Below are positions 1-64,000 of a stretch of 64,000 nucleotides of DNA, piece by piece. Positions within the stretch are counted from its first letter, which is position 1. The number at the start of each line of letters is the position of its first letter. Both the position numbers and the translations under genes were made by a program. The DNA is from Vicinamibacterales bacterium (lineage in GTDB: Bacteria; Acidobacteriota; Vicinamibacteria; Vicinamibacterales; UBA8438): NCBI GenBank assembly GCA_965207615.1, contig CBDBMZ010000003.1, forward strand, positions 1,069,855-1,133,854. The letters run 5' to 3'. The notes beneath the pieces were generated by a model that ran no database searches, had not been told where the DNA came from, and was given only the letters and a program-made list of their open reading frames with translations.

Positions 1-159
1 TGCCGCCGGCCGATCGACGACGCAGCCGGTCACCGCCCGTGGTCCCAGCGGCACGAGGACACGGGTCCCCGTCTCCGGTACCGGCAACTCCGCAGGCACC
101 TCGTAGTCGAGGCGATCGAGGACGGGGACGGGGACGACCACGGAGACGACGCGAGGCAT
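1..159 (-). CDS. priA: primosomal protein N' (PriA), N-terminal fragment running off the left edge
   Basis: This is not in the ORF track because it is under 60 aa within the window. A minus-strand ATG at 159-157 opens MPRVVSVVVPVPVLDRLDYEVPAELPVPETGTRVLVPLGPRAVTGCVVDRPAA. That matches the conserved PriA N-terminal pattern (V.V.vP...ldr.ftY.vP..l..G.rV.VPlg.r...G.V). Confidence 0.5.
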   Translation of the reverse strand, partial: MPRVVSVVVPVPVLDRLDYEVPAELPVPETGTRVLVPLGPRAVTGCVVDRPAA

Positions 160-210
160 CGGCGATGAACGGCGGCGGCGGAACGCGCCGTCCCGGCGTT
201 CCACGGCACA

Positions 211-541
211 GGCTCCTGGCCCGCCCATCGTCGCCTTCGGCTCCGCCGGGCGCCCAACCAATCCTACAGGAGTCCGCGCCGTTCCCGCGCAGACTCCTCG
301 CCCGCCCATCGTCGCCTTCGGCTCCGCCGGGCGCCCAACCAATCCTACAGGAGTCCGCGCCGTTCCCGCGCAGACTCCTCGCCCGCCCATCGTCGCCCTC
401 GGCTCCGCCGGGCGCCCAACCAATCCTACAGGAGTCCGCGCCGTTCCCGCGCAGACTCCTCGCCCGCCCATCGTCGCCTTCGGCTCCGCCGGGCGCCCAA
501 CCAATCCTACAGGAGTCCGCGCCGTTCCCGCGCAGACTCCT
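211..541 (+). repeat. tandem array of about 4.1 copies of an 81-bp unit (founding locus of the intergenic repeat family)
   Basis: CCGCCCATCG recurs at 221, 302, 383 and 464, a strict 81-bp period. The copies are identical except for one substitution near 398. The last unit overlaps the 3' end of udg. Confidence 0.95.
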
Positions 542-1385
542 GCCGAGCGGACTCCGGCTCCGCGAGCAGGGCGCGGACCCGCTTCATGTCCTCCCAGACG
601 TCCCGCTTGCGCTCCGGGCTCCGCAGGAGAAAGGCGGGGTGGAAGGTCGGGATCAGCTTCGCCCCGCGATAGTCGAACACGCGCCCCCGCAGCCGGGAGA
701 CCGCCTCGTCGGTCTCGAGCAGGGTCCTGATGGCGAAGCCGCCGAGCGCCACCACCACCCGGGGCCGGATGACGTCGAGCTGCCGGAACAGGAACGGCTC
801 GCAGGTCGCGACCTCGTCCGGCTCCGGATTACGGTTGTTCGGGGGCCGGCACTTGATGACGTTGGCGATGTAGACCTCGTCGCGCGACAGGCCGATCGCC
901 GCGATGATCCGGGTCAGCAACTGCCCCGCCCGGCCCACGAACGGGATCCCCTGCCGGTCCTCGTCCCGCCCCGGCGCCTCGCCGACGAACACGAGGTCGG
1001 CGCTGGGGCTGCCGACCCCGAACACGAGGTTCGTCCGGCCCCCGTGCAGCTTGCAGCGGGTGCACTCGCCGAGGTCGGCGCGAACCGCCTCGAGCGTCTC
1101 CCGCGACGGCGCCGTCCCGGTCGTCGCCGCGGGGGCCGCCGAGACGGCGGATGCCGCAGCGGGGTCGCCGCCGGCCCGGGAATCCCGATCGCTCACCCCG
1201 TACGCGTCCCGGGCTCGAGCCGGGGTTACCGGCGCGCGGTCGGCAGGCCTGTTCCCCTGGTCTGCGGTAAGACGCACGAGATGCGCAGGACCACGCGCGC
1301 GCCAGATCGCGTCGCGGCTGACGCCCTCGACCCCCAGCTCCCGGAAGAACTCCAGGTGCCGCCTCAACTGCTCACGGTCGGTCAT
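507..1385 (-). CDS. udg: uracil-DNA glycosylase, family 4
   Basis: The motifs [20 protein letters not shown] and HPAFLLR are present. The start is taken at MTDREQL (internal ATG of ORF 507..1544) and overlaps the coaBC stop. Confidence 0.85.
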
Positions 1386-2610
1386 GGTCGGCGGTCTCGA
1401 CCGCCTCCGGCGGCCCGGCCAGCATTTCCCGAAGGCGGTCGAGGATCGCGCAGGCCAGGTCGCGCTTGGACTGCAACGGCAGGTCCGTCGTCCCCCCCGC
1501 CGCGACCAGGGTGGCGGCGTTCGTTTCCACATCGAACCCGGCATCGGCCCGCGATACGTCGTTGGCGACGATGAGATCCGCCCCCTTGGCCTCGAGCTTG
1601 GCCCGGGCCCGCGCGACGACGTCGCGGGTCTCGGCCGCGAACCCGACGAGCACCGGCCGGCGCCGGCCGGCGCGCCTTCGGCCGAGCTCCCGCAGAACGT
1701 CGGCGGTGCGGGTCAGGGTCAGGGTCAGGGTCTCGGACTCCTTCGCGATCTTCTGCCCGCGAGGCCCCCCGGCCGGCGTGTAGTCGGCCACCGCGGCGGC
1801 CATGACCACGGCGTCGGCCTCGTCCGCCCGGCCCGTCACCGCCGCTTGCATGTCGGCCGCGCTCCGCACCGCGATCACCTCGGCCCCGGCCGGAGGCTCC
1901 AGGCGGCACGGGCCGGACACCAGCACCACCCGGGCGCCGCGGTCGACCGCTTCCGCGGCCAGCGCGTACCCCATCCGACCGCTCGAGCGGTTGCCGACGA
2001 AGCGCACCGGGTCGAGGTCCTCGAAGGTCGGTCCCGCGGTGACGAGGAGCCGTCGCCCCGCGAGGTCGCCCTCCCCCGGCCGGAGCCGGCGCTCGACGGC
2101 GGCGACTACGTCGTCGACGGAAGCGAGCCGACCCGGGCCCGTCCATCCGCACGCGAGGTATCCCTCGCCGGGGGCGACCACGTGCGCCCCTCGCGCCTCC
2201 AGCGCGGCGAGGTTGGCGGCGACCGCCGCGTGCTCGTACATGTTCGTGTTCATGGCGGGGGCGACGACGACCGGCGCCCGCGTCACGAGGTAGAGCGAGG
2301 TCAGGAAATCGTCGGCGATGCCGTGGGCGAGCTTCCCGATGATGTTGGCGGTGGCCGGCGCCACCAGCAGCGCCCGGATGTCGGTGGCCAGCGCTACGTG
2401 CTCGATGGTCGCGTTCGCGCCCGGCGCGAACTGATCGGTGATGACCGGCCGCCGCGTGATCGCCTCGAACGTCAGCGATCCGACGAAGCGGCGGGCGTTG
2501 GACGTCATGGTCACGACGACGTCGTGTCCCTTGTCCTGAAGCCGGCGGACGATCTCGACCGCCTTGTAGGCGCCGATGCCGCCGCTCACCCCCACCGCGA
2601 TCAGCGCCAT
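1372..2610 (-). CDS. coaBC: bifunctional phosphopantothenoylcysteine decarboxylase / phosphopantothenate-cysteine ligase
   Basis: The N-terminus reads [24 protein letters not shown] (flavoprotein domain), and the CoaB-like part carries [11 protein letters not shown]. The start was chosen inside ORF 1372..3321. The product is 412 aa. Confidence 0.9.
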
Positions 2611-3257
2611 GGCACGGCCCCGCTGTCCGGTTCCCCGAAGCTCTCCGCGATCGCCCGCGCGGCGGCGCCTGCCGCGCGCCACGACTGGCGCTCGGCCCCG
2701 ACGATGCACCGCAGGCGCTCGACGCAGTCCTCCAGGTCGTCGTTGACGACCACGTAATCGTACTCCGCGACGTGCCGGACCTCGCGCCGCGCGACGCTCA
2801 GCCGGCGCCGAATCTCGGCCTCGGTGAGGCGGTCGCCGGGCCGGCGGCGCAGGCGGTCCTCGAGTACGGCGGGGGACGGCGGCAGCAGGAAGATGCCGAC
2901 CGCCCCCGGCTCCAGCCCCCGGACCTGCCTGGCGCCCTGCACGTCGATGACGAGGACGAGACTGAGACCGGCTTCGAGGCGGCGCCGGGTATCGGGGGCG
3001 CGGGTGCCGTAGAGGTGACCGAACACCTCGGCCCACTCGAGGAACTCGCCCGCCGCGCGCATCGAGTCGAAGCGTTCCCGGTCCACGAAGTGGTAGTCGA
3101 CGCCGTCCCGCTCGCTCGGACGCGGGGGGCGCGAGGTGTAGCTTCGGGACCGTTCGAGTCCGGCCACCCGCGCGACCAGCGTGTCGACGGCGGTGGTCTT
3201 CCCCGTGCCCGACGGGGCCGAGACCACGAAGAGGCTCCCCTTGCCGTTCACGCGCAC
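2601..3257 (-). CDS. gmk: guanylate kinase
   Basis: A P-loop ([10 protein letters not shown]) and the YHFVDRERF and [12 protein letters not shown] motifs are present. The gene uses a GTG start and overlaps the coaBC start by 10 nt. Confidence 0.9.
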
Positions 3258-3345
3258 GCCCCTGGCCCGGGAACCGTCGCCCTCGGCTCCGATTCCCGCC
3301 CGACCGACCCGCCGGGAGCACGCATCGTTCCCACCGTGCGTTCTC

Positions 3346-4233
3346 CTATTCCACGTTCTGGACCTGCTCCCGCAGCTTCTCGAGCTCGGCCTTGGCCGTC
3401 ACCACGAGCTCGCTCGCGTCGGCGCCCTCCACCTTTGCGCCCAGCGTGTTGACCTCCCGGTTCATCTCCTGCAGGAGGAAGTCCAGCTTGCGGCCGCACG
3501 GCTCGGTCGAGCCGGTCAGGGCGGACCAGTGGGCGAGATGACCGCGCAGCCGGGTGATCTCCTCGCTGACGTCCGAGCGGGCCGCGAACCGCACGACCTC
3601 CTGGGCCACCGCCGCCTCCTCGATGCCGGCATGCCCCCGCAGCTCCTCGAGGCGGGTACCGAGCCGCGACACCAACTCGGCGCGCCCTGACTCGGCCGCC
3701 GCTTCCAGGTGGCCGACGAGGTCCGACAGGGTGCGGCACCGCGCCTCGAGGTCGGCCAGCAGGTACCCGCCCTCGCGCACGCGCATGGCGTCCAGATCGC
3801 GCAGCACCTCCTCGACCGCCGCGGTCGCGGCGCGCCCCAGCGCGGCCCGGCCCGCCTCGTCCAGCTCCAGCTCCTCGACCACGAGCGCCCGCGGGAACCG
3901 CAGGAGGTCGCCGGCGGTCAGGCCGCCGGTGGCGACACCCCGCGCACGGGCCTGCTCGACGGCGGCCGAGAGCGCGTCGACGAGCGGCTCGTTCAGGGCG
4001 ACCTCGACTTCGGGCTGCCCGAGAAGCCGGGCGGTCACCGCCAACTCGACGCGGCCGCGCGCCACCCAGCGCTGGACGGCGCCGCGCAACTCGACCTCGA
4101 CCGGCGCCAGCAGCGGCGGCAGCCGCACCTGGATGTCGAGGTAGCGGTGGTTGACGGTCCGCGCCGTGATGCCGAGGGCCGCCGTCTCGTGCTCCCGGCT
4201 ACCGGACGCGAACCCGGTCATCGACTTGATCAT
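3346..4233 (-). CDS. yicC: YicC-family stress-induced protein / endoribonuclease
   Basis: The N-terminus is MIKSMTGFASG and the C-terminus carries DVSEEITRL...KLDFLLQEMNREVNTLGAK. It is the C-terminal 295 aa of ORF 3346..5625. Its start overlaps the msbA stop (ATGA). Confidence 0.85.
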   Translation of the reverse strand: MIKSMTGFASGSREHETAALGITARTVNHRYLDIQVRLPPLLAPVEVELRGAVQRWVARGRVELAVTARLLGQPEVEVALNEPLVDALSAAVEQARARGVATGGLTAGDLLRFPRALVVEELELDEAGRAALGRAATAAVEEVLRDLDAMRVREGGYLLADLEARCRTLSDLVGHLEAAAESGRAELVSRLGTRLEELRGHAGIEEAAVAQEVVRFAARSDVSEEITRLRGHLAHWSALTGSTEPCGRKLDFLLQEMNREVNTLGAKVEGADASELVVTAKAELEKLREQVQNVE

Positions 4234-6017
4234 CGCGTTGCACTCGTCAACGGGGCCGCCGCGGGGGCGGCGACCGCCGCCCGCTCGTCGCCCTCCTGCC
4301 CGAACACCTGCGTCGCATAGAGCTTCGCATAGCTGCTGCCGGGACGCGCCAGCAGCTCCTCGTGACGGCCGGACTCCACCACCCGCCCGCCCTCGAGCAC
4401 GATGATGGCGTCGGCCCGCCGGATGGTCGAGAGGCGGTGGGCGATGACGAACGCGGTGCGGTTGAGCAGGAGCCTCGCCAACGCGTCCTGGACGAGCAGC
4501 TCCGACTCCGCGTCGAGGGCCGACGTCGCCTCGTCGAGCACGAGGATGGGCGGGTTCCTGAGCAGGGCCCGCGCAATCGTGAGCCGCTGGCGCTGGCCGC
4601 CCGACAGCCGCTGCCCGCGCTCTCCGATGACGGTATCGTAGCCCTGCGGAAGATCCACGATGAACTCGTGGGCATGGGCGGCGCGCGCCACCGCCACGAT
4701 CGACTCCCGGGAAGCGCCCGGCGCCGCGTAGGCGATGTTGTCGGCCACCGACGCGTCGAAGAGGAACGTCTCCTGGGTCACGATGCCGATGGCCCCGCGC
4801 AACGACTGCAACGTCACGTCGCGGACGTCCGTTCCGTCGATCAGGATGCCCCCCTCGGTGACGTCGTGGAACCGCGGCACGAGGTTGACGAGGGTCGATT
4901 TTCCCGCCCCGCTGAGCCCCACCACCGCCACCACTTCGCCCGCCCGCACCGCGAAAGACACGCCGCGCAGGACCGGCTCGTCGTCGTCGGGGTACCGGAA
5001 AGTCACGTCGCGAAACTCGATGCTCGACCCGAACGGCGGAAGCGCCCCGGCCCCGGGCCGCTCGGGGGTGCCGGTGCGGGTGTCCAGGACCTCGAAGATC
5101 CGCTCGGCCGCGGCAATCGCCTGCTGGATGTTGGCGTTCACCCGGCTCAGCTTCCTCACGGGACCGTACATCAGCAGGAGCGCGGTCATGAACGACGTGA
5201 ACTCTCCGGCCGTCAGATCGCCGGCCGCGATCTCCCGGCTTCCGTACCAGAGGATCCCCGCGATGGCGATGCCCCCCAGCAGCTCGATCAACGACGGCAG
5301 GATCGAGAGGGCGCTCGTGATCCTCATGATCGTCCGGTACAGCTGGTGCGAGGCGCGCGTGAACTTCTGCCGCTCGAACGGCTCGGCCTGAAACGCCTGG
5401 ACGATGCGGTGACCGGTGAGCGCCTCCACCGCGAGATGCGACAGGTGCTCGACCTCCTCCTGGCCGCGGCGCGTCGTCTGCCGCACGAGCTGCCCCAGCC
5501 GAACCAGGGGATACACCACCAGCGGCGCGCCGGTCATGCACACCAGCGCGAGCCTCGCGTCCTGGTAGAACAGCAGGCCGGCGAACGCGCACAACGCCAG
5601 CGACTCGCGTATCAGATCGCCGCACGTCTCCGAAACGACCTGTTGCACGCGGTTCACGTCGCTGGTTAGCCGCGACAGCAATCGTCCCGTCGTCCGCGCC
5701 CCGAAGAACGTCCTCGACTGGCCGAGCATGTGCCCGAAGAGCTCGGTGCGCACGTCGTGGACGAGCCGCTGCCCCGCGTCGGCCATCAGGTAGACGGAGA
5801 AGTAGGCGCCGGCCCCCTTGGCCAGGTAGAGCCCCACCAGTGCGCCGCAGATCAACGCGACCTGGTCGCCGGCGGGAAGCAGCTGGTCGAAGATCGGCTC
5901 GATGATGTAGGCCAGCCCGCCCGAGGCGAGGGCGTAGAGCACCATGGCGGGCAGCGCGGCAATGACGCGCAGCCGGTGGGGCAGGACGAATCGCAGCAGC
6001 CGGAGCAGTGGATTCAC
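4230..6017 (-). CDS. msbA: ABC transporter permease/ATPase, MsbA-like lipid exporter
   Basis: A six-TM domain is followed by Walker A (GLSGAGKST), the signature LSGGQRQR and Walker B (ILVLDEATSALD). The GTG start (VNPLLRLL) overlaps the galE TGA (GTGA). Confidence 0.8.
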   Translation of the reverse strand: MNPLLRLLRFVLPHRLRVIAALPAMVLYALASGGLAYIIEPIFDQLLPAGDQVALICGALVGLYLAKGAGAYFSVYLMADAGQRLVHDVRTELFGHMLGQSRTFFGARTTGRLLSRLTSDVNRVQQVVSETCGDLIRESLALCAFAGLLFYQDARLALVCMTGAPLVVYPLVRLGQLVRQTTRRGQEEVEHLSHLAVEALTGHRIVQAFQAEPFERQKFTRASHQLYRTIMRITSALSILPSLIELLGGIAIAGILWYGSREIAAGDLTAGEFTSFMTALLLMYGPVRKLSRVNANIQQAIAAAERIFEVLDTRTGTPERPGAGALPPFGSSIEFRDVTFRYPDDDEPVLRGVSFAVRAGEVVAVVGLSGAGKSTLVNLVPRFHDVTEGGILIDGTDVRDVTLQSLRGAIGIVTQETFLFDASVADNIAYAAPGASRESIVAVARAAHAHEFIVDLPQGYDTVIGERGQRLSGGQRQRLTIARALLRNPPILVLDEATSALDAESELLVQDALARLLLNRTAFVIAHRLSTIRRADAIIVLEGGRVVESGRHEELLARPGSSYAKLYATQVFGQEGDERAAVAAPAAAPLTSATR

Positions 6018-7006
6018 GGTGTGGTCGAGCCGAACCCTTCCGGGTGGCGCTCGCGCCAGCGCCAGGCGGTCGAGACGATGTCGTCCAGCTCCGTGTGGAC
6101 CGGCCGCCAGCCGAGATCGCGCTCTATGCGCCCCGCCGCGGCGAAGAGCACCGGCGGATCGCCGGCGCGGCGCGGGGCCGGCTCGGCCGGGACGCGGCGG
6201 CCCGTCACCCGTTCCACGCTGCGAATCACGTCCCGCACGGAGTGCGGCGTCCCCGTGCCCAGATTGTAGACCCTCGCGCCGCCGGGGGCCGGCGCGTCGA
6301 GGGCCCGGACGTGCGCGGCGGCGATGTCCGCGACGTGCACGTAGTCGCGCTGGCACGTGCCGTCCGGGGTGGGGTAGTCGTCGCCGAACACCCGGAGCGG
6401 AGCTCCCCCGCAGGCCGCGTCGAGGGCGCGCGGAATCAGGTGGATCTCGGGGTCGTGGTCCTCGCCGAGGTCGCCGTCGGGGTCTGCCCCGGCCGCGTTG
6501 AAGTAGCGCAGGGCGATGGACTGCAGGCCGTAGGCCCGGCCGTAGTCGCGCAGGGCGCGCTCGACGGCCAGCTTCGAGCTCCCATAGGCGTTGATGGGGT
6601 CGGTGGGGTGATCCTCGTCGATCGGGGTCGCCACCGGATTGCCGTACACCGCGCAGGTCGACGACAGCACGAGCCGGCCGACCCCTGCGGCGCGCATCGC
6701 GTCGAGCACCGAGAGCCCGCCCCGCACGTTGTGCTCGTAGTAGCGGCTCGGATCACGCACCGACTCCTCCACCGAGAGGAGCCCCGCGAAGTGCATCACC
6801 GCGGAGACGCCGTGCTGCCGCAAGGCCGCCTCGAGCCGGGCGGTCTCGCGAACGTCGCCCTCGACGAGGGGCAGGCCCCGCACCGCCGCGCGGTGGCCGG
6901 CGCTGAGGTTGTCGTAGACGACGACGGCGCGCCCCGCCGCCCGGAGGGCCTTGACGGCATGGCTGCCGATATAGCCGGCGCCGCCCGTCACCAGCACCGT
7001 GCTCAT
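6014..7006 (-). CDS. galE: UDP-glucose 4-epimerase
   Basis: The N-terminus MSTVLVTGGAGYIGSH and a YGSSK catalytic motif place this in the extended SDR family. Confidence 0.9.
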   Translation of the reverse strand: MSTVLVTGGAGYIGSHAVKALRAAGRAVVVYDNLSAGHRAAVRGLPLVEGDVRETARLEAALRQHGVSAVMHFAGLLSVEESVRDPSRYYEHNVRGGLSVLDAMRAAGVGRLVLSSTCAVYGNPVATPIDEDHPTDPINAYGSSKLAVERALRDYGRAYGLQSIALRYFNAAGADPDGDLGEDHDPEIHLIPRALDAACGGAPLRVFGDDYPTPDGTCQRDYVHVADIAAAHVRALDAPAPGGARVYNLGTGTPHSVRDVIRSVERVTGRRVPAEPAPRRAGDPPVLFAAAGRIERDLGWRPVHTELDDIVSTAWRWRERHPEGFGSTTP

Positions 7007-7013
7007 CGGCAGC

Positions 7014-8309
7014 TCAACGCCCGATCGAGTGGTAGCGGAAGCCGAGGTCGCGCATCTCGGCGGGGTCGAACAGGTTGCGGCCGTCGAAGATCATCGCTTC
7101 CCGCATCAACTCGCGCATGCGCGGAAGGTCGGGCTCGCGGAACTCGTTCCACTCGGTCAGGATGGCCAGCGCATCGGCCTCCTTCAGCACTTCGTAGCTG
7201 TCGGACGCCAGGCTGATGCGCGAGGCGAAGAGCCGCCGGGCGGACTCGTTGGCCTGGGGGTCGTAGGCCGCGACCTCGGCTCCCGCCGCGAGGAGGGCCT
7301 CGATGACGGTGATGGACGGCGCTTCCCGCATGTCGTCGGTACGCGGCTTGAACGACAGCCCCCAGACGGCGATGCGACGCCCGTCGAGCGAGCCCATGGC
7401 GTCGACCATCTTGTCGACCAGTCGGCGTTTCTGGGCGGCGTTCACCGCCTCGACCGCCTCGAGGATCCGGAAATGGTAGTCGGCGCCGCGGGCCAGCCGG
7501 CCCAACGCCTTGACGTCCTTGGGAAAGCAGCTCCCGCCGTAGCCGATGCCGGGAAACAGGAAGGACGGACCGATGCGGCGGTCCGAGGCGACGACGCGGC
7601 GCACGTGGTCGACGTTGGCACCCACGACGTCGCACACGTTGGCCATCTCGTTCATGAACGACACGCGCGTGGCGAGCATCGCATTCGCGGCGTACTTGCT
7701 GAGCTCCGCGCTCGCCGAGTCCATGATCTCGATGGGGGCGCCGGTGCGCGTGAAGGGCTTGTGGATGGACGCCATCAGCCGGGCCGCGCGCTCGTCGGCG
7801 GCGCCGATGACGACGCGATCGGGCTTCAGGAAGTCGTCGACGGCGGACCCCTGCTTGAGGAACTCGGGGTTGCTCACGACGCTGAACGACTCGCTCGTCT
7901 CTTCGCCTATGGCCGCCTCCACGCGGCGGGCGGTGCCCACCGGCACCGTGCTCTTCAGGGCCACGACCGTGTAGCCGGCCATCGCCCTGCCGACGTCGCG
8001 CGCCGCGCGCAGGACGTGCTGCACGTCGGCCGAGCCGTCCTCGTCGGACGGCGTGCCCACCGCGATGAACACAACCTCGGAGTCGCGGGCGGCGGGGACG
8101 AGGGTCGTGTCGAAGGTGAGCCGCTGCTTGGCCGCGTTCCGGACCACGAGCTCGTCGAGCCCCGGCTCGTAGATGGGAAGGCGGCCCATCCGCAGAGACT
8201 CGATCTTGCCCTCGTCGACGTCGACGCAGGTGACCTCGTTGCCCGTCTCGGCCAGGCATGCGCCGACCACGAGACCGACGTAGCCCGCGCCGACGACCGT
8301 CATTCTCAT
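7014..8309 (-). CDS. ugd: UDP-glucose 6-dehydrogenase
   Basis: The motifs VVGAGYVGLVVGACLA and GIGYGGSCFPKD (catalytic Cys) are present. The product is 431 aa. Confidence 0.9.
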   Translation of the reverse strand: MRMTVVGAGYVGLVVGACLAETGNEVTCVDVDEGKIESLRMGRLPIYEPGLDELVVRNAAKQRLTFDTTLVPAARDSEVVFIAVGTPSDEDGSADVQHVLRAARDVGRAMAGYTVVALKSTVPVGTARRVEAAIGEETSESFSVVSNPEFLKQGSAVDDFLKPDRVVIGAADERAARLMASIHKPFTRTGAPIEIMDSASAELSKYAANAMLATRVSFMNEMANVCDVVGANVDHVRRVVASDRRIGPSFLFPGIGYGGSCFPKDVKALGRLARGADYHFRILEAVEAVNAAQKRRLVDKMVDAMGSLDGRRIAVWGLSFKPRTDDMREAPSITVIEALLAAGAEVAAYDPQANESARRLFASRISLASDSYEVLKEADALAILTEWNEFREPDLPRMRELMREAMIFDGRNLFDPAEMRDLGFRYHSIGR

Positions 8310-8405
8310 GGGTTACCGGTGATTCCGAGAAGTCCGGGGTCGAACCGCGCCACCGGGGCGGGGCCACAGCGTGGAGCCCGGAGCGGAAGACGCGTCCGCG
8401 ACATG

Positions 8406-8424
8406 CCTGTACAGGATACTAGTA
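8406..8424. promoter_or_regulatory. two adjacent perfect palindromes in the ugd / GT4 divergent control region
   Basis: CCTGTACAGG (8406-8415) and TACTAGTA (8417-8424) lie 5 nt upstream of the GT4 ATG at 8429. Confidence 0.35.
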
Positions 8425-8428
8425 GTGG

Positions 8429-9559
8429 ATGGGAATCGCGACCGGCGCCCGCGTGGCGCTGGTGCACGACTGGCTCACCGGCATGCGGGGCGGCGAACGC
8501 GTGCTCGAGACCATCTGCGAGCTCTTCCCGGACGCCGCGCGGTTCGCGCTTCTGCACGTCCGCGGCTCGGTCTCCCCGGCCATCGAGGCGCAGCCGGTCC
8601 GGACGTCCCTCGTCCAGCGCCTGCCGGGCTCGCACCGGTACTACCGGCCGCTGCTGCCGCTCTTCCCGGCCGCCGTCGAGCAGTTCGATCTCGACGAGTT
8701 CGACCTGATCATCAGCACCAGCCACTGCGTCGCCAAGTCGGTCGTCGCGCCGGGTCGCGCCCGTCACCTCTGCTACTGCTTCACGCCGATGCGCTACGTC
8801 TGGGATCAGTTTCCCGCCTACTTCGGGCCTGAACGCGTGGGCGCGGGGGCCAGCCGGTGGCTCCGGCGGGGGCTCGCCGCGATCGCCCGCTGGGACGCCT
8901 CCACGGCCCACCGGGTAGACCGCTATGTGGCTATTTCGCAATATGTTGCGGGGAGGATTCGTCGATACTATAATCGAGAGGCGAGTATCGTGTATCCGCC
9001 CGTGGACACGTCGTTCTTCCGACCGGGTCCCGCCCCGCCGCGGCATGGCTGTCTGATCGTGTCGGCTCTCGTGCCCTACAAGCGGGTCGATCTGGCGATA
9101 CGCGCGTGCGCGCAGGCGGGGGTCTCCCTGCGCATCGTCGGCGACGGGCCGGACCTCGGGCGCCTGCGGAAGATCGCCGGCCCGGAGACGGAGTTCCGCG
9201 GCCCGGTGAGTGACGAGGAGGTCCGGCAGGCGTATCGAAGCGCGGCCGCGATGCTGCTGCCGGGCCCAGAGGACTTCGGCATCGCCCCCGTCGAGGCCCA
9301 GGCGTGCGGATGCCCGGTCGTCGCCCTTGCCGAGGGCGGGGCCTCGGAGACCGTGGTGGACGGCGAGTCCGGGCTCCTGGTGCGGGAATCCACGCCGGAC
9401 GCCTTCGCCGAGGCCATCGACAGTATTCACGTCCGGCCGCTCGACGGCGCCGCCGCCCGCCGGCAGGCCCTGCGCTTCTCCCGAGAGCGGTTCCGCGGGG
9501 GGCTGGCAACGGAAGTCGCCCGCCTGATGGGCACATCGCCGCCGGAGTTGCATCCATGA
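8429..9559 (+). CDS. glycosyltransferase family 4
   Basis: The sequence shows ALVHDWLTGMRGGERV, the E-x7-E region PEDFGIAPVEAQACGCPVVA, and GASETVVDGESGLLV. Confidence 0.8.
   Translation: MGIATGARVALVHDWLTGMRGGERVLETICELFPDAARFALLHVRGSVSPAIEAQPVRTSLVQRLPGSHRYYRPLLPLFPAAVEQFDLDEFDLIISTSHCVAKSVVAPGRARHLCYCFTPMRYVWDQFPAYFGPERVGAGASRWLRRGLAAIARWDASTAHRVDRYVAISQYVAGRIRRYYNREASIVYPPVDTSFFRPGPAPPRHGCLIVSALVPYKRVDLAIRACAQAGVSLRIVGDGPDLGRLRKIAGPETEFRGPVSDEEVRQAYRSAAAMLLPGPEDFGIAPVEAQACGCPVVALAEGGASETVVDGESGLLVRESTPDAFAEAIDSIHVRPLDGAAARRQALRFSRERFRGGLATEVARLMGTSPPELHP
8946..8974 (+). promoter_or_regulatory. near-consensus sigma70-type promoter inside the GT4 coding sequence
   Basis: TTGCGG (8946-8951), a 17-nt spacer and TATAAT (8969-8974) sit within a locally AT-richer patch at about 8925-9005. 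Confidence 0.35.
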
Positions 9560-10989
9560 CCCAACGCGCCCGCGTGCGCATGATCATCCAGGCGGTGATC
9601 GACGGCGGCATCGGCGTGACGATGTTCCTTGCCGCGTACTGGCTCCGGTTCGAGACCGGACTGGTTCCGGCGCCCAAGGGTCAGCCTCCGTTCGAGTCCT
9701 ACCTGCAGCTCTCCCCCTTCGTCGGACTGCTGCTGCCGTTCGGCCTCTGGCTGCAGGGCGCCTACCGTCACGAACGCATCCGGGCGCGCGTCGACGACTT
9801 CTTCGCGGTGCTGATCGGGGGCCTCATCGCGGTCGTGCTCGGTCTCGCGGGCACCCTGGTGTTCCAGGCGTACTTCATTCCCGCCGACCTGAAGGAGCAG
9901 GGCGTCTACGAGGTGTCGCGGCTGGCGTGGGCGCTGTTCCTCGCCCTCTGCGTCCTCTGCGCGTATGCGGCCCGGGCCAGCGTGCGGTCCGCGCTCGAGC
10001 AGCAGTGGCGCGAGGGCGTGGGCCTCAAGCGCATTCTCGTCGCCGGCACCGGCGACGTCGCCCGCCACGTCGTCGACAAGGTGCTCCACCATCGCGGGCT
10101 CGGCTACCGCATCGTCGGCTTCGTCGACGATCGCGCCAGCGACCGGCAGGGCTACCGGGGCCTGCCGCTCCTGGGGTCGCTGTCGGAGGTGGCCGACATC
10201 CTGCGGCGCGAGAGAATCGACGAGCTCTACGTCGCCCTGTCGCTCGACGAGCACGCGAAGATGCTGGAGCTCATCGAGGTCGCCAATCGGGAGTTCGTCG
10301 ACGTCAAGGTCGTGCCCGACCTCATGCAGGTCATCGCCCTCCGCGCCCGCCTCGAAGAGCTAGACGGCGTTCCCATCATCAGCATCAACGACGTCCCCCT
10401 CCAGGGACTGAGCAGCCTGATGAAGCGCGCGATCGACCTCGGCATCGCGAGCGTCTCGCTCATCCTGCTGAGCCTGCCCCTCGCGGTCATCGCGGCCCTC
10501 GTGAAGACGACCTCGCCGGGCCCGGTGTTCTACCGCCAGGAGCGCATGGGACTCGACGGACGCCCGTTCCGCGTCTACAAGTTCCGATCGATGTTCGAGG
10601 ACGCCGAGCGCGAGACCGGACCGGTGTGGGCCCGCCAGGACGATCCCCGCCGCACCCCGGTCGGCCGCGTGCTGCGCACCCTCAGCCTCGACGAGCTCCC
10701 TCAGCTCTGGAACGTCATCCGCGGCGACATGTCGCTGGTGGGGCCGAGGCCGGAGCGGCCGTTCTTCGTCGAGCAGTTCAAGCAGCGCGTCCCGCAGTAC
10801 ATGCTCCGCCACAAGGTCCGGTCCGGCCTGACAGGCTGGGCCCAGGTGAACGGCCTGCGGGGGAACACGTCCATCGAGAAGCGCATCGAGTACGACCTCT
10901 ACTACATCGAGAACTGGTCGGTGGCCCTCGACTTCAAGATCATGTGGATGACCGTCCTCCGCGTGTTCTTCCATCGCCACGCGTACTGA
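9556..10989 (+). CDS. undecaprenyl-phosphate sugar phosphotransferase (WbaP / exopolysaccharide priming transferase type)
   Basis: An N-terminal TM region is followed by a bacterial sugar transferase domain ([39 protein letters not shown]). The start at MTQRARV overlaps the GT4 stop (ATGA). Confidence 0.85.
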
Positions 10990-10992
10990 GCC

Positions 10993-11023
10993 GCGCCGCC
11001 CGCCGGGCCCGCGCGGGCGGCGC
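10993..11023 (+). terminator. GC-rich hairpin after the sugar transferase gene
   Basis: An 11-bp stem (GCGCCGCCCGC / GCGGGCGGCGC) begins 4 nt after the TGA at 10987-10989. There is no U tract. Confidence 0.35.
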
Positions 11024-11071
11024 CTCCCGGGAAGCCGGGGGCCGGGCCCCGGCAACGCCTCGGAAACCGCC

Positions 11072-12025
11072 ATGGGTCAACGCGTCGTCATCACCGGGGC
11101 CGCCGGCTTCATCGGATCGCATCTCGCCGAGGCCCTGCTCGACCGCGGCGACGGCGTCGTCGGCATCGACAACCTGTCGACGGGCGAGGCCGCGAACATC
11201 GCCCATCTCGCCGGCCGTGACTTCCGGTTCGTCCGGCACGACGTCTCCAACTACATCGACCTCGAGGGACCCGTGGACGCGGTGCTCCACTGGGCCAGCC
11301 CCGCCAGCCCCATCGACTATCTCGAACGGCCCATCCCGACCCTGAAGGTGGGGGCGCTGGGCACCCACAACGCCCTCGGCCTCGCCAAGGCCAAGCGGGC
11401 GACGTTCGTCCTCGCGTCGACCTCGGAGGTCTACGGCGACCCCCTCGAGCATCCGCAGACCGAGAGCTACTGGGGGAACGTGAACCCCATCGGTCCGCGG
11501 GGCGTCTACGACGAGGCCAAGCGCTTCGCCGAGGCCATGACCACCGCCTATCGCCGCTATCACGGCCTCGACACCAAGATCGTCCGCATCTTCAACACCT
11601 ACGGACCCCGGATGCGGGTGCGCGACGGCCGCGCCGTGCCCAACTTCATCGCCCAGGCGCTTCGCGGGGAGGCTCTGACGGTCTACGGCGACGGCACGCA
11701 GACCCGCAGCTTCTGCTACGTCAGCGATCTGGTGGACGGCATTCTCAGGCTGATGCGGTCCGACACGAACGACCCGGTCAACCTCGGCAATCCGAACGAG
11801 ATGACGGTGGCGGGCATTGCGGAGCAGATCATCAGGCTGACCGGATCGAGCAGCCGCATCGTGCATGAACCGCTGCCGGTCGACGACCCGAAGGTGCGGC
11901 AGCCGGACATCAGCCGGGCGCGCAGGGTGCTCGACTGGGAGCCCCGCGTGTCCCTGGCGGAGGGGCTGACCGAGACCATCGCGTGGTTCCGGACCGCGCT
12001 CGGCGGAGACGCGCACGGCGGGTGA
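11072..12025 (+). CDS. uxs: UDP-glucuronate decarboxylase (UDP-xylose synthase)
   Basis: The motifs [28 protein letters not shown] and [10 protein letters not shown] are the typical UXS signature. Confidence 0.85.
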
Positions 12026-12055
12026 CGACCCCGCGCGCCGCGCCGCCGCCCGGCC

Positions 12056-12607
12056 TCACTCGCTCAGCACGCGCGCGGCGTGAACGATGTAGTGGAGCCC
12101 CGAAACGAGGGTGATGACCAGCGCGGCCAAGATGGCCGCATCGACCACCATCGAGCCGCGCCCCAGCCAGTTGTAGAGAAGCACGAGGGCAATCGTGACG
12201 ATGTAGATCAGGGTCGCGAGCTTCCCCAGCATCGACGGCGGGAACGTGCGCCGCCCGATGGCGAGGTTCACGACCGCCACCGTGACCACGATGATGACGT
12301 CGCGGCTGATGACGAGCACCGTCAGCCAAACCGGGAACTGGTTCGGGAGATCGAGCTCGGGCAGAGTGAGCACGACGAAAGTCGAGATGAGCAGCAGCTT
12401 GTCGGCCATGGGATCGAGCAGCGCCCCCAGGCTCGTCGGCCGACTCCACCAGCGCGCCAGCACGCCGTCGAGAGCGTCGGTCAACCCCGCCGCGACGAAC
12501 ACCACCAACGCCCACCCGTTCATTCCGTACACCACCAGAATGACCAGGGCCGGAATGAGCAGCATTCGGAGCAGCGTGAGTTGGTTCGCGACCGTCAACG
12601 CCGACAT
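12056..12607 (-). CDS. pgsA: CDP-diacylglycerol--glycerol-3-phosphate 3-phosphatidyltransferase
   Basis: The CDP-alcohol phosphatidyltransferase motif DALDGVLAR...GALLDPMADK is present, and the protein has multiple TM helices. Confidence 0.85.
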   Translation of the reverse strand: MSALTVANQLTLLRMLLIPALVILVVYGMNGWALVVFVAAGLTDALDGVLARWWSRPTSLGALLDPMADKLLLISTFVVLTLPELDLPNQFPVWLTVLVISRDVIIVVTVAVVNLAIGRRTFPPSMLGKLATLIYIVTIALVLLYNWLGRGSMVVDAAILAALVITLVSGLHYIVHAARVLSE

Positions 12608-12628
12608 GACACATCATCCAAGGGGTAC

Positions 12629-12833
12629 GGCGCAGACTCCGGGCCCGGGCGTTCCCGGGAAACGTCGGCCCGCCAATCGTCACCTTCGGCTACGCCGGGC
12701 GCCCAACCAACCCTCCAGCAGTCGGCGCCGTTCCACGGAAGCCGACTCCTAGCCCGCCAACCGTCGCCTTCGGCTCCGCTTGGCGCCCAACCAACCCTCC
12801 AGCAGTCGGCGCCGTTCTACGGCGCAGACTCCT
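12629..12833 (+). repeat. intergenic repeat family, about 2.5 units with an 84-bp period
   Basis: GCCCGCC recurs at 12668 and 12752. The 5' box and 3' hairpin are organised as at 211-541, in the same orientation. The array ends on the TAG of the TPR/SLH gene. Confidence 0.85.
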
Positions 12834-14169
12834 AGCGGGCCGATCCAGTCGCGCGGCCGAGGCGGGACAACACCGCCACCGCCTCACCGCCGGTGACCGG
12901 CAGGCCGGGCCGGAACGCGTTCCCGGGAAGCGGAGGCAGCAATCCAGCCGCGACCACCTCCGCCGCGGCCGGATGGTCGAGGTGTCCGGGATCCAGATCG
13001 GAGAACCGCGGCGACGCGGCCGGGGACACCGGCTCGACCCCGGCCCCGCGCAGCATCCGGACCAGGATGCGCGCGAGCTCCGCGCGGCTCACGACCTGGT
13101 CCGGCATGAACCGGTAGTTGACGTCGGCGGGCATGATTCCCGCTTGCGCCACGTCAATCATCCAGCCGTACGCCCAGTGATCGCGGGCGTCGGTGATGAT
13201 GGCGGCGCCGTCGCCGGCCAGACCGGCCAGCAGGAACTCGAACTGCACGCCCAGCAAGGCCGCGAGCTGCCCGCGGGTGACCGCGTCGGCCGCCTCGATG
13301 GCGCCGTACTCGCGCGGCAACGCGGCCGCCCGACGGCGCGCGTCCAGGTCCGCGAGGCGGCCCTCGACGCCGGCTCCGGGCGCGATGGCGTCGGCCCGGA
13401 GCAGCGCCTGCTCCGCGCGGTCGAGATCGCCGATAGCGAGATACAGATCGCCCATCCGCAGCCAGGCGTCGAGGGCATCCGGATCGAGGGCGACGGCGCG
13501 ATCGAGCCGGGCCAGGGCCGACCCGGCGCCGTCGACCCGACGCTCGACCTCGGCCAGCTCGAGGTAGAGGAACGCGGACTCGGGAGACGCCGCGATGAGC
13601 CGCTCGTAGGCTGCCTTCGCCTCGGCGTCCCGTCCCGCCGCGGCCGCTTCGCGGGCGGCCGTGACCTGCCGGGTCAGGGCCGTGGCCTCGAGTCCGGCGA
13701 GGCGCTGGCGCACGCCGGTCAGGCCGGGGTCGGCAGCGACGGCCGCGTTGAAGTCGTCGATGGCCTCGGCGAGCCGGTCCTCGACAAGGAGCGCCTCGGC
13801 CCGCCCCAGGCGCGCCGGCACGTAGTCCGAGACCCGGGCGACGGCCCCGTCGAACCGCGCGATTGCGCCGCCCGTATCACCCCGAGCCAGCGCGACGAAG
13901 CCGAGCCCCGTCATCGACGGATGAAACGACGGCATGTCGCGGAGGATGGCAGCGAACCGCTGCTCCGCGGCTTCGAGCTGTCCCGCCTGCAGGAACGCCC
14001 AGGCATCGCGGTGCTCGGCCGCCGCCGGGGTCCCCTCAAACGCGGCCGGCACGACCGGAAGCGGATAGTCGGGGTACGCCGGCGCGGTGACCACCGGCGC
14101 ACGGGTCGCGCAACCCGAAACCAGCGCGCCCACCGCGGCGACGACGACAGCCGCGCGCGCGTGCCTCAT
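12832..14169 (-). CDS. lipoprotein with TPR repeats and C-terminal SLH-like domains
   Basis: A lipobox (ALVSGC) is followed by TPR-like helices. The C-terminus has two segments resembling S-layer homology domains (ITDARDHWAYGWMIDVAQAGIM; FSDLDPGHLDHPAAAEVVAAGLL). Confidence 0.65.
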   Translation of the reverse strand: MRHARAAVVVAAVGALVSGCATRAPVVTAPAYPDYPLPVVPAAFEGTPAAAEHRDAWAFLQAGQLEAAEQRFAAILRDMPSFHPSMTGLGFVALARGDTGGAIARFDGAVARVSDYVPARLGRAEALLVEDRLAEAIDDFNAAVAADPGLTGVRQRLAGLEATALTRQVTAAREAAAAGRDAEAKAAYERLIAASPESAFLYLELAEVERRVDGAGSALARLDRAVALDPDALDAWLRMGDLYLAIGDLDRAEQALLRADAIAPGAGVEGRLADLDARRRAAALPREYGAIEAADAVTRGQLAALLGVQFEFLLAGLAGDGAAIITDARDHWAYGWMIDVAQAGIMPADVNYRFMPDQVVSRAELARILVRMLRGAGVEPVSPAASPRFSDLDPGHLDHPAAAEVVAAGLLPPLPGNAFRPGLPVTGGEAVAVLSRLGRATGSAR

Positions 14170-14212
14170 CGCTCAGCGCTTCGCCGTGAGGGGCCAGGCG
14201 CCACTCCGCCGG

Positions 14213-14232
14213 CCGGCGTCGATCGACGCCGG
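14213..14232. other. perfect 20-bp palindrome
   Basis: CCGGCGTCGATCGACGCCGG lies 44 nt upstream of the TPR/SLH gene start and downstream of tsaC. It could act as a terminator or an operator. Confidence 0.3.
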
Positions 14233-14248
14233 TGCGGCGCGCGCGACC

Positions 14249-14326
14249 GGCGCCCTGCCCAATCCCATGGGGTGAGGTCGCGCACCGGCCGGCCGTTCGA
14301 TGCGCGGCGACCCGACCCGCCCGCGC
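14249..14326 (+). repeat. probable degenerate copy of the intergenic repeat family
   Basis: GGCGCCCtgCCCAATCCcatgg...GTCGCGC...CCGTTCgatGCGCG..GACcC..CCCGCCCG aligns by eye with the 81-bp unit in the same orientation. Confidence 0.4.
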
Positions 14327-14365
14327 CCCCTCGGGACGACGTGTCAAAAGTCGGAAAGCGGGTCA

Positions 14366-15046
14366 TCACGCGAGCGATTGTAGCACGCGCTCCCACGCGA
14401 CCGCCCCCTCGCGGACCAGGCGCGCATCGTGTCCCCGCACGTCCACGATGGTCGACGGCGGCCCCGTCAGCGCGGCCGGCCCATCCACGACGAGTGGCAC
14501 CGCGGCGCCCAGTCCGGCGACCACTTCGGCCGCTGTCGCGGCAGGGCGGCGGCCGGCCCTGTTCGCGCTGGTCGCCGTGATCGGTCCGCCGCACAGCGCG
14601 GCGAGCCGGCGGGCGGCGGGAGCGGCGGGCACCCGTACCGCCACCGAGCCGTCCGCCGCGCACACGCCGGCCGCGAAGGCGGCGTCCGGCTCGAGGACGA
14701 GGGTCAGCGGGCCGGGCCAGAACCGGGCCGCCAACCGACCGCCCAGCCCGGGCAGGACGCCCACCGCCGACTCGACCTGCGCCAGGGTGGACGCGATGAG
14801 GGGAATGCCGGCGTGCGCCGATCTCGTCTTCAGCCGGCACAGCGCTTCGACGGCGGGACCCCGGGTCGGGTCGACGCCGAGTCCGTACAGGGTGTCGGTG
14901 GGATAGGCCACGATGCCGCCGGCCATGAGAGCGGCGGCGGCGGGCCGAAGCGCCCGGTCGGGCGCGGCATCGTCGAGGCGGAGGACGCGGGGGCTCACCA
15001 CTCGGCCTCCCGGCGTCGCCGGTCCGTTGCCGGCGCCGACCCGCAT
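14366..15046 (-). CDS. tsaC: L-threonylcarbamoyladenylate synthase (TsaC/YrdC/Sua5 family)
   Basis: The motifs YPTDTLYGLG, PLTLVL and TATSANRAG are present. The start is taken at the internal ATG (MRVGAG). A later GTG (VSPRVL) is also possible. Confidence 0.75.
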   Translation of the reverse strand: MRVGAGNGPATPGGRVVSPRVLRLDDAAPDRALRPAAAALMAGGIVAYPTDTLYGLGVDPTRGPAVEALCRLKTRSAHAGIPLIASTLAQVESAVGVLPGLGGRLAARFWPGPLTLVLEPDAAFAAGVCAADGSVAVRVPAAPAARRLAALCGGPITATSANRAGRRPAATAAEVVAGLGAAVPLVVDGPAALTGPPSTIVDVRGHDARLVREGAVAWERVLQSLA

Positions 15047-15076
15047 GGCGCATAATCGACTGGATAGAGGGTCATC

Positions 15077-15223
15077 GTGCCGGCCAAGCCTTCCCGTCCT
15101 CCCAAGCGCGCGTCCCGACCTCGCGTCCCCCTGCCCCGCCAGCGGGGCGGCCCCCACCCGGACAAGACCAGGCGGCTCTTCCGCGACCGCAAGCACAAGG
15201 GGCGCCCCGAGTCGACCGACTGA
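15077..15223 (+). CDS. unannotated small, highly basic protein (48 aa), hypothetical
   Basis: A GTG start is preceded by GAGGG 6 nt upstream and by CATAAT at 15051-15056. The product is MPAKPSRPPKRASRPRVPLPRQRGGPHPDKTRRLFRDRKHKGRPESTD. Third codon positions are G/C in about 43 of 48 codons. It is too short for the ORF track. Confidence 0.35.
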   Translation: MPAKPSRPPKRASRPRVPLPRQRGGPHPDKTRRLFRDRKHKGRPESTD

Positions 15224-15339
15224 GCGCTCCCCCACCGGCGGGCCTGCGGCGTGGAGGTCTCCCGCCAGCGAAACTACCCGCTCGACCGCGAGGCCGCACC
15301 CGCCGCAGAGCTCCGACGCCGGCGAAGCCTCCGCTCCGG

Positions 15340-15353
15340 CCGCGATATCGCGG
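15340..15353. terminator. palindromic hairpin between the convergent small ORF and glpX
   Basis: CCGCGATATCGCGG is a perfect 14-bp palindrome 22 nt from the glpX stop. Confidence 0.35.
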
Positions 15354-15374
15354 AGCGTCCGGTCCTTCGTCCGG

Positions 15375-16394
15375 TCAGAAATGCACCACCATGTCGGAGT
15401 CGCCGGTCAGGTGGATGGTGTCCACGAACTGGATGCGCTGGGGGCTGGTCTGCATGACGAGGGAGTTGGTCCGCGCGCCGTCGCCGAAGAAGCGCACCCC
15501 CTTCATGAGGGTGCCGTCGGTGACCCCGGTGGCCGCGAAGATGATGCGGCGGCCGCACGCCAGATCGGCGGCCCGGTAGACGCGGTCCATGTCGGTGATT
15601 CCCATCGACCGGCAGCGCTCTTCCCTTTCCGGCGTGTCGACCACCAGCCGCGCGAGAATCTCGCCGTTGAGGCAGCGCATCGCGGCCGCGACGAGCACGC
15701 CCTCGGGCGCTCCCCCGGTCCCCATGACCGCGTGGACGCCGCTGCCCCGGACGGCGGCGGAGATGCCCGCCGACAGGTCGCCGTCGCCGATCAGACGAAT
15801 GCGGGCACCGGCCTCTCGGATGTCCGCGACGAGCTGCCGGTGGCGCGGCCGGTCCAGGACGATCACGACGAGATCCTCCACCTTGCGGTCCAGGCACCGC
15901 GCGATGGCGCGCAGGTTGTCCCTCACCGGCGCATCCAGATAGACGGCGTGCTTGGAGCTCGGTCCCACGACGAGCTTCTGCATGTAGATATCCGGCGCGT
16001 GGAGCAGGCCGCCGCGCTCGGACACCGCCAGCACCGCGATGGCGTTGGACGCCCCGGTGGCGCACAGGTTCGTCCCCTCCAGGGGATCGACGGCGATGTC
16101 GAGCTGCGGCAGGGCCGCCCCGTCCGCCTTCGCCGCCGCGGCATGCGCGGTCCCCACCAGCTCGCCGATGTAGAGCATCGGCGCTTCGTCCCGCTCGCCT
16201 TCGCCGATGACCACCCGGCCGTCGATCGGCACCCGATCCAGGGTCGCGCGCATCGACTCGACCGCCACCTGGTCGGACCGGTGGCGATCTCCCTGGCCCA
16301 TCGTGTGCGCGCAGGCCACCGCGGCCCGCTCGACGACCTCGAGCAATGCGGATGTGATGTCGGCGCCCACGCCGGCCCGGCTGCTGTCACTCAT
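15375..16394 (-). CDS. glpX: class II fructose-1,6-bisphosphatase
   Basis: The sequence shows [20 protein letters not shown] and [20 protein letters not shown]. The product is 339 aa. Confidence 0.9.
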
Positions 16395-16445
16395 GCGCTG
16401 GTGGTTCTCCTCGTGGGGCGCGGCGCCGGCCCCAGTCGGCGCCGC

Positions 16446-17237
16446 TCACTGGGTGGTAATCCGGACGGTCGCTCCGACCTTCAGGTCGAGACGCTCGCTC
16501 GCGCTGGCCGCGTTGGCGGCGAACTCCAGGTGGTCGGTGCTGCCGAACAGCGCACACACCTCGCCGGACGCGATGTCGGCGTAGGTCTCCACCAACCGGC
16601 CGACCGCTCCCCCCCCGACCTCGATGTCGACGCCCCCGGCGGCGGCCAGCCGCTCGAAGCGCTTGCGGTCCACGTTGGAGACGGCGTTGCCGAACCGATC
16701 GATGCACACGACGCAGCCGGCAATCGATCCCTCCTGCACCTCGAGGGCGGGCAGGTCCAGCTTGACGTGATCGCGCAGGGGCCGACCGAGCGCGGACAAC
16801 CGAATGCCCCGCGCCAGCCAGGCGGCGGCGGGAGCGAAACGGTCGCGCCCCTCGAACGTGCGACTGATGGTCGGCCGCGAATAGCGCCGCTCCGTCAGCT
16901 CCACCACCTGCCGGGGCGGGGCCTGCTCGAAGACGCGGGTGAGAACGCCGTTGTCGGGAGCGACGAATCGATGGGTGCCGGTATCGGCCGCGAGCCCCCG
17001 CCGGGCGGAGCCGACGCCGGGGTCGACCACGACGAGGAATATGCTGCCGGCCGGGAAGTACGGACAAGCGGCGGCCAGCTCCAGCGATGCGGCCTGGATG
17101 TCGTGGGGCTGGATGTCGTGGGTCACGTCCACGAGAGTGGCGTCGGGACAGATGCCCAGTATGACGCCCCGCATCGTGCCCGCGTAGTGATCGCGGGTGC
17201 CGAAGTCGCTCAACAGCGCGACGACTGGACGAGCCAT
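16446..17237 (-). CDS. SAM hydrolase / SAM-dependent halogenase family protein (DUF62)
   Basis: The motifs [27 protein letters not shown] and PDNGVL are present. The start is taken at MARPVVA. Confidence 0.8.
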
Positions 17238-17308
17238 CTGTTCCGTACCGGCGCGCAACGGATGCTCCTACGGGCTCCGCGGTTCGCGCCGGCCCCGCCG
17301 GACACAGC

Positions 17309-17803
17309 CTACGCGCTCTTCGTCTTCACGGCCGGCGCCGGGCGACGGGGCTCGGACCCCGGCTTCGACTCGCTCCGGCTCCGGTTCCCCGGTTGCCCCT
17401 GCTGCATGTCGATGCCACCTCGGAACTTCGCGCCCTCGGCGATGGCGACGCGCGGGGCCTTGATGTCGCCTTCGACCGTCCCTTCATTGCGAATCGCGAC
17501 CTTCTCCGTCGCCTCGATGTTGCCGATGATCTCGCCGAGGACGACCACCGACTTCGCGAACACCTGCGCCCGGATGCGTCCGTGGACTCCGACGGTCAGG
17601 ACATGCTGCTTGAGCGCGATCTTGCCCTCTACCTGTCCCTCGATGGTCAGGTCCTCGCTCCCGCGAAGCTCGCCCTTGACGACAATCGACTTGCCGATAA
17701 TCACTTTCGGGTTCGCGCTGCCCGCCTTGTCGGCAGGCGCGGAGCCGATCGCGCCGACCACCGGGGGGGTCACCGGTGGAACTGGTTCTTCCCGCTTCCA
17801 CAT
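17309..17803 (-). CDS. bactofilin-family cytoskeletal protein
   Basis: A beta-helical repeat core (IIGKSIVVKGELRGSEDLTIEGQVEGKI...VVVLGEIIGNIEATEKVAIRNEGTVEGDIKAPRVAIAEGAKFRG) is flanked by disordered tails. Confidence 0.8.
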   Translation of the reverse strand: MWKREEPVPPVTPPVVGAIGSAPADKAGSANPKVIIGKSIVVKGELRGSEDLTIEGQVEGKIALKQHVLTVGVHGRIRAQVFAKSVVVLGEIIGNIEATEKVAIRNEGTVEGDIKAPRVAIAEGAKFRGGIDMQQGQPGNRSRSESKPGSEPRRPAPAVKTKSA

Positions 17804-18077
17804 GACTGCTTCTCTCCGGTCACGCGGCCGCTAGAGAGGGGCTTTCCACCCTTCAATGGTACGACGAGCGCTCGCGGAGTGTCCACCGGCGGCCGCACCA
17901 CGGGGACACTTCCGTCTATCGGCAGATGCGCGCCTCCCCGACAGGCCGCGGCGGCCGCTCGGCAACGAGCGTTCGACCGCCTCGCGCGCAAACGGCGCGA
18001 ACCGATGCGCCGTCGAAGGCGACGGTGGGCGGGCCAGGCTCGGCACGGTCCCCCCGGACGCTGGTAGACTGGATGCG

Positions 18078-19253
<1,176 letters not shown>

Positions 19254-19255
19254 CC

Positions 19256-20323
19256 ATGCGGGTGGTCGTCGCGATGTCGGGCGGCGTCGACTCCTCGGTC
19301 GCCGCCCTGCGGCTGGTCGAGGCGGGGCACGAGGTCGTCGGCCTGTCGATGCAGCTCTACGACCAGCAGCAGGGCGCGGCGCGTTTCGGCGGCTGCTGCT
19401 CGCTCGACGACCTGCACGACGCACGCCGCACCGCCGCCGCCCTCGGCATCCCGCACTACACGATGAACTTCGAGCGGCAGTTCGAGGCCGCGGTGGTGTC
19501 GACGTTCGTCCGCGAGTACGCGGCGGGCCGCACCCCGATTCCCTGCGTCCAGTGCAACGGCGACCTCAAGTTCGCCCACCTTCTGGAGCGAGCGGCCGCG
19601 CTGGGGGCCGACTGCGTCGCCACCGGCCACTACGCGCGCCGCACCGTGGCGGCCGGACCCGGCCAACCCCACGCCCTCCAACGCGGCCTCGACCCGGCCA
19701 AGGATCAGTCCTATTTCCTCTTCACGCTGACCCAGGACCAGCTCGCGCGAGCCCGGTTCCCGGTCGGACACCTGCGCAAGGAGGAGGTGCGGGACCTCGC
19801 CCGGCGGGGCGGGCTGCCGGTCGCCGACAAGCCCGACAGCCAGGAGCTGTGCTTCGTCCCCGACGGCGACACCGCCGGGCTGGTCGAGGCTCGGGAGCCG
19901 GCGGTGGCCCGGCCCGGACCGATACGCGACCGGCAGGGGCGGGAGATTGGCCGCCACGAGGGCGTCCACCGCTACACGGTCGGCCAGCGCAAGGGCCTGA
20001 AGCTGTCGACCAGGGTGCCGTTGTATGTCGTGGACATCGACGCGCCGACGAACGCGGTGACCGTCGGCCCGCGGGAGGCGCTGGACCGCACCGCCCTCAC
20101 CGCCTCGTCGGTCAACTGGATCGCGGGCTCGCCCCCGGACGGCGACGGTCGCGTCACCGCCCGTATCCGGCATCGCCACCCCGACGCGTCTGCGCGGGTC
20201 GAGCTCCTTCCCGGCGACCGGGTCAACGTAGCATTCGACCGACCCCAGCGCGCGATCGCCCCGGGTCAGGCGGTGGTTTTCTACGACGGCGACACGGTGC
20301 TCGGGGGCGGGTGGATAGATTGA
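19256..20323 (+). CDS. mnmA: tRNA-specific 2-thiouridylase
   Basis: The PP-loop ([10 protein letters not shown]), [10 protein letters not shown] and DQSYFL are present. The gene starts 2 nt after the iscS stop. Confidence 0.9.
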
Positions 20324-20426
20324 CGGGAACGCGTCGAAGGAGTGGTTCGCGGCCGGCGCTCCCAGGCGAGGTGCGGACGTTGCGTCCGTCCGGCGGCGGC
20401 ACCGACGAGCTCGTCACGCCCCCGCG

Positions 20427-21344
20427 CTACAGCGACTCGAGATAGCGTTCGGCGTCGATGGCCGCCATGCAGCCGGTACCGGCGGCGGTGATCGCCTGCC
20501 GGTAGACATGGTCCTGCACGTCGCCGCAGGCGAACACGCCGGGAACGCTGGTGCGCGTGCCGTTCCCCGCCACGATGTAGCCGTTGGCGTCCAACTCGAC
20601 CTGCCCCTCGAAGAGACGGGTGTTGGGCGTATGGCCGATGGCGACGAAGACGCCGTCGACGGCGAGCTCCCGGGTCGCGCCCGTCTCGCGGTTCCGCACG
20701 AGGGCGCCGGTCACCACGCCCTTGTCGACGTCCTTCACCTCGACCAGCTCGGTGTTCCACTCGAAGGCGATCTTGGGGTTGGCGAACGCCTTGTCCTGCA
20801 TGATCTTCGACGCCCGGAGCCGGTCGCGCCGGTGGAGGACGGTGACCTGCGAGGCGAACTTGGTGAGGAAGATGGCCTCCTCCATGGCCGAGTCTCCACC
20901 CCCGACGACCGCGATCGGCTTCTCCCGGAAGAAGTAGCCGTCGCAGGTGGCGCAGGTCGACACGCCGTGCCCCATCAGGGCGCGTTCCGACGGGAGCCCG
21001 AGCAGGCGGGCCGAGGCGCCGGTCGAGATGATGAGAGACCGCGCCTCGTGACCCTGCTCCCCCACGCGGACGACGAACGGGGACGACCCCAGCTCGACCG
21101 AGGTCACGTCGCCGGCCACGATCTCCGCCCCGAACCGCTCCGCCTGCGCCCGCATCTCGGCCATGAGCTCGGGCCCCATGATGCCGTCGCGGAATCCGGG
21201 GAAATTCTCGACCGCGGTGGTGAGCATCAGCTGCCCGCCTGACTCGAGTCCCTCGATGACCAGCGGCTCCAGGTTGGCCCGCGCCGCGTACAGGGCGGCG
21301 GTGAGTCCGGCCGGTCCGGACCCGATGATGATCACGTTGCGCAT
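20427..21344 (-). CDS. trxB: thioredoxin-disulfide reductase
   Basis: The motifs [17 protein letters not shown], the redox centre CATCDG and [10 protein letters not shown] are present. Confidence 0.9.
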
Positions 21345-21354
21345 CCGGAATGAT

Positions 21355-21438
21355 CCTCCAAGCCCGTCAAGCGTCGCCCGCGGCTCCGCTGGGCGCCCAA
21401 CCAGTCCCTCCGAGAGCCGGCGCCCCGGAGCGGCGGGA
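21355..21438 (+). repeat. single, partly degenerate unit of the intergenic repeat family
   Basis: AGCCCGtCaAgCGTCGCCcgCGGCTCCGCtGGGCGCCCAACCAgtCC is followed by a weaker CTCCG...CGGAG hairpin. It lies between the dacC stop and the trxB start, in the same orientation as the other copies. Confidence 0.7.
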
Positions 21439-21440
21439 CA

Positions 21441-22385
21441 TCAGTCGGCGGCGGGCGAGAGCAGCACGCGGGCGCGGCGCGTAAGCCAGTCCACGAGGCG
21501 CCGTGTCTCCTGGAAGCGTCCCGCGTTGGATCGGGCCCCCAGCACGACCACCGAGACCGCGCGGTCACCGACCCTGATCAGCGTCGCCAGGCAGTAGCCC
21601 GCCTCGTTGATGTAGCCGGTCTTCCCCCCCACCACGTCCGGCCGGCTGTCGAGCAGGCGGTTGGTGTTGCGGACGACGCGGTTCTGACGGCTGGTGCTGA
21701 TGCGATGGGAGCGCTTGCGCATGATGCGCGCGATCTCGGGCTCGCGGCCGGCCGCCGCAATCAGCCGGGACACGTCGTGGGCGGACGACACGTTGCCCTC
21801 GTGCAGCCCCGACGGGTCCGTGAACCGCGTCTGCTCGAGTCCGAGCTCGGCCGCCATCGCGTTCATGCGGCTGATGAAGCGCTTCGTCCCCCACCGCGAT
21901 GCCCGCGCCAGCACGCGGGCGGCCACGTTGTCGGACGCCACGAGGGCGAGGTGGACGAGGTCGCGCAGGCTGACCCGCTCGCCCCGCCGCAGGTAGGTCG
22001 TCGACGCCCGGCGGACGTCGCGGCGCGAGATGACCACGTCGCGACTGAGATCGGGCTCCTGCTCGAGGAACAGCATCGCCGTCATCACCTTGGTGATGCT
22101 GGCGATGGGACGCGGCTCGCGCGCGTTCAGCTCCCACAGGGCGTCGCCGGTCACGGGATCGAAGACGATCGCCGCCGCGGCGCGCACACGCGGAGACGGA
22201 ACGCCCTGGACCGATGCAGCCGCTTCCGCGCTCTCCGCCGGCGCGCCGGCGGAGAGCGGCGCGGGCAGGACGGCGGTTAGGCACGCGAGCACGAGCGCGG
22301 CCAGGACGACGCCGCCCGGACGTGCGGAGGCCGCCGATGCGCGACTCCGCCTTCCGGATGTCACGGGTCCGGTGGGCTCAGGCAC
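21441..22385 (-). CDS. dacC: D-alanyl-D-alanine carboxypeptidase (peptidase S11, PBP5/6-like)
   Basis: A signal peptide is followed by SITK (SxxK), SDN (SxN) and KTG motifs. Confidence 0.8.
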   Translation of the reverse strand: MPEPTGPVTSGRRSRASAASARPGGVVLAALVLACLTAVLPAPLSAGAPAESAEAAASVQGVPSPRVRAAAAIVFDPVTGDALWELNAREPRPIASITKVMTAMLFLEQEPDLSRDVVISRRDVRRASTTYLRRGERVSLRDLVHLALVASDNVAARVLARASRWGTKRFISRMNAMAAELGLEQTRFTDPSGLHEGNVSSAHDVSRLIAAAGREPEIARIMRKRSHRISTSRQNRVVRNTNRLLDSRPDVVGGKTGYINEAGYCLATLIRVGDRAVSVVVLGARSNAGRFQETRRLVDWLTRRARVLLSPAAD

Positions 22386-22432
22386 GGGCTGCGAAGGCTC
22401 CCCTGGGTTCGACCGCGCCGACGGGCTTCGGG

Positions 22433-23800
22433 TCAGTCCCCGATTTCTTCGGTCGCATTGGCCGGGGGACGCGGCAGCGTGTAGTGGGTGCGCGCCCGGA
22501 CCTCCAGTCCTTCCCGACCGGGCACGTCGATGCGCAGCCGGCGCGTTCTCACCGTCGGGTCGGGGTTGGTGGTGTAGAAACCGAGGACGTAGTAGTCGCT
22601 AGTCTCCGCGTCGACCTCGCGAAGCGCGTCGTCGAAGTCGTTGCGATTGACTATCGCCCGGCCGCCGGTCAGCTCCGAAAGCATGCGCAGGGTGCCCTGG
22701 GTCTGGAACATGTGCCGGGTCCACTCGCCGATCATGAGCTGCGGCACGTCGAGGTCGGGTCCCGCCACCAGGCCGCGCGGGTCGAGGGTGTAGAACGAGG
22801 TGTTCGCCCGGTTGGCCGACCGCGCCAGCTCCGCGACCTCGAAGCTGAGGTCGAGGTTGGCGAACTGCTGCCCCTGGCGCAACTGCCGCTCGAAGGGGTC
22901 GGTCCTCGGATCGGGGAGGTCTCCGTAGAGCTGATCGTATTCCTGGCTGGACAAGCCGGAACTGTTCAGCCGCTGCTGCTGGAACAGGCCGCCGTACATG
23001 CGCGACTCGGGGAACGGATCGAAGTCGTAGCCTTCGCTGATGTAGAGGAATACCTTGCGGCGGTCGTGCACCCGCTCGAGGTTGCGCAGCACCGAGCGCG
23101 CGGTCTTGAACGCCACGTGGGCGCGGTACAGGACCTCCGACGGCCCCCGCGCCGTGTCCATGATCATCAACTGGTCGCGCACGCTAAGCGCGTCGCCCAT
23201 GATGCGGTTGCCCGCGGCGTAGAGCAACTCGCGATCGTAGGTCATGTCGATGGAGAGGGACGACGGGCCGGTCGAGATGATGCCGAACAGGTCGCCCTCG
23301 TGGACCAGGTGGTCCCCGATCTGCTCGAAGATCTGGCGTATCTTGGGGGTCCGCGACGGGGTCAGGTGCAGGTCGTCGACGAAGAGCACGAAGATGCGGC
23401 CGGCGGTGTTGTCGACGGGCCGCGACGAGGGCAGAATGATGCCTTCCTGAGCCGCCGGCGCCGGCTGCAGGTGGTTGTAGACGCGCCCCCCGTGCACCAG
23501 CACCATCGTGACGAGTCGCTGTTCTATCTCGTCCTCGAAGACACGGAAGTCCCGCTGAGTGAGATCGGGAACGAACACCCCGTCGCCGTCGCGCACGATG
23601 ACGTCGGTCGTGACCAGGGTCACCCCGGTCTGGAAGGTCGGCTGCCCGTCGCCGATCTGGCCGACGGTGGTTTCCCCCGGCTCGGGCGGCAGGCCCCGCG
23701 GCTCCTGTTGCTGGGCCGACAGAGCCGTGAAGACGGCAGCGGTGACGGCGACGGCGCCGACACCGACTCGTGCGCTGCGACCGAAATCTGTCATTCCCAT
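22433..23800 (-). CDS. VWFA domain protein (Acidobacteria-type VWFA-related family)
   Basis: The start is taken at MGMTDFG. After a signal-like N-terminus come VIVRDGDGVFVPDLTQRDFRVFEDEIEQ and IFVLFVDDLH, which are characteristic of the family. Confidence 0.7.
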   Translation of the reverse strand: MGMTDFGRSARVGVGAVAVTAAVFTALSAQQQEPRGLPPEPGETTVGQIGDGQPTFQTGVTLVTTDVIVRDGDGVFVPDLTQRDFRVFEDEIEQRLVTMVLVHGGRVYNHLQPAPAAQEGIILPSSRPVDNTAGRIFVLFVDDLHLTPSRTPKIRQIFEQIGDHLVHEGDLFGIISTGPSSLSIDMTYDRELLYAAGNRIMGDALSVRDQLMIMDTARGPSEVLYRAHVAFKTARSVLRNLERVHDRRKVFLYISEGYDFDPFPESRMYGGLFQQQRLNSSGLSSQEYDQLYGDLPDPRTDPFERQLRQGQQFANLDLSFEVAELARSANRANTSFYTLDPRGLVAGPDLDVPQLMIGEWTRHMFQTQGTLRMLSELTGGRAIVNRNDFDDALREVDAETSDYYVLGFYTTNPDPTVRTRRLRIDVPGREGLEVRARTHYTLPRPPANATEEIGD

Positions 23801-23806
23801 TCGCGC

Positions 23807-23815
23807 ATTATAGCA
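23807..23815 (-). promoter_or_regulatory. extended -10 box (TGcTATAAT) 6 nt upstream of the VWFA ATG; candidate leaderless promoter
   Basis: The minus strand reads CACTTTGCTATAATGCGCGA-ATG. No Shine-Dalgarno sequence fits in the 6-nt gap. Confidence 0.5.
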
Positions 23816-23894
23816 AAGTGCGGCAATGCGCCGGGCGGCCGCGGCGGCCGCCACGACCCCCGGGGCCGCGCGCGGCAGCCGGCCGCCGCGCGGG

Positions 23895-24479
23895 TCACGC
23901 GGGATCGGAATCCGGCTCGGCCGGGGGCGCCGGCGTCGCCACCGCAGCCGGAGCGGATCGTTCGTCCCCCCCGCCTCCTCCGCGCCCCCGGCGCCTCCGT
24001 CGGCGGCGGACGGGCCGGGCCACCGGCGCCCCGGTGGTCTCGTCGGGCGTGACCGGCGGCTCCCCGGCGCCGGGCTCCGACCCCGGCGCGGCAATCGCCC
24101 CGGCGGCCGGCCCGGCCTCCGCCGACGATCGCTCCGGGGCCGCCGCGGCGCCGGCCGTGGCGCCGGCGCTCCCGGCGGTGGCCCCCCGGCCCCGGCGACG
24201 CGACCGGCGCTCCCTCCGTTCCTGGCTGCCGTGGTCCGGCGCGACCGCGGGCGGCTTCGCCTTCAGGATCTCCTCCCAATCGAAGGTCAGATGGGGATTC
24301 GACGCCTCGATGTCGCGAATCGCCTCGTCGTCGAGCGCAGGTCGGCCGACCGCGATGTCCGGCGGGGTTCGGAACCAGTACAGGACCCGCATGCGGACGA
24401 TGCCGTCCCCCCGAAACGTATGGCAGAGGTAGGTGTTGGCGTAGCCGCGCTTGTCGCGCGAGAACCGAAGGAAAGGCAT
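23895..24479 (-). CDS. hypothetical protein with a compact N-terminal domain and a long Arg/Gly/Ala-rich disordered tail
   Basis: The start is taken at MPFLRFSRDKRGYANTYLCHTFRG. The C-terminal half is low complexity ([14 protein letters not shown]). I do not recognise a family. Confidence 0.45.
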   Translation of the reverse strand: MPFLRFSRDKRGYANTYLCHTFRGDGIVRMRVLYWFRTPPDIAVGRPALDDEAIRDIEASNPHLTFDWEEILKAKPPAVAPDHGSQERRERRSRRRGRGATAGSAGATAGAAAAPERSSAEAGPAAGAIAAPGSEPGAGEPPVTPDETTGAPVARPVRRRRRRRGRGGGGGDERSAPAAVATPAPPAEPDSDPA

Positions 24480-24548
24480 CCGATCCGCAGCCGGGCCCCG
24501 GGAAGAGGACTCCCGGCGGTGTCCGGAGACGAGAGTACAGTAGCATGA

Positions 24549-25646
24549 ATGGCGAACCCTATCCAAGCCGACCGCCTTGCTTCCGGTCCTTCCCCGTCAG
24601 GAGCTCTCCCCGTGAACGATCGCTTTCTCAAGGCGTGCCGCCGCGAGCCGGTGGACGCGACCCCGGTGTGGTTCATGCGGCAGGCGGGGCGGTACATGAG
24701 CGCCTACCGCGGGCTCCGCGAGCGCTATACCCTGCTCGAGATCTGCCGGCAGCCGGAGCTCGCGGCCGAGGTGACCCTGCAGCCGGTCGACGCCATCGAC
24801 GTCGACGCCGCCATCCTGTTCTCGGACCTGCTGCTCCCCCTCGAGCCGATGGGCATCCCCTTCGACTTCGTGAAGGGCGAGGGCCCGGTCATCGATCCCC
24901 CCGTACGCTCGGTCGAGCGCATCGACCGGCTCCGCGTCTTCGAGCCCCGCGAGGCGCTCGGGCACGTGCTGGACACCATACGGCTCCTCCGCCTGCGGCT
25001 CGCGGATCGGGTGCCTCTCATCGGGTTCTCGGGAGCGCCGTTCACCCTCGCCTCGTACGCCATCGAGGGAGGCCCCTCGAGCAACTACGCTCGGACCAAG
25101 GCCTTGATGTACGGCGAGCCCGAGGCCTGGCACCGGCTCGCGGACACCTTCGCCACCGTCGTCGGCGACTACCTGGTGGCCCAGATCGAGGCCGGAGTGC
25201 AGGCGGTGCAGGTGTTCGACTCCTGGGTCGGCGCCCTCTCCCCCGAGGACTACCGCGAGTTCGCGCTGCCCCACACGCGGAAGATCTTCGACGCGGTGAG
25301 GCCCGGCGGGGTTCCCATGCTGCACTTCGGCACCGGCACCGCAACCCTGCTGCCGGCGATGCGTGAAGCGGGGGGCGACGTGATCGGCCTGGATTGGCGC
25401 ATTCCCCTCGACGAAGGCTGGGAGCTCCTCGGCGAGGACTGCGCCGTCCAGGGCAACCTCGACCCGACGCTGCTGCTCGGCCCCGTCGAGCGCCTGCTGC
25501 GCGGCGCCTTCGACGTGTTGCGCCGGGCCCGGGGGCGCGCCGGCCACGTGTTCAACCTCGGTCACGGCATCCTGCCCGGCACCAGTCTCGAGCACGTGCA
25601 GTTGCTCGCCCGCTTCGTGCACGAGCGGAGCGCGACGCCGTGGTGA
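24549..25646 (+). CDS. hemE: uroporphyrinogen decarboxylase
   Basis: The motifs PVWFMRQAGRYM, ILFSDLL and NLGHGILP are present. The true start may be the downstream GTG (VNDRFLKA). Confidence 0.9.
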   Translation: MANPIQADRLASGPSPSGALPVNDRFLKACRREPVDATPVWFMRQAGRYMSAYRGLRERYTLLEICRQPELAAEVTLQPVDAIDVDAAILFSDLLLPLEPMGIPFDFVKGEGPVIDPPVRSVERIDRLRVFEPREALGHVLDTIRLLRLRLADRVPLIGFSGAPFTLASYAIEGGPSSNYARTKALMYGEPEAWHRLADTFATVVGDYLVAQIEAGVQAVQVFDSWVGALSPEDYREFALPHTRKIFDAVRPGGVPMLHFGTGTATLLPAMREAGGDVIGLDWRIPLDEGWELLGEDCAVQGNLDPTLLLGPVERLLRGAFDVLRRARGRAGHVFNLGHGILPGTSLEHVQLLARFVHERSATPW

Positions 25647-25668
25647 GGGCCCCCACCGGCGGCGGACC

Positions 25669-27045
25669 ATGACGGACGTAGACGTGGCGGTGGTCGGCGG
25701 CGGGATGGCGGGCCTCGCCGCCGCCTACGAGTTGCAGCGGCGGGGCGCCTCGTTCGTGCTGATCGAGGCGGCGCCGCGGCCCGGCGGCGTGGTCCGCACC
25801 GAGCGCGTCGACGGGTTCACCCTCGACGCGGGACCCGACTCGCTGCTCGTGCAGAAGCCGGCCGCCATCGAGCTGTGCCGGGAGCTCGGGCTCGAAGATC
25901 GGTTGCTGTCCACGCTCGAGCCCCGCGCCGCCTACGTGCTGCGCGGCCGGCTGCGCCGCATTCCCGAGGCTTCCGTCCTCGGCATACCGACCGCCGTCGC
26001 CCCCTGGGTCGCCAGCCGCCTCCTTTCCCCCGCCGGCCGGCTGCGCCTCGCCGCGGACCTCTTCCTGCCGCGCGGCGACGGCTCGGACGAGTCGGTGGGA
26101 AGCTTCTTTCGCCGGCGCTTCGGCTGCGAGGCCGTCGAGTACATCGCCGACCCCCTGCTCGCCGGCATCCACGCCGGCGACGTCGACCAACTGTCGATGC
26201 CGGCCTTGTTCCCCCGCCTCGCGGAGGCCGAACGCGCCTGCGGCAGCGTGATCCGCGGGCTCCGGCAACTGCGCCGCGCGGCCCCGCGCCCGGCCGGCGG
26301 ACTGTTCCGCTCGCTGCCCGGCGGCATCGAGGAACTGGCGGCGGCCCTGGCGGCGGCCCTGCCCGCTGCCGCGATCCGCTGCGGAGCCCGGGCCGTCGCC
26401 CTCGTCGGTCCGTCTCCCTACACGGTGCGCCTGTCGGCCGGCGAGCCGGTCTCCGCCCGGCGCGTCATCCTCGCCACCCCCGCCTATGTCACCGCAACCC
26501 TCGTCCAGCCCCTCGACGACCGGCTGGCGGCGCTGTGCGACGGGATTCCCTACACCTCGACGGCAACCGTGCTCCTCGCCTATCCGCGGCCGGCGTTGCA
26601 GCGGCAACCGCGGGGATCGGGATTCGTGGTGCCGCGCCGAGAGCGCGCGGTTCCCCTGATGGCGGGATCCTGGGTGACCTCGAAGTGGCCCGGGCGGGCC
26701 CCGGACGGACAGGTGCTGCTGCGCGGATTCCTGGGAGGGGCGCGCGACCCGCGCGTCGACGAATGCTCCGACGACGAGCTCATCGACAGGACCCACGGAG
26801 CCTTCGCCCGCCTGCTCGGGATCGGCCGCCGTCCCCATCTCGCACGCGTCTACCGGTGGGAACGGGCGAACCCCCAGCACAACGTCGGACATCTCGCGCG
26901 GCTCGCGGCCATCGAGGCGCGACTCGGCCGCAGTCCCGGACTATTCGTCACCGGCGCCGGTTTTCGCGGCGTCGGCATTCCCGACTGCGTGGCCGACGGC
27001 CGGGCGGTCGCGAGGCAAGCGGTGGAATGGGGGGCAGCGGGCTGA
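25669..27045 (+). CDS. hemY: protoporphyrinogen/coproporphyrinogen III oxidase (HemY/CgoX type, FAD-dependent)
   Basis: The N-terminal dinucleotide fold is VAVVGGGMAGLAAAYEL. The 458-aa amine-oxidase-like protein sits directly after hemE. Confidence 0.85.
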   Translation: MTDVDVAVVGGGMAGLAAAYELQRRGASFVLIEAAPRPGGVVRTERVDGFTLDAGPDSLLVQKPAAIELCRELGLEDRLLSTLEPRAAYVLRGRLRRIPEASVLGIPTAVAPWVASRLLSPAGRLRLAADLFLPRGDGSDESVGSFFRRRFGCEAVEYIADPLLAGIHAGDVDQLSMPALFPRLAEAERACGSVIRGLRQLRRAAPRPAGGLFRSLPGGIEELAAALAAALPAAAIRCGARAVALVGPSPYTVRLSAGEPVSARRVILATPAYVTATLVQPLDDRLAALCDGIPYTSTATVLLAYPRPALQRQPRGSGFVVPRRERAVPLMAGSWVTSKWPGRAPDGQVLLRGFLGGARDPRVDECSDDELIDRTHGAFARLLGIGRRPHLARVYRWERANPQHNVGHLARLAAIEARLGRSPGLFVTGAGFRGVGIPDCVADGRAVARQAVEWGAAG

Positions 27046-27063
27046 ACTCGCCCGCGGATTGGG

Positions 27064-27387
27064 TCAATCACCGATATCGGCGTCGAGATCCGCATCGCCG
27101 CCGGTGACGTTGGCGTCGACGGCGTCGAGATCTATCTCGACCGCCGCCGCCTGCTTCGCCTTGGACTTCGCGGAGGCCGCCGCCTTGCGCTTGCGCGTCC
27201 GTTGGGGGCGCGCCGCGGGAGCCGGCTCGTTCGTCGGCTCGAGCTTGGCCAGGCTGGTCAGGAACTTCCGGACGGTGTTGTCGTCGAACTGGATCCGCGT
27301 GAAGGCATCCTCGACCGAGATGACCGATCCCGACCCGTAGGTCGGCTCGTGCACTCTGGCCCCCACCTCGAAGCGCTTCGTCGTCAC
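27064..27387 (-). CDS. small protein with a Tudor-like (UvrD/PcrA C-terminal, DUF3553-like) domain and basic-then-acidic tails
   Basis: KRFEVGARVHEPTYGSGSVISVEDAFTRIQFDDNTVRKF resembles the PcrA/UvrD C-terminal fold. It is followed by RTRKRKAAASAKSKAK and then an acidic DLDAVDANVTGGDADLDADIGD tail. The preferred start is the GTG at 27387 with GGAGAGAGAG upstream. The ORF track start at 27474 is the alternative. Confidence 0.5.
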   Translation of the reverse strand: MTTKRFEVGARVHEPTYGSGSVISVEDAFTRIQFDDNTVRKFLTSLAKLEPTNEPAPAARPQRTRKRKAAASAKSKAKQAAAVEIDLDAVDANVTGGDADLDADIGD

Positions 27388-27462
27388 CGGCTCTCTCTCC
27401 GCGTGATGCCACACGGACACCCACACGGCCCGCGCGGCGCCGTCCTTCCCGACCCCGATAGC

Positions 27463-27491
27463 GATAACTCGCACGTTATCAGAAAGTTATC
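27463..27491. promoter_or_regulatory. GATAAC / GTTATC inverted repeat plus an extra GTTATC direct copy
   Basis: GATAAC (27463-27468), 6 nt, GTTATC (27475-27480), 5 nt, GTTATC (27486-27491). The site lies upstream of the small Tudor-like gene. Confidence 0.3.
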
Positions 27492-27794
27492 CCAGGCGTC
27501 AAGCCGCTCGCGCCGCTCTGTCCTCCGCTTACCGGCCGCGCCCTCCGCGGCCGGGATGCTATAGTGCGAGAGGGTTCTCGCGTTGCCCGGCGACACGCGT
27601 CGCGTGCACCCCGAAGGCGTGACGTCACTTGGCCGTCAGCGGCGACCGTCAGGAATGCGGCGGCGCGTCACAGGAATCGGCGGCGTGTGGCCACAGTGCG
27701 TCACGCGGTCGCGGCGCCAAACCCAGAACCAGCTTGCCGAAGCGGACGCCGTCGGCAACCGTCCGTTTCGCCCAGGCGCAGGAGGCATCTTCAG

Positions 27795-28409
27795 ATGAGG
27801 ACAGTCCGGAAGTCCGGTTTCACGGCGGTGGCATTGACGGGAATGGCGGCACTGGCCGCCTGCGGCGGCTCTCCTCCGGAACCGGCGGAGACGGAGCCCG
27901 CCCCCGCAGAGGCCGCCGCGCCGCCCGAGATGCTCGGCGGCGGGGTCCTCACACCCGTCCACGACGGGCAGGCCGGCAGCCCGCACGTCCGTGTCGACTG
28001 GGAGGTCGACGGCGCGAACATCTCCATCACCTACGGCCGTCCCTACCTGAGGGATCGGACCGTCGGCGATACCGTCGAACCCCTCGACGGCTCGGTCTGG
28101 CGCCTCGGTGCCGACGAGGCCACGACCCTGGGGACCGACACCGACCTCATGGTGGGGGCCGTCCATGTCCCGGCTGGCGAGTACACCCTCTGGACACTGA
28201 CCACCGGCGACGCCACCGAGCTCATCGTCAACACCGAGACCGGCCAGTGGGGCACCGCCTACGACCCCGCGCACGATCTCGATCGCACCGAGATGACCGT
28301 CGGCACCCTCGACGCGCCGGCCGAGCAGTTGACGCTGTTCCTCGAGAACCGCGAGCTCCGCTTGGAGTGGGGCTCGATGGTGGCCTCGGTGCCGATAGTC
28401 GTGCACTGA
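27795..28409 (+). CDS. DUF2911-like secreted lipoprotein
   Basis: AGGAGG precedes the ATG at 27795. A lipobox (LAACGG) is present, and the pattern ISITYGRPYLRDR...VWRLGADEATTL...PAGEYTLW is typical of DUF2911. Confidence 0.6.
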   Translation: MRTVRKSGFTAVALTGMAALAACGGSPPEPAETEPAPAEAAAPPEMLGGGVLTPVHDGQAGSPHVRVDWEVDGANISITYGRPYLRDRTVGDTVEPLDGSVWRLGADEATTLGTDTDLMVGAVHVPAGEYTLWTLTTGDATELIVNTETGQWGTAYDPAHDLDRTEMTVGTLDAPAEQLTLFLENRELRLEWGSMVASVPIVVH

Positions 28410-28493
28410 GGTGCGGACGCCCGCGACGCGCCGACCCGGGACCGCGGCCTCGCCCTCCCGGGCCGGAGTTCGCAGCCTCGGCGTCGATTCCCG

Positions 28494-28568
28494 GGGCCGC
28501 TAGCTCAGAGGTAGAGCACCTGACTTTTAATCAGATGGTCGCTGGTTCGATCCCAGCGCGGCCCACCA
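28494..28568 (+). tRNA. tRNA-Lys (anticodon TTT)
   Basis: The cloverleaf folds by hand: acceptor GGGCCGC/GCGGCCC, D arm GCTC-AGAGGTA-GAGC, anticodon loop CTTTTAA, T arm GCTGG-TTCGATC-CCAGC, with an encoded CCA. Confidence 0.9.
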
Positions 28569-28648
28569 CGCTCGAGTGATTCGTCCACTTCGCAGGCTCC
28601 CGGTCGCCGCCCCGGCCCCTGCCCTCGTCTGTCCTGCCCACGCGAACG

Positions 28649-29611
28649 TCACGCGGCCGGGCCCGACCTCAGCCACCGGCGGACGACCCGGTTCCACCAC
28701 ATGACCGCGCCGGTCACGAAGAGGGCGGGCGGCACGAGCCCGACGAGGGCCCAGATCGCCTTGGTGGTCGAGTTGCAGAGATCTCCGCAGCCGGGGATGC
28801 CGCGTCCGCCGAGCCGGCCGAAGTGCAGGTAGGCGAGCCAGTACATGACCCGGTCGCCGAAGCGCTCGACCGGGTCGGTCGGGTCGAACGGCTCCAGGTA
28901 GTCGACGACGGCCATGAACGCGGCGGGGAACGACAGGTAGGCCCCGGTGACCGCCCACATCATCAGGAACGGCCAGCACCAGAAGCCGAACGCGCTGTGG
29001 AGGCTCCAGTTGAGCCGCCGCCGGTCGACGACGAGACTGCGCCGCCAGCGCTGGGCGCCGGGCCACCAGATCACGGCGCCGGTCAGGGACATCGCGAGCA
29101 GGAAGAGCGCGCCGATGCCGTTCACCCGCCGCCCCGTCTCTCCGGCCAGGAGGTTGTCGTGCAGGTCCAGCACCCAGGCGGATACGCGGTAGCCCAGGGG
29201 CAGGGGGTCTCCCAGGTCCTCTCCCGTGAACGGATCGAAGAGCCGCCGTATGCGGTCGCCGTCGCGCGTCAGGGTGATCTCGACGGCATGGTTGGGGGTC
29301 TCGCCCGGCCGGACGTCCGCCACCTCGAAGCCGGGCCAGGCCTGCCGGGCGACGCGCTCCAGGGTGTCGTCGCCCAGTGACGCGCCCGCGCCGTCCACGA
29401 CGACGGGCTGCGGCGAGAAGTGCCTGTACAGCTCGTTCCGATAGACCAGCACGCTGCCGGTCGCGGAGATGACGAAGATGTAGAGCCCGAGGCCGACGCC
29501 GGTCCACAGGTGGACCTGGAAGATCGCCTTGCGCAGCCCGACGCCCTGAGGCGCCCCCGCCCATCGCGACCACCAGCCGCTGTTCGTGCTTTGATCGTCG
29601 GTCGCGGCCAT
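28649..29611 (-). CDS. PepSY-associated TM helix protein (PiuB-like)
   Basis: The arrangement is typical: RKAIFQVHLWTGVGLGLY at the N-terminus, a PepSY-like loop domain, WVLDLHDNLL, and C-terminal TM helices. Confidence 0.7.
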   Translation of the reverse strand: MAATDDQSTNSGWWSRWAGAPQGVGLRKAIFQVHLWTGVGLGLYIFVISATGSVLVYRNELYRHFSPQPVVVDGAGASLGDDTLERVARQAWPGFEVADVRPGETPNHAVEITLTRDGDRIRRLFDPFTGEDLGDPLPLGYRVSAWVLDLHDNLLAGETGRRVNGIGALFLLAMSLTGAVIWWPGAQRWRRSLVVDRRRLNWSLHSAFGFWCWPFLMMWAVTGAYLSFPAAFMAVVDYLEPFDPTDPVERFGDRVMYWLAYLHFGRLGGRGIPGCGDLCNSTTKAIWALVGLVPPALFVTGAVMWWNRVVRRWLRSGPAA

Positions 29612-29799
29612 GGCTCGGTCCCGGTCCGTCGGTCAGGGCAGTGCTCGATTCAGGGTTTGCCAACCGAGCCCGAAGAGCACCCCGATTGCACGCCCGACAC
29701 GTCGCAAGGCGATTCCAGTCAGCTTCCTTGCGCGTTCCGCGCTTGGGCCGGAGCCGTGGGGACCGGCTCCGTCGGCAGCGTGGCGCGCGCCCCCCCGCC

Positions 29800-30426
29800 T
29801 CAGCGGCCGTCGTCCTGCGGCAACCCCCGGAAGCCGGGAGGAAGCTGGGCGCCGAGCGCGTTCTGGAACATCGCCAACTGCGTGTAGTTGCCGACGATCA
29901 GCACGACCTCGCGGAGCTCCGCGTCCGTGTAGCGGGCCGCGAGCGCCTCCCACGTCGGTTCGGAGATGAACCGGCTGACGTGGAGCTCGTCCGCCGCCCG
30001 CAGGAGGGCACGTTCGAAGCCGTCCCATCCCGGGGCGTCCGGACCCGCCGTCACCCGCCCGATCTCCTCCGCCGTCAACCCCGCTTCCTTCCCGATGACG
30101 TCGTGGCGTCCCCAGATGTAGTCGCCGCGCGACAGCCAGGCGGTGCGCAGGATGAGGAGCTCCCGGTGGCGCGCGGGGATCGTCGCGTTCCGGACGAAGT
30201 GCCCGGTGTACTCCCAGTACTTCCGGCACGTCTCGGTGACGTCGGGACAGAGCTCCCGCATCGGGCCCTCCCCCGCGTCCGGGGGCAGCGCGATGCGCGG
30301 GGCGTCGAGGTGCTCGAACGGCGCCACCCGACTTGCTTCCGGCTCCTGCGCCGCAACCGCGGCCCCGCCGACGACGAGCGTTCCGAAGACGAGGACCACG
30401 CCGGCCGCCATGCCTGTTTCCCGCAT
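29800..30426 (-). CDS. carboxymuconolactone decarboxylase (AhpD-like) family protein with signal peptide
   Basis: GGGAGG precedes the ATG at 30426. The sequence RHRELLILRTAWLSRGDYIWGRH and the helical CMD-like C-terminus support the call. Confidence 0.7.
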   Translation of the reverse strand: MRETGMAAGVVLVFGTLVVGGAAVAAQEPEASRVAPFEHLDAPRIALPPDAGEGPMRELCPDVTETCRKYWEYTGHFVRNATIPARHRELLILRTAWLSRGDYIWGRHDVIGKEAGLTAEEIGRVTAGPDAPGWDGFERALLRAADELHVSRFISEPTWEALAARYTDAELREVVLIVGNYTQLAMFQNALGAQLPPGFRGLPQDDGR

Positions 30427-30582
30427 CTGACACCTCCCTGGTGACGCCGACCCTGCCCCGGACCGACGGTCGGCCAGCTTGCGCTCGCGCAAATCGGCGC
30501 GCCGTCGGAACGCCAATCCCGCCGGCAAACGACGACCTGGCATTCTACCGCCTGCCGGCCGGCGGAAGGCGTCGCGGGGCCG

Positions 30583-31320
30583 CTAGCAGGCGGCGAGGCC
30601 GACGGCCCGGGGACGCCGGGACAGGCTCGCCGGCCCCGCCTGCGCCGGCGCGTCGCAGTCGCTCACGAACTCCTCGAGCGTGCCCAGCCACGCCTGGAAG
30701 TCGGCGTCCGCCGGCGCGCACAACCCGGCGTTGTCCTCTATCCGCAGCCGCCTGAGGTTCGGCAGGTTCATCAGGCTCCGCGGCAGCTCGCCGGTCAGCC
30801 GGTTCTGATGGAGCCTCAACTCGACGAGGTTCCCGAGGTTCGTCAACTGGTCCGGCACCGGGCCGCTCAGCGCGTTGTTGGAGAGGCGCAGTATCTCCAG
30901 GCTGGTCATGCTCCCCAGCGTGGCCGGGATCCCCCCGGCCAGGAAATTGTTGGAAAGGCGCAGGTCCGTGGCGCTCGTCAGCCGGCCCAGTTCGGGCGCG
31001 ATCGTCCCCCTCAGGTTGTTGCCGTCGGGACCGCACAGATCGAGCTTGCTGACGCGGTCGTTGGCGGTCTCCACCCCGTACCAGGTTCCGAGCGGTTCCT
31101 CGCTGAGCCAGTTGGTGGTGTCGGTCCAGTCGGGACCGCCCGCCGCATGGTACTGGGCCACGAGCGCGTCGCGTTCGGCCGTGGCAGGAGCGACGAGCCC
31201 GCTCGGTCCCGTCGGCAACCCGGCATCCTCCCCGCAGGCCGACATCGACGCCGCCAGGGCGCCGAGCACCGCGGTCGCGACGGCCCGCGCGCGCACGCGA
31301 CCAAACGTGGAGAGCGTCAT
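30583..31320 (-). CDS. lipoprotein with plant-specific-type leucine-rich repeats
   Basis: GGAGGAGG precedes the ATG at 31320, and a lipobox (SMSAC) is present. An N-cap-like WTDTTNWLSEEPLGTWYGVET is followed by four 24-residue repeats, LxGxIPxxLGxLxxLxxLxLxxNx. The C-terminus carries NAGLCAP. Confidence 0.75.
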   Translation of the reverse strand: MTLSTFGRVRARAVATAVLGALAASMSACGEDAGLPTGPSGLVAPATAERDALVAQYHAAGGPDWTDTTNWLSEEPLGTWYGVETANDRVSKLDLCGPDGNNLRGTIAPELGRLTSATDLRLSNNFLAGGIPATLGSMTSLEILRLSNNALSGPVPDQLTNLGNLVELRLHQNRLTGELPRSLMNLPNLRRLRIEDNAGLCAPADADFQAWLGTLEEFVSDCDAPAQAGPASLSRRPRAVGLAAC

Positions 31321-31464
31321 CGGGATCCTCCTCCGCCTCGACTGCGCAAGTCGATCGCAAGAGTCTACCAGCAGTGCCGACGCGGCCAGGAGCCCGTGGC
31401 GAATCCCCGGCTGCCTTCGAGTGGCGATGCATCTCGACGCGACGCGGGGTTTCACTACGGACTC

Positions 31465-34400
31465 CTACACCCTCTGTGCGGCCGCAAGGCGCTCGAACCA
31501 GAGCCACGCGACGCTGCAAACGAGGGCGGCGCCAAGAACCGCTCCCGGCAGGGCGCCGCCGTACGCCTGATCGAGGCCGCGGTCGAGCACGCCGGGAACG
31601 GTCATCGCGGCGGCGGCAAGCACCGCCAGGGCCGGTCGGTCACGGAGGATCCGCACGTAGGCCGCCAGCAGCAGCCCCCCGGCGAGGAGGCCCACGAACG
31701 CCCACGACGCAAGGTCGTCCGGCCTGGTGCCCGGCGCCAGCACCGCCCCCGCGAGGACCAGCGCCGCCCCCACCTCCGCCTTCCGGCGCGTCCAGTGCGC
31801 GGTGAGCCGGTTCGCGAGAGTGACCACCAGCATGGTCATCAGCGCGAGGACGAGATAGGTCTGCAGCGGCGCAACAACCGCGGCGAGCCAGGGAAAGATG
31901 GACGATGCCGGGTCATGCGCCGTCCAGGGCGGCAGGCCGCGGGCGGGCACGGCCTCGGCGACGGCGAGCGCACCGAGGACCCCCAGGCCGAGGGCCAGCC
32001 CCGTCACGACCGCGGACCGCCGGTCTTCCACCGTGCTCTCCTCCGCCGTCATCGGCCGGGCTCCCGCGAGCAATCCGAACAGGAGGGCGGTCACGCCCGC
32101 CCCGATCAGGCCGCCCACGAGCAGGATGCCGACCTGCAGCGGAAGCGGCTGCGCCGTGGACAGGCCGTGCATCAGCACCGGCCAGTCGTTCGCGAGGTCG
32201 ACGAAGGCGACCAGCAGCGAGAGCCCCGCGATGGCGAGGCCCAGCCGCAGGTCGAACGCCTTGCGGGTCATCCGCACCACCGCGAGCACCGCGCCCGCCA
32301 CCAGCAGCAGCCCGAGGACGATGGTCGAGGCGACGCCGCCGATCTGCAGGGTCGCCCGTCGCTGATCGTCCGCGCGGCGCCACGCCTCGGGCAGGAAGAG
32401 GTAGAAGCCCGTGTCGACGACCTCGTCGCCGGCAATCTCCACCGCCACTCGTGCCTCCCCTCCCGCGAGGTCGGGAACCGCCTCGTCGCGGAAGGTGAAG
32501 GTCCAGTCCGTGCGGGCCGGGCGGCTGGCCGACTCGGCCGAGACCTCGGGCAGGTCGGGCGCGCGGCCCCGACGGGCCAGCGCTTCGCGGGCCAGCGCCC
32601 GCGCGTCCTCCTCGGACAGCGCGACGCCCGGGGTCCCCTCCGCGAGCCGGTGCTCCCGCCGCCCCGGCGTCCCGTCCGAGGCGATCCACACGATGTGCTC
32701 CTCGGCCCGCTCCGCCACGTCGCCCTCGAAACGGGCGTAGCGCACGCGCCAGCGCGGGGCGGCCAGGTAGTCGCCGAGCAGCGCGCGGTGGACGTCCTCG
32801 CCCGCCTCGCTCCAGACGAAGCGGTGCTGCGGTCCGAGGCCGCCGAACACCCGACTCGTCTCCGTCCACGCCCCGGGGTCGATGCCCCGGCCGGCGAGCA
32901 CGCCGCGGGCCGCCGCCACCGCCTCGGCCCGGCCCACCGCGAGGCCCGGGGATTCGCTCGGCGTGACCGCCGTGTACGTCCAGAGCCCGAGCCCCAGAAC
33001 GCCGACCCCGGCAACCGCCGGCAATGCCGGCAGCGCGGCCGCCGTCCGTGCCGGCGCGGGCGGCGTCTCGGCGGGCGACTCTTCCGCCGGCGGGGTCCAG
33101 GCCCCGTTGCGCAGCCCCGCCGGCGCCTCGGTCCACGCCCCGCCCCGGTAGCGGGCGCGGAGGGTCACCCAGAGGGGCACGAGGAAGAGCAACCCGAAGA
33201 TTCCCTGGTCGATCCACGCGCCCGGCGCAGAGGACAGGAACAGCGGAATCCCGAACAGTACCGAATTGAACGCGAAGTGCAGGATGATGGCCGGCAGCAG
33301 GCCGAAGCGCAGGTAGAGCAGCCCAAAGATGGTCGACGGCACGATCAGCTCGACCACCCGCGCGTAGGAGGGCTGCGCGGGATAGGCGGCGTGGCCGGCC
33401 CCGAAGACGAGGATCTGCAGGACGAACGCCCCCGCGATCCAGGCTCGCCGGTTGCCGAACCGCTCCCCGATGAGGGCGGCGCCGGCCAGGGGCACGGCGC
33501 GGAAGAGGCACTCCTCCCAGAAGCCGGCCTGCAGCGAGGCGGCAAGCGGGGTGAGCCACGGCAGCACCGAGGCCAGCGAGTCGGGGTTGACGAGGGCGTC
33601 GGACGGCGACCACCAGCCCAGGTAGCCGACAGTGACCCAGTAGAAACCGACGACGAACGCGAGGTCGATGCCGACGATCAGGTAGCCGGCCACGGTCTGC
33701 CCCAGGACCGACCACGACCGCGCGCCCTCCCGGGACCAGCAGCGCCAGAACTGCAGGTGGTGCGGGAACGCCTGCCGCGACAGGCTCTCGGCGGCCATGA
33801 ACGAGAGCGTGTGGATGCCGGCGAACACCAGGAACAGGGCGACCTGCGCCGTCACCTGCTGGATCGCGAAGGCGGTCTCCGAGACCGCGGTGTCGTAGGC
33901 CATCCACAGCAGGGGCCACTGGTTGAGGCCCGCGAGAAGCTGCGCGAAGGCGATGGAGACGCCCCAGACGAGCGGCATGCGCCACAGCACGCGCCGCTGC
34001 CGCAGCAGGACGAAGAGCCCCACCGCGATGCCGCCGCCGTAGACGAGCAGCATGGCGAAGTTGCCGGCGATGGTGATGCCCTCGTTGGCCGAGCGCATCT
34101 CCTCGTAGCGCCGGTCGAAGGCCTCGGGCACCTGGAGGACGTGCGTCAGCTCCGTGAGCCGGTCGCCGCTGACGACGAGGCGCAGCCGGAACCGCCCCTC
34201 CCCCGCCTGCGCACCGGTCCGTTCGTAGACGAACGTGTGGTCGATGCGGCCGCCCTGACGCTCGGTCTGGGACGCCTCGACGGGGGCGTAGCCGTCGAGC
34301 GCGACGTTCCAGGGCTCGCCGGTACCGGCCTCGGCCACAGCCCGGGCCGCGTCGGCGTCGAGCGCCGCGCCCCCGGCGTCTTCCGCCAGCGTCTCACGGA

Positions 34401-34782
34401 AGCCGTAGGGCGCCCCGTCGGGGCGGAAGCGCACTTCGGTCTCGCGCACCTCGCCGCCGCGGAAATGCCGGACGACCCACTGGTAGGGGTGGAACGGGCC
34501 GTCGCGCAGCAGTCCCGCGAAGGCTTCGGGGCCGCCCCCCTCCAGCTCGACGAAGCTGCGGGCGCGGTCGTCGACCCGGAAGCTGGCGGCCTGCCGGTAG
34601 TCGGACGGCCCCCATCCGAGCTCGCCGGCGAGCCGTCGGGCCTCGGACAGAGCCGCCGTCCGATCCATCTCCAGATCGAGCTCGACGATGGAGAACGCGC
34701 GAGGGAAGTTGACGACCGCGAACGCGCCGCACGCCACGGAGACGGCGGCGAACGCCGCCCAGAAGATCGGCTTCCGGAACAT
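31465..34782 (-). CDS. very large CPBP-family (CAAX/Abi) intramembrane glutamic endopeptidase with duplicated [periplasmic domain + TM bundle] architecture
   Basis: GGAGG precedes the ATG at 34782. The CPBP motifs are FWEECLFRAVP, FGAGHAAY and ILHFAFN. The protein is 1105 aa and has two soluble PepSY-like regions. Confidence 0.75.
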   Translation of the reverse strand: MFRKPIFWAAFAAVSVACGAFAVVNFPRAFSIVELDLEMDRTAALSEARRLAGELGWGPSDYRQAASFRVDDRARSFVELEGGGPEAFAGLLRDGPFHPYQWVVRHFRGGEVRETEVRFRPDGAPYGFRETLAEDAGGAALDADAARAVAEAGTGEPWNVALDGYAPVEASQTERQGGRIDHTFVYERTGAQAGEGRFRLRLVVSGDRLTELTHVLQVPEAFDRRYEEMRSANEGITIAGNFAMLLVYGGGIAVGLFVLLRQRRVLWRMPLVWGVSIAFAQLLAGLNQWPLLWMAYDTAVSETAFAIQQVTAQVALFLVFAGIHTLSFMAAESLSRQAFPHHLQFWRCWSREGARSWSVLGQTVAGYLIVGIDLAFVVGFYWVTVGYLGWWSPSDALVNPDSLASVLPWLTPLAASLQAGFWEECLFRAVPLAGAALIGERFGNRRAWIAGAFVLQILVFGAGHAAYPAQPSYARVVELIVPSTIFGLLYLRFGLLPAIILHFAFNSVLFGIPLFLSSAPGAWIDQGIFGLLFLVPLWVTLRARYRGGAWTEAPAGLRNGAWTPPAEESPAETPPAPARTAAALPALPAVAGVGVLGLGLWTYTAVTPSESPGLAVGRAEAVAAARGVLAGRGIDPGAWTETSRVFGGLGPQHRFVWSEAGEDVHRALLGDYLAAPRWRVRYARFEGDVAERAEEHIVWIASDGTPGRREHRLAEGTPGVALSEEDARALAREALARRGRAPDLPEVSAESASRPARTDWTFTFRDEAVPDLAGGEARVAVEIAGDEVVDTGFYLFLPEAWRRADDQRRATLQIGGVASTIVLGLLLVAGAVLAVVRMTRKAFDLRLGLAIAGLSLLVAFVDLANDWPVLMHGLSTAQPLPLQVGILLVGGLIGAGVTALLFGLLAGARPMTAEESTVEDRRSAVVTGLALGLGVLGALAVAEAVPARGLPPWTAHDPASSIFPWLAAVVAPLQTYLVLALMTMLVVTLANRLTAHWTRRKAEVGAALVLAGAVLAPGTRPDDLASWAFVGLLAGGLLLAAYVRILRDRPALAVLAAAAMTVPGVLDRGLDQAYGGALPGAVLGAALVCSVAWLWFERLAAAQRV

Positions 34783-34890
34783 GGGTGGACCTCCTGCCGG
34801 GTCAGGACCGTGATCGCTATGGACTGCCGACCGCCCCCCGACGCCCCTCTATCCCGAGTTGCGCTCGGCCACACGGCAACGTGAGACCCG

Positions 34891-36120
34891 TCACGGCTCT
34901 TGCCGTCGGCTGCCGTCGCCCGCCCTTCTGCGCAGGCGGCGCGCGACCTCGTACATTCTGTACGTAACCCGTGACAGCGTCGAGCCGAGATAGTCGGCAC
35001 TGAGGAACCCACCGGCGGCGGGAAGGAACTCTCCCGCGTCGAGATCCTCGACCGCGGCGACCGTCCGTTCCAGCCCCGACCTCACGAGGTCGTAGAGCCG
35101 CCGGTCGTCGAGGTCGAGCCCGCCGCCCCCCAGCATGACCGGCACGAGCACGCCGAGCATGTTCTGGCGGTAGGCGCGCCAGCAGTCGTCGAACGTGAAG
35201 CCCTCGGCGCCGACACGGCACACGATGTCGTGGTACTCCTCGAGCGCCTCGCGCTCGATGCGGCGGCGATCGTCGGTGGCGACGTTGGCCCCCAGGAAGT
35301 AGGCCACGTCGTAGAGGCCGGCGCCCAGCCCGCAGCCCTGCCAGTCGACCACCGCGAACTCGCCGTCGGCGCCGGCGCCGGCGCCGAAGAGCATGTTCTC
35401 GCCCCGGTAGTCGCCGTGGACGAAGGTCCGGGGCCCCGCCGCCACCGCCGCGAAGTGGGCCGCGACCCTGGGTCCCAGCGCCTCGGCGAGCCCGCGCGTC
35501 CCGGCCGAGAAGCACTCGCCGAAGCGGTCGAGCACCACCGGCAGGCAGACCAGGTAGGCGGCCTGCAGCAGGCGGCCGTAGCGGGGGCCGAGGACATCGG
35601 GGCAACCCGACAGGGAAGGGTGCTCGACCCTGCCCCAGAAATGTCCGTGCAGCCGGGCGATCTCACGCACGGCGCGCCTCGCCCGCTCCGCCTCGACGCC
35701 GGTGCGGGCGGGAACCTCCAGGTCGCGCAGATCCTCGAGCACAAGGACGAACCGGTGCGTGCCCTCGTCGAAGTCGGCGTACAGCAGCGCCGGGGACCGG
35801 ATGGGGGCCTGCCGCGCGAGGCGGCGATAGAACAGGCACTCGCGCTCGTGCATCGCCAGCCAGCGGGCGAACCGGAACGCCGTGGGGTTGGCGGTGGGCA
35901 GCTTGACGATGACGCTTGCCGGCGCCGCGGCGGGGCCGCCGGCGGTGGTCAGATGACAGCGCAGCAGCGTGCCGAACGCGTTGGTCGCCGAGCCGAGGTC
36001 CTCGACCGAGAGGCCCCCGATCGTCGGGAAGCCGGATGCGCCGCCGGCGGACAGCGCCTGCCGCATCCAGTCCGCGGTAATCTCGTCCGCGCCGTGGCAG
36101 AGGGGCGGACGGGTCGCCAT
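34891..36120 (-). CDS. phosphotransferase (aminoglycoside phosphotransferase / ecdysteroid kinase-like family)
   Basis: The catalytic loop VHGDYRGENMLF and VVDWQG are present. GGGAGG lies upstream of the ATG. Confidence 0.7.
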   Translation of the reverse strand: MATRPPLCHGADEITADWMRQALSAGGASGFPTIGGLSVEDLGSATNAFGTLLRCHLTTAGGPAAAPASVIVKLPTANPTAFRFARWLAMHERECLFYRRLARQAPIRSPALLYADFDEGTHRFVLVLEDLRDLEVPARTGVEAERARRAVREIARLHGHFWGRVEHPSLSGCPDVLGPRYGRLLQAAYLVCLPVVLDRFGECFSAGTRGLAEALGPRVAAHFAAVAAGPRTFVHGDYRGENMLFGAGAGADGEFAVVDWQGCGLGAGLYDVAYFLGANVATDDRRRIEREALEEYHDIVCRVGAEGFTFDDCWRAYRQNMLGVLVPVMLGGGGLDLDDRRLYDLVRSGLERTVAAVEDLDAGEFLPAAGGFLSADYLGSTLSRVTYRMYEVARRLRRRAGDGSRRQEP

Positions 36121-36415
36121 GTCGAAACCTCCCGCGCGGGGTCATCGCGCGACCGCCGTTCCCGCCGCGGCGGGACGCCTCCAACCGGCCTGGCGAAGCG
36201 TGTTTCAAGGCGGGCCGAGGAGGGTCGCGACAGGGATGTCGACAGCGACATAGTTATCACAGATCCGTTGCCGATACGTGTCGCGCGGCTCGCGCGCGTC
36301 GTCCCGCCGACACCGGACCCCGCGGCGCCACGGGCCATGATGGGGCGTGCCATAATGGCCTGTCCGCGCCCGGGGCCCATGGCTCGGGGTGCCACACACC
36401 AGTAGAGGCATCACC

Positions 36416-37471
36416 ATGCAGCACCCAGGACCGCTCACCGCCCTGTCGAGCGCGGCCCTCGCCGCCGCCATGCTCGTCGCCCTGCCGCCGGCCGGGCTCG
36501 CCCAGGAACCGGCGTCGGACAGCCTCGACATCTACTGGATCGACGTCGAGGGCGGCGCCGCGACCCTCGTGGTGACCCCCGCCCGCGAATCCGTGCTGAT
36601 GGATACCGGCTGGCCGCGGCCCGACGCGCGCGACGCGTTGCGCATTCAGGCGGCCATGGACGACGCGGGCATCGACCGCATCGACTACATGCTCTTCTCT
36701 CACTTCCACGGCGACCACGTGGGCGGCCTGCCCGCGCTCGCCGAGCGGGTCGCGATCGGCCAGGTCGTCGACCACGGCGACAGCGTCGAGCTCGACCGGC
36801 CGCGCGGCCGGGCCCTGTGGGACGAGTACATCGGCCTCGCCGCCGACCGGCGCCGCTCGGTCGCCCCCGGCGACAAGCTGCCCCTCGAGCGCATCGAGCT
36901 GACGTTCGTGGCGTCGCACCGCGAGCTCGTCGACACCCTCGAGCCGCAGATGCCCAACCCGCTCTGCGACGGCGTCACGCCCCCCGACCCGGACATGGGC
37001 GAGAACGGGCACAGCCTGGGCTACCTGCTGTCGCTCGGGGCGTTCCAGTTCCTGAACCTCGGCGACCTGACTCCCGACCGCGAGCACGCGCTCGCGTGCC
37101 CCGAGAACCGGCTGGGGGTCGTCGACCTGTGGCAGGTGCCCCACCACGGCGGCTACGGGGCGATCCGCCCCGAGCTCGCGGCGGTGCTCCAGCCCACCGT
37201 GGCGGTCGTCAACAACGGCCCGCGCAAGGGGGGGACGCCGGAATCGCTGGCGGTGATTCAGAGCACGGCCGAAGTCGGCGACGTCTGGCAGTCGCACCGG
37301 ACGCTGACCGACGACGCCGCCAACAACACCGCCGAGGCCCTCATCGCCAACCTGACGGAGGAGGACGACTGCGAGGGGCACTGGATCAAGGCGACGGTGG
37401 CCCCCGACGGCCGGAGCTGGTCGATGACCAACGGCCGGACGGGCTACAGCCGCACCTATCGGTCCCGCTAG
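36416..37471 (+). CDS. secreted MBL-fold metallo-hydrolase (ComEC/Rec2 lactamase-like domain)
   Basis: A signal peptide is followed by the SHFHGDHVGG motif and a later VPHHG. The start is taken at MQHPGP. Confidence 0.75.
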   Translation: MQHPGPLTALSSAALAAAMLVALPPAGLAQEPASDSLDIYWIDVEGGAATLVVTPARESVLMDTGWPRPDARDALRIQAAMDDAGIDRIDYMLFSHFHGDHVGGLPALAERVAIGQVVDHGDSVELDRPRGRALWDEYIGLAADRRRSVAPGDKLPLERIELTFVASHRELVDTLEPQMPNPLCDGVTPPDPDMGENGHSLGYLLSLGAFQFLNLGDLTPDREHALACPENRLGVVDLWQVPHHGGYGAIRPELAAVLQPTVAVVNNGPRKGGTPESLAVIQSTAEVGDVWQSHRTLTDDAANNTAEALIANLTEEDDCEGHWIKATVAPDGRSWSMTNGRTGYSRTYRSR

Positions 37472-37625
37472 CCCGCCCACCGTTGCCCGCGGCTCAGCCG
37501 AGCGCCAACCAACGCCGCCAGGAGTCCGCCATTCTACGGCGCCGACTCCTGGCCCGCCCACGTCGCCTGCGGCTCCGCCGGGCGCCCAACCAACTCCGCC
37601 AAGAGTCGTTCCGCGGAGTCGGGAG
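37470..37625 (+). repeat. intergenic repeat family, 2 units with an 81-bp period
   Basis: GCCCGCCCAC recurs at 37471 and 37552. The first unit has an intact AGGAGTC...GACTCCT hairpin and the second is decayed. The array begins on the TAG of the MBL gene. Confidence 0.85.
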
Positions 37626-37656
37626 GGATCGGGCTCGCGGACGCCGTGGCCGATTG

Positions 37657-37665
37657 TGTTATGTT
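37657..37665 (+). promoter_or_regulatory. extended -10 box (TGtTATGTT) 6 nt upstream of the ATG at 37672; candidate leaderless promoter
   Basis: The sequence reads TTGTGTTATGTTCGACAC-ATG. The geometry matches 23807-23815. Confidence 0.45.
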
Positions 37666-37671
37666 CGACAC

Positions 37672-38022
37672 ATGAACACCGACACGAAGGCAGTCATCGG
37701 GACCATCGTCGGAACGGGACTGGCGATCGCCGGCCTGCTCGTGACCCAGATTGCCGGCGTGAACACCCGCATCGACGACGTGAACATCCGCATCGGCGAC
37801 CAGAACACGCGATTCGACGCTCGCTTCGACGACGTCGACACGCGATTCGACGACGTCAACACGCGATTCGACGACGTCAACGCGCGATTCGAACGCATGG
37901 AGTCCCGCCTCGACGGCCTGGACGAACGGTTGCGCAGCGTCGAGGTCGCGCTGGCGAGGGTCGCCCAGCGCCTCCTGACCATCGAGCGCGTGGTGCTCCC
38001 CGGACCGGAGCCCGGCCGGTAG
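37672..38022 (+). CDS. membrane-anchored coiled-coil protein with tandem heptad (21-bp) repeats, hypothetical
   Basis: An N-terminal TM helix (AVIGTIVGTGLAIAGLLVTQIAG) is followed by NTRIDDV NIRIGDQ NTRFDAR FDDVDTRFDDVNTRFDDVNARFERMESRLDGLDERL. It is the C-terminal 116 aa of ORF 36817..38022. Confidence 0.6.
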   Translation: MNTDTKAVIGTIVGTGLAIAGLLVTQIAGVNTRIDDVNIRIGDQNTRFDARFDDVDTRFDDVNTRFDDVNARFERMESRLDGLDERLRSVEVALARVAQRLLTIERVVLPGPEPGR

Positions 38023-38041
38023 CGTCACGTACCGGCAACCG

Positions 38042-38356
38042 CTAGTCCCCGAGATCGATCTCGATGACGCCCGCCCGGACTCGAAGCGGATAGGCGCGCA
38101 GGCGCCCGCCGGCCGGCGGCGTGAGGGGTGCGCCGTCGGCGACGCGGAACTGCGCCCCGTGCCAAAGGCAGGTCACCACGCCGTTTTCGTAGGTGCCCTC
38201 CGTGAGGGGGCCGCCGACGTGGGTGCAGTAGTCGTCGTAGGCGAACAGGGTGCCGTTCTCGTTGAACACCGCGACCTTCCGGTCGGCGAGCCGCATGCAG
38301 CGCACCTTGCCGGGCGGCACGTCGGCGGCGTCTCCGATGCGCACGTAGTCTCCCAT
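38042..38356 (-). CDS. Rieske [2Fe-2S] domain protein (ferredoxin-like)
   Basis: The cluster ligands are CTHVGGPL and CLWHGAQF. The product is 104 aa. Confidence 0.8.
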   Translation of the reverse strand: MGDYVRIGDAADVPPGKVRCMRLADRKVAVFNENGTLFAYDDYCTHVGGPLTEGTYENGVVTCLWHGAQFRVADGAPLTPPAGGRLRAYPLRVRAGVIEIDLGD

Positions 38357-38365
38357 CGGGGCTCC

Positions 38366-39484
38366 TCATCCCCCGCCGGTCAGCGCGGCGAGCGGCGCGC
38401 AGTCGAGGCCGTGGGCCTCGGCGACGGCGGGGTGCGTGACCCGTCCGTCGACGACGTTGACGCCGCCGGCGAGGACGGGGTCGCGGGCCGCCTCCCGCCA
38501 GCCCTGGTTGGCGATGTCGAGGGCGTAGGCCATCGTGGCGTTGGTCAGCGCGTAGGTCGACGTGTGCGGCACCGCCCCCGGCATGTTCGACACGCAGTAG
38601 TGCACGACGCCGTGCTCGACGAACCGCGGGGCGTGGTGGGTGGTGGGGCGGCTCGTCTCGGCCCCGCCGCCCTGGTCGACGGCCACGTCGACGAGGGCCG
38701 AGCCGTCCTCCATCCGCTCGAGGTGCCGGCGGGTGACGAGACGCGGGGTGCGGGCGCCGGGAATGAGCACCGCGCAGATGACGAGGTCGGCGTCGCACAC
38801 CGCCCCCTCGATGTTCGCGGCGTTCGACATGAGGGTGGTCACGTGCCCCTGCACCACGTCGCGCACGTAGGCGAGCCGCAGGGGGTTGATGTCGATGATG
38901 GTGACGTCGGCCCCGAAGCCCACGCCCACCACGCAGGCATTCAGCCCGACGACGCCGGCCCCGAGGATGGTGACTCGGCCCCGCCGGACGCCCGACACCC
39001 CGGGCAGGAGGATGCCCTTGCCCCCCGCGATCCGCTCCAGCGACGCGGCCCCGGCCTGCACCGCGAGGCGCCCCGCGACCTCGGACATGGGCACGAGCAG
39101 CGGCAGGGTCCCGTCGGCCAGCTGCACCGTCTCGTAGGCGATGCCCACCACCCGACGCTCGAGGAGGCGCTCGGTCAACGCCCGGGACGCCGCGAGATGC
39201 AGGTAGGTGAAGAGGACCTGCCCCGGCCGCATCAGGGTGAACTCGGGCTCGAGGGGCTCCTTGACCTTGAGCACGAGCTCGGCCCGGTCCCACACGTCCG
39301 CCGCGCCCTCGACGATGGCGGCGCCGGCCCGAGCATAGGCGGCGTCGGCGATGGCGCTGCCCCGGCCCGCGCCGGCCTGCACGAGCACCTCGTGGCCTCG
39401 CCCGCGGAAAGCGGCCACCCCGGCCGGGGTGATCGCGACGCGGCTCTCGTCGGGCTTGATCTCCGTCGGTACGCCGATGCGCAT
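38366..39484 (-). CDS. ald: alanine dehydrogenase
   Basis: The N-terminus is MRIGVPTEIKPDESRVAITP. The NAD fold is ILGAGVVGLNA, and VDVAVDQGG is present. The product is 372 aa. Confidence 0.9.
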   Translation of the reverse strand: MRIGVPTEIKPDESRVAITPAGVAAFRGRGHEVLVQAGAGRGSAIADAAYARAGAAIVEGAADVWDRAELVLKVKEPLEPEFTLMRPGQVLFTYLHLAASRALTERLLERRVVGIAYETVQLADGTLPLLVPMSEVAGRLAVQAGAASLERIAGGKGILLPGVSGVRRGRVTILGAGVVGLNACVVGVGFGADVTIIDINPLRLAYVRDVVQGHVTTLMSNAANIEGAVCDADLVICAVLIPGARTPRLVTRRHLERMEDGSALVDVAVDQGGGAETSRPTTHHAPRFVEHGVVHYCVSNMPGAVPHTSTYALTNATMAYALDIANQGWREAARDPVLAGGVNVVDGRVTHPAVAEAHGLDCAPLAALTGGG

Positions 39485-39587
39485 GAACGCGGCTCCGAAC
39501 CACCGGCAACCGGCGCCGAGGCCCTCGAACCCCGACTGCTGCCGCGTCGTGCCGGAACGGCGCGGCTCCACGGTTGCCTGTACCTAT

Positions 39588-39615
39588 TATGACGCTACCC
39601 GTATGACGTTACCCG
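39588..39615. repeat. two abutting 14-bp direct repeats in the ald / lctP divergent control region
   Basis: TATGACGCTACCCG (39588-39601) is followed directly by TATGACGTTACCCG (39602-39615). Confidence 0.6.
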
Positions 39616-39649
39616 CCGGACGCACCGCCGCCGGGCCCGCCGTCGCCGT

Positions 39650-39731
39650 CCCGTGCCCGCGGGCACGGGTTGTCCCGGCGGCCGCTGTGCCCGTCGCCCC
39701 CAGCGCCGTCCCGCGCCCGCGCGGGCACGGG
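39650..39731. repeat. pair of related GC-rich palindromic hairpins about 60 bp apart
   Basis: CCCGTGCCCGCGGGCACGGG at 39650-39669 is perfect. CCCGCGCCCGCGCGGGCACGGG at 39710-39731 has one mismatch. Both are preceded by GCCGT. Confidence 0.55.
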
Positions 39732-39910
39732 GGTCTCGTCTCGCGATCGACCGGCCGGTCGCGCCGCCGCCGGACCGCACCGCGCCGTCCGACAAGCCGG
39801 GCCGGAAGAGCTGACGTGCGTCGCGCAACCGGGCCGGGTGCGCTACAATGGCGCGCCGGTGCGCCCGGCCGTCCCGGGTCAGCGCCCGCGCTACTGAAGG
39901 GAGAGCCTAG

Positions 39911-41716
39911 ATGGGCACGATGACGTTGGCCGTCCTGTCCCTGTTACCGATCGCGACCGTCGCGGTCTTCCTGGTCATGCTGCGCTGGCCGGCCAGCCGC
40001 GCCATGCCCCTGACCTACGCGGTGGCGGCGGCCCTGGCGCTGTTCGTCTGGCAGGTGCCGGGCATGCAGGTGGCGGCGGCGACCATCAACGGCCTCGTCA
40101 TCGCCCTCACCCTGCTCTACATCATCTTCGGCGCCATCCTCCTGCTGAACACCCTGCGCGCGAGCGGGGCCATCAACGTCATCCGGCGCGGCTTCACCGA
40201 CGTCAGCCGCGACCGGCGGGTGCAGGTCATCATCGTGGCGTGGCTCTTCGGCTCGTTCATCGAGGGCTCGGCCGGCTTCGGTACCCCGGCCGCGGTGGCG
40301 GTGCCCCTGCTCGTGGGGCTCGGATTCCCGGGCATGGCCGCGGTCATGGCGGGGATGATCATCCAGAGCACCCCGGTCAGCTTCGGCGCCGCCGGCACTC
40401 CCATCCTCGTCGGCGTCAACACCGGGCTCTCGGCCGACCCCGCCCTCGTCGCCTACGGGATGGAGCGCGTCGCCGGCGAGTGGAACGACTTCCTCCGCTT
40501 CGTCGGCTTCCGGGTGGCGGTGCTGCACGCCGTCGCCGGCACCCTCGTGCCCCTCATTCTGGTGTCGTTCATGACCCGTTTCTTCGGCGAGCGCAAGTCG
40601 TTCGCGGAAGGGCTGCAGATCTGGAAGTTCGCGCTGTTCGCGGCGCTGGCGATGACCATTCCCTACATCATCGCCGGCGCTTTCCTCGGACCCGAGTTCC
40701 CGGCCCTGGTCGGGAGCCTCGTGGGCCTGGCGATCGTGGTGACGGCGGCGCGGCGCGGGTTCCTGGTGCCGAAGCCGGAAGACGCCTGGGACTTCGGCGA
40801 GAAGTCGACGTGGCCGTCCGAGTGGACCGGCTCCATCGAGATCAAGGACGACGCGGGCAACGGCGCCCCGATGAGCCTGATGCGCGCCTGGACGCCCTAC
40901 GTCATCGTCGCCCTGCTTCTTCTGACGTCGCGCAACCCGTTCGACTTCCTGAGCGGGGTGCTGGGTCCCTTCCAGGCGTTCCTGCAGTCGACGTTCGCGC
41001 TGACGTGGCCGGAGATTCTCGGCACCGGCATCAGCATGAACGCGGTGCAGCCGCTGTATCTGCCGGGCGGCCTGTTCATCGCCACGTCCCTCATCACGTT
41101 CCTGATTCACCGCATCCCCGGCCCCGCCTACAGGCAGGCCTGGACCACCTCGCTGCAGGTGACCGCCGCGGCCTCGATCGCGCTCGTGTTCACGGTGCCG
41201 ATGGTGCAGGTGTTCATCAACACCATGGGCGGCGCGGCCGGGTTCGAGCGGATGCCCATCGTGCTCGCCGACGGCGTGGCTTCGCTCGTCGGCGGGGCGT
41301 GGCCGATCTTCGCGCCGTTCATCGGGGGCATCGGGGCCGCGGTGGCCGGCAGCAACACCGTCAGCAACATGATGTTCTCGCAGTTCCAGTTCGGCATGGG
41401 TGAGCGCATCGCGGTCGACCCGACGTGGATCGTCGCCCTCCAGGCGGTGGGCGGGGCGGCCGGCAACATGATCTGCGTGCACAACGTCGTGGCCGCCTCC
41501 GCCGTGGTCGGGCTGCTGGGGCGCGAGGGCTCGGTCATCCGCATCACCCTGCTGCCCTTCGTCTACTACGCCTTGCTGCCGGGCTCGGTCGGTTACCTCG
41601 TCGTGTCGTACGCCGACCAGGGCATCCTGAACGCGGGCTCGTACATCATCGCGCTCATCGCGGGGCTGGCCATCTACTCCATCGTCCGCTACGGGGGGCG
41701 GCCGGCGACGGCATGA
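39911..41716 (+). CDS. lctP: L-lactate permease (LctP family)
   Basis: This is a 601-aa polytopic protein with [17 protein letters not shown] and [14 protein letters not shown] motifs. GGGAGAG lies upstream of the ATG. Confidence 0.85.
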
Positions 41717-42099
41717 GGCTGTTCCCGCTCGCCGACATCGCCAGCGAGCCGTCGGACCCGAAGACGTTCGTGGGCCGCGCCCGGCTGACCCGGATGAACG
41801 GGGTGTCGGACGCCCCGCCCGCGAACGTCTACCGCGTCGCGTTCGAGGCGCGGGCCCGGACCCACTGGCACGCCCACAGCGGCCCGCAACTGCTCCAGAT
41901 CATCGAGGGCACCTGCCGGTTCCAGAAGGCGGGCGAGGCGGTGCGGGAGGCCGCCCCCGGCGACCTCATCGCGATCGCGCCCGGCGAGCGGCACTGGCAC
42001 GGGGCGGGGCCGGACGGCCCGATGACCCACATCGCCATCAACATCGACGCGAAGACGAGCTGGTCCGAGGCGGTCAGCGACGCCGAGTACGGCGCCTGA
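41713..42099 (+). CDS. cupin domain protein
   Basis: The cupin motifs are [17 protein letters not shown] and PGERHWHGA. The start overlaps the lctP stop (ATGA). Confidence 0.7.
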
Positions 42100-42147
42100 C
42101 CGTCCGATCGACGACCCGCCCGGCGCCGGAGACATCCCGGGAGAACG

Positions 42148-44904
42148 ATGACCGCCACGCCCGATCCGTGCCCGAGCCGTCTCTCGACCCTCCTCCGGGT
42201 CTGCGCCGCCGGCGCCATGCTCGGCCTGCTCGTCCCGGGAGCACCCGCCCAGACCGGGGCCGGCCAACCGCTGGACGCCGACTTCGCGGAGCGGGTGCGC
42301 GAGTGGACGACGCGCCCCGAGTTTCTCAGCCCGCTCGTCGACCACCTGCCCGCCGGCGGTGCGGTGCCCTCGCCGAAGGACGTCCTCGGCCACCACGTCG
42401 GGGCGCCGCGCGAGCTGACCTACTACGCCGAGATGCTCGACTACTACCGGGCCCTCGCCGACGCGTCGCCGCGGGTTGCGATCACGCCCATCGGTGGCAC
42501 CGACGAGGGCCGCGAGATGGTGGTGGTGACGATTGCCGACGCGGCGACCGTCGCGGACCTGGAGCCCTACCGCCGTGACCTCGCCCGGCTCGCGGACCCG
42601 CGCGGCCTCGGCGAGTCCGAGGCGCAGGCGGTCCTGGCCCGGGCAAAGCCGATCTACGTGCTGATGGCGGGCCTGCACAGCGGCGAGACGGGTCCGCCCG
42701 AGATGCTGATGGAGCTGGCCTACCGGCTCGCGGTCGAGGAGGGGCCGCTCTACGACCGCATCCGCGAGAACCTCATCGTGGCACTGATGCCCGCCGCGGA
42801 TCCGGACGGCCGGGACCGCTACGTCGACTGGTACTACCGGCACCTGATCGACATCACCGACGAGGACGACCGCATCGGCGGGCCGCCGTACTGGGGGAAG
42901 TACATCTTCCACGACAACAACCGCGACATCAACTACTCGCAGCTCAGCATGCGGAACGTGCTCGACTGGTACCTGGCGTGGCATCCGCCGGTCATGCACG
43001 ACCTCCACGAGTCGGTGCCGTTCCTCTACACGTTCAGCGGACAGGCCCCGCAGAACCCCCTGCTCGACCCCATCGTCTACGGCGAGCTGCCGTGGTTCGC
43101 GAACTACGAGATGGCCCGCCTGACCGGCTACGGCATGCCCGGGGTGTGGACGCACGCCTTCGTCGACATGTGGTCGCCGGGCTACCTCGCGTTCATGGCC
43201 TCGAACCACAACGGGCTGATCCGGTTCTACGAGACGTACGGCAACGGCGGCGCGACGACCATGAAGCGCCGCCTGAAGACCGAGGACAACACGCCCGAGC
43301 AGGCGCGCACGAGCCGAGAGTGGTACCGGCCCTCGCCCCCCTACGAGGAGGTCGAGTGGTCGATGCGGAACAACACCAACTACAGCCAGACCGGCGCCCT
43401 CGCCGCGCTGGAGCTGGCCTCGTCGAACCCGCGCGTGCTCCTGGACAACTTCTACCGCAAGTCGCGCAACGCGGTGGCGGAGGGCGAGACCGAGCCGCCC
43501 CACGCCTTCGTCATCCCGGCCGGGCAGCGCGACATGACGCGGGTCGCGACCCTCGTCGACATGCTGCGCGTGCAGGGCATCGAGGTCGGCCGCGCCGGCG
43601 ACGCCTTCGCCTTCGGCGGCGACGACGGTCATCCCGCCGGCTCTTACGTGGTCAAGGGCGGGCAGCCGTACTTCCGCCTGGCCAAGATCCTCCTCGGGAG
43701 CCAGACGTTCCCGGACGACAACCTGCGGACCTACGACGACACCGGCTGGACCATGGGATTGATGCACGGGGTCGAGGTGGTTGCCGTCGACGACCCCGAG
43801 GTCCTCGACGTCCCGGTCGAGCCCGTCACGGAGGCGCGACTCGCGGGCACCGTCGCGGGCGGCCGAGAGCCCCGATTCGGCTACGCCGTCGCCCACTACG
43901 GCTCGAACCACCTGACGACGCTGCGTTACCGGCTCGGCGACGCGACGGTGGAGGCGGCCGAGATGGGCTTCGAGGTCGACGGCGTCGCTTTCCCGCCCGG
44001 CTCGTTCATCGTTCCCGCGACAGCCGGGAGCGAGCGGGCCGAGCGCCTGCGGGCGGCGGTGATCGGGCTCGGCCTGACCGCGGCGGGGCTCGACGAACGG
44101 CCGGAGGTCGCGGCCCATCCCGTCGACCTCCCCCGACTCGCCATCTACAGCACGTGGGGCGACACCCAGGAGGTGGGCTGGCTGCGCCATGCGTTCGACC
44201 AGTTCGAGATCCCGTTCGACCTCGTCTTCAAGGAACGCGTCCGGACGGGCGATCTGCGGGCGGACTACGACGTCATACTGGTGCCCAACCAGGGCCGGAC
44301 GGCCAAGGGGCTGGTCTTCGACGTCGAGCCGCGCGGGAACCCGCGCGCCTACACCAAGACCGAGCGCTACCGGTTCCTCGGCGACTACGGCTCGTCGGAG
44401 GACATCACCGGCGGCATGGGGCTCGAAGGCGTCCTCGAGCTGCAGCGGTTCGTCGAGGCCGGCGGCCTGCTGGTGACCCTGGGCGAGGCGAGCCACGTCC
44501 CGCCCGAGTACGGCCTGACCAGGGAGATCGGCGTCCGGCGTCCGGGATCGGGCTTCTACGCGCCGGGACCGCTGGTGGAGGCCGAGGTCGCGGTTCCGGA
44601 CCACCCGATCTTCTACGGCTACGACGAAGGCCGGATACCGGTCCGCTACGCCAACGGCCCGCTTCTCGACGTGCCGCGGCGGCTCCGCGACGACTGGGTG
44701 GTCATGTCGTTCAGCGACCGAGTGCTCAGCGGCCACCTGCGCGGCGCCAGCCAGATCGACGGCCGCCCCGCCGTCGTCGACGTGCCGCGCGGAGGCGGCC
44801 GCGTGGTTCTCTTCGCCACCAACCCGTGCTACCGCTGGCAGAACCACGGCGAGTTCGGGATGCTGTTCAACGTCATCCTCCACCACAACGACCTCGCCCG
44901 GTAG
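42148..44904 (+). CDS. large secreted M14-family metallocarboxypeptidase-like protein
   Basis: A signal peptide is followed by the zinc motif GLHSGETGPPE (HxxE) and a later HDLHES. The product is 918 aa. Confidence 0.75.
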   Translation: MTATPDPCPSRLSTLLRVCAAGAMLGLLVPGAPAQTGAGQPLDADFAERVREWTTRPEFLSPLVDHLPAGGAVPSPKDVLGHHVGAPRELTYYAEMLDYYRALADASPRVAITPIGGTDEGREMVVVTIADAATVADLEPYRRDLARLADPRGLGESEAQAVLARAKPIYVLMAGLHSGETGPPEMLMELAYRLAVEEGPLYDRIRENLIVALMPAADPDGRDRYVDWYYRHLIDITDEDDRIGGPPYWGKYIFHDNNRDINYSQLSMRNVLDWYLAWHPPVMHDLHESVPFLYTFSGQAPQNPLLDPIVYGELPWFANYEMARLTGYGMPGVWTHAFVDMWSPGYLAFMASNHNGLIRFYETYGNGGATTMKRRLKTEDNTPEQARTSREWYRPSPPYEEVEWSMRNNTNYSQTGALAALELASSNPRVLLDNFYRKSRNAVAEGETEPPHAFVIPAGQRDMTRVATLVDMLRVQGIEVGRAGDAFAFGGDDGHPAGSYVVKGGQPYFRLAKILLGSQTFPDDNLRTYDDTGWTMGLMHGVEVVAVDDPEVLDVPVEPVTEARLAGTVAGGREPRFGYAVAHYGSNHLTTLRYRLGDATVEAAEMGFEVDGVAFPPGSFIVPATAGSERAERLRAAVIGLGLTAAGLDERPEVAAHPVDLPRLAIYSTWGDTQEVGWLRHAFDQFEIPFDLVFKERVRTGDLRADYDVILVPNQGRTAKGLVFDVEPRGNPRAYTKTERYRFLGDYGSSEDITGGMGLEGVLELQRFVEAGGLLVTLGEASHVPPEYGLTREIGVRRPGSGFYAPGPLVEAEVAVPDHPIFYGYDEGRIPVRYANGPLLDVPRRLRDDWVVMSFSDRVLSGHLRGASQIDGRPAVVDVPRGGGRVVLFATNPCYRWQNHGEFGMLFNVILHHNDLAR

Positions 44905-45014
44905 GCGGCGCCCGAGCCGGATGCGCACGCTTCGCGCCCGTACCGTTTCGCGGTAGCATGAGCATCCACGGCGGCGGCATTCGCGCGCCGCAAGAGACTT
45001 TCCGGAGGAAAGCA

Positions 45015-46010
45015 ATGCAGAGATCGAAGCTCGCGCGGACGGCGGCGTTCGTATTCGTGCTCGCGGCGCTGATCGCCGCCGCGCCGGCCCAGGGACGGGA
45101 CCTGCTGACGGTAGAGTTCTTCAGCCCCGCCGTCGACCGGACCATGAAGTACAACATCCTGCTCCCGGACGACTACGAGGCGTCGACCGACCGCTATCCC
45201 GTGCTGTACCTGCTGCACGGCCTGACCCAGAACTACACCGCGTGGGGGCTGGCCAACGGCGCCCCGTTCTACGCCGGCCTCTACGGCGACCTCATCGTCG
45301 TGATGCCCGACGCCGGGAACTCGTGGTACGTCAACTGGGCGGAGAACGAGGACGGGCAGACGAACAACTGGGAGGACCACATCGTCCGCGACGTCGTCAA
45401 CCACGTCGACTGGAACTTCCGGACCATCGCCCGACGCGAGGGCCGGGCCATGACCGGCCTGTCGATGGGCGGCTTCGGCGCGATCACCATGGGGCTCCGG
45501 AACCCGGAGCTGTTCATCTCGATCGGCAGCACCAGCGGCGCGCTGGAGTACGGCCGGCAGGCCGCGGCCCGCATGCGGGGCGAGCTCGAGCCGCGGCCGC
45601 GCCGCACCCCGACGGCCGAGCAACTGGCCCGCCGCCGGCAGCCCAATCCCCTGATCGGCATCGACGGCTTCAGCAGCCAAGTCGAGCGGTCGCCGCAGGG
45701 CCGGATGTTCACGAACCCGGAGCAGGCCGACACCTACGACCCGTTCACCCTGATCAAGCAGGTCCCGAGGGAGGACCTGCCGCACATCTACCTCGACTGC
45801 GGCACCGAGGACCGGCTGATCGCGGGGGCGCAGGAGCTGGCCGCGTACATGTTCGAGGAGAACATCCCCTTCAACTACATGCAGATGCCCGGCGCCCACA
45901 ACGCGGCGTACTGGATCGAGGCCATCGGCCACATCACGTCGGTGCAGTACGAGGTGATGCAGCGCGCCCTCGGCCAGCGCCCGTTCGGCCGCGGCCGCTC
46001 GACGAACTGA
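45015..46010 (+). CDS. esterase family protein (esterase D / putative esterase fold)
   Basis: GGAGGAAAG precedes the ATG at 45015. A signal peptide, YPVLYLLHG and the nucleophile elbow GLSMGG are present. Confidence 0.8.
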   Translation: MQRSKLARTAAFVFVLAALIAAAPAQGRDLLTVEFFSPAVDRTMKYNILLPDDYEASTDRYPVLYLLHGLTQNYTAWGLANGAPFYAGLYGDLIVVMPDAGNSWYVNWAENEDGQTNNWEDHIVRDVVNHVDWNFRTIARREGRAMTGLSMGGFGAITMGLRNPELFISIGSTSGALEYGRQAAARMRGELEPRPRRTPTAEQLARRRQPNPLIGIDGFSSQVERSPQGRMFTNPEQADTYDPFTLIKQVPREDLPHIYLDCGTEDRLIAGAQELAAYMFEENIPFNYMQMPGAHNAAYWIEAIGHITSVQYEVMQRALGQRPFGRGRSTN

Positions 46011-46112
46011 CCCGAGCGGAACGCGCCGCCTGCGCAGCACGTGGGGGGGGCGGAGGCCGCCGACGCGAGACCGCCGTCGTCCCGGAGCGGGCCGGCGCCC
46101 CGTCCAAACCGG

Positions 46113-46150
46113 CCGGGAGTCCAAGTCGTTCCTAAGGCGCGGACTCCCGG
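46113..46150 (+). repeat. hairpin module of the intergenic repeat family
   Basis: CCGGGAGTCC-aagtcGTTCCtaaggcgc-GGACTCCCGG forms a 10-bp stem. The loop carries the TAG of the abiEii-like gene. Confidence 0.7.
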
Positions 46151-46959
46151 CCCCGGATCTGCGGCCACGCCCCGCCCACACGGCCGCGATGGAACCGCAA
46201 GCGGTTCGCCGCTTCCGCCTCTGCCAGTTCCTCCGCGTCGCCCGTGAACAGCGTCGCGGACTGCGTCAGCACCGCTTCACCGACGTGCCCCGCCGGCAGC
46301 AGGTCAATCATCGCCCCGGCCCGGTCCAGGACGCCGCGCCATTGCCGCGACAGGTCCGACGCGCTGGGGGGCGGCCCGTCGAAGGCGAGCGACGCCAGCT
46401 CGTCGGCCGAGTAGCGGGACGAGCGGCGGGCCTGGGCGAGAATGCCGCCCGGCGTAGAGCCGGGGTCCTTGCCGCACGCCGCCCAGGCCAGACAGCCCAA
46501 CGGCTGCAGGCGGGCGTCGCAGGCCAGCACGTCCACCCAGTCGCGCGCCTCGAGCCGCCCGACGAGGGCCAGCACCTTGTTCGTGGCGAGGTCGAAGGGA
46601 TGCAGGGCCAACCCCAGGTCGTCGTCCTCGACCAGGGGAAAGAAGCGGAACGCACTGTCACGCGTCCATTCCATGACCAGACGGTCCGCCCCGCGTGAGA
46701 CCGCCGCCTCGACATAGCCGGGACGCTCGCGCAACGCCGTGACCACGAATCCAGCCGAGTCGAGGGCGAGGCGGTCGCGGTCCCACGACCGCGCCACCGC
46801 CTCGGTCGTGTCGTGGAACAGATCGACGTCCCGGGAGAGTCGGTGGGAACGGAGGGCGACGCTCAGCGCCACGCCGAGGGCCACGTAGCTGTCGCGGTGG
46901 CGGCGCCGGCCGTCCGCTAGCCAGCGGCAGACGTCTCGCTGGAGCGGCGTGAGAGCCAT
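46132..46959 (-). CDS. nucleotidyltransferase, AbiEii/AbiGii (MenT, DUF1814) toxin family
   Basis: The N-terminal NTase motif region is YVALGVALSVALRSHRLSRDVDLFHD (compare GGTAL...R.S.DiDlf). The size is about 275 aa, and the operon context fits the family. Confidence 0.6.
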   Translation of the reverse strand: MALTPLQRDVCRWLADGRRRHRDSYVALGVALSVALRSHRLSRDVDLFHDTTEAVARSWDRDRLALDSAGFVVTALRERPGYVEAAVSRGADRLVMEWTRDSAFRFFPLVEDDDLGLALHPFDLATNKVLALVGRLEARDWVDVLACDARLQPLGCLAWAACGKDPGSTPGGILAQARRSSRYSADELASLAFDGPPPSASDLSRQWRGVLDRAGAMIDLLPAGHVGEAVLTQSATLFTGDAEELAEAEAANRLRFHRGRVGGAWPQIRGRESAP

Positions 46960-47141
46960 GCCCGAACCTCGGCGACGCGGCGAAACGCCGACAGGTCACC
47001 GTACAGCTCGATCAGTCGCAGCACGCGTTCGCGTTCAGCCGCGTTGCCGGGATAGTAGTCGTCGCGCAGAAACCAGAGGCACTGCGCGCGGTAGTCGTCG
47101 ACGAGGCGGTGAACCGGGTCGTCGGACGGGGCGCGGTCCAT
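46917..47141 (-). CDS. 74-aa hypothetical protein overlapping the abiEii-like start by 43 nt (candidate cognate antitoxin)
   Basis: The product is MDRAPSDDPVHRLVDDYRAQCLWFLRDDYYPGNAAERERVLRLIELYGDLSAFRRVAEVRAWL.... GC3 is high. I do not recognise a family. Confidence 0.4.
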   Translation of the reverse strand: MDRAPSDDPVHRLVDDYRAQCLWFLRDDYYPGNAAERERVLRLIELYGDLSAFRRVAEVRAWLSRRSSETSAAG

Positions 47142-47190
47142 TGAGGCGATCCTACTCGACCGTCCGGCGGACTCGTCCCTGACCGGCCGG

Positions 47191-47520
47191 TCAGCCGGCC
47201 CGGTCGATCAGCCGCGTCAGGTTGGCGATGTGTTCCATCAGTTGGGTCCGGCCGGAAGCGGTCAGGGTGTACCAGGTCACCGGCCGCCGGTTGCGGAAGG
47301 TCTTCTCGATGGACAGGTAGCCGGCGTTCTCGAGCTTGCGCAGGTGCGTGCCGAGGCTGCCGTCGGTTTCCTCGAGCACCTGCTTGAGACGGCTGAACGA
47401 CATCGCGTCGTGCTTCGACAGCAGGACGCAGATGGCGAGTCGCACCCGGTGCTCGAAGAGCCCGTCGAGCGACGCGAGCTCGTCGAGCCCCCCGATGTCC
47501 GGATCAGCCCTCTGTGTCAC
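47191..47520 (-). CDS. winged-helix transcriptional regulator (HTH_34 / ArsR-like)
   Basis: FEHRVRLAICVLLSKHDAMSFSRLKQVLEETDGSLGTHLRKLENAGYLSIEK fits the family. The gene uses a GTG start and overlaps the upstream membrane gene by 17 nt. Confidence 0.7.
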   Translation of the reverse strand: MTQRADPDIGGLDELASLDGLFEHRVRLAICVLLSKHDAMSFSRLKQVLEETDGSLGTHLRKLENAGYLSIEKTFRNRRPVTWYTLTASGRTQLMEHIANLTRLIDRAG

Positions 47521-48073
47521 GGGTCGGGGCTCCGAGGAACGCCTGCGCCACGAGCGCGGCGGCGATGAGCGCGCCCGTGATGCTCCACCGGTAGACTGGC
47601 ACGACGAACGTCAGCAGATAACCGACCGCGACCAGCACGCCGACCGGCGCGAGTCGACGGTCGAGGTGCACGCCGGCCTGACAGTACGTCAACGCCATGA
47701 GCAGCACCCACAGCGCGCCGTATCCGGCGGGCGTCAACTGCCCGGTCGCGACCAGCAGCCCGCCGAGCCAGCCCGCGGCCAGGAACGCCAGCCAGTGCAG
47801 CGCTGCTCGCACGCCCTTCCGACGATCCGCCTGCCCGGCCCTCCGGCCCGCTCGAACGCCGAGCCAGACGGAAGCGCCGAAGCCGACCGTTCCCGCCGCG
47901 AACCAGTAGGTCCCGGTCCACGGCCGGGCGGCGGCGAAGTCATGCAGGACGAAGCCGCACAGCACGATGGCCGCCCACAGCAGATAGTACGCCGGGTTGT
48001 GCAACATGTCCGCCCGCTCCGCCGCGGCGCGGACGTAGGCGATGTCCTCCCTAATCCGTTCGGTGTCCGTCAT
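47504..48073 (-). CDS. integral membrane protein, hypothetical (5-6 TM helices)
   Basis: The start is taken at MTDTERIREDIAYVR (ATG at 48073-48071 inside ORF 47504..48355). The remainder is hydrophobic. Confidence 0.55.
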   Translation of the reverse strand: MTDTERIREDIAYVRAAAERADMLHNPAYYLLWAAIVLCGFVLHDFAAARPWTGTYWFAAGTVGFGASVWLGVRAGRRAGQADRRKGVRAALHWLAFLAAGWLGGLLVATGQLTPAGYGALWVLLMALTYCQAGVHLDRRLAPVGVLVAVGYLLTFVVPVYRWSITGALIAAALVAQAFLGAPTRDTEG

Positions 48074-48106
48074 GACATGCCCCAGCCCGTCGTCCGGCCG
48101 GGAGAG

Positions 48107-48178
48107 CGTCGCCTCCGGCGCCGCTCCCGCCCAACCGACCCGGGCAGGAATCGGCACCGCTACCGCGGCGCAGACTCC
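48107..48178 (+). repeat. full-length single unit of the intergenic repeat family
   Basis: CGTCGCCTcCGGcgCCGC...CCCAACCgAcC...CAGGAaTCgGCaCCGcTaCCGCGgCGCAGACTCC aligns along the whole 81-bp unit in the same orientation. Confidence 0.75.
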
Positions 48179-48267
48179 AGGCGCTGACCCTCGAGCTCCT
48201 CCAGCGCCGGCAGCAAGGCATAGCGGACCCAGGTGAACCCGGGTTCGAGGTCGAGCGCCTGCTCGTA

Positions 48268-49038
48268 CTAGCGCCGCGCGGCGGCGAGGTCGTCGCGCTC
48301 GACGTTGATCTGCCCGAGCCAGGCGTAGGTGTCCATCAATCCCCAGCGGGGCCACGGGCGGTCGCGCGGCTCGGTGCGAAACGCGGCCAGAGCCCGGAGC
48401 AGCATGGCCTCGGCCCGATCCGCGCCCCCGCCGAACATGCCCGGCGTGTGCAGCTTGCCGACGCCGTCCTGCAGCAGGACCCGCGGGTTGCCGGGGGCGA
48501 GTTCCAGGGCCCGCGCGGACGCACGCGACGCCCGCCGGCCGAGGGTCATCCCCTTCCAGGCAGAGTCTATCTGCATGCCGTAGACGCTGGCCAGCAGCGC
48601 GTGCGACTCAGCGTTCCCGTCGTCGACCTCCAGGTCGCGGGTCAGCAGCTCCACGGCGTCGTCGAGCAACGCGGCCCGGTCGTCGGCGGGCACGCCGTCG
48701 GGGACCGTGAACAGCCGCCAGTTCACGTAGGCGGCCGTGTATCGCGTGATGGACCTCTGGCTTTCGGTCAGGCTGGCGTCGAGCAGCCCCCCGAGATCGG
48801 CCCGCACGGCCAGCAGTTCGGGGCCGTCTCCCAGCCCGTACGCCCGCTCCAGCCGCTCGATCAGGGCCGGGAACGTCTCGTCGAAGGCGCCCTGAGCGCC
48901 GGCCGGCGCCGGCGCCGGAACGAGGGACGTGCACGCGACGGCCGCGGCCAGGATTCGTTTCATTCGAGCTCGGCGCGATGCCGACTGGCCCGGTCGGGGC
49001 GGGTTCCCGGCGCGTTGAACGCATTTCTCCAGTTTCAT
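48268..49038 (-). CDS. secreted TPR-like helical protein, apparently truncated by an in-frame TAG
   Basis: GGGAGGTG precedes the ATG at 49038, and an alternative start is MKRILAAA at 48963. A signal peptide and helical repeats are present. The frame continues coding-like for 35 codons beyond the TAG at 48268-48270. Confidence 0.55.
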   Translation of the reverse strand: MKLEKCVQRAGNPPRPGQSASRRARMKRILAAAVACTSLVPAPAPAGAQGAFDETFPALIERLERAYGLGDGPELLAVRADLGGLLDASLTESQRSITRYTAAYVNWRLFTVPDGVPADDRAALLDDAVELLTRDLEVDDGNAESHALLASVYGMQIDSAWKGMTLGRRASRASARALELAPGNPRVLLQDGVGKLHTPGMFGGGADRAEAMLLRALAAFRTEPRDRPWPRWGLMDTYAWLGQINVERDDLAAARR

Positions 49039-49058
49039 GACACCTCCCGTGTCGTGGA

Positions 49059-51281
49059 TCACCGCAACAGCACGGTCGATCCGAAGTAGATGGCCCGCGG
49101 CATCGCGCTCGTCACGGGGCGCCGCTCGGTGAAGTCGGGCGACCACGCGTAGTCCAGCACGTTGTGCCGGCCCAGCACGTTCGTGACGCCGGCGAACAGA
49201 ATCAGGCCCTCCAGACCGAACGGACCCAGCACGCTCATGTTGAGGTCCAGCCGTTCGTAGCGCGGCGTACGGGCCGAGTTGACGGCTCCCCAGACCGGCG
49301 CGTGGCCCCCGTCGGCGAGTCGCGCGCCGTCGACCGGCGTGAACGGCCGCCCGGACGCCGTGCGCCAGCTCGCCGCGAAGTCGACGGTGTCGGTCAGCTC
49401 GAGCTCGACCGTCGCGCGGAACCCGTGCGGAATCTCGAAGTAGGGCGCCCACGTCCCCTCCCCCGGCTCGATGCCCGGGGGCGTCTCGATCGAGGTCCAG
49501 CGGCGCCGGGCCCGCAGCCAGCCGTAGACGACTTCCGCGCCGCCCCCCGGCCAGCGCACGCGCGCCGACAGGTCGACGCCGTACGCCGTCCCGTGGCCGC
49601 CGGACGAGAAGCCGGCGGCGTCCTCGAGCGGCAGGTTGCGATAGCGCTTGTGGTACGCCTCGGCCGTCAGTTGCAGCGCGTCGTCGGCGAGGCCCGACTC
49701 GTAGCCGGCGACCCAGTGCTCGGCCCGCATCGGCAGCAGGTGCACCGGGCCGCGGGCCAGCTCGTAGTAGCTGGCCGGCGCGGCCTGGCGATAGAGCCCC
49801 CACGCGAGGCGCAGGCGCCGCCGGGCGCCGGCCCGGACGAGCAGGCTCAGGCGAGGGTCGACGGTGGTCGCGCCGGCGAGGTGGAACCGGTCGACGCGGA
49901 CGCCCAGGCCCGGCACCAGCACCCCCGGCCGGCCCTCAAACTCGGCGTACGCGCCGGCATGCCGGTCGGCGAGGGTCACGTCGAACACCGACGAGCCGGC
50001 GACGCCGCCCAGGTCTCCGCGGGTCGCGGGCACGCGCCCCGACCAGGCGTTGCGCGACCGGCCGCCGTCGCCGCCGACACGCACGGTGCCCGCCGGGGTG
50101 ATGCGCGAGACGTCGGCGCGCCACGAGTGGCGTCGGTCGCGCGCCTGGATGTCGAGGACGCCGACCGACGCGTCGCTCCCGTACTCGGTCACCCCGAACG
50201 TGGCGACCGCGAGCCACCCGCCGGCCGTGACCCTCTCCCACCGCGCGTCGGCCAGCGCGTTGGCGTTGGCCGACTCCACGAAGCCCGTGAACGCCCGGTC
50301 CTCGATCTCGATCCCCACGCGCTCGCGCAACGACATCGCGAACACCTTGAACGAGCCGAGGTCCGGCGAGTCGTAGTGGCCGCTGACGTTCAGGTCCCGC
50401 GAGTCGGGGTAGCGGGTGAACGCGCGCGGCGATCGGTTGAGGCGGAACATCGGGCCCGTCTCCGACCAGTTGCCGGAGACTCGCAGGCCGCCACGCCCGC
50501 GCACCGGCAGCGCCCCGACGCCGGAGATGCCGCTCAGCAGCAGCGCCACCTGCCCGGCGGGCTCCGCCGGCCGGCCGTGCCCGTGCATCTCCAGCACGCC
50601 GCTCAGCGCGTTGCCGAAGCGAGCCGGGTACCCGCCCGAGCTGAACGAGATGTCGCTGGTGAGGAACGGGTCGACGGTGCCCCGGACGCCGCCCGTCACC
50701 CGCTCGTAGCGGTAGGGGTGGTGTACCACTGCGTCGTCGAGCAGCGTGAGGACCTCGGTCGAGTCGCCCCCGCGCACGAACAGCCCCGCCTCGTCGTTGA
50801 TCTGACTCACGCCGGCCAGGTTCTGCACGTAGAGCATGACGTCGGCCTGGGCGCCCGGCAGGGTCACGACGTCCAGGGGACCGAACGCCTGCACCGACGG
50901 CGCGGCGTCGACGGGCGCCGATGCGACGACCTCGACCAGCTCCTCGACGTCGGCGGGCTCGAGGACCACCTCGACGTCGTGCAGCGTCCCGTCCAGATCG
51001 ATCGGCACCTCGGACAGCCAGTAGCCGCTCGCGAACGCCACCAGCACCTGCGCGCCCGTGCCGCCCGAACGCAGCTCGAAGCGGCCCCCGGCGCCGGTCG
51101 CCTCGAGGGTCTGGCTGCCCCGCACGTATACCTGCGCCCCCGCCAGGGGGCGCCCGGCCGGGTCGCGCACGACACCCCGGATCACCGTCTCGGGGACGGT
51201 CTGACCTGCGTCAGCCGGTGCGGCGGGAACCGCCAGCAGCAACACGGTGACGGTGGCCATCACGACGGGTTTCCATCCCAC
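49059..51281 (-). CDS. TonB-dependent receptor with N-terminal carboxypeptidase-regulatory-like domain
   Basis: A GTG start sits 5 nt downstream of GGAGG and gives the signal peptide [45 protein letters not shown], a plug region and a beta-barrel follow. Confidence 0.8.
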
Positions 51282-51337
51282 GCGAACCTCCTCTCGGGTC
51301 CGAACCGCGATGCGCATAAACTCTCAATACAAATTTA

Positions 51338-51352
51338 CTCTAAAATATAGAG
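51338..51352. promoter_or_regulatory. palindromic operator-like site in the only AT-rich stretch of the window
   Basis: CTCTA-AAATA-TAGAG lies within 51316-51370, about 60 nt upstream of the TonB-dependent receptor start. Confidence 0.4.
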
Positions 51353-51586
51353 AACTAGCGAATGCAATGTCAAGGCCCAGGAGAACGGGACCGAACGAAG
51401 TCTCGGTACTTAGGTCAGGGCCGCCGCGCGAACGGGCGCACTGCGCCGCAGCAACAGGCGGCTCGTTGCTTCAGGAGGCGCAACCCCATGCAGGGAGCAT
51501 CGTCCTGTTCGCTTTCGGCGACCGCTCGCCGCTCGGGTTGGAGGCGTGGCTACGCGGAGCGACGTTGGCGGGGGGCCGCCCCGTCC

Positions 51587-53392
51587 TCAGCCTTGGCCCC
51601 AGCCGCACGAGCGGCCGGTGTTCTGCTCGTCGAGCCACGCCTGGAGGGGCGCGAAGTAGTCGAGGATGGCGGTGGCGTCCATCTCGCGCTCGCCGGTGCC
51701 CAGCTCCAGCGCGTCCCGCCAGGGGCGGCTCGCGCCGGCTTCCAGCATCGCCTGCAGCCGCTCCCCCGCCGCCCGGCTGCCGTAGATCGAGCAGCGGTGC
51801 AGCGGCCCCTCGTGGCCGGCCGCCTCGCACAGGGCCCGGTGGAACTGGAACTGCAGGATGTGGGCGAGGAAGTAGCGCGTGTAGGACACGTTGGCGGGGA
51901 CGTGATACTTGGCGCCGGGATCGAAATCGGCCTCGCTGCGCGGCGCGGGGGGGCTGACGCCCTGGTACGCCGTCCTGAGATTCCACCAACCCTCGTTGTA
52001 GGCATCGGGCGGAATCTCGCCGGAGAAGACCTGCCAGCGCCACTGATCGACGAGCAGGCCGAAGGGCAGGAACGCGACCTTGTCGAGCGCCAGCCGCAAG
52101 AGCAGCCCGATGTCGCCGTCGACCCGCGGCGCCCGACGCAGCAGCCCCACCTCCAGAAGATACTCGGGGGTCATGGAGAGGGCGATGGTGTCTCCGATGC
52201 CCTCGTGGAAGCCGTCGTGGGCCCCGTCCCGATCGAGCGGCGTCTGGTGCCGGTAGGCGCGCTGGTAGTAGTTGTGGCCGAGCTCGTGGTGGACGGTGAC
52301 GAAGTCCTCGCCGTTCACGTCGAGGCACATCTTGATGCGCACGTCCGAGTCGTAGTCGAGGTTCCAGGCGCTGGCGTGACAGACCACGTCGCGGTCCGGG
52401 GGCTGGACGAACAGCGACCGCTCCCAGAACGTGTCCGGCAGCGGGTCGAACCCGAGCGAGCTGAAGAAGCGCTCTCCGTAGCGCACCATCTCGATCTCGC
52501 CGACGTCCGCGTCGTCGAGCAGGTCGGTGAGGTCGTAGCCGGGGTCGGCCCGCCGGGGGGCCGCGAGATCGAAGACGTTGCCCCACGTCTGGCTCCACAT
52601 GTTGCCGAGGAGATGGGCGGGTATCGGGCCGTCGGGGGGGACGATGGCCGAGCCGTACTCGTCGGCGAGGGAGGCGCGCACGTGGCAGTGCAGCGACTCG
52701 TAGAGGGGGCTGACCTGGCCCCAGAGGCGCTCGAGCTCGGCCGTGAACGCGTCGGGGGGCATGTCGTATCCGGTCCGCCACAGCTCGCCGAGGTCGGCGA
52801 AGCCGAGATCGCGGGCCCCCGCGTTGGCGAGCTCGACGAAACGGGCGTAGGCGTCGCGCATCGGCGGGGCCACCGTCCGCCAGCCGAGCCAGAGGTCGAG
52901 CAGCTCGTCGGTGTCGCGGACCTCGGCCAGACGCCGCTCGAGCTCGGGCAGCGACAGGCACGCGTCGCCGCCCTCGGGGCAGTACTCGCCCCGTCCGTAG
53001 GCGGCCTCCATCCCCGTGGTGATGGACGCGAGCTCGGCCTGCAGGGCCGGGTCCGCGGGCGCCGCCACCCCCAGCGACGTCTTCAGCCGCAGCAGCTTGC
53101 GCCGCAGGTCCTCCGGAAGCTCGACCCCGTCGAACCGCGCCGCCTCGGCAGCGAGCTCCATGGTGAGGCCGATGACCGCGGCCTGCGCTTCGGCGGCCTG
53201 CGCCGTGGTGTCCCCGGTGATGTAGGTGCTCTGTATCCAGGCCGCCCGCCCCGTGGCTACCCACGCGTCGAGCAGCCGGGCTTCCGCGTCGACGAGAAAC
53301 GTGCGGGCCTCGTCGGCGGTCGGTGGAGGCTCGCCGCCGCACGCGGCGGCGAGCACCGCGAGCATGCCGGCGAACCGCGTGATCCGAGTCAT
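51587..53392 (-). CDS. peptidyl-dipeptidase A (angiotensin-converting-enzyme-like, peptidase M2) lipoprotein
   Basis: A lipobox (LAAACGG), HHELGH and the downstream HEGIGD glutamate are present. The product is 601 aa, and its start overlaps the purA stop. Confidence 0.85.
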
Positions 53393-54735
53393 CAACGGCT
53401 TGCCTCCCCCGCGACGACCGGCCGCGCCACCGCCCGCTCGGCCTGCCACCGCTCGACGAGCCCCCCGCGCACCAGGATGGTGTCGGCCCGATCGGAACCG
53501 GTCGAGACGATGGCGATCGGCACCCCGCTCAGGGTTTCGATGCGGGCCAGATATGCCTGCGCCTCGGTCGGCAGATCCTCGTAGCGGCGCACGCCCGCGG
53601 TGGGCCGCGACCAGCCCGGCAGGCGCTCGTACACCGGCCGGCACTCGTCGAGCACCGTGCGGCTCGACGGAAACTCCTCGAGCAGGCGATCCCCATAGCG
53701 ATAACCCGTGCACAGCGGGATCTCGTCGAGGCCGTCCAGCACGTCGAGCTTGGTGACCGCGAGCGCGTCGAGGCCGTTCACGCGCACCGCGTAGCGCACC
53801 ACCACCGCGTCGTACCAGCCGCACCGGCGGGGGCGCCCGGTCGAGGCGCCGTACTCGCGGCCGCTCTCCCGCAACAGGTCGCCCTCGGCGCCGTGCAACT
53901 CCGTCGGCAGCGGTCCCTCGCCGACCCGGGTCGTGTAGGCCTTGGCGATGCCGAGGACCGAGCCGATGGCGCGGGGGCCGATGCCGAGGCCGGTGCAGAT
54001 GCCGCCGACCGTCGCGCTCGACGAGGTGACGAACGGGTAGGTCCCGTGATCGATGTCGAGCTGGGTCCCCTGGGCGCCTTCGAACAGCACGCACTCCCCC
54101 GCCTCGAACGCCCGCGCGAGGAACACCGACGCGTCGCCGACCCAACCCTGCAGGCGGCGCGCCGCCGCGCACACCTCGGCGTGGAGCGCCCGCCAGTCGG
54201 CCGCCGCGCCCCCCAGCGCCTCGTTGCGGGCCGAGACGTTCGCGCGGATGGCCGAGGCGAGCGCGCCGTCCTCCGACGCGTCCGCGAGGTCGGCCACGCG
54301 GATGCCGCGGCGCCCTACCTTGTCCTCGTAGGTCGGCCCGATGCCCCGCGAGGTGGTGCCGATGCGCTGGTCGCCGCGCCGCGCCTCGGAGTGCGCCTCG
54401 AGGTCACGGTGGTAAGGCAGGATGACGTGGGCCCGGTCGCTGATGAGCAGGCGGTCGCCGACCTCGATGCCCTGCCCGGCGAGGGTGTCGATCTCCGAGA
54501 ACAGGGCAACCGGATCGACCACCACCCCGTTGCCGATGACGCAGCGCACCCCCGGGTGCAGGATGCCGGAGGGCAGCAGGTGGAGGATGAACTCGGTCTC
54601 GCCCACCCGCACCGTGTGACCCGCGTTGTGGCCACCCTGATAACGCGCCACAATGGACGCGCTCGGGGTGAGGAGGTCCACGACCTTGCCCTTGCCCTCG
54701 TCGCCCCACTGCGCACCGATGACCGCGATGTTCAC
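53392..54735 (-). CDS. purA: adenylosuccinate synthetase
   Basis: The GTG start gives VNIAVIGAQWGDEGKGKVVD. GHNAGHTV and TTSRGIGPTYEDK are present. Confidence 0.9.
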   Translation of the reverse strand: MNIAVIGAQWGDEGKGKVVDLLTPSASIVARYQGGHNAGHTVRVGETEFILHLLPSGILHPGVRCVIGNGVVVDPVALFSEIDTLAGQGIEVGDRLLISDRAHVILPYHRDLEAHSEARRGDQRIGTTSRGIGPTYEDKVGRRGIRVADLADASEDGALASAIRANVSARNEALGGAAADWRALHAEVCAAARRLQGWVGDASVFLARAFEAGECVLFEGAQGTQLDIDHGTYPFVTSSSATVGGICTGLGIGPRAIGSVLGIAKAYTTRVGEGPLPTELHGAEGDLLRESGREYGASTGRPRRCGWYDAVVVRYAVRVNGLDALAVTKLDVLDGLDEIPLCTGYRYGDRLLEEFPSSRTVLDECRPVYERLPGWSRPTAGVRRYEDLPTEAQAYLARIETLSGVPIAIVSTGSDRADTILVRGGLVERWQAERAVARPVVAGEASR

Positions 54736-54926
54736 GCTATTCCTCGTCGTGTGAAAGCCGGCTGCCGGATCCCCGCCGCCGAGCCGGGTGCTGCGGGGCG
54801 TTCCGGTCGGCGGCGCCAAGCGACCGATCGTAGCAGAAGGACCCGGGACGCGCATCCGTCGAGCGGAGTCGCCGAGAGCGGCGCCCGGGCGGGCCGCGGC
54901 ACCACCGGCGGCGTCCGGGGAAAGGG

Positions 54927-55994
54927 ATGCGCTTGACTGCACGGCTCCCGACGAAACGAAGGCTCCTTGCGGCCCTGGACGCGACGCCGACGCGCATGCC
55001 CGTCGTCGTCGGCGGCTGCGGGAGCGGCCGCACGTCTCTCCTGCAGCGTCTGCGGGAACGGCTCGGACCGGCGACCGTGCTGGTCGACCTCGAACGGGTC
55101 GCCACGACTCCCGAACGCTGCCTGTCGTCGGTGCTCGGGGCCCTGCGCGGGCACGCGGTGTCCCGGGACGGCGGCGCGCCCACGCCGGGCGAGCCGCGGG
55201 CCGCGTTCGATCGCCTCTGCCACCTCTTCACCCGCGCACAGGGCGCGGGCGGCGGCCCGGTCACGTTTCTCATCGACGAGATGCTCGAGATCCGAACGTT
55301 CGAGAGCTTCCCCGGGTTGCGGAACGCCTTCGCGATGTTCCGGCGGTCGCTCTGCGACAGCCCGAACCGGTTCGTCCTCACGACCCGGTTCGCGGCCCGC
55401 GCGGTGCGCCTTTTCAGCGACGCCCCCGGTCCGTTCGAGTTCGTCCATCTCCCGCCACTGACGCCCGCCGAGGTCCGAACCGCGCTCGCCGGCCTCGGCC
55501 TCGACGAGGCGGAGCACCGGCGGCGGGACACGGCGGGGCTCGTGCACGCCCTGACGGGGGGACGACCGCGCTACGTTCGCCTCCTCGCGGAGACCGCGGC
55601 CGCGCACGGAGGCAACCCGGTCGACGCCCTCGCCGCCGGGATGCGTCCCGGCGCGCATCTCGACACCGCGTGTCGGCTCTCGCGCGAGTTGCGGCTGCAC
55701 CGGGCCCGCGGGCGAGGGGCGCTCGGAGCCATCCTCCACGTCCTCGCCGCCGACGAGCCGTTGACGTTGACGGAGATCGCCACCCGCCTCGGACGCACGC
55801 CGGGGGCCGCCCGCGCCTACCTGGCCTCGCTACGGGACGTCGACCTGATCGAAACCCGCCTGAGGAGCTACCGCTACGTCGACCCGCTGCTGCGGCTCTG
55901 GGCGGGCCTGCACGGACAGGCGACTCCCCCGGACTACGAGACGCTGTCCCGCGGCGCGCGCGAATACGCGGCGGCCCGCGTCGCGGTGCTCTAG
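54927..55994 (+). CDS. ATPase (archaeal-ATPase/ORC-like AAA fold) with C-terminal winged-helix; Walker A lysine replaced by arginine
   Basis: The Walker A is GGCGSGRTSLL, the Walker B is TFLIDEM, and the C-terminus carries PLTLTEIATRLGRTPGAARAYLASL. Confidence 0.6.
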   Translation: MRLTARLPTKRRLLAALDATPTRMPVVVGGCGSGRTSLLQRLRERLGPATVLVDLERVATTPERCLSSVLGALRGHAVSRDGGAPTPGEPRAAFDRLCHLFTRAQGAGGGPVTFLIDEMLEIRTFESFPGLRNAFAMFRRSLCDSPNRFVLTTRFAARAVRLFSDAPGPFEFVHLPPLTPAEVRTALAGLGLDEAEHRRRDTAGLVHALTGGRPRYVRLLAETAAAHGGNPVDALAAGMRPGAHLDTACRLSRELRLHRARGRGALGAILHVLAADEPLTLTEIATRLGRTPGAARAYLASLRDVDLIETRLRSYRYVDPLLRLWAGLHGQATPPDYETLSRGAREYAAARVAVL

Positions 55995-56002
55995 CCGCTT
56001 CG

Positions 56003-56045
56003 AGGAGCCCGCACCACTCTACGGCGCGGCCTCCCGGCCCGCCCC
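56003..56045 (+). repeat. hairpin module plus start of the next 5' box of the intergenic repeat family
   Basis: AGGAGCCCGCACCACTCTACGGCGCGGCCTCCCGGCCCGCCCC aligns with the family unit. The TAG of rnc lies in the TCTACGG loop. Confidence 0.6.
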
Positions 56046-56990
56046 TTCGAGGTCCGCTAGGGCCCGCTCGGCCGCGCGCTGCTCCGATTCCTTCTTGCTG
56101 CGGCCCTCGCCTCGGGCCAGCGCCTCGTCCCCCACCCGGATCTCGGTCTCGAAGACGCGCCGGTGGGCCGGACCGCTGGTGCCCACGAGCTCGTACCGCG
56201 GCAGGCCCCGCTCGCGGGACTGCAGCCATTCCTGCAGCGCCGACTTGTGGTCCCGGGTCATGCCGGGCGAGACCCCGCCGGCGCGGACGGCGTCGAGCTG
56301 GGGCCTGAACCACAGCTCGACGAACCGGTCCGCCGCCTCCACGCCCCCGTCGAGGTACACGGCGGCCACCACCGCCTCGAACGTGTCGGCGATCAGCGAC
56401 CGCTTGGTGCGGCCGCCGGTCCTCTCCTCTCCGCGCCCGAGGAGGAGATGGTCGCCGAGACCCAGCCGCTCGCCGACCCGGGCCAGGGCCGCCGACGAGA
56501 CGAGCGCGGCCCGCGCCTTCGACTTCTGCCCCTCGTTCCAGTCCGGGCACTCGCGAAACAACCGGTCCGAGATCACGAACCCGAGCACCGCGTCGCCGAG
56601 AAACTCGAGCGACTCGTTGTCGCGGACCCCGCCGCTGGCGTCCTCGTGGGCGCGCGACCGGTGGGTCAGGGCGTGCTCGAGCAGCCCGGGGTCGCGGAAG
56701 CGGTAGCCGAGCGCCTCCTCGACGGCGCGGAACTCGTCCCGGATGCGCGTCACCCGGTCGGAGACCTGCCGGCCGAACTCGGCGATGAGGCGGCGGGCGC
56801 GTTGGGCCTGGTCGCCGCGCACCGTCAGCCGCACCTCGCCCAGGCCGCTGACGGTGAGGGGGAAGATGGCCTGGGGCGCTCCCGACGAGACGACCGCCTC
56901 GATGCCGCGGGTCTCGAGGAGCCCGCTCACCACGTGGGCCTCGATCGTGGACTGGGTCCGGAACACGACCTGCGGGCCGGCGTCGGTCAC
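56019..56990 (-). CDS. rnc: ribonuclease III with an about 80-aa N-terminal DUF2007-like extension
   Basis: The RNase III signature NESLEFLGDAVL and a C-terminal dsRBD (KSALQEWLQ...) are present. The N-terminus VVFRTQSTIEAHVVSGLLETRGIEAVV is an add-on. The GTG start overlaps the upstream stop (GTGA). Confidence 0.85.
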   Translation of the reverse strand: MTDAGPQVVFRTQSTIEAHVVSGLLETRGIEAVVSSGAPQAIFPLTVSGLGEVRLTVRGDQAQRARRLIAEFGRQVSDRVTRIRDEFRAVEEALGYRFRDPGLLEHALTHRSRAHEDASGGVRDNESLEFLGDAVLGFVISDRLFRECPDWNEGQKSKARAALVSSAALARVGERLGLGDHLLLGRGEERTGGRTKRSLIADTFEAVVAAVYLDGGVEAADRFVELWFRPQLDAVRAGGVSPGMTRDHKSALQEWLQSRERGLPRYELVGTSGPAHRRVFETEIRVGDEALARGEGRSKKESEQRAAERALADLEGAGREAAP

Positions 56991-59233
56991 GGGAGGCTCG
57001 CGGGCGGGAGAGACGGCGCATCCCCGACCCGCAGGAGGACGATGGTCATGTCGTCGTGCTGCTCCGCGGCGCCCGCGAACGCCTCGACGTCGCCGAGAAC
57101 ACGCTGCTTCAGGTCGTCGGACGGCAGGTGTATCTGCTCGGTCAGGGTACGGCTCAGCCGCTCCTCGCCGAAGAGGTCCAACTCCTCGTTCATCGCCTCG
57201 GTCACGCCATCGGTGAACAGGGCGACGAGGTCTCCGGCCTCGATCGGGAAGGCGGACTCTTCGAGGAGCTCGGCGAACTTCTCCTCGAACCCGTCGATCT
57301 GCAGTCCCACGATCAGCCCGTCCGGTGCCAGCACCCGGGTCGTGCGGGATCCGTGCGCCGCCGACGGAACGTGGATCAGGGGCGTATGCCCGGCCCGCGC
57401 GTAGGTCAGGCGGCGGGCCGCGAGGTCGACGACGGCGTAGGTCATGGTGATGAAGGTGCGGCCGTCGAGGGTCGCGGAGAGGATGCGGTTGACCTCGATG
57501 AGCAGCTCCCTCGGGCTTTCATGGAAGCGGCTCAGCGACAGCACCACGCCCTTGAGCTCGGCCATGTAGAACGCCGCCGACGTCCCCTTGCCCGACACGT
57601 CGGCCACCAGCACCCCGAGCCGGTGCTCGTCGAGCCGGATGAAGTCGAAGTAGTCGCCGCCGACCTCCCGGGCGGGGCGGCAGGCTGCGGCAATCGCCAG
57701 ACCCGGCACGGAGGCCGGGCCCTCGGGCAGCAGCGACATCTGGATGTCGCGCGCGATCCGAAGCTCCTCCTCGAGACGGCGCTTCTCCTCGGCCTGGGTC
57801 AGCAGGTCCGCGATGCTGCCGGTCATCGCGTTGAACGACTCGGCCAGCTCGCCGAGCTGGTCCTCGGTGTCCACCCGGATGCGGTGGGCGAAATCGCCCG
57901 CCCGCACCCGCTCGGTGCCGGTGAACAGCTCGTGCACCGCGCCGGTGATCGACCCGGCGAGCGCGAAGCCCATGACCATGGCCGCCGCCTCGATGGTCAG
58001 GAACATCACCCCGATGAACGTGAGCACCAGCAGGAAGCTGCTCGCCAGGTTGGCGTCGCCGCCCTGGGCGAGCTGCCGGTAGAACACCATGGGATGCACG
58101 GTGAAGCCGACTTCGCCGCGCCCCCGCCGGCCCGTGGACCAGTCGAGGAGGTCGACACGGGCCTCCGCGGGCAGGTCGAGGGTCGGGACGCCGTCCGGAG
58201 GCGGCGCTCCGAACGGGAACCGGAGCGCTTCGAACGCGGCGGCGGGGCCCGCGTCCGCACCGGCGGAGGCGGCCCCCGCCCCGTCGGTCGGGGTGACGCT
58301 GAATTCGGTGAGCGTGACGCCGCGGGAGGCCTGCATGCGCCGGGTGACTTCTCCCGCGATGGGAAGATCGGCGACCACCGCGTAGACCGGACCGTCCTCG
58401 TCGAACCGCTCCACGCCGCGCGCCACCACCGTCCAGCCCGCCGGGCCGCGCGTCACCACGAGCCCGCCGGCGTCCGGGAGGGCTCCGTCGCGAGCGTCGC
58501 CCGGCCCGCCGGCATCGGGGGAGGCGCCGAGCCAGGCGGGGAACCGCAGATCGCGCGAGTCGTGGCGCCACGGCCCGGCGCCGGCGGCGCGGTCGCGGCC
58601 CGCCTGGTTCCACAACACCGCGATGGAGGCGTCGGGATAACGCTCCTCGACGGCCTGTACCCGGACCGCCAGCACCGCCCGCACCTCCGCCGGCTCGACG
58701 AACCCGCCCAGGTCGACGGCGGTCATGGCCGCGAGGTCGTTCGCGTCTTCCATCACGTCCGAAAAGCTGAGCCGCACGAGCGAGGAGCTGACGGTCGTCA
58801 ACAGCAGCAGGCCCGACACCAGGAAGAACACGACCGAGAGCAGGACCGGCACGAAGCCGATCAGGACGTAGGACAGCACGAGCCTCCGCCGGACCCGCCA
58901 CAGGAAACGCTGCTGCAGCAGGTTCAGCATCCGCACGAGCAGGTAGCCGAGAACGGCCACCAGGGCCAGGGTCCCCGCCGCGTCCAGGACCCGCAGCCAC
59001 CCCGAGCCGGCGCCGCCGAACAGCGCGATCAACGCCTTGAGACCGAGGACCGCGAGGATCGTGAAACCCGGCGTGGACGCCGCGAAGAGCTCCGTCACCT
59101 CGCCGAGCGTATCGACGGCGGCTCGCAGGCGTCCGCGTCCGCCGCCGGGTCCGCGGGCCGCGCCCGGAGGCGCGGGAGGCGGTGAAGGGGCGGTGCCTGC
59201 GGGGGGGCGGGGCGAAGGCGCCTGCGAAGCCAT
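56987..59233 (-). CDS. membrane sensor PP2C-type serine phosphatase (HAMP + SpoIIE/RsbU domain)
   Basis: TM helices and a periplasmic region are followed by a HAMP domain (AVHELFTGTERVRAGDFAHRI) and the SpoIIE motifs GGDYFDF and DVSGKG. Confidence 0.8.
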   Translation of the reverse strand: MASQAPSPRPPAGTAPSPPPAPPGAARGPGGGRGRLRAAVDTLGEVTELFAASTPGFTILAVLGLKALIALFGGAGSGWLRVLDAAGTLALVAVLGYLLVRMLNLLQQRFLWRVRRRLVLSYVLIGFVPVLLSVVFFLVSGLLLLTTVSSSLVRLSFSDVMEDANDLAAMTAVDLGGFVEPAEVRAVLAVRVQAVEERYPDASIAVLWNQAGRDRAAGAGPWRHDSRDLRFPAWLGASPDAGGPGDARDGALPDAGGLVVTRGPAGWTVVARGVERFDEDGPVYAVVADLPIAGEVTRRMQASRGVTLTEFSVTPTDGAGAASAGADAGPAAAFEALRFPFGAPPPDGVPTLDLPAEARVDLLDWSTGRRGRGEVGFTVHPMVFYRQLAQGGDANLASSFLLVLTFIGVMFLTIEAAAMVMGFALAGSITGAVHELFTGTERVRAGDFAHRIRVDTEDQLGELAESFNAMTGSIADLLTQAEEKRRLEEELRIARDIQMSLLPEGPASVPGLAIAAACRPAREVGGDYFDFIRLDEHRLGVLVADVSGKGTSAAFYMAELKGVVLSLSRFHESPRELLIEVNRILSATLDGRTFITMTYAVVDLAARRLTYARAGHTPLIHVPSAAHGSRTTRVLAPDGLIVGLQIDGFEEKFAELLEESAFPIEAGDLVALFTDGVTEAMNEELDLFGEERLSRTLTEQIHLPSDDLKQRVLGDVEAFAGAAEQHDDMTIVLLRVGDAPSLPPASLP

Positions 59234-59271
59234 GGGAGGGCGGCGGTGATGTTATCAGAGGACAGAAGCGG

Positions 59272-59655
59272 TCACACCGGATCGCGGCGGACGGACGACT
59301 CCCCCGTCGCCTCCGCGATCCACGCGAGATACCGCGGCTCTCCGTCCACCACCGGCAGCACCACGAACTCGGGCGTATCGTAGGGATGCAGCTCGCCCAC
59401 CCGGCGGCGCAGCCCGTCGACGCGGGCCCTCGGCGTCTTGACGATCAACTGGCGCTCCCGCGCCTGCTCGACCCGGCCCTGCCATCGGTAGACGGACTCC
59501 ACTTCCGGCAAGATGCTCACGCACGCCGCCCAGCCCTCGCCGACGAGGGTGGACGTGAAGCGCCGGACGTCGGCGTCCATCGGAAACGTGATCAGGACCA
59601 CAACCGCCTCGGAAGTCGTCACGCCTGCTCCCGCGCCGCCGGTGGGCCGCTCCAC
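59272..59655 (-). CDS. cutA: divalent-cation tolerance protein CutA
   Basis: The sequence shows VVLITFPMDADVRRFTSTLVGEGWAACVSILPEVESVYRWQG...KT and HPYDTPEF. The start is either the GTG at 59655 or the GTG at 59622. Confidence 0.75.
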   Translation of the reverse strand: MERPTGGAGAGVTTSEAVVVLITFPMDADVRRFTSTLVGEGWAACVSILPEVESVYRWQGRVEQARERQLIVKTPRARVDGLRRRVGELHPYDTPEFVVLPVVDGEPRYLAWIAEATGESSVRRDPV

Positions 59656-59825
59656 CGGTGGCTAATCTCCAGTCCGGCTTCGACCGAAACACGGACTGCA
59701 TGCCTCATGCAGCACGACGCCTGTCCCGGCCCCGCGCCCGCCCGCATCTCGACTCCCGGGCGCGGGAGCGGCCTGCCCAGCCGGCGCTCCCGTTTCCCGG
59801 CTCCGATCGAGCCGACGTTCCGCCG

Positions 59826-60293
59826 GTGCGGCGGGGCGAGGAGCAACCGTGGCAGAGACGGCATCTCGCGCGCCTGCTGTTCAGTCTGCTGACCGCGATT
59901 CTGATTGCGAATGCGCTCGTGGGCGATCGGGGGCTGCCGGACACCCTCCGGATTCGGCGCGAGCACCGGGAGCTCGAAGCGGCCATCGCCGCCCTGCGGG
60001 CGACGAACCAGCGGCTGCAGCTCCAGATGGAGCGCCTTCGCAACGATCCGGACGCGATCGAGAACCTGGCCCGCCGACAACTCGGGCTCGTCCGACCCGG
60101 TGAAAGGCTGTTCATCATCACCGACCGCCACACTCCGGCCCCGGTCGGGGACGCGTCCGGCCAGCGGCTCGCTGCAAGGGAACCGCCGGCCGGGGCCTTG
60201 CTCGCATCCAATCGATCTGGTATGATAAACGAACCATCCGGGACAGAAGTTGCAGTCGGTCGGCCTCGGCCGGCAGACGTCTCATTCGATTGA
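59826..60293 (+). CDS. ftsB: cell division protein FtsB/DivIC (septum formation initiator)
   Basis: A TM helix (LARLLFSLLTAILIANALV) is followed by the coiled coil LRIRREHRELEAAIAALRATNQRLQLQMERLRNDPDAIENLARRQLGLVRPGE. The start is uncertain: GTG at 59826 or ATG at 59700. Confidence 0.6.
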   Translation: MRRGEEQPWQRRHLARLLFSLLTAILIANALVGDRGLPDTLRIRREHRELEAAIAALRATNQRLQLQMERLRNDPDAIENLARRQLGLVRPGERLFIITDRHTPAPVGDASGQRLAAREPPAGALLASNRSGMINEPSGTEVAVGRPRPADVSFD

Positions 60294-60370
<77 letters not shown>

Positions 60371-60378
60371 ATTTCGGA

Positions 60379-60408
60379 ACGGGCCGGCATCGTATGCCGG
60401 CCCGTTTG
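60379..60408 (+). terminator. rho-independent terminator after tRNA-fMet
   Basis: A perfect 12-bp stem (ACGGGCCGGCAT-cgt-ATGCCGGCCCGT) ends in the T run TTTG; the stem's last T is part of that run. Confidence 0.75.
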
Positions 60409-60482
60409 CATGTACCGGGCCCGCCGCCGGGACAGGCAAGGAGACACACGAGGCACAGCGACCCCGTGACGACTCGGCGGAC

Positions 60483-60510
60483 CTGGCGGGACCGGCGAAT
60501 CCTGGCGGGA
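60483..60510. promoter_or_regulatory. direct repeat CTGGCGGGA x2 (19-bp spacing) upstream of the acyl-CoA dehydrogenase gene
   Basis: The two copies are at 60483-60491 and 60502-60510, about 70 nt upstream of the ATG at 60581. Confidence 0.25.
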
Positions 60511-60580
60511 TGGTCGGCCCCGTGCGGGAAGCGGCGGCGGCCGCGCCGGACCAAGGGGCCGACAGGAGCGGGGGACAAAG

Positions 60581-62377
60581 ATGACGATCGCGTCGCAGGC
60601 GCGCGGGGCGCGCTTTCTCGTGGACGAGGTCGAACCGCGCGACGTGGTGTGCCCGGAGGACATGGGTGAGGACGAGCGCCTGCTGATGCGCTCGATCCGC
60701 GAGTTCGCGGAGCAGGAGGTGGCGCCGCGGCTCGACGAGATCGACCGCCGCGACATCGGGGTCATCCGTCCCCTGTTCGAGAAGGCGGCGGACCTGGGCA
60801 TCTTCATGGCCGAGGTCCCCGAGGCCCACGGCGGCCTCGGCCTGAGCCCCCTCGCCGTCGCCGGCATGAACGAGTGCCGCTCGTGGCTCGGGGGGCTCGC
60901 CTCGACCGTCTTCGCGCACCAGGGCATCGGCACCCTCCCCCTCATCAACTTCGGGACCGCCGACCAGATCGACCGCTACCTGGACCGCTGCATGCGGGGC
61001 GAGCTGATGGCGGCGTTCGCGCTGACCGAGCCCGAGGCGGGCTCCGACGCGATGAACATCCGGACCAGCGCGGTCCTCAATCCCGAGGGGACCCACTACG
61101 TCGTCAACGGCTCCAAGCAGTGGATCACCAACGCGGGGTGGGCCGATCTGTTCATCCTCTTCGCCAAGGTCGACGGCACCGCGTTCTCGGCATTCCTGCT
61201 GGATCGGGACACCCCGGGGGTGACCGTCGGCCCCCACGAGCGCCTGCTCGGCCTCCAGGGCTCGTCGGTGTGTGCGATGCAGCTCGACGACGTCGCCATT
61301 CCCGTCGAGAACCTCCTCGGCGAGGTCGGCCAGGGGCACCGGGTGGCGCTGTGCACCCTCAACGTCGGCCGCATGAAGATGGGCGCCAACTGCGCCGGCT
61401 CGGCCAAGAAGGCCCTCGCCACCACCACCCGCTACGCGGCCGACCGTCGCCAGTTCGGCCGGCCGATAGCCGAGTTCGGCCTCGTCCAGCGCAAGCTCGC
61501 GGAGATGGCGGGGCGCGCCTACGGGGCCGAGTCGGTGGCCTACCGGACGGCGGGGCTCGTCTACGCCGCCATCGAGGACCTCGGCCGGCAGGGGGCGGTG
61601 TCGCTCGACGCCAAGCTGCGAACGTTCGCGGAGTTCTCGGTCGAGTGCGCGATGGCCAAGGTCCTCGGCTCGGAGGCGTACCACGCGGTGGCCGACGACG
61701 CCCTGCAGGTGTACGGCGGCTACGGGTTCAGCGAGGAGTACCCGGCCGCGCGCTGGTACCGGGACTCGCGGATCACCCGCATCTACGAGGGCACGAGCGA
61801 GATCTGCCGGCTCGGCATCGCCAAGACCCTCCTCAAGCGGGCCGACCGCGGCGAGCTCGAGCTGCGCGAGGCGGTGGCGGGCCTGCCCGCCGCCCCCGCC
61901 GGCCGCCCTTCCCCGGACAACGACCTCGCGGCCCTGCGCGCCGGCGTCGGCAGCCTCAAGCGCCTGTTTCTCTTCGTGCTGGGGCAGGTCTGGGACAACG
62001 TGGACGAGGCGCGGCTGCTCGACCCCGACCACCAGGCGTACCTCGCGGGCCTCGCGGACATCGCGATGGAGACGTACCTGGCCGAGAGCACCGTCCTGCG
62101 GGTCTCGAAGCGGTCGGACGGCCGCCCCGGCGGGGAGGAGGCAGGGGAAACGAAGGTCGCCCTCGCCCGCATCGTCTTCTTCCGGTCGACGGAGCGCATT
62201 CGGCAGGAGGCCACCGAGCTGCTGGGCAGCCTCCTCGCGGGCGAGCGCCTCGCCACCGCCCTCGATCGCATCGCGACCTGGATTCCCGTGCCCGTGGGCC
62301 TCGTCGACAGCCGCGCGCGGATCGCGCGAGACCTGGTTGCCCGCGGCGGCTGGGTCACGCCGTCGGGCTCGCTGTGA
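60581..62377 (+). CDS. acyl-CoA dehydrogenase (long form with extra C-terminal domain)
   Basis: The sequence shows FALTEPEAGSDA, NGSKQWITNAG and YGGYGFSEEYPAARWYRDSRITRIYEGTSEI. The product is 598 aa. Confidence 0.85.
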   Translation: MTIASQARGARFLVDEVEPRDVVCPEDMGEDERLLMRSIREFAEQEVAPRLDEIDRRDIGVIRPLFEKAADLGIFMAEVPEAHGGLGLSPLAVAGMNECRSWLGGLASTVFAHQGIGTLPLINFGTADQIDRYLDRCMRGELMAAFALTEPEAGSDAMNIRTSAVLNPEGTHYVVNGSKQWITNAGWADLFILFAKVDGTAFSAFLLDRDTPGVTVGPHERLLGLQGSSVCAMQLDDVAIPVENLLGEVGQGHRVALCTLNVGRMKMGANCAGSAKKALATTTRYAADRRQFGRPIAEFGLVQRKLAEMAGRAYGAESVAYRTAGLVYAAIEDLGRQGAVSLDAKLRTFAEFSVECAMAKVLGSEAYHAVADDALQVYGGYGFSEEYPAARWYRDSRITRIYEGTSEICRLGIAKTLLKRADRGELELREAVAGLPAAPAGRPSPDNDLAALRAGVGSLKRLFLFVLGQVWDNVDEARLLDPDHQAYLAGLADIAMETYLAESTVLRVSKRSDGRPGGEEAGETKVALARIVFFRSTERIRQEATELLGSLLAGERLATALDRIATWIPVPVGLVDSRARIARDLVARGGWVTPSGSL

Positions 62378-62441
62378 TTCACCATCCGCGCGGTAACGTG
62401 CGAAGATACGATCGACGTCCACCGGCGTTGCCGCGCGGCCA

Positions 62442-62639
62442 ATGAAGGTCAGAGACGTCACGAAACGCATCCGCGCGGACGGTTGGTACTACGTTCGGAG
62501 TCGCGGAGATCACCACCAGTTCAGGCACGCGACCAAACCGGGCAAGGTCACCGTGAAGGGACAGCCGGGCGACGAGATCAGCGGTGCACTGCTCGCAAGC
62601 ATCTGGCGGCAAGCAGGACTAAGCAGGCCTGAGGGGTAG
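62442..62639 (+). CDS. hicA: HicA-family mRNA interferase toxin
   Basis: The 65-aa product carries GWYYVRSRGDHHQFRH...VTVKGQPGDEISGALLASIWRQAGL (YcfA/HicA fold pattern). GC3 is visibly lower than in the neighbouring genes. Confidence 0.75.
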   Translation: MKVRDVTKRIRADGWYYVRSRGDHHQFRHATKPGKVTVKGQPGDEISGALLASIWRQAGLSRPEG

Positions 62640-62643
62640 CATC

Positions 62644-62913
62644 ATGAACGTCGTGGAAGACGCAGACATGCGGATTCAGGATCTCGAACAGCGGATCTCT
62701 GTCCTCGAACGGATCTGTGCGGAGGCGTACCAACTGGCTGGCGCCGTCGGCGCCCCCGAGAAGGCACTCGACAACCTGGCCGCTGCGGCGGCCGGCGAAC
62801 CCATTCCCCACTCTACGTTTCTGCCGGTATCAGCGGCAGACTGCGACGAGCTCGCCCGGTCGGACCGGACCGGCGTCGCCCGAGCCGGAGTGGTCTCGCC
62901 CCTTCGCGCCTGA
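62644..62913 (+). CDS. 89-aa hypothetical protein immediately downstream of hicA (candidate non-HicB antitoxin)
   Basis: GAGGGG lies 7 nt upstream of an ATG that is 4 nt after the hicA TAG. The N-terminus is helical (RIQDLEQRISVLERICAEAYQLAG). No HicB-like motif is recognisable. Confidence 0.45.
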   Translation: MNVVEDADMRIQDLEQRISVLERICAEAYQLAGAVGAPEKALDNLAAAAAGEPIPHSTFLPVSAADCDELARSDRTGVARAGVVSPLRA

Positions 62914-62961
62914 TACGCCCGCGTCCCGGTTGGCCCCGCCGATCGACGCGGCGAGTACGAT

Positions 62962-64000
62962 TCACCCCGTGGCGGCGATGATCGCGCGGGTCATCTCGGC
63001 CGTCGTCCCGATGCCCCCGAGGTCGGCGGTGCGCGTCTTCCCGGCGGCCAGCACGTTCTCGACCGCCGCTTCGATCGCCGCCGCTCCGTCCGTCTCGCCG
63101 AGGTGCTCCAGCATCATCGCGCCCGTCAGCATCTGGGCGACAGGGTTGGCGACGCCCTTGCCCGCGATGTCCGGCGCCGACCCGTGGACGGGCTCGAACA
63201 TCGAGGGATGCGTGCGGTCGGGGTTCAGGTTGGCGCCGGGGGCGAGGCCGATCGAGCCGGCCACGGCGGGGCCGAGGTCGGACAGGATGTCGCCGAAGAG
63301 GTTGCTCGCGACGATGACGTCGAACCAGTCGGGGTGCTGGACGAGGTGCGCGGTGAGGATGTCGATGTGGTACTGGTCGGTGCGCACGTCGGGATAGTCG
63401 GCGGCCACCGCCTCGAAGCGCTCGTCCCAGAACGGCATGGTGTGGATGATGCCGTTCGACTTGGTCGCCGACGTCAGGTGCTTCGCGGGGCGCGCCCGCG
63501 CCTTCTCGAACGCGTAGCGCAGCACCCGGTCGACGCCCTCCCGCGTGAACACCGACTGCTGCACCGCGAGCTCGGCCGGCGTCCCCGCGTAGAGGCGGCC
63601 GCCGATCTCGGAGTACTCGCCCTCGTTGTTCTCCCGGACGATGACGAAGTCGATGTCGGATGGCCCTCGGTCCGCCAGGGGCGTGCGCACCCCAGGCCAG
63701 AGCCGCACCGGACGCAGATTGACGTACTGGCGGAACTGCCGGCGGATGGGTATGAGCAGGCCCCACAAGGACACGTGGTCGGGCACGCCCGGGTACCCGA
63801 CGGCGCCCAGGAACACCGCGTCGAAGCCGGCAAGCTCGGCGACCTCGCGCCCTTCCGTCATGCTGCCGGTGCGGGCGTACAGCTCGCACGACCAGTCGAA
63901 GGCCGTCCACTCGAAGTCGAAGCCGTAGCGCCGGCCGACCGCCTCGAGCAGCTCCTGGGCCGCGGGCACGACCTCCTTGCCGATCCCGTCACCGGGAATC
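62962..64000 (-). CDS. tartrate dehydrogenase / D-malate / 3-isopropylmalate dehydrogenase family enzyme, N-terminus beyond the right edge
   Basis: The motifs RENNEGEYS, SNLFGDILSD and GSAPDIAGKGVANP are present. The frame stays open to position 64000, and IPGDGIGKEVVPAA is encoded at the edge. Confidence 0.85.
   Translation of the reverse strand, partial: IPGDGIGKEVVPAAQELLEAVGRRYGFDFEWTAFDWSCELYARTGSMTEGREVAELAGFDAVFLGAVGYPGVPDHVSLWGLLIPIRRQFRQYVNLRPVRLWPGVRTPLADRGPSDIDFVIVRENNEGEYSEIGGRLYAGTPAELAVQQSVFTREGVDRVLRYAFEKARARPAKHLTSATKSNGIIHTMPFWDERFEAVAADYPDVRTDQYHIDILTAHLVQHPDWFDVIVASNLFGDILSDLGPAVAGSIGLAPGANLNPDRTHPSMFEPVHGSAPDIAGKGVANPVAQMLTGAMMLEHLGETDGAAAIEAAVENVLAAGKTRTADLGGIGTTAEMTRAIIAATG

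Follow-up and report, generated by a model that had tools for sequence, protein, structure and literature searches.

Several families of small repeats set the background for the one described here. The mycobacterial MIRU minisatellites consist of 40-100-bp units in direct tandem arrays that are intergenic within operons; their copy number differs among relatives, gene-oriented units overlap stop codons, and their criterion is a length that is a multiple of 3, with a small ORF overlapping the neighbouring stop and start codons. The pneumococcal BOX, rhizobial RIME, ERIC and Correia elements are modular intergenic repeats of ~80-200 bp that have stable secondary structure and share a transcript with adjacent genes; some modules in this group are tandemly amplified, and ERIC and Correia have terminal inverted repeats. 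To our knowledge, neither TAG stop targeting nor strong orientation coupling is a feature of any of the four. Elements of the GTAG-tagged REP superfamily often end in the TAG that stops a neighbouring ORF, and they can also be arranged head to tail (Di Nocera et al. 2013, PMC3733652). For REPIN-RAYT systems, persistence across related species is reported.

How does the repeat near the start of our window, i.e. the whole 64-kb stretch of DNA that was analysed, compare with these systems? Here, four 81-nt units stand head to tail (Table 1), and TRF places the array at 209-541 with 4.1 copies, 98% matches and a score of 645, bearing out the strict 81-bp period of the first-pass annotation. The exact repeats of CCGCCCATCG that it had located at 221, 302, 383 and 464 are all present, and an internal comparison of the four copies yields the lone substitution that it had noted, T to C at 398. 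Pairwise identity of the aligned units is 96.5-98.8%, and their covariance model (CM) scores are 92, 38, 59 and 92 bits. In minus-strand reading, a unit runs from a YAG through hairpin A and a G-rich linker to hairpin B, and a degenerate fifth hairpin (190-215), previously overlooked, caps the array toward priA. The insertion point of the array is the TAG stop of a gene for a uracil-DNA glycosylase family protein (UDG). The orthologous site lacks the array in L113-L118 and L084, and six related genomes (L113-L118) show an empty site, …TAG-G…, at the array position; the proposal that this array founded the family is thereby overturned. At the former stop, these six genomes have TAG where the window has CAG, so that the protein is longer by 11 residues; the reading frame presently stops at a TAG (507-509) inside the linker of the first unit. 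The array is a lineage-specific insertion that was amplified, and its four near-identical units are a recent local expansion at the UDG stop codon.

Table 1. Coordinates of the repeat units, their parts and neighbouring genes in the window.
Feature	Position	Strand	Evidence or sequence
Head-to-tail array, 4 x 81-nt units	219..542	-	TRF + CM
Array units	462-542, 381-461, 300-380, 219-299	-	
Hairpin A, first unit	511..541	-	gene-sense AGGAGUCUGCGCGGGAACGGCGCGGACUCCU
Hairpin A, further array copies	430-460, 349-379, 268-298	-	
Unpaired linker, first unit	496..510	-	gene-sense GUAGGAUUGGUUGGG
Hairpin B, first unit	465..495	-	gene-sense CGCCCG.CG.GA.GCC-GAA-GGC.GA.CG.A.UGGGCG
Hairpin B, further array copies	384-414, 303-333, 222-252	-	
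Former UDG stop / 5' insertion junction	540..542	-	empty vs occupied sites
CAG + degenerate, truncated fifth hairpin A	190..218	-	sequence reading + empty sites
Uracil-DNA glycosylase family gene (UDG)	507..1385	-	Pfam PF03167, E = 3.8e-40
Old diverged single unit behind yicC TAG stop	3260..3354	-	CM 63 bits
yicC	3346-4233	-	
Two 84-nt units	12667..12840	-	CM 105 and 55 bits; TRF period 84
Single unit, hairpin A degraded	21357..21435	-	CM 43.7 bits (match 21357-21421) + nhmmer
One full and one truncated unit	37466..37616	-	CM 62 and 20.5 bits (match 37466-37599)
Degenerate unit, convergent genes either side	46064..46155	-	CM 24 bits, E = 0.0026
Diverged single unit downstream of 48268-48963	48092..48186	-	CM 45.6 bits
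Solo hairpin A	55989..56042	-	CM 31 bits; half-model match 56001-56037

Across the family the unit is usually 84 nt long, as opposed to 81 nt in the window array. On the G-rich strand it reads, 5' to 3', YAG, hairpin A, linker, hairpin B and GGC-YAG, with the boundary consensus GGC-YAG/GAGTC…GGGCGGGC-YAG (the slash marks the boundary). Hairpin A has a 14-bp stem, AGGAGUCUGCGCCG / CGGCGCGGACUCCU; the linker is GGAGGGUUGGUUGGG, with the family consensus G(G)AGGGUUGGUUGGG; and hairpin B follows CGCCCA.CG..GCC-loop-GGC..CG.UGGGCG, where the loop is GNA or GNNA and the stem is interrupted by a tandem G·A internal loop that appears as GA/GA in the first array unit. Both of the inverted-repeat modules first proposed are present and both fold. 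The strand on which they were originally written is the complement of the mRNA-sense strand, and it is the latter that has the G·U-tolerant stems of the propagating sequences. An RNAalifold run on a MAFFT alignment returned a meaningless -2 kcal/mol because the alignment is gappy, and it was replaced by counts of covariation on an explicitly stated structure over 140 units. In that structure pairing holds in 94.9% of cells and double changes are seen at 10 pairs, a level of covariation that none of 500 shuffles reaches, while slid controls are 33-51% paired. Helices 1-2 of hairpin A are 93-94% paired over the 140 units (double changes at 7 pairs) and helices 3-4 of hairpin B 95-98%; pair 74-105 of hairpin B, for example, is CG in 64 units, AU in 37, GU in 18 and GC in 6, and a subfamily stem, CGGGAA/UUCCCG, is fully compensatory. 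The linker is 70-99% conserved, also in units that lack the search pattern. Does it matter which strand is considered? Folding z-scores are similar for both strands, and the difference in strand MFE counts for little because it is largely compositional. On the gene-sense strand, G·U pairs occupy each of the four high-frequency wobble positions, and we downgraded the overall G·U excess because it stems from these four subfamily positions; scattered stem mutations, with 36 G·U and 51 A·C, show nothing of the kind. In silico, then, the evidence for strand importance comes from the four subfamily positions together with gene orientation.

Further copies were sought in the window by blastn/nhmmer and the covariance model, run without filters. 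The covariance model finds ~13 units at 8-9 loci, in agreement with the original count of at least 8 loci and roughly 13 units in 64 kb. Most of the dispersed copies listed at the outset were recovered in this way; the exception, 14249-14326, is at noise level (CM, 10.9 bits, E = 1.3), and the good copy behind yicC had been missed. This last unit is common to the orthologous sites in L113 (54.5 bits), L116 (51 bits) and L117 (33 bits), where neither hairpin has been lost: one T-A pair has become C-G in a compensatory change, and new G·U pairs have appeared. The two 84-nt units follow the TAG stop of a TPR/SLH gene (12832-14094) and lie beside a half-hairpin remnant of an older copy (12629-12640); the orthologous site in L057 is empty, with the remnant still present. 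The unit with the degraded hairpin A lies behind the stop of a D-Ala-D-Ala carboxypeptidase gene (21441-22187), the degenerate unit overlaps the stop of the gene at 46132-46959, and the solo hairpin A overlaps that of an RNase III gene (56019-56990). The full and truncated pair lies between two plus-strand genes, which is the minority orientation, and the TAG stop of 36416-37471 falls within a CTAG at the opposite end of the element. There is also a doubtful intragenic match at 62160-62242 (CM, 22.7 bits). At 7 of the 8 loci, the element is directly behind the stop of a minus-strand gene, antisense as first written. The observation that all significant window copies share one orientation is sound, but not the accompanying statement that they do so whatever the strand of the flanking genes; the uniformity reflects the many minus-strand genes there.

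The same coupling to genes is seen family-wide. With gene calls from a codon-usage log-likelihood caller written for this analysis, 134 arrays were classified against their flanking genes (13 more at locus edges were left out), and 129 arrays, from 112 loci, lie outside called genes. Between co-directional genes the unit as first written is antisense in 72 cases and sense in 14, other placements being between convergent (31) or divergent (12) genes. The reverse complement of the first-written unit begins at the stop codon of the upstream gene, distances to the stop cluster at -2 to -5, and TAG makes up 91 of the 98 stops that the element touches, compared with a background of 32%. Providing the TAG stop of flanking ORFs is a likeness to REP sequences, and the overlap with stop codons is a likeness to MIRU. 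The earlier description of all copies as lying between genes is inaccurate in this respect: the stop codon of the flanking gene is very often inside the copy. Integration takes place at a TAG or behind it, the most frequent target being a gene's stop codon, and the inserted element becomes the start of the 3' untranslated or intercistronic region of that gene, in mRNA sense.

Empty and occupied sites provide a view of insertion. The 5' junction is exactly TAG/GAGTC in the informative comparisons, and YAG is found at both ends of the element. The one clean pair, GC-TAG-CGCGA in L035 and GC-TAG-[element-TAG]-CGCGA in L054, is compatible with either a duplicated TAG or an element-borne TAG; in the other pairs the 3' junctions are untidy. 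The orthologous site is empty in the partner genome in 19 of 25 comparisons, which indicates that the element is mobile now or was so recently, and shared sites vary in copy number (1 vs 3, 1 vs 2). Sites are thus gained and lost among closely related species. Adjacent units have a median identity of 0.91, compared with 0.82 for random pairs, and identity is 97% or higher in 7 of the 43 adjacent pairs; head-to-tail arrays grow mainly through local duplication of resident copies, and most copies drift afterwards.

Family loci were collected by sequence pattern. At least 112 stretches match the core and, among the matches listed, all but one are labelled Vicinamibacterales, Vicinamibacteria or Acidobacteria and 27 MAG assemblies carry the family, so that the repeat extends well beyond the window. 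The Falsiroseomonas locus L100 is a chance pattern match that contains no unit. There are 245 nhmmer hits, in head-to-tail arrays of 1-5 units spaced at 80-86 nt (mode 84; 82 and 83 are common); many assemblies labelled whole chromosomes contain arrays of 2-5 units, with 5 units in OZ244051.1. Chromosome-level assemblies with the family also include OY760734.1, OZ242323.1 and OZ242003.1. When UDG loci were gathered independently of the repeat, only 5 of 80 had any copy by nhmmer; carriers are the genomes of L113-L118, L135 and L154, whereas about 70 Acidobacteriota genomes in this set showed no copy. Identity within genomes (0.860) is close to that between genomes (0.852). Lineage-specific bursts do not usually give such a pattern, and it is equally compatible with constraint by a conserved partner. 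As for catalogued families, Rfam 15 returned two tRNAs only at gathering thresholds across the whole window, and only noise for 150-650 at E-values up to 10. The unit thus matches no Rfam 15 family, and the first-pass annotation had likewise not recognised it as a described one. Our search of the searchable literature found no description of the repeat family, and hairpin A has no match in viral contigs.

To which of the known systems, if any, does the element belong? It shares with REP sequences the short, GC-rich imperfect palindromes in many extragenic copies, and stem covariation is maintained in both it and REP/BIME. It differs from REP, however, in that the tag is CYAG rather than GTAG or CGTC (among 113 first units, YAG is preceded by C in 80 and by G in 24); in that the 84-nt unit is composite, with two different hairpins in fixed order and a conserved linker; and in that no RAYT was found in the window or ~1.5 Mb and element orientation is strongly coupled to gene direction. 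Unlike REPINs and BIMEs, it forms direct-repeat arrays instead of alternating or inverted pairs, and unlike MITEs, it is without terminal inverted repeats, its end GAGTCTGCGC matching the reverse-complemented GCCCGCCCAT at 2 of 10 positions. The original label, REP/BIME- or MITE-like, is therefore apt for a dispersed, hairpin-rich, tandemly amplifiable, intergenic repeat but not for one in which GTAG, inverted pairs and terminal inverted repeats are all absent; since the defining REP and MITE features tested fail, 'REP/MITE-like' describes behaviour, not membership. In contrast to MIRU, two strong hairpins are the dominant feature of each unit, and the period (80-86, mode 84) is not bound to multiples of three, so that no reading frame is carried; a coding minisatellite is ruled out on the same grounds. 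The element has no sequence relation to BOX, RIME, ERIC or Correia, and no terminal inverted repeats in the style of the last two. We also rejected an integron attC site, which would be one long imperfect palindrome in a cassette array beside intI (RYYYAAC/GTTRRRY cores are absent from the consensus, an integrase is absent from the window, and the flanks are dispersed housekeeping genes), a CRISPR (spacers are absent) and an intrinsic terminator (neither hairpin is followed by a U-tract).

We think it probable, with some room for doubt, that the unit is an ~84-nt non-coding, non-autonomous, TAG-targeting mobile REP/MITE-like repeat that represents a new family in a Vicinamibacterales clade. 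Propagation would require both hairpins to be formed on one strand, a need that would imply a putative enzyme that recognises the hairpins and works in trans on single-stranded nucleic acid, for which a RAYT or an IS200/IS605-type HUH tyrosine transposase is a candidate. By analogy with REP, the GC-rich hairpins, once transcribed, would act as a barrier to 3' exonucleases or read-through, and such a role would account for the retention of the hairpins in at least one old copy.

IS200/IS605-derived miniature elements (PATE-type) are mobilised by the Y1 HUH transposase TnpA and insert without duplicating their target. The likeness to them lies in the lack of terminal inverted repeats, in hairpins near the two ends that differ from one another, in a structure borne by one strand, and in an exact junction 3' of a specific TAG on one strand, with the end of the element repeating the target. 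The hairpins of IS608 sit much farther from the ends than those of our element do. IS200/IS605-type lagging-strand targeting would also predict a replication-strand bias, and the orientation bias that we see is not beyond that of the genes themselves: the folded strand is on the G-rich strand in 42 of 72 arrays (58%), compared with 65% of genes, as judged by 8-kb skew, a noisy proxy, and strand plotted against chromosome position shows no replichore pattern. The window contains no transposase or integrase genes, and no TnpA/TnpB partner was found in the sampled 1.5 Mb, where tblastn with approximate Y1-like/RAYT/IS200 TnpA queries gave spurious matches only (MetH, PriA). Inverted copies likewise enclose no mobilising enzyme, and the same holds for hairpin A…hairpin B pairs. 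Opposite-strand pairs within 3.5 kb number only 8, none of them adjacent, and in a search for REPtron-like arrangements the genes bracketed by inverted copies encode LRR, SDR, NHL and ABC proteins. Half-model searches for an autonomous parent in partly sampled genomes yielded two hairpin A…hairpin B candidates that enclose only phosphodiesterase and TRAP-transporter genes.

What other explanations deserve consideration? One is that the unit is a host-selected structured RNA module of the 3'-UTR or intercistronic region, serving as a protein-binding or processing site, a terminator or a stabiliser, with selection holding the consensus, spread and arrays being secondary results of recombination or duplication, and no dedicated transposase needed. 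The mRNA-sense placement directly behind stop codons is what such a module would have, and the same can be said of the conservation of all 84 nt, including the unpaired linker, in 27 genomes with similar identity within and between them, of the gene-sense G·U pairs at the high-frequency positions, the GNA/GNRA-like loops and the tandem G·A loop, and of the old orthologous copies that keep their hairpins with a compensatory change. We nevertheless consider this explanation unlikely: most sites are empty in sister species and adjoin unrelated housekeeping genes, which argues against a conserved gene-specific function; the scattered mutations have no wobble bias; ~20% of copies run antisense to a gene end or have no link to one; a U-tract is lacking behind both hairpins; and there is no Rfam match. 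Also rather unlikely, in our estimation, is the more far-reaching reading that the element is of a previously unrecognised type, one without terminal inverted repeats that homes to TAG stop codons strand-specifically and whose consensus is held across species by a putative conserved enzyme or RNA-binding partner.

A classical cut-and-paste MITE, moved by a DDE transposase of the IS5/PIF-Harbinger or IS630 groups that duplicates TAG, CTAG or TA, appears improbable. The size, non-coding nature and insertion polymorphism of the unit would fit, as would YAG at both ends, and a 3-bp TAG duplication would produce exactly the clean L035/L054 pair; however, terminal inverted repeats are absent, a palindromic or duplicated target predicts random gene orientation rather than the 72:14 observed, and a search of 1.5 Mb turned up no parent IS. 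Finally, although near-identical tandem copies are hard to assemble with short reads, it is very improbable that the four-copy array is an assembly artefact or a local minisatellite unrelated to the mobile family, given the 2-5-unit arrays in whole-chromosome assemblies such as OZ244051.1 and the dispersal of the unit over 8-9 window loci and 27 genomes.

The preferred reading, a TAG-targeting mobile repeat, has several implications. The Vicinamibacterales abound in soil and are mostly uncultured, and little work has been done on the architecture of their genomes. The element has a density of one locus per 7-10 kb in the window, and likewise in the few repeat-independent loci from carrier genomes; extrapolated, this gives an estimated several hundred loci per 6.5-7 Mb genome, which, if true, would make the family a major structural part of the intergenic DNA. 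In the annotation of carrier MAGs it accounts for many tandem repeats and for many gene 3' ends that look odd, it rewrites gene ends, as in the 11 residues added to UDG, and it offers a source of VNTR-like markers for strain typing as well as a natural system for asking how small elements home to stop codons. A mobilising enzyme, if found, would bring a new phylum and a new element architecture into the REP-RAYT / IS200-IS605 picture. If the TAG-homing reading with a conserved partner were true, hundreds of unrelated genes in one bacterial order would share a structured 3'-UTR module of two hairpins and a G-rich linker; this would be the bacterial equivalent of 3'-UTR elements derived from SINEs, and its post-transcriptional effects might extend over the whole genome.

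The array at the left end of the window is a genuine tandem array, as the first-pass annotation had proposed. TRF reports a period of 81 with 4.1 copies, 98% matches and a score of 645 at 209-541, exact CCGCCCATCG starts fall at 221, 302, 383 and 464, and the substitution noted near 398 is a T-to-C change at 398, the sole internal difference among the four units. The array is also an insertion. Using the protein of the adjoining uracil-DNA glycosylase (UDG) family gene (507-1385, minus strand; PF03167), we retrieved 80 orthologous loci, which are independent of the repeat because of how they were obtained; nhmmer finds some unit in 5 of the 80 and a unit behind UDG in none. In six relatives (L113-L118), at ~85-93% nucleotide identity, the end of UDG reads …GAGTCCGC(N)3-6 TAG G and passes directly into the short spacer ahead of priA. 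At that position the window reads …GCTCGG-CAG-GAGTC…, then four units, then CAG and a degenerate partial hairpin A (190-215), and then native spacer. Comparison of these empty sites with the occupied window places the 5' junction at the native UDG TAG. The junction triplet (540-542) is TAG in the six relatives and CAG in the window; therefore, the UDG frame continues for 11 codons to a TAG (507-509) in the first linker, and the window's UDG protein carries 11 extra, repeat-encoded residues (507-542, minus).

A covariance model of the unit (R1), scanned without filters across the whole window, gives significant matches in one orientation only. A degenerate copy previously claimed at 14249-14326 finds no support (just 10.9 bits, E = 1.3), and the weak match inside a gene could have arisen by chance or could be an ancient intragenic copy.

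Copies of the element in the window, as located by the covariance model R1
Feature	Position	R1 score	Remark
Array, four units	214-548		
Single copy	3260-3354	63 bits	overlooked in the first-pass annotation
Two units	12667-12840		
Copy	21357-21421		
Two units	37466-37599		second unit truncated
Copy	46064-46155		
Copy	48092-48186		
Copy	55989-56042		
Doubtful copy	62160-62242	22.7 bits, E = 0.005	inside, and antisense to, acyl-CoA dehydrogenase gene 60581-62377

In the window (71.8% G+C), TRF also reports tandem repeats at 37758-37892 (21-bp and 54-bp periods, scores 75-135) within a small plus-strand gene (37672-38022) whose product has weak coiled-coil matches (DUF7310, XhlA). They are most likely heptad-type repeats of coding sequence with no relation to the hairpin element. 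Separately, 51587-53395 (minus) encodes a full-length bacterial homologue of angiotensin-converting enzyme (Peptidase_M2, 712 bits).

The suggestion that the unit matches no described family stands. At gathering thresholds, Rfam 15 returns only tRNA-Lys(TTT) (28494-28568) and tRNA-Met(CAT) (60294-60370) for the whole window, neither with a repeat unit next to it; a search of 150-650 to an E-value of 10 yields nothing meaningful, and in the literature searched we found no description of the unit or of Vicinamibacterales repeats of this sort. Nor are copies confined to the window; they are more widespread than the window alone could show. A scan of a species-representative genome collection with the core CGGCTNCGCNNGGCGCCCAACCA gave at least 112 matching stretches, and all those listed except one are from metagenome-assembled genomes labelled Vicinamibacterales, Vicinamibacteria or Acidobacteria. 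At least 27 genomes are represented among the matches listed, from which copy number per genome is an extrapolation, not a count. A Falsiroseomonas locus was rejected as a carrier, being a chance match to the core without the unit, and hairpin A was not found in a viral contig collection. A profile search of the 112 listed loci and the window gave 245 matches, of which the 198 scoring at least 30 bits merge into 147 arrays (112 singletons, 23 doublets, 9 triplets, 2 quadruplets and 1 quintuplet) with units spaced 80-86 nt apart (mode 84). Units lacking the exact search pattern are equally conserved over their full length, which excludes ascertainment as the source of this conservation. There is no clustering of copies by genome (identity 0.860 within genomes vs 0.852 between).

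The orientation of the element is fixed relative to the gene that supplies its TAG. When 129 arrays in the listed loci were sorted by flanking genes (from our own codon-usage caller), co-directional genes had the unit, as first written, antisense to them in 72 cases and sense in 14, which by our arithmetic is about six standard deviations off parity; 31 arrays lie between convergent genes and 12 between divergent ones. A further 5 arrays fall inside a called gene. This split overturns the earlier view that orientation ignores the strand of flanking genes, as does the window, where 7 of 8 loci follow the end of a minus-strand gene (UDG, yicC, a TPR/SLH protein, D-Ala-D-Ala carboxypeptidase, an AbiEii-like protein, an unannotated gene and RNase III); its uniform plus orientation reflects the local predominance of minus-strand genes, not independence from them. 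The unit's 3' end, as first written, adjoins the stop codon of the opposite-strand gene (distances cluster mainly at -2 to -5, secondarily at -16 to -19), so its reverse complement, the gene-sense strand, begins at the upstream gene's stop and runs in mRNA sense.

The 5' junction itself is a TAG, usually a stop codon: 91 of 98 element-touching stops are TAG, against a background in the same loci of 32% TAG and 66% TGA. The gene-sense boundary consensus is GGC-YAG|GAGTC … GGGCGGGC-YAG|(G/C). The boundary triplet is T/C-polymorphic (TAG 52 vs CAG 57 at the 5' end), giving CTAGG or CCAGG (e.g. window 216-218 and 540-542). CCWGG is a Dcm/Vsr-type site, and we speculate that 5-methylcytosine deamination or very-short-patch repair might drive the polymorphism. 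The 32% TAG persists across all loci among genes not touching an element. That share appears large for a genome of 72% G+C, and decayed insertions might account for part of it.

Occupancy varies among sister species. Many repeat-bearing loci of different genomes are orthologous, and in 19 of 25 site comparisons the partner is empty, several cleanly so (2-26 nt vs 100-384 nt when occupied). In the cleanest pair, L035 reads GC-TAG-CGCGA and L054 reads GC-TAG-[GAGC…CCGGGC-TAG]-CGCGA. The remaining 6 sites are occupied in both genomes with differing copy numbers (1 vs 3 and 1 vs 2). Relatives carry copies absent from the window at positions matching about 17294, 30573 and 31379, and the window carries copies absent from relatives at 215-543 and 12667-12837. 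In OZ220718.1 (L044 5097-6341), inverted elements of one and three units stand on either side of an LRR-protein gene whose window orthologue (30583-31320; region 30573-31478) has neither. Some insertions are old: the yicC site is also occupied in L113, L116 and L117, and these copies keep both hairpins despite divergence: one T-A pair has changed to C-G in compensation, and gene-sense G·U pairs have arisen. Adjacent units resemble each other more than random pairs do (median identity 0.91 vs 0.82; 7 of 43 adjacent pairs at least 97% identical), so local duplication is the main way in which arrays expand before their units diverge; that of the window is a very recent example. Half of hairpin A (GGAGYCTGCGCC) remains at 12629-12640, just past the two-unit array, and again in L057 (about 1612-1680), whose orthologous site is otherwise empty; the present insertion at this gene end was therefore preceded by an older copy, now decayed. 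Additionally, opposite L017 2946-3034, the "empty" partner (L038 4068-4086) keeps TAG and ~35 nt similar to the 3' end of the element (…GGCGATTTGCCGGGCGGGC), which points to internal deletion, not precise excision, as the route of some losses.

Both hairpins are maintained by covariation. Pairs were counted on an alignment of 140 distinct gene-sense units against 500 shuffles and slid controls. Hairpin A has a 14-bp stem (AGGAGUCUGCGCCG / CGGCGCGGACUCCU) and a UAGAA loop; hairpin B is CGCCCA.CG..GCC-loop-GGC..CG.UGGGCG, with a symmetric GA/GA internal loop and a terminal loop of GNA or GNNA form, such as GCAA. This structure pairs 94.9% of cells (33-51% in slid controls), both sides have changed in ten pairs, and its covariation score of 0.142 (0.085 ± 0.003 in shuffles) is reached by 0 of 500 shuffles. 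For example, pair 74-105 occurs as CG 64, AU 37, GU 18 and GC 6 times, and in a subfamily that includes window copy 3260-3354 the outer stem CGCCCA/UGGGCG has become CGGGAA/UUCCCG, fully compensatory. The gene-sense strand has 180 G·U pairs vs 59 on the other, but four positions that define subfamilies contribute 144 of the 180; among scattered stem mutations G·U is not in excess (36 G·U vs 51 A·C). Both strands fold better than their shuffles, at similar z-scores (-3.3 to -3.9), and composition largely explains why the gene-sense strand has the lower MFE. We read these data as indicating that folding on the gene-sense strand constrains the sequences that propagate and that most inserted copies drift afterwards.

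What might move such an element? Propagation would need a trans-acting factor that recognises a folded single strand, and the closest precedents are the HUH tyrosine enzymes: RAYT for REPs, TnpA for the ends of IS200/IS605. Several results count against this class. The boundaries lack a GTAG tag, and there is no replication-strand bias beyond the genes' own (58% vs 65%). No candidate enzyme gene lies between inverted copies or between distant hairpin A…hairpin B pairs, tblastn with approximate queries finds none in 1.5 Mb, and the window encodes none, its genes being ordinary chromosomal ones. A DDE-type MITE with TAG duplication would fit the clean L035/L054 pair; it does not fit the 72:14 orientation bias, nor the lack of terminal inverted repeats. 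That bias could come from an asymmetric target, with insertion 3' of a sense-strand TAG and survival mainly at stop codons; alternatively, selection on the transcript could produce it. By analogy with REP elements, an RNA-level role may be considered; what supports it is where the element sits, which way it points and the fact that one old orthologous copy has kept its hairpins.

GTAG-tagged REPs (PMC3733652) show the nearest described behaviour: there, too, element ends provide the TAG stop of neighbouring ORFs, and head-to-tail arrangements are described. Our element differs from them in four respects: it has another tag, two hairpins and a conserved linker form a composite unit, all arrays are direct, and orientation is strongly coupled to that of genes. 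It fails the tested defining features of REPs (tag, inverted pairs), MITEs (TIRs) and MIRUs (period a multiple of 3). Its anatomy matches that of IS200/IS605-derived miniature elements, whose replication-strand bias it does not share. We therefore file it as new among the known small non-autonomous hairpin repeats and assign it to no named family. The finding is real, and the object is of an ordinary kind in a poorly studied phylum; what is unusual is its homing to TAG stop codons and a fixed two-hairpin module common to an order.

Follow-up and report, generated by a model that had tools for sequence, protein, structure and literature searches.

Base-pair covariation on one strand of a REP-like, two-hairpin repeat family in an uncultured Vicinamibacterales genome

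A hairpin-forming repeat with about 530 copies at about 440 loci in the genome of an uncultured Vicinamibacterales bacterium shows real base-pair covariation across its family, and the structural constraint is visible in the common, propagated variants and not in each locus. Wobble pairing accommodates these common variants on a single strand, here called the T strand, and the element has been gained and lost between congeners. A first-pass annotation, made from sequence alone, had compared four of the hairpins and proposed that compensatory changes keep them intact; we find that the four are damaged derivatives of one consensus or ancestral palindrome rather than structural equivalents. The family provides a worked example of how compensatory changes should be read in multicopy elements: they form a genuine signal, one carried by the propagating variants and not by each resident copy, so covariation alone is no proof of host function at a locus. 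On balance, and by a modest preference, we explain these data by a filter on pairing that acts in the spreading copies, whereas those already resident decay or become overwritten.

The repeat family and its copies in the window

The window is the whole stretch of 64,000 nucleotides analysed here (G000:C3:1069855-1133854), taken from a genome of 7.08 Mb with 71% G+C and 98% completeness. The window's units were made into a profile, which after one iteration was searched with nhmmer against the whole genome and gave 542 matches (281 plus, 261 minus), far more than chance would give; almost all lie between ORFs and 449 are near full length. These fall into 443 loci—369 singles, 56 doublets, 12 triplets, 5 quadruplets, and 1 quintuplet—and the 74 multi-unit arrays (2-5 units) are head-to-tail direct repeats spaced by 83-84 bp in 39 of 85 intervals genome-wide. 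Thirteen arrays mix strands; 10 of the 13 are artefacts in which a palindromic match overlaps a full match on the opposite strand, leaving few genuine inverted neighbours (two observed).

The 84-nt consensus, GCCCGCCAATCGTCGCCTTCGGCTCCGCTTGGCGCCCAACCAACCCTCCAGGAGTCCGCGCCGTTCCACGGCGCAGACTCCT(AG), against which columns were compared, was drawn from 364 near-full copies. Each unit consists of a hairpin H1 (columns 4-12 paired with 26-34, plus 15-17 with 21-23), a strongly conserved, G-rich unpaired linker, and a hairpin H2 (columns 51-56 with 76-81, plus 58-64 with 68-74). H2 is the 33-nt hairpin of the first-pass annotation, with the consensus AGGAGTC-C-GCGCCGT-TCC-ACGGCGC-A-GACTCCT. The T strand is the reverse strand of the model; it is G-rich and is probably the strand that folds, the other strand being 46% C and 24% G. 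On the T strand H2 reads AGGAGUCUGCGCCGU-GGA-ACGGCGCGGACUCCU, a 15-bp stem without interruption that includes one U.G pair, and H1 folds as a rod that is interrupted by a G.A mismatch and a tandem GA internal loop and capped by a GNA or GNNA apical loop; by column conservation, H1 is the most conserved module of the element. Conservation runs a few bases past the model, with C-T-R-G at both element ends. The commonest T-strand end hexamers among 230 singles are CCAGGA (48), CTAGGA (35), GTAGGA (25), CCGGGA (24), and GCAGGA (14); the end tag is thus mostly CYAG, and its AG is base-paired as part of the stem.

The family is an ordinary REP-like element: non-coding, two-hairpin, and about 84 nt long. 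It is undescribed in the literature searched, which held nothing tying Vicinamibacterales to such a repeat, and Rfam had no model matching the window at gathering score, nor any matching 12560-12900 at E<=1. Several other identities were considered and set aside. The ends of the consensus (GAGTCTGCGCC... and ...CGATTGGCGGGC) are not complementary, and the terminal inverted repeats of a MITE are thus lacking. The linker motif GTTGGGC fits the GTTRRRY of attC sites, but on inspection there is no paired inverse core and there are no cassette arrays. The only candidate small ORF has no ATG and consists of a single TTG...TAG frame; the common GNA and GNNA loop variants (3 nt versus 4 nt) shift this frame, so a small-ORF reading of the kind made for MIRUs is rejected.

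The window holds 11 copies at 7 loci. The features discussed below are the following.

12752..12835, minus strand: unit b, a full copy of about 84 nt (nhmmer 78.9 bits, model positions 1-84)
12801..12833, minus strand: hairpin H2 of unit b, loop TCT (T-strand energy -20.4 kcal/mol)
12755..12785, minus strand: hairpin H1 of unit b, rod fold (predicted fold and column conservation)
12668..12752, minus strand: unit a, a more damaged head-to-tail second copy (nhmmer 62.4 bits)
12717..12750, minus strand: hairpin H2 of unit a (T-strand energy -18.5 kcal/mol)
12629..12667, minus strand: remnant (sequence and comparison with congeners)
12832..12834, minus strand: TAG stop of the upstream minus-strand ORF 12832-14169, within the end of unit b
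12605..12607, minus strand: ATG of the downstream minus-strand ORF 12056-12607 (ORF list and sequence)
219..541, minus strand: array 1, four head-to-tail 81-bp units, a deletion variant with the H2 3' arm 2 nt shorter
3265..3348, minus strand: degenerate single copy (nhmmer 32.8 bits, covariance model 67.8 bits)
21362..21424, minus strand: partial copy, H1 plus linker, model positions 1-62 (profile match)
37471..37551, minus strand: unit c, H2 5' arm 2 nt shorter (covariance model 59.2 bits)
37553..37616, minus strand: truncated second unit of the unit c array, model positions 2-71 (profile match)
48102..48178, minus strand: degenerate copy, model positions 6-81 (profile match)

Unit b scores 104.3 bits with the covariance model (12747-12838, minus strand), and its minus strand as RNA has a predicted fold of -45.6 kcal/mol (z = -3.99). 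Both flanking ORFs (12832-14169 and 12056-12607) lie on the minus strand, so this array sits between co-directional genes with its T strand sense; unit c comes after a plus-strand gene whose TAG stop is at 37469-37471, and the unit's T strand is antisense to its neighbours. On the plus strand, the remnant comprises the 3' half of H2 (ACGGCGCAGACTCC) and then a short palindrome (CCCGGGCGTTCCCGGG).

The hairpin strings quoted in the first-pass annotation all lie where it placed them, and every variant forms a hairpin in predicted folds of either strand. The 84-bp period it gave for units a and b is also correct (TRF: 84-bp unit, 2.0 copies, 89% matches, 12668-12836); it had treated 84 as a departure from the 81 bp of array 1 (TRF: 81-bp unit, 4.1 copies, 209-541), but 84 is the norm of the family and 81 the outlier. 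The claim that the stems change in pairs does not survive comparison with the consensus: the cited copies differ from it by 2-nt arm deletions, one-sided changes, and a single two-sided change. In the array-1 units (268-298), a 2-nt loss from the 3' arm and one additional change leave an inner stem of 4 instead of 7 bp and a loop of 7 instead of 3 nt; the residual inner stem still pairs because GCGC is self-complementary. The unit c hairpin (37521-37551) lacks 2 nt of the 5' arm. The inner stem of unit b, thought to be new, is in fact the consensus, with TCT as one of two common loop forms, and its stem departs from the consensus only by two one-sided, pair-breaking changes, G52>C and C57>G. 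Unit a shares both of these changes and does contain the one true two-sided change (pair 57-75, C.A to G-C); its 3' arm, however, is rearranged (CGCA to AAGCC) and pair 52-80 is broken. Nor can the hairpin be called intact, since the T-strand energies of the four variants are -23.1, -20.4, -18.5, and -15.8 kcal/mol against -28.7 kcal/mol for the consensus, a weakening of 5.6-12.9 kcal/mol on the better-folding strand (other strand: -17.8, -17.8, -16.5, and -15.4 against -24.7 kcal/mol).

Covariation across the family and the strand it favours

The first-pass annotation had staked its claim on the covariation to be seen in a larger alignment, and there the excess of two-sided changes appears. 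An alignment of 100 copies from about 20 genomes was collected with a covariance model that was built from a 43-copy MAFFT alignment. Over the whole structure, 15 of 26 pairs show two-sided changes (7.4±1.4 in shuffled alignments) and there are 41 further pair types (28.8±1.7 shuffled), neither value being reached in 500 shuffles; such pair and type counts are, according to the tool's documentation, seldom exceeded by unstructured related sequences. For H2 alone, two-sided changes occur at 10 of 15 pairs (4.4±1.2 shuffled; 0/500) and in 48 cells against 9.4±2.5 in shuffles. When partners are slid out of register, pairing falls to 30-43% in this alignment.

The same excess is present in alignments that were fitted to no structure. 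In the MAFFT alignment of 43 random copies, 93.1% of pairs are standard on the T strand and 11 pairs have a two-sided change, against 4.6±1.3 in shuffles (0/500). A structure-blind nhmmer profile alignment of 358 distinct copies ranks two structural pairs, both in H1, highest by mutual information: pair 8-30 (AT 127, CG 122, GC 19) and pair 6-32 (CG 288, GC 38). The coupling between columns 8 and 30 is far tighter than that of either with the intervening column 19. Double changes in the H2 outer stem also exceed independence in this alignment (10 against 2.3 at 52-80, 19 against 7.0 at 53-79, and 26 against 7.6 at 55-77), with no such excess in the seven pairs of the inner stem.

Tree-aware counting gives 70 same-branch co-changes at structural pairs against 44.7 expected, or about 37 once corrected for non-structural column pairs, which run at 0.82 of expectation; H1 and H2 polymorphisms are nearly unlinked, the family is therefore reticulate, and these counts are informative only in a relative sense. 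The excess sits in H1 and in the H2 outer stem; the latter has 30 co-changes where the raw expectation is 12.6, and about 20 of the 30 end as a Watson-Crick pair; the loop-proximal inner stem has 10 co-changes against about 7 expected, which is no excess.

That paired differences are mere coincidence among a few GC-rich, self-complementary sequences is largely true of the four copies first compared, whose pairing after deletion rests on GCGC/CGCG runs. At the family level, chance is already refuted: none of 500 shuffles reaches the observed counts, slid-partner controls across the family-wide alignments pair at 30-50%, and the 70 co-changes stand against about 37. As an account of the signal, we regard chance as scarcely credible.

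The covariation is also strand-specific. In the 100-copy alignment, 143 cells are G.U on the T strand and 62 are A.C, which would be G.U on the opposite strand. Of the T-strand wobbles, 101 lie at four common polymorphic pairs, and the remaining pairs are symmetric (42 versus 57). The source genome contains two H2 subfamilies that differ by transitions within one arm, each with one U-A or G-C pair plus one wobble. The version in genus g16 has the U-A/G.U form together with a G-C to A-U swap in H1, and that in genus g14 has a new G.U at a third position; these variant pairs are standard on the T strand and mismatched on its complement. The wobbles thus single out one strand, whereas the cruciform DNA suggested in the first-pass annotation would be a strand-neutral palindrome, and this part of its proposal falls.

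Signs of constraint disappear when individual loci are considered. Terminal branches carry 16.6 changes per stem column and 17.4 per unpaired column, although trees of 84-nt paralogues are poorly resolved and "terminal" changes are not strictly changes that arose in place. Among changes that start from a Watson-Crick pair, 293 lead to a mismatch on both strands, 133 to a G.U on the other strand only, 184 to a T-strand wobble, and 21 to another Watson-Crick pair; about 60% of stem changes from a paired state break the pair on the T strand. By these rates and pair-breaking changes, there is no sign of locus-by-locus maintenance.

Paired changes could also arise by mutation without selection, through template switching within a hairpin or gene conversion between copies; template switching can create and repair stems in one event (PMC8794818). 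In keeping with such exchange, the linkage between H1 and H2 polymorphisms is weak, with all four combinations common, which indicates exchange between copies, and H2 is flipped relative to H1 in a few copies (at most 9 of 364, judged by loop columns). Two of ten orthologous loci shared one-to-one with a congener carry a different subfamily between nearly identical flanks, which points to replacement or conversion. Template switching, however, yields perfect Watson-Crick arms, whereas the common variants here are one-strand G.U wobbles, and the excess of co-changes is missing from the loop-proximal inner stem, where switching would be easiest. Conversion of whole elements explains the linkage of paired sites but not why paired variants spread. 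Template switching and gene conversion may contribute to the paired changes; as the sole origin of the pattern, we consider them decidedly improbable.

Turnover, exchange, and genomic context

A pattern scan of public genomes placed the repeat in uncultured Vicinamibacterales (Acidobacteriota) MAGs, and among 121 genomes of the order it was confined to three genera within one family; it is present in each of the 18 congeners searched. At the locus orthologous to 12629-12836, congener alleles consist of a half hairpin, one unit, or two units, and G002 and G003 have the half hairpin alone at the site of the remnant. Turnover was compared over 1.2 Mb of the collinear congener G002, at about 92% coding identity. 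Of 52 anchored loci in the source genome, G002 lacks a copy at 31 and has a one-to-one counterpart at 10. Array 1, with its four 81-bp units, is missing from the orthologous site in G002, where the gene ends ...CCCCG TAG G...

Two filled/empty pairs are clean (C3:1516078 and C3:1165975): the empty allele reads ...TAG/CGG... and the filled allele ...TAG/GAGTC...GGGC TAG/CGG..., with TAG on both sides of the element. A further pair differs at its end: TGA closes the empty allele, and the element's own TAG closes the filled one. A variable target-site duplication is not supported, since the flanking 4-mers of single copies match in 26 cases against 23.6 for permuted pairs. The element is mobile or recombinogenic, with (C)TAG-like ends, and often lies exactly on a TAG stop.

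Rapid gain and loss bear on the choice, posed in the first-pass annotation, between selection on structure and simple decay of a mobile element. The structural half of that claim holds, in that covariation across the family is real and strand-specific, but the choice itself is a false one, because copies are gained and lost rapidly and are decaying as well. We lean towards the reading that selection acts at propagation: only copies whose T strand folds into both hairpins would seed new copies or overwrite old ones, and the common subfamily and genus variants would be compensated or G.U-compatible on the T strand because non-folding copies leave no progeny. Once resident, a copy would be under little or no structural constraint and would gain one-sided substitutions and arm deletions, or else be replaced by another subfamily. 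The state of all the copies compared in the first-pass annotation would then represent post-insertion damage. The covariation, the strand signature, the turnover, and the decay are themselves observed.

Copies shared with G002 and lineage-specific copies are equally preserved (56.0 versus 56.4 bits, p = 0.9; small samples, with gain and loss not polarised). Decay with age alone predicts a difference, and the equality thus runs counter to a filter at propagation; overwriting by gene conversion could hide such a difference, as could weak maintenance, for which this equality is the strongest argument. At the one-to-one orthologous copies (10 in 1.2 Mb, too few to be decisive), stems differ at 16% of positions compared with 24% elsewhere, but replacement of the whole element at two of these loci confounds the comparison.

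Among 149 co-directional gene pairs, the T strand runs in the mRNA sense in 118 (118:31, 79%), and the bias recurs among leading-strand genes (71:16) and lagging-strand genes (47:15), hence on both replichores; orientation thus tracks transcription, not replication. This bias suggests that the host sees the copies as RNA, and hence that some host-level selection is possible. Stop codons fall within the element end for 88 of 166 sense-oriented elements that face the 3' end of a gene and for 28 of 79 in the other orientation. Genome-wide the family marks 117 TAG stops within its ends, together with many operon spacers, in a widespread soil lineage. By crude start calls, an in-frame start lies within 30 nt for 53 of 118 downstream ORFs, which would place many copies inside operon transcripts. 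Among known REPs, those of E. coli act as stabilisers of the mRNA upstream, and REPs close to a stop codon reduce translation.

These features raise the alternative that the repeats are intercistronic or 3'-UTR hairpins maintained in place by purifying selection on a host RNA function, whether as protection against 3' exonucleases, through ribosome stalling at the adjacent TAG, or by setting expression ratios within operons. Besides the orientation, the stop codons, and the close downstream starts, this alternative would account for common wobbles on the transcribed strand and for old and young loci being equally intact. Against it, stems change as fast as unpaired columns, mostly in ways that break pairs, and about 60% of loci are not common to the congener. 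Sense-oriented copies are no better preserved by profile bits: sense (57.5), antisense (54.6), divergent (56.9), and convergent (55.6 bits) contexts do not differ significantly. Elements lie over tandem, convergent, and divergent regions in 63, 19, and 19% of cases, against 62, 19, and 19% of the regions themselves; region types, divergent promoter regions included, are therefore used in proportion to their number, and the elements are not specific to 3' ends. Finally, neither hairpin is followed by a U-tract (GGAGGGUUGGUUGGG comes after the hairpin), which excludes a canonical intrinsic terminator despite the GC-rich stem, and there is no Rfam match to suggest a known RNA. No copy in 1-14000 of the window has a terminator-like site, and no canonical promoter was found at the repeats. 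Taken together, we consider maintenance by a host RNA function unlikely. If RNA processing or 3' ends were to be found at the hairpins, the family would offer a handle on post-transcriptional control in uncultured Acidobacteria.

Rho prefers C-rich untranslated RNA, and the C-rich orientation, with the non-T strand transcribed, could conceivably be costly inside operons for this reason.

Mobilising enzymes and comparison with known repeats

A search for a mobilising enzyme came back empty, an observation that runs counter to the propagation reading. Y1/RAYT transposases (PF01797) are absent from the 98%-complete source genome and from 15 other genomes of the repeat-bearing genera (0/5 each in g1, g16, and g14), and TnpB is absent from the source genome. 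Genera of the family without the repeat, by contrast, carry up to 59 IS200/IS605-type copies. The source genome does encode three DDE_Tnp_1 genes and one group II intron-type reverse transcriptase, apparently frameshifted, none of which adjoins or is flanked by the repeat. A REPtron-like gene recurring between inverted copies was also sought; the sole match, a duplicated MATE-type transporter locus, reflects a segmental duplication.

One further reading draws on the one-strand wobbles, the transcription-tracking orientation, the insertion at TAG stops, and the lack of Y1 together: the element might spread or be retained through its transcript, either by RAYT-independent copying that is transcription-coupled or RNA-templated, or as selfish hairpins co-opted as intercistronic RNA punctuation in the operons of Acidobacteria. 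We regard this as very unlikely.

A first likeness is to the REP/BIME elements of Proteobacteria, which are likewise high-copy, extragenic, GC-rich hairpins, lineage-restricted, and different between congeners. REP families include sub-families with alternative complementary stem residues, show frequent G.T pairing that was taken as a sign of RNA function, and have termini from which the ORFs beside them take their TAG stop codons (Di Nocera et al. 2013, PMC3733652). All three features are seen in the present repeat, and the phenomenon is therefore already known. There are also clear differences: the element combines two different hairpins with a conserved G-rich linker in about 84 nt, unlike the 20-40-bp palindrome of REPs; it forms direct head-to-tail arrays where REPs form inverted dimers; its orientation follows transcription and not replication; and neither the source genome nor 15 others of the three genera have the RAYT/Y1 transposase that accounts for classical REPs. 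GTAG, the tag of the REP superfamily, ends only 25 of the 230 singles, the AG being paired. Membership in the GTAG/RAYT REP superfamily thus fails on tag, transposase, and dimer geometry.

A second likeness is to MIRUs—direct tandem units of 40-100 bp that vary in copy number in a high-GC genome (Supply et al. 1997, via PMC3184786). MIRUs lie between the genes of polycistronic operons and are co-transcribed with them, their unit ends overlap the ends of adjacent genes, and they have GC-rich internal inverted repeats and filled and empty sites between species (PMC3184786). The present family shares 83-84-bp direct tandem units, a place in operon spacers, orientation with transcription, overlap with gene ends, GC-rich inverted repeats, and filled/empty sites, a likeness of description. 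It differs in scale, with about 440 loci of mostly single units compared with about 40-50 MIRU loci, and in coding, since MIRUs contain small ORFs and the only candidate ORF here is broken by loop variants.

Non-autonomous elements derived from IS200/IS605 offer a third comparison. The present genome differs from that model in having neither Y1 nor TnpB, the Y1 genes of the family being confined to genera without the repeat, and there is no lagging-strand bias. The resemblance lies in the architecture and the ends: two different subterminal hairpins without terminal inverted repeats, a folded single strand that appears to matter, and insertion beside a short fixed motif without variable target duplication. 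That motif, TAG, is also the other end of the element, as in the IS200/IS605-like case.

TAG stop codons and the repeat

The ends of the REP-like repeat contain only 117 of the 1679 TAG stop codons predicted across the whole genome (G000:C3), and the TAG excess is therefore not explained by the repeat. These counts come from a crude ORF set produced by a rough GC3-based gene caller, in which TAG accounts for 36% of 4673 predicted stops—a share that seems high for a genome of 71% G+C—with the remainder divided between TGA (2846) and TAA (148).

Linker and H1 tip

The unpaired linker that joins the two hairpins, H1 and H2, is present in every unit and is as conserved as the stems. One example lies in the window:

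12786-12800, minus strand, unpaired linker, GGAGGGTTGGTTGGG

On the T strand, the inferred folding strand, the linker carries four G-tracts in a run (GG, GGG, GG, GGG); it could possibly form a two-tetrad G-quadruplex or serve as a protein-binding site. The linker also includes a Shine-Dalgarno-like GGAGG.

Some copies vary at the tip of H1, where an insertion of ~22 nt forms a hairpin in its own right. The loci concerned are:

G000:C3:1164161-1164242 and its orthologue in the collinear congener G002
G000:C3:1165975-1166076

At the orthologous copy, otherwise near-identical, the insertion is present in G002 (example sequence GGCCGCGGCGCGACCTTGCGGTCGCGTTC) and absent from G000.

Distribution across the family

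Within genus g14, the repeat occurs at least 15 times in one of the two genomes compared (G031 versus G047), while the other, which is complete, has none at E<=1e-5; this difference suggests that the whole repeat family was gained or lost recently. In other genera of the same bacterial family, IS200/IS605-type Y1 transposase genes are greatly expanded, with 59, 52, and 27 matches in genomes G143, G166, and G180, respectively; the repeat was not found in any genus of these three.

Loci outside the window

G000:C3:2544972-2546555 and 7007413-7008992, two inverted paralogous loci of ~1.58 kb, MATE-type efflux protein
G000:C3:3836359-3838205, sole RVT_1 match in the genome, a group II intron-type reverse transcriptase

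Inverted repeat copies bracket each MATE-type locus. The flanks of both loci are likewise duplicated. The pair represents a segmental duplication rather than a transposon. The reverse transcriptase has its RT domain and a maturase-like domain in two overlapping frames, an arrangement suggestive of a frameshift or of an error in the assembly.
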